Part shown: one piece after another, positions 1-37,064 of the stretch
How the letters are laid out: every line of letters starts with the position of its first letter
Position numbering within the stretch: position 1 is the stretch's first letter
Assembly: GCA_032718475.1 (NCBI GenBank)
Contig: JAUCBJ010006767.1
Coordinates: 1-37,064, forward strand
DNA: 37,064 bases
From: Nemertoderma westbladi
Lineage: Eukaryota > Animalia > Xenacoelomorpha
Reading direction: 5' to 3'
Notes under the pieces: model-generated
What the model was told of the DNA's origin: nothing
What the model saw: only the letters and a program-made list of their open reading frames with translations
The model's database searches: none
Made by a program: the position numbers and the translations under genes

Positions 1-674
1 AAGAGGCAGGGTTGTAGGTAAGATCCTTCCAATTGGATACTTACCGAAGCCCTGGACTACTGGTATTATAGTACCTGTACAAGTGGCAGAGTTGTAGGTA
101 AGATCCTTCCAATTGGATACTTACCGAAGCCCTGGACTACTGGTATTATAGTACCTGTACAAGTGGCAGAGTTGTAGGTAAGATCCTTCCAATTGGATAC
201 TTACCGAAGCCCTGGACTACTGGTATTATAGTACCTGTACAAGTGGCAGAGTTGTAGGTAAGATCCTTCCAATTGGATACTTACCGAAGCCCTGGACTAC
301 TGGTATTATAGTACCTGTACAAGTGGCAGAGTTGTAGGTAAGATCCTTCCAATTGGATACTTACCGAAGCCCTGGACTACTGGTATTTTAGTACCTGTAC
401 AAGTGGCAGAGTTGTAGGTAAGATCCTTCCAATTGGATACTTACCGAAGCCCTGGACTACTGGTATTATAGTACCTATACAAGTGGCAGAGTTGTAGGTA
501 AGATCCTTCCAATTGGATACTTACCGAAGCCCTGGACTACTGGTATTATAGTACCTGTACAAGTGGCAGGGTTGTAGGTAAGATCCTTCTAATTGGATAC
601 TTACCGAAGCCCTGGACTACTGGTATTATAGTACCTGTACAAGAGGCAGGTTTGTAGGTAAGATCCTTCTAATT
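1..674. repeat. 80-bp tandem repeat, ~8.4 near-identical copies, running off the left edge
   Basis: Unit AAGTGGCAGAGTTGTAGGTAAGATCC...GTACCTGTAC recurs at 1, 81, 161 ... 641 with few substitutions; no unique spacers. Confidence 0.97.
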
Positions 675-802
675 TTCGTGGATCACGCATTTAAATATAG
701 TATAATAATTATTGTTAGCTACTTTATCTTTCCAGTCCAATCATTACAGGTGAATCTTAGTTTAATGTTGAAAGTTTGCGATTCAATACTGTGGATATTG
801 TT

Positions 803-946
803 CCACGAACGAGGAACCTACCGTAATTGTTTCCGGACGAGAAACTTACTGTAATTATTACAGGAACGTAACGTAATTGTTCCAAGAACGAGGAACTTAC
901 CGTAATTGTTCCCGGACGAGGAACTTACTGTAATTATTACAGGAAC
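803..946. repeat. Degenerate ~30-bp tandem repeat (GAGGAACTTACCGTAATTGTT core)
   Basis: About five imperfect copies of GGAACTTAC(C/T)GTAATT visible directly. Confidence 0.8.
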
Positions 947-1160
947 ATAATAATAACAATTCAATATAACATAACATTAATACATTTATGTACTAAATCA
1001 ATATTAATCATTTAGTGTTGATTTGAAGTTATTGTTTTTAAGTGGTTAAACTATTGAGTGTTATCATCTCAAATATAATTTTACATGCTACTACAAAAAG
1101 TGGGCGTGGCAGAAAATTTTGAAATATTCACCACATTACAATATTACAAGAAATCTGAAA

Positions 1161-1349
1161 TGAGTTGGGGGACAACTGATAGGAGCTGGTGACAACTGAT
1201 ATGAGCTGGGGACAACTGATATGAGCTGGGGACAACTGATAGGAGCTGGGGACAACTGATAGGAGCTGGGGACAACTGATAGGAGCTGGGGACAACTGAT
1301 AAGAGCTGGGGACAACTGATATGAGCTGGGGACAACTGATATGAGCTGC
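1161..1349. repeat. 20-bp minisatellite (GGGGACAACTGATAGGAGCT)n
   Basis: ~9 copies; accounts for the repetitive ORFs 1128..1391 and 1144..1446. Confidence 0.95.
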
Positions 1350-1823
1350 TATGATATGACATGGATAATGTATATAAACAACGTTCCTCACATCTGATAC
1401 AATGGTCTGTTTGAGTATAAACTATCTGGACTGTCAGAGGTGGCAAATTTTAACTCTGAATCTGAAGAGCATTGTGCATCGTTGTACATACGGAATCAGA
1501 CTTCAGATGGTCTGAATCTGATATCCGATGTGCGCCGTGCGTCTGATATTAGTCTAATATTGATCGTTAATTAAGGTATCGTTCGTTTATTAGTTACATA
1601 CCGTATTTGGTATAATTGTTTATTAGGCTAATAATCAATAAACTACTCTATATCTAGAACTACAGTAGATATGATAATAATAGTTTTTTTTTATTTAATT
1701 TGGCCTCAAATAGGGAATATAAAATCTCAGACAAGAAATGTCTTAAATCTATTCCGGCACTATTGGTCTAAACTTCTAACCCTACTTGGATTCGTCTGGC
1801 CAAAAAAATTAAAAAATGATTTC

Positions 1824-2679
1824 TAGGGTGGTTCGTTTTTTACTTTTTTTCGATTTCATTGTTCTACCGGTGCACAAAAGTTGCCAAATGGTAAAAAAAT
1901 AAGGCAAAAAAAATTTCTTTAAATTTCCTCTATATCTTCACAGATCCCAAGAGGGTTGAAATTTTGAACCGTCGCAATGCACCATAATGAGATATATAAC
2001 AATATAACACATTGATGAAAGATCAAAGACTCAAGAAAGAACTTCCTCCCTGCATCAAATGTCTTCAAATTGGTCCAAACCTAGTTAGATACCAAAATTT
2101 AAATTTTTGGATCAATGGAACTAGTGCCACTAGATTATTCTCAATTTTCGCGATGGCCAACTTTGAGTTCTCCTACGGCATTAATATTATGCTCATTATA
2201 ACCGCAATGACCGACTTAGTGGGGGTAGACACCTTCAAAACGAATAGTTCTTGAGATATCGCAGAAAATGTGAAGTCATGCACAAGTCTACATACATTAC
2301 AGCCTTTTTATAGCCTAACAGTTATCCATCACCAAAATTGAGAATAAGAGTCACTTGTGCCAAAGGGTAGGTTCTGGCCATGTGCGTGGCACTACTTCCC
2401 TTAGTCCCAACTATCTAACTAAGATTGGACCCATTTGATCACATTTGATGCATGCAGAAAGTTCTTTCTTTGAGTCATTGATCTTTCATCAATGTGTTAT
2501 ATTGTTATATATCTCATTATGGTGCATCGCGATGGCTCAAAATTTCAACCCCCTTGGGATCCGTGAAGATATAGACAAAATTTAAATAATTTTTTTTGCC
2601 TTACTTTTTTACCATTTAGCAACTTTTGTGCACCTGTAGAACAATAGAATCGAAAAAAAGTAAAAAACCCACCACCCTA
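1824..2679. mobile_element. Non-autonomous DNA transposon (MITE), hAT-like, ~265-bp imperfect terminal inverted repeats
   Basis: 1824-~2090 is the reverse complement of ~2412-2679; termini TAGGGTGG...CCACCCTA; flanking 8-mers ATGATTTC (1816-1823) and ATTATTTC (2680-2687) match 7/8, as expected of an 8-bp hAT TSD. Confidence 0.85.
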
Positions 2680-3004
2680 ATTATTTCAGGATTCCAATAA
2701 TGGTTTGAATAATTGGTTTAGGTTGGGAATAACAGTTGTTCTCTGACATATCATATTTCGTTAAGGACCATTTTGGTTGCCGTATTTTTGGCCGCTTTTT
2801 TGCCACGTTTTCCCCGCGTTTTTGCCACGTTTTTTCCATTGCTTGACTTTAACACAATTCATAAAATAGTATATTCTAGAATACAAAGGTAGTACGTTGA
2901 AACAACAGGACAAGGAAACAACAGGTTTAACATTATAATTTTAAATAAATGTTAATTCCTATATTCTTTATATATTCTCATATATTCTTTATATATTCTC
3001 ATAT

Positions 3005-4385
3005 ACTACTACTACTACTAGGTCGAGCGAACTCGGACAGTGGAAATGAGATCCTTCCAGGCTTCCCGATTCTCCATAGTTGTCGCAATTTCGTTTCTCC
3101 CAAGTTCAGTATCCCTTTCAAGTTGATCTATATATGTTATGGCAGGTCGTCCACGACTACGCTTTCCATGAGTTGGTTGCCAGAGAAGTAGATCTGGTAT
3201 GAACTCGTCTTTACTTCGCCAGCAGTGCCCACTGAATCTTAATCTGCGTTCACGGAGGGTGGTTGATACAGGTGGTATTGTACCATAAAGCTCGGCGTTT
3301 GTCATGTGTTGTCTCCAGCTGATGTTTAGGGCTGCCCTTAGTAGTCTTGTGTAGCAACCATCAATTCGTTGTTCAAGTGATTTAGTCAGTGTCCAGGTCT
3401 CACCCCCGTATAAAAATACACTTTCCACTGTGGCTCGAAAGAACTTGGTCTTCAGGTGCCTGGAGAGATCTGATTTCCAGATGGTATCCATTTTTGATAG
3501 AGCTACCCAAGCCTTTGCTTTCCTAACTTCTATGTCCTTTTTGCTACTCTCTATCCATGATCCAAGGTACTGAAAGTCATCGACCTGCCTTAGTTGATTA
3601 TTATCAATGGTTGTCAAGTTTCCATCAACATTAAAGGTCATGAATTCGGTCTTGGTAGCATTTATATGCAATCCAACCTCCTTAGCAGCCCTCTCCACTT
3701 TATTTAGTAGAAGCTGTGCATCTGCTAGCGTATTAGAGAGCAGGGCGATGTCATCCGCAAAGTCGGTGTCTGTGACTGTAGTTGCCGGATATCTACTACT
3801 TCTGCGTTTTTGAAGTGTGAATCCCAGATCTTCACCCTTTGTGGCCGTCCTGGCTGGCGTACTGCAAGGTGACACTTGCAGTACGCCAGCCAGGATTGAG
3901 AAAAACTCAGTTTCACCATCTGGTGAGAGTACCTGCGCTTCTGTGTCACAATATAGCAATCCAATGCCAGCAACAATTACTTCTGGTATTCCATAAGCTC
4001 TTAGGATTTCAAGCATTTTACCTCTATGGATGGAGTCGAATGCCTTCTTGAAGTCCACAAAAGTCATGACTGCGGGGAGATTCTTTGACTTAATTCCTTC
4101 AATCAGTCTCCGTAGTGCAAGTATCTGAGCTATTGTTGATCTACTTGGTCGAAATCCGTTTTGGCTCTTACGCAGTAGTTTCTCTATGTGAGGCCTAATC
4201 CTATATAGAATCATTTTATTGTATATTTTGGCAGCTACCACAAGCAGACAGATCCCACGATAGTTTGTTGGTATGCCGAGGTCTCCTTTCTTGGGGAGAG
4301 GCTTTAGTTGACCTTTAGTCCAAATTGGTGGTGGCTTTTCCCCTTTTAACATCCGGTTGCAAACATTCAATAATGGTCTATATTA
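3005..4385 (-). mobile_element. 5'-truncated RTE-clade LINE inserted in a 21-bp minisatellite
   Basis: RT ORF, (TAG)n 3' tail at 3005-3020, (TATATTCTTTATATATTCTCA)n on both sides (~2960-3004 and ~4389-4460). Confidence 0.9.
3018..4370 (-). pseudogene. RTE-type reverse transcriptase, N-terminally truncated, QG motif region rearranged
   Basis: PKKGD, NYRGI, QNGFR, FVDFKKAFDS, GVLQ, FADD, YLGS and C-terminal RRLRFSGHC..RGRP motifs. Confidence 0.92.
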
Positions 4386-4548
4386 TCATATATTCTTTAT
4401 ATATTCTCATATATTCTTTATATATTCTCATATATTCTTTATATATTCTCATATATTCTTCTATTTTTTTAATAGATTATGTTGTCGTACTGATAATGTT
4501 TTTGGCAGTTTGGAGAACAATAAATTCTTTTGAGTGTATAAACCGGGC

Positions 4549-4823
4549 TTTAAGGAAACATCCAACCCACACTTTATAAGGTAAAACTTCCCTTCTTTGT
4601 CGCAGACGCCTGTTGGATTTACTGGCGAAAGGAAAGGAGTTGAGAGCAGAGAGCTTATGCAAACAATAAAGTGTCATAAAGGCAATCAAAGGCGGCAAGT
4701 ATTAAGACCTTTATAGAACAATTATTAGTAACTACCTTAGTATAGATACCACTGTGTGTTAGTTATCACTTTAAATTACATTCTTATGATTAACTGTCAC
4801 AGAAAGACTGCTGCCGCCTGGCT
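4549..4823 (+). repeat. ~280-bp direct repeat, copy A
   Basis: Aligns with 5537-5830 (TTTAAGGAAACATCCAACCCACACTT...CGCCTGGCT) with scattered substitutions and indels. Confidence 0.85.
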
Positions 4824-4962
4824 ACCAGTTACCAACAGACTGCTGGCACCGGCCTACCAGTTACAGACAGGGGCGTCGCTAATTTTTACATCAATGTAAT
4901 TTACTTGAACAGTGAAAAAATAATAATAAAATTAAAGGTTACTAAATTACAACACTCCAAAT

Positions 4963-5430
4963 CCGGGCACGGTGTCACGCTTCTAGACGGGCACCGGGTG
5001 ATGTGTCACATCTCTACCCGGGCGCGGGCGCAGGGACACGCTTCTACACGGGCGCAGGGTCACGCTTCTACACGGGCACGGGGTGATGTGTCACGCCTCT
5101 ACACGGGCGCGGGGTCATGTCTCTACACAGGTGCAGGGTCACGTCTCTAAACGGGCGCGGGGTCACGCTTCAACACGGGTGCGGGGTCACGTCTCTACAC
5201 GGGCGCAGGGTCACGCTTCTACACGGGCACGGGGTGATGTGTCACTTCTCTACCCGGGCGCGGGGTCACGTCTCTACACGGGCGCGGGGTCACGCTTCTA
5301 CATGGGCACGGGGTGATGTATCACGTCTCTACTCGGGCGCGGAGTCACGTCTCTACACGGGCACGGGGTCACGTCTCTTCCCGGGCGCGGGGTCACGTCT
5401 CTACCCGGGCGTGGGGTAATGTCTCTACAT
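4963..5430. repeat. GC-rich 24-bp minisatellite (CACGTCTCTACACGGGCGCGGGGT)n with 31-bp variants
   Basis: Visible tandem units; source of repetitive ORFs in all three + frames. Confidence 0.93.
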
Positions 5431-5536
5431 CCTCTTTCTTTATATAAAAATCTCTGGGAGCGACAAGAATATAAACCTTGGTCCGATCAAATATATTTTG
5501 TTCGTCATTGGAAGTAAAGTCTTTAGTACGCAAAGG

Positions 5537-5830
5537 TTTAAGGAAACATCCAACCCACACTTGATGTGGAGGTACAGCTTCCATTCTTTGTCGCCGCAGA
5601 CGCCTGTAGGATTTACTGGCGATAGGAAAGGAGCTGACTCTGACAGCAGAGAGCTTTATGCAATCAATATAGTCTCAAAGGGAATCAAAGGCGGCAAGTA
5701 TTAAGATCTATTATTGAACAATTATTAGTAACTAACCTTAGTATAGATAGATACCATTGTATGTTAATTTATCACTTTAAATTACATTCTTATGATTAAC
5801 GGTCACAGACAGACTGCTTGGCGCCTGGCT
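5537..5830 (+). repeat. ~290-bp direct repeat, copy B
   Basis: Aligns with 4549-4823. Confidence 0.85.
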
Positions 5831-5959
5831 TCCGCCAAGTTTTACAACAACGTCATGACCAACTACATATACAACCCGTCAAGCTGCTGCAAAGCCCCTA
5901 AATTTAGAGGGCCAGTTATTTCTCTTACATAGAATCCCTGAAACCAGTGTCGGAGCCAC

Positions 5960-6131
5960 TACTACTATTACTACTACTACGATCGGCATGCTGCATTGCA
6001 TATATATATATATATATATATTACATAAGAATGCTGTGCCGGCTTGTGGACAAAATTTCGCAGCCACAACACCCATCACCCATGACTTTTGCTAGATCAT
6101 CCGCATTTTCAAGGCCAGTAGTGTCCTTTAA
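5960..6131 (-). mobile_element. 3' end fragment of a second RTE family (same family as 33529-34060)
   Basis: GATCGGCATGCTGCATTGCA...AAGAATGCTGTGCCGGCTTGT...TGCTAGATCATCCGCAT matches 33536-33669; (TAG)n tail; (TA)n expansion in the 3' UTR. Confidence 0.88.
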
Positions 6132-7240
6132 CCCTATTAAACCCGGGGGGGGCGGGGTCAATATGACCCCCCCACCCCCCCCCCCCCCCACCCCGTGGTT
6201 TTTTGTTATAATTCTGAAACAAACGCATTTGGGAATCTGAAATTTTATGACTTTTCCTAAAAATATATTGTCTTTCTAGTAGTGAAAACCGTTTTCAAAA
6301 ATATTGGGTAGTGTTCAAGTTATAGCACCATTTTTTAACCCTACTTTGGCACTTTTTTTTAGACGTTTTTTGAAAATTACAGTTCATTAAATGTGATTTC
6401 TAACATCTCTATTTATTTTACACCGGTTTTTTGGTGTTAGCAATTGGATGGAATTCATATATAAATTGATTTAGAAATTTCAAACTTGTTTTTTTTTTCG
6501 GCGGGTGCCAAATGTTTGTGCCAGCACGAAATTTTGAAATATGTCAATTTTGTAAATTGATTGTTTGAAACTTGTTTTTTACGCAATTTGACTTTTTGGG
6601 GTTCTGGTTTCGATGGAATATATACAAGTTGCACCAAGCGTATCATACTTGTATTTTTCGGTGCTGTGTGCAAATTAAGGTGCTAGCACGAAATTTTGAA
6701 AATCCATTCAATAGATAAAATTCCTTGTGACAATTTAATTCTTGCGTTTTAGAGGTTTGTGGCTGTTTTGAATTCAATGGAATATATAATTATCGAACTA
6801 GACTTCTCAAACTTGTATTTTTCGGAAGTGGGTGCAAAATGTGGTGTTAGCACCAAATGTTGAAAACCATCAAAAATATAAATTGATTGTGTCACCGTGT
6901 TTCTTGCGTTATACGGGTTTTTGAGGGTTCTGAATTCAATGGAATCAGTAAAAATTTCATAAGAGTTTTCATACTTGTATTTTTCGCCTGTGGGTAAAAA
7001 TTGTTGTGCCGGCACCAAATTTTCGAAAATAAGCAAATTGATCAGCAAATATCCTGCAAAGCGGAAGCGGTTCCGTTCAATAAAATTGTGATGGTATAAG
7101 GTTTTTCGAGGACGCTGGTCACGACAACACTATTTCAAAAATATTTTCTGGAAATGTAAACATCATTTTTGGTTCCATTATGGTGCCCCAGAACGAAAAG
7201 TACTTTAAGTAGAAAAAATTTCAAACTGTTAAGTTTTCAA
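6132..7240. mobile_element. piggyBac-like non-autonomous element, left end with ~120-bp internal sub-repeats; right end not identified
   Basis: TTAA|CCCTATTAAAC start at a TTAA belonging to the RTE fragment; same start at 12956; repeated ACTTGTATTTTTCG..GCACCAAAT units at ~6450-7050. Confidence 0.6.
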
Positions 7241-7254
7241 ACCCTCTGATCACG

Positions 7255-7619
7255 ATAGTAGTACAGTAGTAGTACAGTAGTACATTAGTACAGTAGTACA
7301 GTAGTAGTAGTAGTAGTACAGTTGTACAGTAGTAGTACAGTAGTACAGTAGTAGTACAGTAGTACAGTAGTAGTACAGTAGTAGTACAGTAGTACAGTAG
7401 TAGTACAGTAGTAGTACAGTAGTAGTATAGTAGTAGTACAGTAGTACAGTAGTAGTGCATTAGTACAGTAGTACAGTAGTAGTGCATTAGTACAGTAGTA
7501 CAGTAGTAGTACAGTAGTAGTACAGTAGTAGTGCATTAGTACAGTAGTACAGTAGTAGTGCATTAGTACAGTAGTACAGTAGTAGTACAGTAGTAGTACA
7601 GTGAAGTACAGTAGTAGTG
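7255..7619. repeat. Compound microsatellite (GTAGTACA / GTA)n
   Basis: Directly visible; accounts for ORFs 7221..7487 and 7285..7563. Confidence 0.97.
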
Positions 7620-7689
7620 AGCGAATTTTGAGCGAATATTAATTACATATCATATTAATAATCTTTATATTATTTGCACAATCACCGAA

Positions 7690-8770
7690 GGAGTAAAAGT
7701 GAATTAAATCTACATAAACTAAAGCTATTTTTAGCGGCATATCTGTAATACGTCCCTATTATAACAACATAAAGTATGTAACTTGTCATTATTACAGCCG
7801 AAAATGTTTTCTAAAGTTCCAACATTTATATCAGCGCCATACTTAACACGTACAGGTTCAGATAATATGCAATTGGTCAGAACATGGTCCTCGGTTTGAA
7901 ATGACGTCTTGTCACACTGACACACTCTGTTCTCGGTGGTAGGGGTTCTGCTTCACCTACCCTTTTCAATTCGGAGGTCGTGTGACATAACGCGTATTCT
8001 TGTGAACCATATCCTAACAAAGTCCGGTATGTAAACTTTACGTTGGGACTACAGTACATGTGGTTTTATTTGAACATTTATTAATTGCCGGTAAGTGTGT
8101 GAAATTTTGTCGACGATGCTGGTTTTCGACGAATTCTATCCTGAATCTCACAGAAAGGGTCAGTTCCAGAATTTAGACTCTCAATCAGTAATTTGTATCC
8201 GGGTTAGTTTTCTTTCTTACATAGATCAAATACTTTACAAAAGGGAAGTTCACTATCACGGTTTTTAAGCATCTTCGATATAAATTTCTTCCGTGCTACA
8301 GTAATACGCTAATTCAATGGTTTAATACCCGATTCGATTAAACAAATATCTATAGGTGTCTGAACTCGCACTGATAACAATGACCTAACCTACGACTATA
8401 AACCTTTAGTATTACACGTGTATTATTTGAGAGGCAACCTTCGGACGCATATAAAATAGAGGCAATAAGTACAGCGGCTTCAAAAACTTGTAGTTTTAAG
8501 TAAGAAGGCATAGATGTATTACGAGAGCAAAAAATAGTAAACTTGTTAGCCGAACTCGAATTCGGCTAACAGAATTTATAATGCAATTTCAATACAGTCG
8601 AGATTTTTCCATCTTGTGTAAACAACGATCCTAGGTAAATATATTTGTCGCAGTTTAATATCGCGATTGCATCAATACAGAACTCTACCCTGTTGGATTC
8701 ACTCCCACTAATTACAATCAATTTTGTTTTGGTTTCATTGAATTACATACCAGATTCATCTCGTTAAAAA
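7690..8770 (-). pseudogene. Decayed LINE 3' part (RT thumb plus C-terminal CCHC finger; RTEX/CR1-like)
   Basis: Minus-strand translation gives NETKTKLIVI, KYIYLGSLFTQDG, RIRVMSHDLRIEKGR and CQCDKTSFQTEDHVLTNC with stops and frameshifts. Confidence 0.8.
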
Positions 8771-9627
8771 TCATTCGTGGTAACGCAACTGTAATTTTTG
8801 GTATTAGTTTGTTGGGACGAAAAAAACAAGTAGGTTGAAATTTCAAAAGGGCAAAAATCAAATTTGGTTTGATAATACGATATTTTTGAGTGTCTTATTC
8901 GTGATCAGAATCTCCGTAAACCCAATGTAATAATAATGTTGATTTGGATATGATTTTTAATTTTTTCAATTTCAATTTTTTGTGCGACTTGTATTTTTCG
9001 TGCCGCACATTGACACGTATCTAAAAAAGCCGTTATCAACAAGGTAGGGTATTTTTCAGTGCCATGTCCGTGATCAGCATCCCAAAAAAACCATATGGTC
9101 ATAAATACAATTAGATTTTATGTTGATTTTTCATTATCATATTTCCACTACCGGTACTTGTTTTTTTTTTCGTGCTCCAGGGGCCACAAATAACTGAATG
9201 ATAACTAATATAACAACATGCCTATGTTATTATATATTACACAACCTGAACAATGGAGCTAAACGGTTGCATGCAATCAGTGATTGCAAGCCATTGCAAT
9301 CGGTCCTTGCATGCCTACCGGTAAGGTTTTTACTCAGGAGGGGGGGGGGGGGGGGGGTGGTTAGCGATAATTAATTTTTTTCTATTTCATCCAGAGCAGA
9401 TTTTTATCAAGATTCCAAATTTCTAAATCCGTTTAGCAAGGTCTGTCTTACTTCTGGAGATATGGCTGTCTGTCCGTTTACTGTCGGTTTGTCCGTCAGT
9501 AGGCGTATCGATTATTTCAATCAGCCGATTCTAAGTTTTGAATACTGAAGCCATGGACATTTTTTAAATGTTGTGGCAGACGTTTATAACATCCCTCTAT
9601 TTTTCATCACATTTTGGAGATTTTGAG

Positions 9628-9701
9628 ATTCTACGCTATCCTATATTTAACAGACCGGGGTTTATTAGAAATCCTCCCCTTGAGTGATATATGTTAACTC
9701 C
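9628..9701 (+). repeat. Left copy of ~73-bp direct repeat flanking the CRE-like element (probable TSD)
   Basis: Identical to 12568-12640 except one indel and one substitution. Confidence 0.9.
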
Positions 9702-12549
9702 GACTACATTGAAATTTATTTTAATTAATGGTAAATAACAATAACAATAACAATAACCTGCACAGAATATTAATGAAATATGGCCAAAAAGTGGAGGAAA
9801 GACAGAAGACAAACATATATATAGCTATAGTAAAATAGTGTTGATAACCCAGCAAACTGTACAACCTGAAAATGCAAACTATTCAATACCAGCTGCAGGA
9901 AGTGTCTAGTTCTCGAGTGTAAATCGAGGTAGTGCAGCTCCATCCGTCACACCTGAGCACCGCCAACGTGACCTGGATGATCTAAAACAGGCACAGGTGG
10001 CCCTCAGCGTCGCAAACGACAGTCTGGTTCGGACCCAGCACATTACCTGGGAGTAGGGTTTATCCCACTTGGTACTGAGGAACTCAGCCAGGCGGTGGAG
10101 GACCATGGAGTACTTTGTACCCAGAACGCCATATACTGTGGTAACCAAAGGGGAGAAGTCAGCCTGACGTTGTGCCAAGCGTCCAGATATTTATTTTTCT
10201 TCTCTCTTTCTGCGCTGCTCAATAGCGACTGTACTGATCTGGTAGCATAAGAGGGGGCGTCAGAGTAAACAACTCGAATATCAAACAACGCCCTCCTCTG
10301 CTGCTGCCAGAATCCCCGTACAGATAAGTCACCTCGCCACCCTTCCATGTTGTGTTGCTCATCTGCCTCGCGGATGATGGGCTCTCTCTCTACTGATGCC
10401 TCCGAGAAGACCAGGCTAAAGAGCTCACCCTGGGCATCTCGCACCTCGTTGTGACGCAATGTTACTAAACCACTACTCTTCTTGCAATCCAAGGCGTGCG
10501 AGAGAGTGAATGCTGAACCGCAGCCATCACAGTTGGTGGGTGCACCCACTAGAGGACGTCCATAGCGAAGACTGAGACCATCCCTAAACTCATTGGCTGC
10601 CAGATCGAAGTTTTGTGACTTGAGTGGAAGTGCTGTCAGCCAACTCGAAGTCGATGATGAGGCCCTTCCAACTGCTCGTCGACGAGATGGGGGTAATTCG
10701 TTCTGCACCGAATCAAGGATGTTGTCGGCGTGTTCACATGCCTGATTGGAGTGGGATTGCCGTGCCTCCTTCACGGAGCGTCCATGTTCATAAAAGTTAA
10801 TTTCTGATCGACTTTTGATTGCTTCACATGCCACTTGCGTTGCGGATCGAGAAGTCTCTAGTGAGGTAGTTGCTGTCTGAGTCGGATCAGGGATTCCCAA
10901 GCCACCTTTGCCTACTGGTAAGGAAAGCAGCTTCCGTTCCACATTGGAAACTGAACCACCCATAATCGCTGGAAGGAACTTGTCACGCAAGGCGTTATCT
11001 ATTGGTGTATACAGTTCCTTTGTGCTAGATGGCATCACTCGCTGGAGAAATCCCCATTGAAATTGCAGTGAGCGTGTAATGGCTGAGTAGACGGCTTGTG
11101 GTTGGTTGACGGCAATCTCTGCAAGGCGTTCTATGTCAGCCTCCCACTTGTAAACCTTTGAAGATATATACTGATTTAGAAGACTGTTATCACCGACGAA
11201 TCCACCCAGAGTCCTGGTACCATTTACCACACCACTCCCATCCACATTGATGCCGAGTCCACTGAATAAATGGCGTGCAGTTGTCTCATCACCACTATCA
11301 ACGACAAGGGTGCATTTATCAGGCTCTGGGAAATACCCATAGGATGGTCCACACTTTATGAGGCGAATGAACCACTCTTGAAGCTTTATCAATTCGCCCA
11401 CGTTCTCTGAATCATCTGCAAACCATACCTGATTATATTCGTCAGATTTCAGTTCTAGGATAAGGGGGTAGACAGCGACAGCATATCCCAGCATTGTCAG
11501 TGGGTCTCCCTGTGTGAATCCTTCTCTGCTGAGTAAATGGAGAGTTCCGGAAGGCCCATGGAGAACCAGAATTGAGTAACCTCGGTAGGTATTAAAAAAG
11601 AATCGAGCACATCGAGGCCAGAAAATTCGAATATTCCACAGAGCTTGTTATTCTATTGATGGAATTGAAAGCGTTCTTCGCATCGACTAATAACACTCAC
11701 CATCCCTGACAGGTGTGTTCATCCCAGAGGTCTCTAATGACATGTATTGCCGACTCTATTCCGACAGACAACCAACTACACAGTTGGTCGACACCACAGA
11801 GTTCTTGCACGTCACCACCTGTTGCATCAGCCATACACTTCCCTATAACCCGTCTTAGTGATTCCCCGATCCCTATTGGACGTACCCCAGGACACTTGTT
11901 TAACGCAATCAGTCTACTAGCCATGAGAGCTCGTATACTCACCCATTCAACACTACCATTGGCTAGCCTTCGGATAAGACTAGCTTCTGCCTCACGTAGT
12001 CGCTCACTCTGGGCACCTCTGTAGAGGAGCATATCACGCCAATGAACAGAATCTGCCCCACCCGGTCCAGCGCCGCCTTGTAGTTTATGGGCCACTGCTT
12101 CCACATGAGTTGCAGTAATATCAACTGGCACCATAGTTGGAAGATCTACCATATCATAACCAAACAGACTATCCAGTTTCGGTGGTGATGAGTCTGGGTG
12201 TTTGCATTGAAGGACATCCAGCACTTGTTTAACTTCCCCCTTGATTTCAATCTTGGATAGGGGGTCTAATACTCCTCCCACACTTCTCTCAGTAACCCAG
12301 CGCACAGCTGCTCGGACTCTGCCTTGGAGCATGAGTTTAGTAAATACTCGCTCTGTATGCTGGGGCTCCAGTTGAGCGGAGACTCTTTTGGTTTTGTTTA
12401 AACGATTGCAGCGCTTAAATTCACTCATGAGTTCGTCGAATTTCGATTCATGCCACATGTCGATTCTACGCTGCAGTAGTCGGCGGATATCGGAACCCTT
12501 TACAATGGCTTTCTCCCGTTGTAGCATGAGGGACTCAAACACCAAAATG
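9702..12549 (-). mobile_element. 5'-truncated CRE-like non-LTR retrotransposon (RT plus restriction-like endonuclease)
   Basis: GVRPIGIGE, QGDPL, FADD, GGLGI, CDGC..HALDC..RHNEVRD, RGDL, FDIRV, EREKKNKY; minus-strand AATAAA near 9715-9720 close to the 3' end. Confidence 0.9.
9906..12545 (-). pseudogene. RT-RLE polyprotein broken into at least three frames (11697..12545, 10043..11494, 9906..10178)
   Basis: Consecutive motifs continue across frameshifts near 11700, 11520-11650 and 10180. Confidence 0.88.
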
Positions 12550-12567
12550 CGCTACCCTATATTCTAT

Positions 12568-12640
12568 ATTCTACGCTATCCTATATTTAACAGACCGGGG
12601 TTTATTAGAAATCCTCCCTTGAGTGATTTATGTTAACTCC
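12568..12640 (+). repeat. Right copy of ~73-bp direct repeat (probable TSD)
   Basis: Matches 9628-9701. Confidence 0.9.
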
Positions 12641-12955
12641 TCCTTCTTCCTAATATCATGCATTTTATTTGCATTGTATTTTATTTTTATTTTATTGCTT
12701 TTCCGTTTTCTGATACCGGTACACACCACCCTCAGGATGAAATGAAAGTGATCCTCTGAAAAATAAATAGGTATAAAAGTGGAGAAAATTAGACAGCCCG
12801 GGGCGGGGGGGGGGGGGGGGGGTCAAACTATATGTAGCATTTCCATCAGCATGGCTCTGATTACTATGGCCTGTTCACACAACATCATTTTTTTCCAACT
12901 CGGATCCCATTTAAACACTATTATATACATTCATCCCATTCACCACCACCATTAA

Positions 12956-13393
12956 CCCTATTAAACAAGGGGGGGGGGGGGGGTTGTGTTATAACTCTGA
13001 AACAAACGCCGTTGGGAATTTTAAATTTTTCAAATTTTCATAAAATTATTTTAAATTTATTTTAAATAGTTGGACATTTTTCGAGTTTAGCACCACTTTT
13101 GAACTCAATTTTTTGCACTATTTTTTGAGTCAATGGCGCTAAATGACCGCAAATTCCATCATCCCTGTGTTTAGTGGGTTTAGTTGGGTTCGTGGACTTT
13201 GTGGTTGTGGGTTTTGTGGATAATATGGGGTTACTGGACATAGTGGGTTTAGTGGTTAGTGGAATTAGTATTAAATTCGAAGGAATACGGAAATTTGGTA
13301 GAAATTTCAAACTTGTTTTTCATTTGCGGGAGCCAAAATTTGGTGCTAGCACCAAATTTGAAATCCACCAAATATATAAATTGGCTACGTCAT
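12956..13393. mobile_element. piggyBac-like non-autonomous element, interrupted by the BEL/Pao LTR
   Basis: TTAA|CCCTATTAAAC start, poly-G, GTTATAA(C/T)TCTGAAACAAACGC shared with 6132-6240; sub-repeat at 13270-13385 matches 6450-7050 units. Confidence 0.65.
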
Positions 13394-13680
13394 TGTAAAA
13401 GCTTTTGCGTAATTAGCCGGTTATTTTCCCTTAAAGTACTCTGTAGTTGCTTTGCCAGGCATAAAAAGGCCGTGTCCTTGCTGTACTGGTGTTTTAGAGG
13501 ACATAAAAGTCATTTCTTATGTATTTGTACTGTATTTGTACTTTAGAGGACATAATCCACAATCTCGTGACGCAATAGCTGGATACTTTGAAAACAGTGT
13601 CGCTACCATGACGACGGCTGGCAGCTGATATTGCCACGTCGACGTTTCTTTGTTTCTTTGTTCTCTCGTTGTTCAGGTTG

Positions 13681-13745
13681 ACCAATCAGAGCGTTTGTTG
13701 TCTCTGTGTTGGAGGTATATACAGAAACTCAGTAGTTCAGTGTTA
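13681..13745 (+). promoter_or_regulatory. Candidate LTR core promoter (CCAAT box, TATA-like, TCAGT initiator-like)
   Basis: CCAATCAGAGCG and a downstream TTCAGT are conserved in both LTRs (28867-28878 and 28813-28818 on minus). Confidence 0.5.
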
Positions 13746-14514
13746 TGTTTTTGCCCAGAGCCTAAGAACCGGCTTTTGGCACCTCCGTGTTTTCAGTTTT
13801 AGTCTTACACTAGTAGGTTTAATTATAAGGGCATATATCCTTTAACTCATGGAATCACTGATCTGGGAATATACTGACTGCTGACACACGGCTTGTAATA
13901 ACTGCTGAAACTGCTAAAATTACCTGCTCAATCGATACTGTGTACTGCTATTTGTTGTCGGTTATTCATTATATTGGTTGATGAATTATTATATTGGAAT
14001 AACGAGAAATAACCCCGAAAACCCAATATTCTTGATATACCGAAGGTAAGAGAGAAAGGTTACCAATAACGATTGTGACTTATGTTAAAGTGGTTTGAAG
14101 TGAATCTAATGTTATTTGATAGACCCTACATGAGTCAGTCTGTGTTCCTTTTATATGTGACTAAAATCAGTGAAGATTGGCAGATTAGTGTGCAGTATTG
14201 TGCAGCATTGTGTATGAGTGAGTCTGTTAAAGAAGCATTTCCTAAAGAATGCGCCATATATGTGAATTATAATTAAGCCATATCGTTGTGAGTAGTTTAA
14301 GTCATAACTCTGTTTATATAGATAAAGCGCCACGTCCTAAAGGAACTGTTAATATTCCCGAAGGTGAATAATATTGTCAGAGATTATATAATACTGTCAG
14401 TCGAATAATACATTAGGCTTACATAGCAATAAAATTAAACCGTCGAACCCAATCTCCCGGGAATATCCAGCGGGTGAATGATCGCGCACAGATTGGTTTC
14501 GACTAGTGTAGTGA

Positions 14515-14520
14515 ATTAAA
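14515..14520 (+). terminator. Candidate polyadenylation signal ATTAAA in LTR
   Basis: Conserved at the equivalent position of LTR 2 (28018-28023, minus), ~90 nt from the LTR end. Confidence 0.45.
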
Positions 14521-14671
14521 TACTTGTCATAGACTAAAAGTGATTTATTATCTAGAAGACATTCTAATTTGGCGGGTTAAACTGCCAAAGGTCTGAAAGC
14601 GCGAACATTAAAGGATATAGCTTCTTTATTGCAGTAAGCAATAAAGTTGAAAGTACCGGTCAACCGGTAAA

Positions 14672-14803
14672 CCTGAACGGTACATCTGTAGGTCAGTAGG
14701 CCCAACTGCCAGAACCGGTACTGCCGTAGGTCCGTAGGTCCAACTGCCAGAACCGGTACTTCTGTAGGTCCGTAGGCCCAACTGTCCTAACCGGTACTTC
14801 CGT
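14672..14803 (+). repeat. ~39-bp tandem repeat in 5' leader (ACCGGTACT..CGTAGGTCCGTAGG.CCAACTG), ~3.3 copies
   Basis: Directly visible. Confidence 0.85.
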
Positions 14804-14976
14804 ATAAGTACATTCGTATTATTCGATTTGATTGTTGTATACCGGTAGGCTGTTTAAGAGATTAGGGACTGTACACCCCTTGTTTCTTTTGGAGCTTACT
14901 TATTTCTGTCAGTTTTATTTTATTTGTAGGTCAGTATTGAACAGAAGGCGTGTAAGCCTGATCAGATTGTACAGAC

Positions 14977-15545
14977 AATTTGTAGGCTGAGCTGTTGTCT
15001 GATTGCTGTTAAGTCTGAACGGATTGCAGTGTGTGTAGATCACCTGTCCGATTAAGTACGGTTAGGAAGTAGGGGCAGCGAATGCTGTAAGGTAAACCCC
15101 CAACTAAAGAATAAGTCGTACTACTGGGTTAGAACGCATACTCCCTAATCATTTCGGAGTCTGCATGTCCTGTAGTTTATTTAGGCTTGAGAGTAGTCTG
15201 CCATCGTTTAGTCTGTACTTTGTTTGTGTAAGTCTGTACGGGTAGCGTATAATATTTATTTAGATAATTTGTAGGCTGGATAATTGTCTGGCTGTTATTA
15301 GGCCTGAGCGGATTGCAGCGTGTGTAGATCACCTGTCCGATTAAGTACGGTTAGGAAGTAGGGGCAGCGAATGCTGTAAGGTAAACCCCCAACTAAAGAA
15401 TAAGTCGCACTACTGGGTTAGAGCGCATACTCCCTAATCATTTCGGAGTCTGCATATACCGTAGTTTGTTTAGGCTTGATAGTAGTCTGTCAGTGTTCGG
15501 TCTGCATTTTGTTTGAGTAGTTTGTATGCGTAGCGTAATATTTAT
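14977..15545 (+). repeat. 289-bp tandem duplication in 5' leader with 147-nt highly conserved core
   Basis: Copies start at 14977 and 15266; cores 15020-15166 and 15309-15455 differ at three positions. Confidence 0.93.
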
Positions 15546-16870
15546 TATTCAGAGTTTATGCGATTATTCGCAACATTCATTCCCCAAGTTTGTTCCTACA
15601 GTAATTGTGTTTGTTATACATACCGCTATAGTTAAATTAACCCCGGTACTACACGGGCTGTTTGGCTTAGGTAAAGACTGGTTATTTTGTGCATCGGTCA
15701 CTCCAGCAGATGCCGTGGTTCTTTTAGCTGTTCAAGTATATTTAACTACAGATTATATGTTATACAAGTACTCGTACCTAATTTAGGGTTTAGTGTACAG
15801 TGCTTTCCGAAAGTAATTAGTAGGCATTATATTTGTGTTGTAAAGTGGTTGATAGGCACGTTCGATTAGCTCTATTAACTTCTAGGTAGGAACACTCCGT
15901 GATACATAACGTAGAACCTATAGCGATACGGCTATAGGTCGTCAGGCGGTGGTATTTTCCTATCTGGACAACGCAGTGTATTTACTACTACTTATTATTT
16001 CAAATACCGTAGTACCCTGTCCGTTGTAATAACCAGATTTCTAACCCTTTGTTAGGCTGGTTAGTAGACTTCTTGTAAAATTACCCTAAAAATTCGTATT
16101 TGTGTTTTTTTTGTAAATTTTTGTGTTTATTTAGAGATTGTAATCTCACCCGAATTGTACGTAATTTGTAGTATTAAGTAACTTAGGTAAATTAGAATAA
16201 TTTGTTTTAGTGTCCTGTACGTAACACTTCACTTAAAGCGTACCGCTTTGTGTAGTGATTACCCCCAGAAATAATAACATTTATTTCAAACATTGACAAA
16301 ACCCATTAAAACGGGTATATATATATTATAAACCAAATCTAACGATTTATAAATAGTAGGCCTACCATACAACCATTAGGTCTCAATATCAGTTGGATTA
16401 CTGCTCAAATAACGGTAGTAAAGTAAGTAAAGTAACCAAGTAACCCTAAAATACAGAAATTCAATTATTTAAAATAATTGATATACCGGTATTTACGATA
16501 GGCCTATTATCTTTATTTCTATAAATTTAGGCTGAAATTATACCGGTACTTATAATTAATTCTAGTCCAGCATTATATATACTACAAACTGTAAACTGTA
16601 TACCGGTATTCCCGATAGGCCTATTATATATTTATATATATTTGTGCTAAAATTATACCGGTATTCTGTGATAAACCTAGTCTGTAATAATACTTATATA
16701 GTTATATATACCATAAGCATACCGGTGTTCTAATATATTATATATATATCCTACTACACTGAGTAGCAGTATCGTATCGGTAATTAATTACTAGGCTAGC
16801 AGTTAATACTGAGTTACTAGACTTGCTCAGACTGTAATACAGCAGTAGACATTCAACTGTATACATAAAC

Positions 16871-19087
16871 ATGTCTGATACTAAGCAGAACCTGTCAGAC
16901 AGTATATTAGATGTAACTATCTGCGACTCAGATAGAGACGTAGAACCGTCTGGTCGTAAGTTCAGTTCACCTCCCACTGTGAGGAAAGTCATCCCTCCAG
17001 TAGTAATAACAGAACCTAGGCTGGTCCAGCATCGTAGGTCTATCATAGGCACTCGAGCCCAGGTCAAGCGGGACCAAGAAGCAGCGGAGCAGCAACAACC
17101 CGTGAGCCAAGAACTTATTTCTCAGCAGCCCGACAGCTCCAGTAGTGAAGATACGGTAGAACTGACACCCGAACGCGGAGCAAGGATGATGGATGAGGCT
17201 TATTCAGATCCCCTTCTCATCCTTCCTGCAGCCGTACTCACTAGGTTATTGATCGCTGTGGAAGAACACCAGATCGATTGGGCGAGAAGCCAGCGTTCAA
17301 CTAGAGATAGTTATGCTGGATACACAAGGGAAGAACTGAAGTCCATGGTAGAGTCGCAATGGAACTTCCCCGGACCCGGACTCCCGTTTGATTTATCAGA
17401 AGCTGCCTGGGAAGACATACACCGGATGGGAGTAGCCAAGGAAACCATCGATCCAGCTGTGTGGAAGAGGTCCGCAGCCGGATACGCACAGGGATTCTTC
17501 AGCTCTATAGAGCGATTAAAAGAACAACTGTTTCAACAACCTCAAGGACCTCAAGAGCAGGGATTGCTGCTTTATCAAGTTAGAGAAAGAGTTCTACGAA
17601 TCAGGCTAATATTATCGGCCTTTGAGGAGGCTTCTAAACGAAGGCAAGACACGTCGTTGCAAGTTGCCGTAAAGACTTGGTTTCAAAGGGTGAGTCTCCA
17701 GGTTCAAGGAACAGCTCAGTGGAAAGCTCAGTTAGAGGAGCGCTCAACCCATGGAGAATCAACAGACACTACTTTTTCCCAAGTGGAAAGTGAAGCGACG
17801 GCAGAGAAACCGCATAAGAGGGATGCCATTGACATCTATCTGTCAGACTATCAACGTTTTTTAGGTGATGACGAGTTGAGGAGAAGGTTAGAGGGACTTA
17901 GCCCTAATAGTGAAGGAACCAAGCTTGTGTTGGATGCCATCGATGTGGAAATGAGGGCTGCGAACCAGGCTAAATTTGATGAACAACTCCGCATCACCAG
18001 AGTCCAAGAAGAACAAGTAAAGAAAAAACGTATAGAAGACAGAAAGGCAGCGGCAGTAGCAGCAGCAGTGGCAGCTGCAGAAGCAGAAAGAAAAGCGGCA
18101 GCGGCAGAGGCAGCGGCAGAGGCAAAAGCGGCAGCGGCAGAGGCAGCGGCAGAGGCAAAAGTGGCAGCGGCAGAGGCAAAGGCAGCGGCCGAAGCGGAAA
18201 GAAAAGTGGCGGAGGCAGTGGTAGAAGCAGAACGGAGAGCGGCTGAAGAAACCACCCAATTAGAATTGGAAAACATTCAGGAGAATCAAGACTGCATAAA
18301 TAAACAGTTAACAGCTAGTAATATGCAGATGATGAATCGATCTACTCCCAAAAGACAGGGATATACATCATCTGAGGAAGGCGATACCACCGATACGGAA
18401 GGCAAGGGAAATAGATCTCGTCTAAGTAGACGTAAAAGAACATTCCACCTTCAGAAATTGCCTGATTTGCCTCCAGCTGTTAGAAGGCAACTAAATAACA
18501 CCAACTTAGGTAGTACAGAGCCCACAGACCAAATAATTAAAATAGAAAGACTCCCTACGATAGTAGATGAGCCTGAAATAATTAGGCCTGTTCTTGAAAT
18601 CACCCCTTCGGTGATAGACACACCTGTGCTCCCTGAAACTACCTCTAAATTCCCTCTGCATAGCACTAAGCTACCTGTGCCCCGTAGAACTGCCCCGGAT
18701 ACAGTTCAGGTCCTGGACCCCGAGCGAATTATTCATAATTTGTCGCCCGTTGTCCCTCGTCCGCCCGCTACAACGTTGGCGACTCCCGCTTCGGCGGTCG
18801 AATGGGTGGACGAGAGATGGCGGGGGATGGATATCCTGCTCGGGCAGATGCAGGAGACTGTCCAGCAATTCAAGGGCACAGTAAGGGAAAGTAGGCTAGA
18901 GTTGCAAGAAGTGCAGCAAAGTATCGCGCTTGAACGCGATAAATTAGTAAATACCCAAAAGGGTATACCACCACCCTCTGTAACAATGTGTCAACCTGTT
19001 AGGTCTGAAGTATCGCATGCGCAAGGTGTGGAGCCTACACGCATATATACTGCTAGCGAAGTAGAAACCTATAGTGAACCCTATTAA
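16871..19087 (+). CDS. 738-aa ORF, probable N-terminal part of the BEL/Pao Gag polyprotein (helical/coiled-coil, Ala-Glu-Lys repeat, Pro-rich tail)
   Basis: Long ATG-initiated ORF directly after the leader, overlapping gag-pol by ~20 nt; no catalytic motif recognised. Confidence 0.8.
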   Translation: MSDTKQNLSDSILDVTICDSDRDVEPSGRKFSSPPTVRKVIPPVVITEPRLVQHRRSIIGTRAQVKRDQEAAEQQQPVSQELISQQPDSSSSEDTVELTPERGARMMDEAYSDPLLILPAAVLTRLLIAVEEHQIDWARSQRSTRDSYAGYTREELKSMVESQWNFPGPGLPFDLSEAAWEDIHRMGVAKETIDPAVWKRSAAGYAQGFFSSIERLKEQLFQQPQGPQEQGLLLYQVRERVLRIRLILSAFEEASKRRQDTSLQVAVKTWFQRVSLQVQGTAQWKAQLEERSTHGESTDTTFSQVESEATAEKPHKRDAIDIYLSDYQRFLGDDELRRRLEGLSPNSEGTKLVLDAIDVEMRAANQAKFDEQLRITRVQEEQVKKKRIEDRKAAAVAAAVAAAEAERKAAAAEAAAEAKAAAAEAAAEAKVAAAEAKAAAEAERKVAEAVVEAERRAAEETTQLELENIQENQDCINKQLTASNMQMMNRSTPKRQGYTSSEEGDTTDTEGKGNRSRLSRRKRTFHLQKLPDLPPAVRRQLNNTNLGSTEPTDQIIKIERLPTIVDEPEIIRPVLEITPSVIDTPVLPETTSKFPLHSTKLPVPRRTAPDTVQVLDPERIIHNLSPVVPRPPATTLATPASAVEWVDERWRGMDILLGQMQETVQQFKGTVRESRLELQEVQQSIALERDKLVNTQKGIPPPSVTMCQPVRSEVSHAQGVEPTRIYTASEVETYSEPY

Positions 19088-22000
19088 GGGTAATTATAGA
19101 CCTGTTGATAATGACATTCCCTATAGACCTGATCATAATCCGAGAAATTTATATACCGATAACTCGATATTAAATAACACGATGGCCCAAGAAAGTTTTA
19201 CGCGTCAAATGGCTAGAACCGAAGCCCGGCAAGCGGTGAAGGTGGGAGAGATAGTCAAATTCAATGGAGATGAGATGAAATGGTTACCTTTTAATGAATA
19301 TTACAAAGATAACATACAGAACTCTGTACTATCTAATGGAGAAAAACTTAGATACCTCATCGAGTGCTTGGAAGGATCTCCCAAGTTAATGGCGTTAAAG
19401 TTTATTGGACATCCAGACGGATTAAGACAAGTTTGGGACACGCTAAACATCAGGTATGGTAATAGGAATAATATCGCTAAGTATTTATATGCAAAATTAG
19501 TAGCGCCCAGAAAGTTCATCAGCAGTGGGATAATAGAGTTTTCCGATGAGATTCAAGAGATCTGTAGACAATTAGATTGGTTAGGTAAGTCTCATGAATA
19601 CCAAAGTTCTATGGTCATTGGAGCTGTGGCTTCTACTTTACCGAAAGGTGGGGTAGGCACACGCTGGGATAAGAAAGTACTATATATGATGGAACAACAA
19701 CGACGAGACCCTACCATGGCTGATCTCATGTCATTCTTGGATGGAGAAGTGAAATTGCAACTCCTCAAGCAGTCCCGAGAGAAGACACCGGAAAACAAGG
19801 TAAGTGAAAAACCCGTCTCTAGGAGAAAGGTAACACCAGTGTGTTATACAGACGACGGCGAAAGCCAGACTTCTCAAGGAGAAGATAGCGGGAAAGACAC
19901 TGATAGATCTTATTATGTCAATAAAATGCCTAAAGATCAGGTAAGTAAATTCAAGTCTCGAGCAAATGACAGGAGAGAACAGGTAAGAAAAACTCCTCCC
20001 ACGTCTCCCAAGAGAATTCAGGTGAGAAAGCCCGAAGAAAAGGCAAGTGTACACAATGTGACTCAGAATAAGGTAAGTAACATCAAACCGAAATGTGCGC
20101 TGTGTGACGGGACCCACCATTTGAATAGGTGTGATGAATTTCTAAAGAAATCATTAACGGAGAGACGCGAAGTCATGTGGGATAAGCGGTTATGTTATAA
20201 TTGCCTCAGACAAGGACACCAACGGCGAACCTGTTTCTCTGACATAAGGTGTGCAAAGTGTGGTGCGAAACATCATATCTTGTTGCACGCTGAATTCGAT
20301 CGAAATAGTCCGAATCAGGTAAGTGATTCCGAGCTACATGTCCAATTCAGTGATGTGAACGACACTGATCAATCTGAGATGGAAGGATTCTATACAGACG
20401 AGTTCTCCGACGAAAATGAATCCTGTTACATGATAAATACCGCAGTGTATCGAGCACTCACATATGAAAAGGATACAGACAACGACTTCACTCTAACTAC
20501 TTCTGAGCGACAACCATCTTGGAAAGAGCCATCTTCCAATGTAGGGATCCGAGAGTTTCCTGTAGTGCAAGTGAGGGTTCACGGACCTAAGAGGAGTTAT
20601 GTAGTGAACGCCCTCCTTGACTCCGGTAGTACAGGAACATTCATCGACAAAGAGCTAGCCGAAGATATATTTGCTGGACAACTCAAGTTCCAAACTAAGC
20701 TCAACATGTCTGGCATAATGCAAGTTTGGAAATCTACAATCACAGCGGATTATTATGTAGGAGCGTTGTCCACCCCCCAGGACGAACTAGGAGAACATAG
20801 CATAAGGTCAGTGAAAATGGTGGCTATAAAGAACTTCGCTACTACTCAAGCAGACCTTTATAATTGGGACGAGGATGAGAGCATCCAACATCTTAACATA
20901 CCTCGATTCCAGACTGATTATCCTGGAGTGCGAATACTCATCGGCCAAAACGCGCATGAGGCGCTGGAGACATTAGAGAAACGGCCTGCTCAACCGCAGC
21001 CCCTACAGACCTATGCGGTAAGAACTAGAGTAGGTTGGTACTTTACTGGCCCTTCCCGTAGAACACTCAAAGAAAGACTACCGCAAGAGCGCGTCTGTCA
21101 GGTGAGTGAATGGGAAGATGATACTAGTGAAGGAGACGATTCAACTGAGGGAATTCCATACTCCTCAGATAACGACAACGTTCACCAGCTTTTTGATGAG
21201 GAGAATACCATCGATCTCCTTAAGGAAAACGAGGCTTGGCAAAACCAAGTGAACTTATGTCAACTTCTCTATCCATCTGAACGAGAAGCTTACAACGACG
21301 AGTTAAATGACGTCATTGAGCGTTGCAATGCCAAGACTCGAGATGAACATGCTGTACGATTCTTTACGCAAGAGGCGGTAGAGCCCAATTCCTACGATAA
21401 GGCTTTATCAGTGGAAGAGGAAAGGGCCAAGCAGATCCAAGAGACGACTACACGTTTCATCAAAGATCAAGGTAGGTATGAAGTCGGTTTACCTTTTCGC
21501 AAGAGAGAACCGAAGTTCATCAATAACAGACCTTTGGCGGAAAAAAGAATCGCGCAACTCCATCGACGCCTTACGGCTAATTCTTCAGCGAAAGCAATGT
21601 ATCAAACACAGCTGGAAAAATTTATTAATAAGGGATACGCGGAGAGGGTACCGGAAGAAACACCTGTGACTGAAAGAACGTATTATTTAACTCACCATTA
21701 CGTTCCTAAACCCGGTAAACCAAATGAAGTGAGAGTAGTGTTTGATGGCTCCACTCTTTACATGGGTCAATCCCTTAACTCTGAATTGTTACCCGGACCC
21801 AACTTGCTTCAATCTTTGTTGGGAATTCTTTTAAGATTGAGACAATATTCGATTGCTTTCGCCTCCGATATAGAAGGCATGTTCTTACAAGTCAAGGTGT
21901 TAGATAGGGATCGAGATAGTCTACGATTTCTGTGGTGGCCCGAAGGAGATCTCAACCAGAAACTGGTGGAGTACTGGATGACCATCCAGGCCTTTGGGAT

Positions 22001-25000
22001 AATCTCAAGCCCTTCCAACGCCTGTTCGGTAGTGCGTACTACTGCAGAGGACAACCGAGAGGCATTCTCTAAGGAAGTGATCGACAACATCAAGAGAGAC
22101 ATATACATGGACGACAATCTGAAGTCCCTCCCATCAGTTGAGGAAGCCATTGAGGTCGCTAAGGGAACGGTAGAGTGCTTAAAAAGAGGTGGATTTCGAT
22201 TAACCAAATTCACCAGCAACTCCCGTGAGTTTCTGGAGTCGATCCCTGCGGAAGATCGAGGAGCGAAAGATCTCGATTTGATCAAAGATGATCTGCCAGA
22301 AACCAAGACACTCGGCTTGAAATGGGACACAGAGCGAGATATCCTGTTTTTCCAGCTAAAACAGCGAGATAATCCAGTTCGAACCAAACGGATTTGCTTA
22401 AGTATACTGAGCACTTATTTCGATCCATTGGGATTTATTAGCCCAGTTATATTGATTGCTCGAAGTTTGGTACAACAAATGTGGCTTGAAAACCACTCAT
22501 GGGACGATCCACTTAAGGGAGAATTATTGAAGAAGTGGATGAAATGGGAAGATTCTCTACCGGCCATCGAAGATTTTATAATTTCCCGTTCATATTTTGG
22601 TCATGTTCTCCCTACGTATTCCTATCAATTCCATGTGTTTGGAGACGCCAGCGATATGGGAATCGGTATAGTAGCCTACCTAAGAGTGGAAACTCCGGAT
22701 GGAATCAAAGTCGCCTTGGTTACTTCTAAGGCATTAATCAACAACAAGTTGAAAGTTCCTCGAGCGGAGTTAAAAGCGGCTCTATACGCTACAGCCATCG
22801 GCCGGAATGTAACCGAACAGATTGACTATACATTAGAGAAAACTGTCTATTGGACCGACGCTTTACTCGTGTTAGAGTATATAACCAATGAAGTCTGTCA
22901 GTTCAGCGTCTTCGTTACCAACAGGGTAGCCATCATACTTAGTCGCACGACGATGGACCAATGGAGACATTGCCCCGGAACGATTAACCCAGCAGACATC
23001 GCTTCCCGAGGAGCGACTCCAAAGGAATTGGTAAATACTCCCGAATGGTTAGGAGGACCTGACTTTCTCTACAGAGAAGAAGAAGAATGGCCTCCCCATC
23101 TCACAACAGCAGAGATCAGACAGGCCAAGGGAGCAGAGAAAGTTAAACCCAAAACTCGAGCGAGTAAATCGAAGTTGTTTAAACCTGCGGTTGATCTATC
23201 GGTATTATTTACTTCCGGAGAAGATGCTTTGGATCAGAAACCCACCGCCACGACTAAAGAAGTCTTGGAAATCCGTGACAAGGATTGGAAATCTGGAATA
23301 CCAGATATTTCGCAAGAACTCTCACCTCTCTTGCAGAGAGCGATACGTCACTACAGTTCCTGGAATCGGCTCTGTAAAGCTGTCACCTATCTGAAACGAT
23401 GTTTTCATCATCGTTACTCCGGGACAAAGACCAATAGTGATGATGCTCCATCAACATCTGCACGAGTCCATGTTGTTAAAGATCTTCCTAAATACAAGAT
23501 ATCCGACAGGTTTCTAAAGGAGAAGATCAGTTACCAGGAGCATGATGAAACCAACAAACAGATGCTGAGACTCCTACAATGCTATGAGGATTCCGATAAG
23601 TATTTCCTGTTATTAAGAAATCCACAGATGCGCTTAAGGGATCGCTTCTCTAGTACCATGATAGATGGGTTAATACGTGTTGGAGGCAGGCTGACCAACG
23701 CCCCATTATCCTTTGACACTAAGTTTCCCATCCTCATTAGAAATCTTGATATACAAATCAAGATGATTGTAGATGTTCATAGCAAACTGTATCATGCTGG
23801 TAGAGAACGAGTTCTGAGCGAAATTCGAACTCGCTACTATTTTTATAAACCCCGTAGGGCTCTGAACCAAGTTCTTAGGAACTGTATACCCTGTAGGAAA
23901 GCATTCAGTAGGCCTTTAACACAGCGAGAGGCAGAATTACCTAGGGAAAGAGTAAGCTTCTATGAACCACCCTTTACTAATACCGGTGTGGATTTATTTG
24001 GCCCTATTGAAGTATATCGTGCCCGGACTATAGTCAAGAGATGGTGTGTCATCTTCGTTTGTATGACTTGTAGAGCTATCCATCTCGATATGGTAAACGA
24101 TCTATCCACCAACAGCTTCGTGTTGAGTTTACGACGACAGATCGCTCGCTTCGGAACCAGTAACACGATGAGATCGGATAAGGGAACGAACTTCATTGGC
24201 GCCAACAACGAAATTCAAGCTTACGTAAAGGACTGGAACAAAAGACAGGTGGACGATCAGCTAAGGATAACAGCGTCTAGCTGGACCTTCAACGCCGCCG
24301 ACGCCCCTTGGTGGGGAGGAAGTTGGGAGAGATTGATTAGGAGCGTGAAGACTGCGTTCCACTTTATTGTGCCTTGTCGCGCTTATCTCACCGACGAACT
24401 ATTGCGGACGTTAATGGAGGAAATCGCCGCCTATCTCAACGAAAGACCGCTTATGCCAGTCTCTTCAAATCCTGATTCCCTGGAAGCGCTAACACCCGCG
24501 CACTTTCTACTGAAGAAACCCGTAGCCATGCTCCCACGATCGGAGATCACAGACGGAGACGAGTACTGCCGTCGAACCTGGCAACTTATGCAGTTGCTAT
24601 CCCATCGTTTCGCTGACCATTTCGAGAAACATTACCTGCCCACTCTACAACTTCGAACTAAGTGGTTTGCGCAGCAAGAAAACGTCGGCGCTGGAGACAT
24701 GGTGCTTATTGTGGACCCCGATCTCCCACGTAAGCGATGGCAAACAGGACGTATCATCGAGACTTATATCTCGAGCGATGGTTTGGTGCGATCAGTAGAG
24801 CTCGTCGTCATGCGGCGGAACTTTAAGAAACCAGGGATAGTCTTTGAGACTCAACAGCTCAACCGCCCAGTGGGTCGTTTATGTTTACTGGAAAGAGACA
24901 GAGAGCTCTCCGGAAACTATGGAAGGCAAGAAACTCTTCCCACGACCACTTCCCTAATCCAACCGACATCTAGGGACTCCCCAACGCTCATTAATTTGTT

Positions 25001-25037
25001 TGATAAATCTTTTGTAAATTACGCAAATATACTGTAA
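19074..25037 (+). CDS. BEL/Pao Gag-Pol polyprotein (capsid-like DUF1759-type, 3 zinc knuckles, aspartic protease, RT, RNase H, integrase)
   Basis: KFNGD..W..F, CALC..HHLNRC / CYNC..GHQRRTC / CAKC..HHILLH, LLDSGS, SDIEGMFLQV, YMDD, FGDAS, PRAEL, NPADIASRG, HHCC, GVDLFGP, SDKGTNF, GGSWERLI; listed start is GTG, first ATG is 19182. Confidence 0.97.
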   Translation: MNPIKGNYRPVDNDIPYRPDHNPRNLYTDNSILNNTMAQESFTRQMARTEARQAVKVGEIVKFNGDEMKWLPFNEYYKDNIQNSVLSNGEKLRYLIECLEGSPKLMALKFIGHPDGLRQVWDTLNIRYGNRNNIAKYLYAKLVAPRKFISSGIIEFSDEIQEICRQLDWLGKSHEYQSSMVIGAVASTLPKGGVGTRWDKKVLYMMEQQRRDPTMADLMSFLDGEVKLQLLKQSREKTPENKVSEKPVSRRKVTPVCYTDDGESQTSQGEDSGKDTDRSYYVNKMPKDQVSKFKSRANDRREQVRKTPPTSPKRIQVRKPEEKASVHNVTQNKVSNIKPKCALCDGTHHLNRCDEFLKKSLTERREVMWDKRLCYNCLRQGHQRRTCFSDIRCAKCGAKHHILLHAEFDRNSPNQVSDSELHVQFSDVNDTDQSEMEGFYTDEFSDENESCYMINTAVYRALTYEKDTDNDFTLTTSERQPSWKEPSSNVGIREFPVVQVRVHGPKRSYVVNALLDSGSTGTFIDKELAEDIFAGQLKFQTKLNMSGIMQVWKSTITADYYVGALSTPQDELGEHSIRSVKMVAIKNFATTQADLYNWDEDESIQHLNIPRFQTDYPGVRILIGQNAHEALETLEKRPAQPQPLQTYAVRTRVGWYFTGPSRRTLKERLPQERVCQVSEWEDDTSEGDDSTEGIPYSSDNDNVHQLFDEENTIDLLKENEAWQNQVNLCQLLYPSEREAYNDELNDVIERCNAKTRDEHAVRFFTQEAVEPNSYDKALSVEEERAKQIQETTTRFIKDQGRYEVGLPFRKREPKFINNRPLAEKRIAQLHRRLTANSSAKAMYQTQLEKFINKGYAERVPEETPVTERTYYLTHHYVPKPGKPNEVRVVFDGSTLYMGQSLNSELLPGPNLLQSLLGILLRLRQYSIAFASDIEGMFLQVKVLDRDRDSLRFLWWPEGDLNQKLVEYWMTIQAFGIISSPSNACSVVRTTAEDNREAFSKEVIDNIKRDIYMDDNLKSLPSVEEAIEVAKGTVECLKRGGFRLTKFTSNSREFLESIPAEDRGAKDLDLIKDDLPETKTLGLKWDTERDILFFQLKQRDNPVRTKRICLSILSTYFDPLGFISPVILIARSLVQQMWLENHSWDDPLKGELLKKWMKWEDSLPAIEDFIISRSYFGHVLPTYSYQFHVFGDASDMGIGIVAYLRVETPDGIKVALVTSKALINNKLKVPRAELKAALYATAIGRNVTEQIDYTLEKTVYWTDALLVLEYITNEVCQFSVFVTNRVAIILSRTTMDQWRHCPGTINPADIASRGATPKELVNTPEWLGGPDFLYREEEEWPPHLTTAEIRQAKGAEKVKPKTRASKSKLFKPAVDLSVLFTSGEDALDQKPTATTKEVLEIRDKDWKSGIPDISQELSPLLQRAIRHYSSWNRLCKAVTYLKRCFHHRYSGTKTNSDDAPSTSARVHVVKDLPKYKISDRFLKEKISYQEHDETNKQMLRLLQCYEDSDKYFLLLRNPQMRLRDRFSSTMIDGLIRVGGRLTNAPLSFDTKFPILIRNLDIQIKMIVDVHSKLYHAGRERVLSEIRTRYYFYKPRRALNQVLRNCIPCRKAFSRPLTQREAELPRERVSFYEPPFTNTGVDLFGPIEVYRARTIVKRWCVIFVCMTCRAIHLDMVNDLSTNSFVLSLRRQIARFGTSNTMRSDKGTNFIGANNEIQAYVKDWNKRQVDDQLRITASSWTFNAADAPWWGGSWERLIRSVKTAFHFIVPCRAYLTDELLRTLMEEIAAYLNERPLMPVSSNPDSLEALTPAHFLLKKPVAMLPRSEITDGDEYCRRTWQLMQLLSHRFADHFEKHYLPTLQLRTKWFAQQENVGAGDMVLIVDPDLPRKRWQTGRIIETYISSDGLVRSVELVVMRRNFKKPGIVFETQQLNRPVGRLCLLERDRELSGNYGRQETLPTTTSLIQPTSRDSPTLINLFDKSFVNYANIL

Positions 25038-25778
25038 ACTTTGAACATGTATATTTTGTCTTGTCCACCATTGGGATGGCCAAACATTTGGGAGATGGCT
25101 GCTTAGACCGTTAGGCCGTCAGCAACGCAGGGAGAGATGTCCACAACACGCTAGCGCCCACATTAGATTAGTCCGCGCGCCCCCTCTCCCCCCCCCCCCC
25201 CCCCCCCTTCGAAATACTCCACCTTGCCATGCAGCGCCCGATTCAGAGGAAGGTAAGACTTTGTTTGACGCCCTTGCCCGCCGTAAGACCGTAGATCAGG
25301 GTAAGCGTGACGCCGTCCTGGGACGCCGCAAAATTTAGGATCAAATAACTTAGATTCAGGCAAAACCCGTACTAAAAATCCCCGGATTAACCTGTATTCC
25401 CTACAGGTGTGAACTATTGCTGTTCGTCAGTACGCAAGTACACTTTAGGTACAGACAGCATAATGTTCCATAATTTAGTGATTTGTAGTACTGACAGTTT
25501 GGTGCCGGTTCACTTTGTAGCTTATACATTAGTACCCTACCCCCGCCTGAACCCGCGTTACTCGATCAGGCAAGGAGTATTTCTGCTACCAGCACTCGCT
25601 TGGCCTAGGGAGGTTTTATTAATATCCTACCGCGCCTTGCCACGTACTGATAGGTATTGCTGCTAACCACCGCGGCAACAAAATTCTAGAATCAAAATTG
25701 TATACCAGATCAGCTAACGTACGGTAGCAATTAACAACTATTTCTTATCTTACAACCAGAATCTGGTATTTGTGCCGA

Positions 25779-27926
25779 CTACGGCACTGGGGGTGTGTGT
25801 AGACTGATATCTCCCGCACCTACAGCACTGGGGGTATGTGTAGACTGATATCTCCCGCACCTACAACACTGGGGGTGTGTGTAGACTGATATCTCACACA
25901 ATGCATCGGCCCGCACCTACTGCACTGGGGGTGTGTGTAGACTGATATCTCACACAATGCATCGGCCCGCACCTACAGCACTGGGGGTGTGTGTAGACTG
26001 ATATCTCCCGCACCTACAGCACTGGGGGTGTGTGTAGACTGATATCTCACACAATGCATCGGCCCGCACCTACAGAACTGGGGGTGTGTGTAGACTGATA
26101 TCTCACACAATGCATCGGCCCGCACCTACAGCATTGGGGGTGTGTAGACTGATATCTCCCGCACCTACAGCACTGGGGGTGTGTGTAGACTGATATCTCA
26201 CACAATGCATCGGCCCGCACCTATAGCACTGGGGGTGTGTGTAGACTGATATCTCCCGCACCTACTGCACTGGGGGTGTGTGTAGACTGATATCTCCCGC
26301 AACTACAGCACTGGGGGTGTGTGTAGACTGATATCTCACACAATGCATCGGCCCGCACCTACAGAACTGGGGGTGTGTGTAGACTGATATCTCACACAAT
26401 GCATCGGCCCGCACCTACAGCACAGGGGGTGTGTGTAGACTGATATCTCCCGCACCTACTGCACTGCGGGTGTGTGTAGACTGATATCTCCCGCACCTAC
26501 TGCACTGGGGGTGTGTGTAGACTGATATCTCACACAATGTATCGGCCCGCACCTACTGCACTGGGGGTGTGTGTAGACTGATAACTCACGCACCTACAGC
26601 ACTGGGGGTGTGTGTAGACTGATATCTCACGCACCTACAGCACTGGGGGTGTGTGTAGACTGATATCTCCCGCACCTACAGCACTGGGGGTGTGTGTAGA
26701 CTGATATCTCCCGCACCTACTGCACTGGGGGTGTGTGTAGACTGCTATCTCACACAATGCATCGGCCCGCACCTACTGCACTGGGGGTGTGTGTAGACTG
26801 ATATCTCACGCACCTACAGCACTGGGGGTGTGTGTAGACTGATATCTGCCGCACCAACAGCACTGGGGGTGTGTGTAGACTGATATCTCCCGCACCTACA
26901 GCACTGGGGGTATGTGTAGACTGATATCTCACACAATGCATCGGCCCGCACCTACTGCACTGGGGGTGTATGTAGACTGATATCTCACACAATGCATCGG
27001 CCCGCACCTACAGCACTGGGGGTGTGTGTAGACTGATATCTCCCGCACCTACAGCACTGGGGGTGTGTGTAGACTGATATCTCACACAATGCATCGGCCC
27101 GCACCTACAGCACTGGGGGTGTGTGTAGACTGATATCTCCCGCACCTACAGCACTGGGGGTGTGTGTAGACTGATATCTCCCGCACCTACTGCACTGGTG
27201 GTGTGTGTAGACTGATATCTCCCGCACCTACTGCACCGGGGGTGTGTGTAGACTGATATCTCACACACCTACTGCACTGGGGGTGTGTGTAGACTGATAT
27301 CTCACACAATGCATCGGCCCGCACCTACAGCACTGGGGGTGTGTGTAGACTGATATCTCCCCCACCTACTGCACTGGGGGTGTGTGTAGACTGATATCTC
27401 ACACAATGCATCGGCCCGTACCTACAGTACTGGGGGTGTGTGTAGACTGATATCTCCCGCACCTACAGCACTGGGGGTGTGTGTAGACTGATATCTCCCG
27501 CACCTACTGCACTGGGGGTGTGTGTAGACTGATATCTCCCGCACCTACAGCACTGGGGGTGTGTGTAGACTGATATCTCACACAATGCATCGGCCCGCAC
27601 CTACAGCATTGGGGGTGTGTGTAGACTGATATCTCACATAATGCATCGGCCCGCACCTACAGCACTGGGGGTGTGTGTAGACTGATATCTCCCGCACCTA
27701 CAACACTGGGGGTGTGTGTAGACTGATATCTCACACAATGCATCGGCCCGCACCTACAGCACTGGGGGTGTGTGTAGACTGATATCTCACATAATGCATC
27801 GGCCCGCACCTACAGCACTGGGGGTGTGTGTAGACTGATATCTCCCGCACCTACTGCACTGGGGGTGTGTGTAGACTGATATCTCCCGCACCTACAGCAC
27901 TGGGGGTGTGTGTAGACTGATATCTC
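25779..27926. repeat. Satellite of interspersed 41-bp and 56-bp units (GCACCTACAGCACTGGGGGTGTGTGTAGACTGATATCTC + CC or ACACAATGCATCGGCCC)
   Basis: Roughly 45 units, directly visible. Confidence 0.97.
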
Positions 27927-29195
27927 TGTACGCGCTTTTGAAGACCTTTAGCAGTTTAACCTGCCAAAATTTATATGTCTTTTGGTTTATAAATATACTT
28001 TTAGAAGAAGACAAATATTTAATACCAACAAACACAACATTAGCAGAAGCCAGCCTAGTGCGCGTCCATTCACCCGCTGGATAATCCCGGGAGACTGGAT
28101 TCTGTCGGCTTAAATTATTATTGCAGTGAAGCTTACTGTATTGTATTATTCGATTGATCGTTAATAATTAATTTCTGACTAATATTATTTACTTTCGGGA
28201 AATATTAACAGTTCCTTTAGGACGTGGCGCTCTATCTAAGTAAACAGAGATATGACTTATACTAATCACAACGGTAAGTCGGTAAGGCTTAAGATTCACG
28301 TATGAGGCGCATTCTTTAGGAAATGCTTAGTTATCAATCACAATCATGCACAATACCGGTAACACACAATACTGCTCACTAATTTGCCGACCGTCAATGA
28401 ATTTTATCATATATAAAGGGAATAGCAACGGACCAATGTAGTGCTTATTAAATAGCATTAAATTCACTACAAACCACAACAATATAAGTCGCAATCGCTA
28501 TATATAACCCGTCTCTCTAACCTGTAGTGTATCAAGAAAATTGGGAAATTTGGGTTCTTTATATATGTTCTCCAAATGATATTCAACCAAACACAACAGT
28601 AAATAGCAGTATAATAATGTATGTTAAACAGTAATAACAACAAAGTATTGAATTATGAATGGAATTGTTAAGATTAGATTGGATAACAGTCATACGCTCT
28701 ATAATTTAAGCCTACTAATGTTTCTTATAAAAGTATGAAACGAATTGATTCTAGAGCCGTTGTTCCTGGCCTAGACAGCAATAACAACAAAGTATCCAGA
28801 AAAAACAGTAAGACTGAACACTCTCCTTATGATCGACCGAAAAGCTACACCGTCGACAGGAAAAATCGCTCTGATTGGCTCAAGCCAAACAAAGAACCAT
28901 GCGTCCAATGGCTGTTTCCATGTCAGCAACCAGCTGTTAGATGTCGTAATATGAATCATCACGGCTAAGCTATGAAAGGTATTTGCCGCATTGCAGGTTT
29001 TTTGTCTTACCATGTCCGCTAAAACACGTATATAGCAAAATGACTTTTATGTCCGTTAAAAACACCTGTAACGGTACCTTGAGGGCGAGGGGAATATTTA
29101 TACAGTTATAGAACCTTTTTAGAGTATTCCAGCGCCTGGGGGGAAACTGGATTGCGAAGCAAAGGGGCCAGTTATATCCCACAGAAGCTTTTACA
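27927..29195 (-). repeat. 3' LTR of element 2 (1269 bp, TGTA...TACA)
   Basis: Diverged inverted homologue of 13394-14607 (e.g. AGCGCCACGTCCTAAAGGAACTGTTAATATT shared exactly); clean junction to satellite. Confidence 0.9.
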
Positions 29196-29203
29196 CCGCT
29201 CCC
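29196..29203 (-). promoter_or_regulatory. Polypurine tract GGGAGCGG
   Basis: Short G-rich tract directly abutting the TG of the 3' LTR; absent in front of LTR 1. Confidence 0.7.
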
Positions 29204-29273
29204 AGAAAATGGGATTTGAGTCTATAAAATATACAAAATCACAGTTTCTAATATACGTAAATACTCTAAACAG

Positions 29274-32200
29274 TTAGTCTTTCTTGCGCGGACGGCGTTT
29301 ACGCAGTTTTTTAAAGCTAGCAAGAGTCCTTTTCTCTTTGGGGCGAGCCACTTTACAAGGAGGGCTATAACTCCTGGGTGAAGGGTGCAATATGATTGCA
29401 TCAGAGGGTGTAGGATTATGGTCGGTGTATCCGCCAGTCGAAGTACCGGGTTGATTGACATCAACGTCAGGTGAGAGGGGTCTAACGGCTTTGAGAGCTC
29501 GTTTCAAGACAGCCGCTCTTACGGGTCCTTTACGAGTGGTCTGAACGAGGGCCGTGGGTGGACCATAGGCAGTTAGAAACTTCCGGGGTTTAATGGTCCT
29601 TTCCAACTCGCGTTCGCGGGCTCGGTATTCGTAAGGCCGTCGATGTACTTCCTGCAACTCGGGGTGTGAGTTAACAAACAAGTCTCCATAGTCTGGATCC
29701 TGACGGATATAATTGATTAAGTTATAGGAATGAAGGTCGCTAGGATTAACACTCCTGAGAAATTTGCGTACGAATTTAGTTGAAATACATTCTCCGACGC
29801 GCTTCAGTAGCTCGTAACTCGATATGCGTGATTTCTGTTCAACAGAAGCGAATAGATAAGGATGGAACGCATAAACTCCTTCGTAAGCGCGTCCGGGATA
29901 ATAGCGATGGCGCGAATCACAATGTAAATCAGCGTTCGCTTCCCAAGCTCTGATGTAACGCAGTGTGATCATTTCATCTACGCTTTCCAAATCGTGATTA
30001 AAAGGGCAGTCGAAACTAGCATGTCCCTTTAGTTGACAATGGTGACATTGAGTCATAAATTGAGGGCAAACCGCAAAGATATGCAGGTTATTGAGTCTGC
30101 AATATGCGCAATAAATTTCCATAGTCGGTTGTTCTTGGAAATAGGAACAGCGGACGTTGGTGTCCATGGGCGTATCGTGGTCTCTCGATGCGCATAACCG
30201 ACAACGTTGCCTAGAAACATAGTTGGCATGGCGATAATCGTACGCAGTGAGACACTGTGGGCCTTGATACCATTCTATGATGTAATCGTTGTCGCTGGTC
30301 CGGGGCGCGATAGGCTGAATCTCTTCAGATTCTAGACATATTGGTTCGTCTTCCAAGTGCATAGCTGAAGTGGGCGTGTCTGTCTCTTCAGGTGGACCTA
30401 TCGTCTGAATTTCCACGACAGAATAACCTGTGGGGATTCGAGGTCTTTGTATAACTGAGGAGTGCAAGTTCGATATACAAATCTCTTGGAAAATGGCGAA
30501 TCCAGCGCTATCCAACTTCTCTGCAGCTGAGTTTCTTAGGCTGAGTTTGGTCAAAGCGCGGTCTTTAAATTGGCTATCCACGTTGCGAAACGGGGTTAAA
30601 AATCTCCGGAAACATTCGAAACGGATGAATTTATTATGTTCATCTAGTTTCGCGAGTTTGGTCCCAAGTATTAATGGATGGGCGCGTATAGTACGACTGC
30701 ACACATCGGCTAGCCAACCGGCAAGTGCGGTGTTTTCAAAGATCGTGTATATAGCTAAGGAGGGACGGAGCGGAACACTCATGAAGCTATACACGGCGCC
30801 AGGTGCGGTCAATGGTCCATCAAAGTATAATCGAGAATAATGGTCTCCGTATACCTGTTGATAGTTAATGGGATTTCCGACCTTGAAATTCCATCCGTAT
30901 TCCTGAAAGGCAAGATGTCCGATGGAAGTTCGTTGCACCTTGGTAATGTTGCTAGACGTATTAGCATACATGGTGCGGAAGAAACCTCGACCTTCTGCCC
31001 AGGGAGCAATCAGCTGAGTATCAACGAAAGGGTATGGAATGTCCTCCATATTTCGAAAGTCGTTTTGGAGATCTCCATAAACAGCTGAGCCGATTTTAAG
31101 GATTCTTTCGTTGAACAACATCTCGAGTACGGGCTGGGGTAACATCGATCCATCGATGCCCATGGCCGGTTTGCGTTCGGTGTCAATGACGTAACGCTGC
31201 GCGAGTTCGAATTGTCCATGTCGGAGATTCTTTTGTGTTTCGGTGAGAGTTTCAAAAGAATAATCAATCAAGTCGGAACACGCTCGAGTAAACACGTGGG
31301 TAGAACCAGCTAATCCGCGGATGTGGATCATGCGCGTAGTTCCTAGCTCTCCGACCGGAACGCTACCTTCATTATCGTAGGTGACAACTCCATACGTCTC
31401 GATAACATTAAGAGTTTCATTCCACTCCTTGGTGGCATTCTCTAGGGTCATCCCTACTGGATGCCACAAGGTGGCGCATTGGTTAGCGTCAGGGAGATCA
31501 CTATACTTCATATGCCGAGTGGTATACGTCTCCACATTTCCAAATCTTTGTATTTTCTCTTCTTCAAATAATACATCTAGATTCCAATGGACTAATCGAG
31601 TTTTAATAAATCCATCGATGTTATAAGGAGGTTCTATATCTTTCTCGATTCGAGAAATGTTATATGGTTTTCTAAATGAGTTTACCTTTACTAACTGATC
31701 CAGATGTTTCTGCAATTGTTCGAGTTCGACAATGTCTAGAGGATTTATTAGTGGTAGAAACTTTAAATCATGTGTCGGGTCTTCTGGTTTTACCATATAA
31801 TATTGAGTCAGATTAACGTAATAAGGGTGGTCTTTAATCCCGTAAAACGAGTTCTGTAAAGGTCTAGCGCATATGTTGACATCGTGTACCATACGACGGA
31901 CAAGATCCGCTCGATTGTCCGGAGGTTCAACGAGTATACCGTCAACACGAGCGGCCTCGATCGGCGGACGCTGTAACATAGGGGCGTCAGCGATAAGGTT
32001 TTGCGATCCTGTACTGATATCAACCGGTTGAGGTTGTATCGTCGCGAAGAGCTTGTCTCCGAAATGTGGAATCATAGAGGGATGACGAACGGTTTTAGAG
32101 TAGAGGTCCGTCATGAGAATTTGAGCTTCAGGTTGGGCTAAAGCGGCTTCTTCTCTTTCTTCCAGTTTCGTGTGTTTCTCTTCGATTAGATTTTCTTCTG

Positions 32201-33527
32201 CTTGTCTCTGTAAGCGTTCATCTAAAAATTCTTGTAGAGAATACGTGCGTCCAAGCTCGATGTCTTCCTCGAGGTTTTGGATTTCTCTATCGAACTGTGG
32301 CAAGGCTAACTCCTTCACCGATTGGACTTGTTGTTGTAATTTACGTTTCTCTAAACAATCTTGTGTTCCCTTTCCGATTTTCTGTCGAATGGCGTCTAAA
32401 GCGTTTCTTATAACACTCTCCTCGACTTCCGTGGCGGGTTGTATCGGGTTTAATCCTGGACGATTGTAAGGATCAAAGGGCGATATTAGCTGCCCGCGTC
32501 CCAATCCGGCTAAGTAGGATGGGCGGATGTCTAACGAACCCACTACCGGAGCACCACCGATTAGTTGTTCGGGTAACACTAAGTCTTTGAACAGGGAATA
32601 TAGTTCGGGAGGATCAGTGATACTGTTAGGATCAAGAGTTTGAGGTCTCACTAGGGAATGAGGAGGCCTGACCGAGTATTCCAGAACTCTGATCATGGGT
32701 TTATTCAGTGATCGTTTAAGACGAGCGATCGTGGGTGGTACGTCGAACAGGTTTCGCTCGAAACTCCCGTAAGTGTAACGCGTAAAACTATGTTTAGCGC
32801 AACGTCTCCGCGGATGTTTATGTCTTTCAGTTTGTTGGTTAGGTCTAGGACACTCGTCACAATAATACCAAAGACGTACGTCCTGTAGAGGAAACGCGGG
32901 TGTTCGTTCTCCAGTTTTGCAGTATTCTTCCATTTGTTCAAAACTATCCGGGATAACAGGTAGTGGACGATCGGCGGTAAGATACATCATAGTGAAATAG
33001 AGCCGTTTGAGTTCTACTACAGGGTCGTGATGGATACCTTGAGGATATCGAGTCTCTAAGTTCTGCTGACTAGCGACGTTGAGATAGGTTTCTCTCAAAA
33101 ACTCTAAGTATTCGTTGAAGTCGATGCGTTTATCCGGTTCTTCAACGTTTTCTCTTTCTAGTCTATTACGAATAGAATTTTCGTGATCTATTCTCGGCTT
33201 ATCGTTACGACTCCGCTGGGTATGATATTTAAATAGAACCATTTCCCTTTCTGTATCTACATCGTCCGTATCATGTAAGTCGATAGGATGGCCGGTCGTT
33301 AGGAAGTCCATATACGTACCATTACGATTCGTATAGCGAGTGGTGAATTTTCGATAGTCCAATTCACGCGCAAGTTGCTCTTGGGACATCGGCGGTTCGA
33401 TATAACGACCATCGTCCTCCGTAATGGTTGGATCGGCTTCACCGCGTATTAAGCTATCCACAAATGCTTGCAAAGGTAGAGTATATCGCTCCCTAATACC
33501 AAGATCATTTTCGATTAACTCCGTCAT
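29274..33527 (-). CDS. 1417-aa accessory protein: CxxC..CxxH finger, coiled coil, DnaQ-like (WRN/EXD-type) 3'-5' exonuclease domain, three CCHC knuckles, basic C-terminus
   Basis: VVTYDNEG (ExoI), LPQPVLEMLFNERILKIGSAVYGD (ExoII), FVDTQ, PLRPSLAIYTIFE (ExoIII-like); CRLC..H..C, CAYC..H..C, CHHCQLKGHASFDC; native ATG placed at 33527 because the first 34 codons of the tracked ORF are LINE-derived. Confidence 0.85.
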   Translation of the reverse strand: MTELIENDLGIRERYTLPLQAFVDSLIRGEADPTITEDDGRYIEPPMSQEQLARELDYRKFTTRYTNRNGTYMDFLTTGHPIDLHDTDDVDTEREMVLFKYHTQRSRNDKPRIDHENSIRNRLERENVEEPDKRIDFNEYLEFLRETYLNVASQQNLETRYPQGIHHDPVVELKRLYFTMMYLTADRPLPVIPDSFEQMEEYCKTGERTPAFPLQDVRLWYYCDECPRPNQQTERHKHPRRRCAKHSFTRYTYGSFERNLFDVPPTIARLKRSLNKPMIRVLEYSVRPPHSLVRPQTLDPNSITDPPELYSLFKDLVLPEQLIGGAPVVGSLDIRPSYLAGLGRGQLISPFDPYNRPGLNPIQPATEVEESVIRNALDAIRQKIGKGTQDCLEKRKLQQQVQSVKELALPQFDREIQNLEEDIELGRTYSLQEFLDERLQRQAEENLIEEKHTKLEEREEAALAQPEAQILMTDLYSKTVRHPSMIPHFGDKLFATIQPQPVDISTGSQNLIADAPMLQRPPIEAARVDGILVEPPDNRADLVRRMVHDVNICARPLQNSFYGIKDHPYYVNLTQYYMVKPEDPTHDLKFLPLINPLDIVELEQLQKHLDQLVKVNSFRKPYNISRIEKDIEPPYNIDGFIKTRLVHWNLDVLFEEEKIQRFGNVETYTTRHMKYSDLPDANQCATLWHPVGMTLENATKEWNETLNVIETYGVVTYDNEGSVPVGELGTTRMIHIRGLAGSTHVFTRACSDLIDYSFETLTETQKNLRHGQFELAQRYVIDTERKPAMGIDGSMLPQPVLEMLFNERILKIGSAVYGDLQNDFRNMEDIPYPFVDTQLIAPWAEGRGFFRTMYANTSSNITKVQRTSIGHLAFQEYGWNFKVGNPINYQQVYGDHYSRLYFDGPLTAPGAVYSFMSVPLRPSLAIYTIFENTALAGWLADVCSRTIRAHPLILGTKLAKLDEHNKFIRFECFRRFLTPFRNVDSQFKDRALTKLSLRNSAAEKLDSAGFAIFQEICISNLHSSVIQRPRIPTGYSVVEIQTIGPPEETDTPTSAMHLEDEPICLESEEIQPIAPRTSDNDYIIEWYQGPQCLTAYDYRHANYVSRQRCRLCASRDHDTPMDTNVRCSYFQEQPTMEIYCAYCRLNNLHIFAVCPQFMTQCHHCQLKGHASFDCPFNHDLESVDEMITLRYIRAWEANADLHCDSRHRYYPGRAYEGVYAFHPYLFASVEQKSRISSYELLKRVGECISTKFVRKFLRSVNPSDLHSYNLINYIRQDPDYGDLFVNSHPELQEVHRRPYEYRARERELERTIKPRKFLTAYGPPTALVQTTRKGPVRAAVLKRALKAVRPLSPDVDVNQPGTSTGGYTDHNPTPSDAIILHPSPRSYSPPCKVARPKEKRTLASFKKLRKRRPRKKD

Positions 33528-33528
33528 A

Positions 33529-34060
33529 CTACTAGGATCGGCATGCTGCATTGCAGCTGCATTTTTAAGAATGCTGTGCCGGCTTGTCAACAAAATTGCA
33601 CCGCCACAACTCCCTATCACCCATGACATTTGCTAGATCATCCGCATCTTTAAGGCCAGTGTCCTTTAAGATGCGTCTCAAGAAAGTCATGGGCTGTCCA
33701 CCATGCTTATTCACTCCATGAGGCTGCCAAAGTACAAGATTATGCACTGGCTGGTCCTCACGGCGAAAGCAATGTCCTGCAAAGCGGAGGCGATTTTGTT
33801 CTAGTGTCAAGCTTGGGGGAACCAATGAGACACCTCCAATGTTATATAGTGTCTGGTTGGAGATGTGTGCATTGTACTTGACACAATGTACCCGGCGTAG
33901 CATTCTTGTGAATGTGCCATCCAGAGATTTGGTGTCCTCAGCAGTTAGAGCCCAGCATGGACTCCCGTAGAGGAGTACTGGAACTACTGCTGCTCTAAAT
34001 AATCGGACCTTAAGTTTCCGATTAATTCTAGGTGACTTCCAAATCCTGGAAAGCCTATTC
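33529..34060 (-). mobile_element. 532-bp 5'-truncated RTE LINE with 12-bp TSD AACTCCGTCATA
   Basis: TSD at 33517-33528 and 34061-34072; KVRLFRAAVVPVLLYG, RLRFAGHC motifs; short (TAG)n tail. Confidence 0.93.
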
Positions 34061-34883
34061 AACTCCGTCATATCTGCTATCTGAGTTTATTAATATCAAA
34101 TAAGCTTGTATTTAGGCGAGTGGGCGTCGCTGCCTACTTTTCTTTGCCCCCGGACAGTGGGATTCTCAGCGCCGATGTACCGTCGTCGCGGTGTTTACGC
34201 CAACATGTAGCAACAGCACGACAACGATAACCGGCACAAGTCACTCCACTGTCCGTCCCAAAGGCTTGGATCCACTTAGGTTCTATCTATAGGAGAGTTG
34301 GGCTATTTTTACAATTGCGACTAGCTACGGTAAACATACTTTAGCAGTAACATTCACCTATAAACGCACAAATTCCACACAACTGTCAACAACTGCACAC
34401 ACACAGGCCATTTGTCCGTTAGTCAGTGCCTTCCAGAATGTCACGTTATTACTGTGTATCCTTGGATACTAACAGTGTGCTATGTTCTCTATGCTAGGCA
34501 ATGGGACAAGCTTTCTATTGTTCTTTTAACTTGCTTCTAATTCTAGCGTGGGTGTTGCTATGGTGACATTATGGAATGCTAGCGGTAGAATTAGGGTAAT
34601 TCTCATGCATACAGATCTGGGATGCTATTTAATAATAATTCTTTAATTGTCAATATCCTCTTTATGCATGATTTTATTAATTTTATCGGCTATTGACTAT
34701 ATGTTGGAGATTCTCGCACTCTAATACACTCAATAGGATGAATCTCCGCTCCCATGATCTATTAATTAATGGAATTTTGGGAATGTTATAAATTGTACAA
34801 ATGACAATTTATGAAATTCATTTAAAAATATGAATTTAAATTTATTCCCGTGAATTTTATTATTTGATGTTAAAATTGACACA

Positions 34884-35175
34884 ATTTGATTCCAGAGCAG
34901 GTCTGGGGACATAGGATCCTTAATTCTATGAAATTTGTCTTTTAAGAGTATCGGGAAGTGCTACGATATCTTAATCGACTAGAATTGTTAACGGATCTGA
35001 ATTTTACAGATTTTAATAAATATTAAATTAATATTTAAGATGGGCACCGATTTATTCCAGAACTTGTCTGGGGACGTTAACCATTGATTCTAGAATTTGT
35101 CTTTCAAGTATATCGGTGGGTGCCGCGATATCTTAATCGACTAGAATTACAGATGGTCAAAAGGTTTAACAGATT
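34884..35175 (-). repeat. Two ~120-bp diverged direct repeats (period ~166 bp) in the pol / extra-ORF spacer
   Basis: ATTCCAGA..GTCTGGGGAC..AATTTGTCTTT..CGATATCTTAATCGACTAGAATT present at ~34884-35000 and ~35050-35160. Confidence 0.85.
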
Positions 35176-35692
35176 TATTTGCGTTTTACTCTACTGTTAG
35201 AAGGACATCACGCTACTATATGTATTATTTAATATAAGGTAGAAGAGCAATATCGCACGAAGCAATGTCAGTGTGAAGAGGCAAGTCGTTTCCAAGGTCT
35301 ACCCAGAGCTTGGTTTAGCCGAGACACGAGGATCTGAACTTTGCATTCCTAATACTCTGCCTACCAATAATACTTGAATATAGTAGTGGCTTTATTGTAC
35401 TTTAAGAAGTACGGACATTTCATTTTACTGTAGTCGCGTATTTATAATATGATACGGACAGTAAGGAAAGAGAAAAATAATTATTTTCTCGCCGTCACAC
35501 TAATATATTATAAGTAATTACGTACGTAATAAACACAAATATATTGCACTAATCTACTAAATAATCACTAAAATAACATTTCACTAAATAAAATTGAATA
35601 AAAATGATTATAATAAAGTACATAATAAAGTTCGCATATAAAATATAATAAAATAGATAAAACAATATAGTCATACACCCACTCCAGACGTA

Positions 35693-36583
35693 TCACGTTA
35701 AGGAGTCCCTAGATGTTTGAGGAATTAGGGAGGTGGTCGTGGGAAGAGTGTCTTGCCTTCCATAGTTCCCGGAGAGTTCTCTGTCTCTTTCCAGTAAACA
35801 TAAACGACCAACTGGGCGATTGAGTTGTTGCGTCTCAAAGATGATGCCTGGCTTCTTGAAGTTACGCCGCATGACGATGAGTTCTACCGAGCGTACTAAA
35901 CCATCATCTGAGATGTGGGTCTCGATGATACGACCTGTCTGCCACCGTTTACGTGGGAGGTCTGGATCTACAATAAGCACCATATCTCCGGCGCTGACGT
36001 TTTCTTGCTGCGCAAACCACTTAGTTCGAAGTTGTAGCGTGGGCAGATAATGTTTCTCGAAATGGTCAGCGAAACGACGGGATAGCAACTGCATAAGTTG
36101 CCAAGTTCGACGGCAGTATTCGTCTCCGTCGGCAATCTCCGATCGTGGGAGCATGGCTACGGGTTTCTTCAGTAGGAAGTGCGCGGGTGTTAGCGCTTCC
36201 AGGGAATCGGGACTCGATGAGACTGGCATAAGCGGTCTCTCGTTGAGATAGGCAGCGATTTCCTCCATTAACGTCCGCAAAAGTTCGTCGGTGAGATACG
36301 CGCGGCATGGCACTATAAAGTTAAATGCAGTTTTGACACTTCGAATTAATCTCTCCCAACTTCCTCCCCACCAAGGGGTGTCAGCGGCGTTGAAGGTCCA
36401 GCTAGACGCTGTTATCCTTAGCTGGTCGTCCACCTGTCTTTGGTTCCAGTCCTTCACGTAAGCCTGTATCTCGTTGTTGGCACCTATGAAGTTCGTTCCT
36501 TTATCCGATCTCATGGTATTACTCGTCCCGAAGCGAGCGATCTGTCGTCGTAAACTTAAGACGAAGCTGTTAGTAGATAGATC
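35693..36583 (-). pseudogene. BEL/Pao integrase core and C-terminal domain, 5'-interrupted
   Basis: About 15 aa differences in ~296 aa versus the C-terminus of 19074..25037; similarity stops at 36583. Confidence 0.95.
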
Positions 36584-37064
36584 AGTAGTAAGATGAACCC
36601 ATCCTCGGCGACAGTTGGACCTACTTCGCACCTTGGGTGTTAAGTAGGTCATTAATTAATTAATCAATTAATTAATTGGTCGATTAAACAATTAATTAAT
36701 TGTTTAATCAATCGATTTGCATCAAATAATGTTGCCAAAGGCAATTTAATTTGATACAAATCAATCAGATAGGGACGCGAAATGAATAAATTGTACTACA
36801 ACAAACGAAATATACAACACAATAGGCACTGTGCAATATAATATACAATACATTTGTATTATTTTTGCCATACAGTAGGTAAAGGTAGAATTAAATATAA
36901 AGACACGAGCGGGGCCCAAAACATAAATTACCCTCACCCAAAAATAAAGTGGACCAGTTTGACCCCGAGTCATCCATCAATAATCTAGGGCTGCTCGGGC
37001 TCTTATTAACCGTAGCATGACTAACCCAAACATCAATGCGTGAATGGGACCTGCGTGAATGGGG

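Follow-up and report, generated by a model that had tools for sequence, protein, structure and literature searches.

Between the integrase and the 3' LTR of a BEL/Pao retrotransposon of Nemertoderma westbladi lies an intact, intronless open reading frame, here called ORF3, which is under purifying selection. We tentatively regard it as the third gene of a BEL/Pao family, encoding a likely RNA-binding 3'-5' exoribonuclease that would act in trans against small-RNA silencing.

Position of ORF3 within a BEL/Pao element

The window, i.e. the whole stretch of contig analysed (37,064 nt), carries parts of two related elements, 1 and 2 (Table 1). Their assignment to BEL/Pao, proposed in a preliminary description of this DNA, is supported. 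Element 1 shows the BEL-type Gag/Pol order PR-RT-RH-IN, with DUF1759, knuckles, protease, an RT with the motif YMDD, Peptidase_A17 (E 3e-35), integrase and DUF5641, while element 2 is 5'-truncated and shows the integrase end alone. Across 888 nt, the integrase fragment of element 2 shares 89.5% identity with the integrase encoded in the 19182-25037 part of element 1. Identity between the LTR of element 2 and the element 1 5' LTR is 75% (alignment score 652 vs not more than -160 for 20 shuffles). A terminal hairpin is present in both LTRs and has been kept through sequence changes. The likeness between the elements stops at 24986, and after its integrase element 1 has only a 15-nt match to the spacer of element 2. 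ORF3, gag and RT never occur on one copy in the window, and Rfam gave no match at E<=0.1 in the region 13000-37064.

Table 1. Coordinates of the features discussed in the text (nt positions in the window)
Feature	Position	Strand	Remarks
Element 1 5' LTR	13394..14607	plus	1214 bp, TG..CA
Element 1 primer-site position	14608..14619	plus	exact 12-nt reverse complement of own LTR, 13834-13845
Element 1 gag-pol	16871..25037	plus	two frames, 738 aa + 1951 aa
Element 2 3' LTR	27927..29195	minus	1269 bp, TG..CA, terminal hairpin
Short purine-rich tract (PPT-like)	29196..29203	minus	adjoins LTR
ORF3	29274..33527	minus	1417 aa; ATG 33527 to TAA 29274, no internal stop
Basic C-terminal tail	29277..29312	minus	possible nuclear localisation signal, judged from sequence
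Conserved motif E..A......R.R.....G...F	29859..29951	minus	3' of knuckles; common to P0002 and P0003
Three tandem CCHC-type zinc knuckles	30006..30203	minus	aa 1109-1174; longer spacer in first; pattern match
RNase D/DEDDy-like 3'-5' exonuclease domain	30693..31445	minus	aa ~695-945; predicted site D718, E720, D819, Y927, E931
LINE 3' fragment, 5'-truncated	33529..34072	minus	544 nt; at ORF3 start codon; DUF6451 E 3e-5
Non-coding spacer, integrase to ORF3	34073..35692	minus	covered in every contig set examined
Element 2 integrase C-terminal fragment, 5'-truncated	35693..36583	minus	DUF5641 E 7e-21

As described earlier, ORF3 is on the same strand as the integrase upstream and the purine tract and LTR downstream. 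Its stop and the LTR are 78 nt apart, and GGGAGCGG directly precedes the LTR. The LINE fragment at the start codon is flanked by a 12-bp target duplication (34072-34061 and 33528-33517) with an ATG in each copy. Through this fragment ORF3 is preceded in the present copy by a further ATG and a frame of 168 aa; the fragment is absent from other copies, as seen from the joint 33528-34099/34112 in contig sets X4 and X5. A longer reading of 1451 aa from the ATG at 33629 was rejected, as that start codon is inside the LINE fragment. The view that ORF3 is not env-like was borne out. The highest 19-residue hydropathy of its protein is 1.21 and the N-terminus is acidic, consistent with neither the signal peptide nor the membrane anchor of an env product.

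It is very unlikely that ORF3 comes from a host gene, or from a different mobile element, inserted between pol and the LTR. Such an insert would fit the lack of a single contig running from integrase to LTR (among those of X4, X5 and X7), a spacer not shared by element 1, and the lack of any other ORF3 remnant in the window. Against this, the stop is close to the purine tract and LTR, the frame is intronless, a flanking repeat of its own was not found, and many diverged versions exist. Contigs also link the spacer straight to the ORF3 start (X4, X5), and the LTR to the 5' part of ORF3 (X7 record 15). At locus L001, the gene for a homologue (P0003, see below) is likewise followed by LTR-like sequence and by what resembles the start of gag. 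ORF3 very probably belongs to the element.

The exonuclease-like domain, the zinc knuckles and their homologues

Five DnaQ-like motifs had been recognised in ORF3, and all are present in the order given, at residues 714, 796/811, 834, 868 and 919-931, which correspond to positions 31388 to ~30735 of the window. The DnaQ/DEDDy-like domain they implied is supported by RNase D profiles, the ESM Atlas and two distant homologues, and a guided structure model fits the DnaQ fold. TIGR01388 matches the domain (E 0.005), a purpose-built RNase D profile matches the ORF3 protein (E 1.6e-7, 17.1 bits; best of 300 shuffles, 1.2), and hhalign with RNase D extends over 146 columns (E 6.7e-5, probability 63.6). 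Taken singly, these sequence signals for RNase D likeness are weak. In the ESM Atlas, 25 of 30 matches were to PF01612 at 0.92, with 153-154 shared features, less than the 170 typical of same-family matches; this may be taken as independent support for a DnaQ/RNase H-like fold.

The RNase D alignment covers all three Exo motifs. In Exo I (D-x-E), D718 and E720 pair with RNase D in alignments A1 and A4 and in hhalign, in a register that varies with the alignment settings (6 of 90 automatic ones), and the Exo II Asp, D819, was aligned in every trial. Exo III departs from the pattern Y-x-x-x-D, as the Tyr is retained but Glu replaces Asp (Y927-x-x-x-E931), and the domain is therefore filed as DEDDy-like rather than canonical. 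A DEDDy-like fold is highly likely, and catalysis with Glu as the fourth ligand appears reasonably probable.

A structure model guided by 23 RNase D rows (mean pLDDT 55, pTM 0.55) matched DnaQ folds with Z up to 12.2 (rmsd 3.0, 150 aligned), a match that is partly circular because those rows steered the model. Its neighbours include Exd1 (Z 11.1), Nibbler (10.8) and Egalitarian (9.8), as well as DNA polymerase exo domains. Foldseek had been expected to return a WRN-type match. It did return DnaQ-type folds, with EXD2 at the top (E 3.6e-4), but the same circularity applies. Unguided single-sequence prediction reached a pLDDT of only 32.

Other searches returned little. Pfam gave no family at E<=1 for the 1451-aa frame containing ORF3, neither PHROGs nor the PDB sequences yielded a significant match to ORF3 or its domain, and the ORF3 protein was not matched by a profile built from 40 small RNase D-like proteins of bacteria. 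Word-indexed protein searches gave no match for aa 660-1250 or alignment A1, and P0002 found itself only. Alignment A1 gave two matches at E<=0.01 in 401 bacterial genomes, one of them an RNase D, which are non-significant after counting genomes. The ~690 N-terminal residues are without explained identity, the first 560 aa having been compared with family libraries only. The zinc knuckles, also predicted earlier, are borne out as three CCHC-type modules. Their cysteines and histidines are invariant in alignment A1, and zf-CCHC rows of the ESM Atlas at 0.86 serve as a lead only.

A search of 1.84 billion representatives returned only P0002 (648 aa) and P0003 (633 aa), both about half the length of the ORF3 protein. 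They share with it the exo-like domain, a linker, the triple knuckle and the motif that follows. P0002 is only ~29% identical to the ORF3 protein, yet all five site residues are common to the two, including the Glu. In P0003 most catalytic residues are lost (D-x-K in Exo I, no acid in Exo II or III) while two knuckle modules are kept, so that catalysis may be dispensable. Genomic context was seen for P0003 alone, the LTR-like locus L001. Scans for related loci found none in viral contigs or prokaryote genomes, and plasmid tblastn gave one chance match only.

These homologues bear on the idea that ORF3 encodes a pseudo-nuclease, its DnaQ fold and knuckles binding, escorting or shielding element RNA without cutting it, like Egalitarian or Exd1. 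The Glu in Exo III, the decayed site of P0003 and the presence of Exd1 and Egalitarian among the fold neighbours would agree with this, as would the inactive DEDD derivatives in piRNA biology mentioned in PMC5408684. However, the ORF3 protein and P0002 retain the full site despite their divergence, and none of 30 listed ORF3 variants alters a predicted site residue. We consider this explanation unlikely.

Other copies, selection and possible roles

Public contigs contain several versions of ORF3, 2-19% diverged. Three different X4 contigs show 14, 93 and 114 differences over 31917-32646. Contig sets X5 and X7 are labelled organisms B and C, and are not counted as other host species. Of the listed variants, 23 of 30 are synonymous, against 34% expected for random transitions (p 2e-6), and none introduces a stop. 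Counted by hand in the listed pieces, gap letters numbered 8 against 890 substitutions in the 18 from the ORF, and 63 against 133 in the 6 from the spacer. The suggestion that the element maintains its nuclease gene is supported by these figures. Deletion derivatives without most of ORF3 also occur (joint 30353-33158 in X4 and X5), and their existence suggests that ORF3 is dispensable in cis.

On the preferred reading, ORF3 would be expressed from its own subgenomic message as a soluble, predicted 3'-5' exoribonuclease, the three knuckles would capture RNA, and the basic tail would bring the protein into the nucleus. Copies that have lost most of ORF3 would depend on protein made by intact copies. 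The target may most plausibly be unprotected small-RNA precursors or guides, trimmed past useful length, a suggestion as tentative as the reading itself. The small-RNA factors Exd1, Nibbler and Egalitarian are among the closest folds of the model and could count for a silencing role. Against this reading, 3' methylation makes mature piRNAs resistant to such enzymes. Arenavirus ExoN is described, in the part of the source available, as acting in immune suppression, and LINE-borne helicases show weak silencing suppression (PMC6338049).

No TGG-type tRNA site follows the 5' LTR of element 1. Instead, the primer-site position is complementary to the element's own LTR over 12 nt, in register with the LTR end; the longest complement in any of 2000 control stretches was 11 nt. 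This complement was an unexpected lead for the idea of primer trimming, in which ORF3 matures the RNA or primer of the element: a transcript fragment would pair at the primer site and its 3' end would be trimmed to the duplex, giving a tRNA-free start. The conserved LTR hairpins fit this idea, and RNase D-type enzymes trim structured RNA (PMC5408684). However, the complement is known from one copy and was noticed after the fact, ORF3 is seen in element 2 rather than element 1, the homologous LTR site of element 2 differs (its primer site is outside the window), and leader folding favoured another, G-U-rich partner at 13742-13752. At L001, moreover, a site starting with TGG resembles a tRNA primer site. 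This role is also unlikely. Decidedly less probable is a wider scheme, in which a ~19-kb BEL/Pao lineage abandoned tRNA priming, a piece of its own LTR transcript primes, and the knuckle-exonuclease, representing a new DEDE-y family that several LTR elements carry, trims both this primer and host small RNAs.

The summed element length, ~18.8 kb (11,593 + 7,225 bp, from two different copies), exceeds the usual ~10 kb (PMC6431247), and raises the possibility of a role for ORF3 in proofreading or in cleaning the ends of cDNA. The fold neighbours do include exo domains of DNA polymerases, and nidovirus ExoN offers a precedent as far as the available source describes it. Much of the length, however, is non-coding or ORF3 itself, the versions are separated by many substitutions, and the best sequence match (RNase D) indicates RNA. 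This is the weakest of the three proposed roles and very improbable, because ORF3 is a separate frame unfused to Pol, carries RNA-binding knuckles and has a homologue with a decayed site.

Relation to known systems

Cellular DEDDy exonucleases (RNase D, EXD2, WRN exo, Nibbler/Mut-7, Exd1, Egalitarian, Rrp6) are like the ORF3 domain in predicted fold and motif order, RNase D giving the best sequence signal, around Exo II. They differ in having only 8-16% identity to it, in lacking the Exo III Glu, and in the insertions of ORF3, ~35 aa following the strands of Exo I and ~30 aa ahead of Exo III. As the Z values are tied, assignment to a subfamily is impossible. Env-bearing BEL/Pao elements (such as roo, Tas and Cer) also have an extra gene between integrase and 3' LTR. 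ORF3 differs from these in lacking signal peptide and membrane anchor, and in its predicted enzyme fold, which is not that of a fusion glycoprotein.

The closest precedent is the DEDDy-like exonuclease ORF3 of bdelloid rotifer Juno/Vesta LTR retrotransposons and Terminons (Rodriguez, Kenefick, Arkhipova 2017, PMC5408684), compared here by description. In both cases a third, separate ORF follows pol and takes the place of env. It has no membrane segment, a variant acidic tetrad and, by prediction, an RNase D-like DEDDy fold and its function. The architecture suspected of being new is therefore already published as a category, though no report of an exonuclease ORF3 in BEL/Pao was found. The carrier here is BEL/Pao (Peptidase_A17, DUF1759, DUF5641), whereas the rotifer study names Juno, Vesta, TelKA and Mag only. 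The active site is D-E-D-E-y rather than the DEED of the rotifer group. The present protein is 1417 aa long, with a long unexplained N-terminus and three CCHC knuckles, and the available rotifer text mentions no such knuckles. ORF3 is under purifying selection, whereas the rotifer env and GDSL ORF3s tested showed no clear departure from neutrality. What is new is the BEL/Pao host, the fused knuckles, the DEDE site and the orphan family.

Enzyme genes in the env slot were previously described from one rotifer study, with no function assigned. The present case, apparently separate, is the second and comes from another LTR superfamily. Its clear purifying selection, predicted RNA-binding module and naturally occurring deletion derivatives suggest that a 3'-5' exonuclease has repeatedly been of benefit to LTR elements. 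It also provides a concrete protein with which to ask if animal LTR retrotransposons encode an enzyme directed against small-RNA silencing or one that processes primers.

Two BEL/Pao elements and the setting of ORF3

Two related BEL/Pao pieces lie head-on in the window, element 1 and the 5'-truncated element 2, and the likeness of the first to the second ends at 24986. A leader of 2.3 kb precedes the first frame of element 1 (738 aa; 16871–19181), which contains an alanine/glutamate/lysine repeat and is set off from the 1951-aa frame by a stop codon and a change of reading frame. From its integrase end, element 2 runs through a 1.6-kb spacer, a LINE fragment, ORF3, and 78 nt that terminate in a short purine tract, to the LTR; the same-strand placement of ORF3 between integrase and LTR in the preliminary description is therefore correct. 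The terminal hairpin of both LTRs is kept despite two stem differences, with G-U pairs at different positions.

Features of the window, with the basis of each assignment
Feature	Position	Strand	Basis or remarks
5' LTR of element 1	13394–14607	+	LTR comparison
Element 1 gag-pol		+	two frames, 738 aa and 1951 aa, after long leader; DUF1759, protease, RT (YMDD), Peptidase_A17 (E 3e-35), integrase, DUF5641
Element 2 integrase end	36583–35693	-	89.5% identity to element 1 across 888 nt
ORF3, 1417 aa	33527–29274	-	ORF reading
Element 2 LTR		-	1269 bp, TG..CA; 75% identity to element 1 LTR; score 652 vs <=-160 (20 shuffles)
Hairpins immediately 5' of final CA of LTRs	14567–14588, 27946–27967
Minisatellite, 41/56-bp, between BEL pieces	25779–27926
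LINE-type RT frame (other mobile DNA)	3018–4352		judged by eye
Broken non-LTR frame	10043–12527		between 74-bp direct repeats at 9628 and 12568; judged by eye
MITE-like inverted repeat	1824–2679		judged by eye

The LINE 3' fragment (544 nt; DUF6451, E 3e-5) sits at the start codon of ORF3; the 12-bp duplication on either side of it includes the ATG. Contigs of the public runs X4 and X5 join the spacer directly to the ORF3 start without it, so that other copies lack the LINE and 1417 aa is the native length. In the window copy, ORF3 translation may be impaired by an additional ATG and a short frame upstream of it. A strong splice-donor-like site occurs in the LTR at 14045, and a conserved AG (34075–34080) directly before the ORF3 start; judged from sequence, this candidate pair could yield a spliced ORF3 message.

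Element 1 shows no tRNA-type primer site, as had been noted, and the 12 nt just after its 5' LTR (14608–14619) are instead the exact reverse complement of LTR positions 13834–13845, a length reached by 0 of 2000 controls. Self-priming is a possible lead, from one copy. The same complementarity would suit a role of ORF3 in trimming primer or transcript, but as it comes from a single copy, and folding of the leader favoured a different partner, such a role is considered unlikely.

The ORF3 protein

The ORF3 protein, P0001, gave no match to Pfam, PHROGs or PDB sequences, and a profile built from 40 small RNase D-like proteins did not match it. Its best NCBIfam match was RNase D (aa 798–843; E 0.005, below the family's cut-off), and with a profile of 28 bacterial RNase D domains it scored 17.1 bits (E 1.6e-7, one comparison), where 300 shuffles reached no more than 1.2. 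Among ESM Atlas features of aa 690–1020, PF01612 appeared in 25 of 30 matches at 0.92, with shared-feature counts (153–154) at a level typical for distant relatives or chance. The exonuclease motifs named in the preliminary description occur in the order given. Comparison with the RNase D profile brought the three Exo motifs into alignment along 146 columns (probability 63.6, E 6.7e-5). Nearly every trial aligned Exo II and Exo III; for Exo I this held in 6 of the 90 automatic settings and in most global ones. All predicted domains are C-terminal to the first ~690 aa. Signal peptide and membrane segment are absent (highest hydropathy 1.21), and the protein is, as had been proposed, not env-like.

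Among 1.84 billion representatives, aa 560–1260 matched only two orphan proteins, P0002 (648 aa; E 5e-7) and P0003 (633 aa; E 6e-4), each combining an exonuclease-like domain with a triple knuckle and, after the knuckles, the same motif. The predicted site residues of P0001 are D718, E720, D819, Y927 and E931, the last being Glu in P0001 and P0002 versus Asp in canonical enzymes; P0003 has lost most of them. That ORF3 encodes a non-cutting RNA chaperone is a doubtful alternative. The sole homologue locus found, L001, carries (124–3685) P0003, then an LTR-like stretch rich in AT, a primer-like site that begins with TGG (~2963) and the start of an acidic gag-like frame at 3390, a context which suggests that the exonuclease family travels on LTR elements. 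Its layout resembles a collapsed or tandem LTR element.

An unguided structure model of the domain gave no usable fold (pLDDT 32). A guided model, chosen for its register and built on aligned sequences of P0002 and 23 RNase D rows, reached a mean pLDDT of 55 (core 75–87) and matched exclusively DnaQ-family folds: EXD2 was the top Foldseek match (E 3.6e-4), VIA-align Z was 12.2–9.8 for diDNase, RNase D, PolI exo, Exd1, Nibbler, WRN and Egalitarian, and the top viral match was a Pandoravirus DnaQ-like exonuclease. The DnaQ-like fold proposed earlier agrees with the RNase D profile; the guided matches, EXD2 included, indicate compatibility rather than independent proof, and single out no subfamily.

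Copies, selection and possible function

Part of the ORF3 region is present in 7 listed runs from 4 studies, of which 5 runs were compared. Separate contigs of one run differ over the same ORF3 stretch by 14, 93 and 114 positions in 730–802 nt, so several ORF3 versions exist. Two variant listings, each confined to the best-supported among over 1000 variants across the whole stretch, contained 30 variants in ORF3. Of these, 23 were synonymous, where random transitions would give 34% (p 2e-6), and not one made a stop or touched a predicted site residue. By hand tally of listed pieces, excluding those at deletion joints and within the LINE, gap letters per substitutions were 8/890 in 18 ORF3 pieces and 63/133 in 6 spacer pieces. 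ORF3 is a real feature under selection. None of the listed contigs spans integrase to LTR, their linkage on one molecule being seen in the window alone; a nested unrelated insert is nevertheless judged very unlikely. Internally deleted derivatives retain both ORF3 ends (joint 30353–33158; X4, X5). Further contig joints of such derivatives are 29684–31741 and 29465–31570, and LTR 29049 to 33160 in run X7.

Because of the RNase D-type match, three knuckles, basic tail, lack of Pol fusion and deleted derivatives, the reading tentatively favoured is that ORF3 blunts small-RNA silencing, every functional step of which we infer. ORF3 would most likely be expressed separately from Pol, its product probably acting in trans as an RNA-binding 3'-5' exoribonuclease. 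With ORF3 unfused to Pol, proofreading is very unlikely.

Comparison with known systems

The preliminary description knew of no comparable BEL/Pao architecture. Full-text literature searches brought up no exonuclease ORF for BEL/Pao, a scope outside which Repbase, Dfam, GyDB and subscription journals may catalogue one, and passages of PMC8220671 and PMC3601003 mention neither a nuclease nor self-priming in BEL elements. A predicted env-slot exonuclease is, however, known from rotifer LTR elements. According to passages of PMC5408684, the retrotransposons Juno and Vesta carry RNase D-like DEDDy ORF3s, predicted nucleases with the motif DEED, acquired at least 2 times and shared by Terminons; BEL/Pao is absent from the carriers given there. 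The finding is restated in portions of the reviews PMC6431247, PMC5718144 and PMC6338049. The predicted exonuclease in the env slot is common to both systems, whereas the site reads DEDE in the present ORF3; the kind is already known, and what is new here is the carrier superfamily, the size, the knuckle fusion and the DEDE site.
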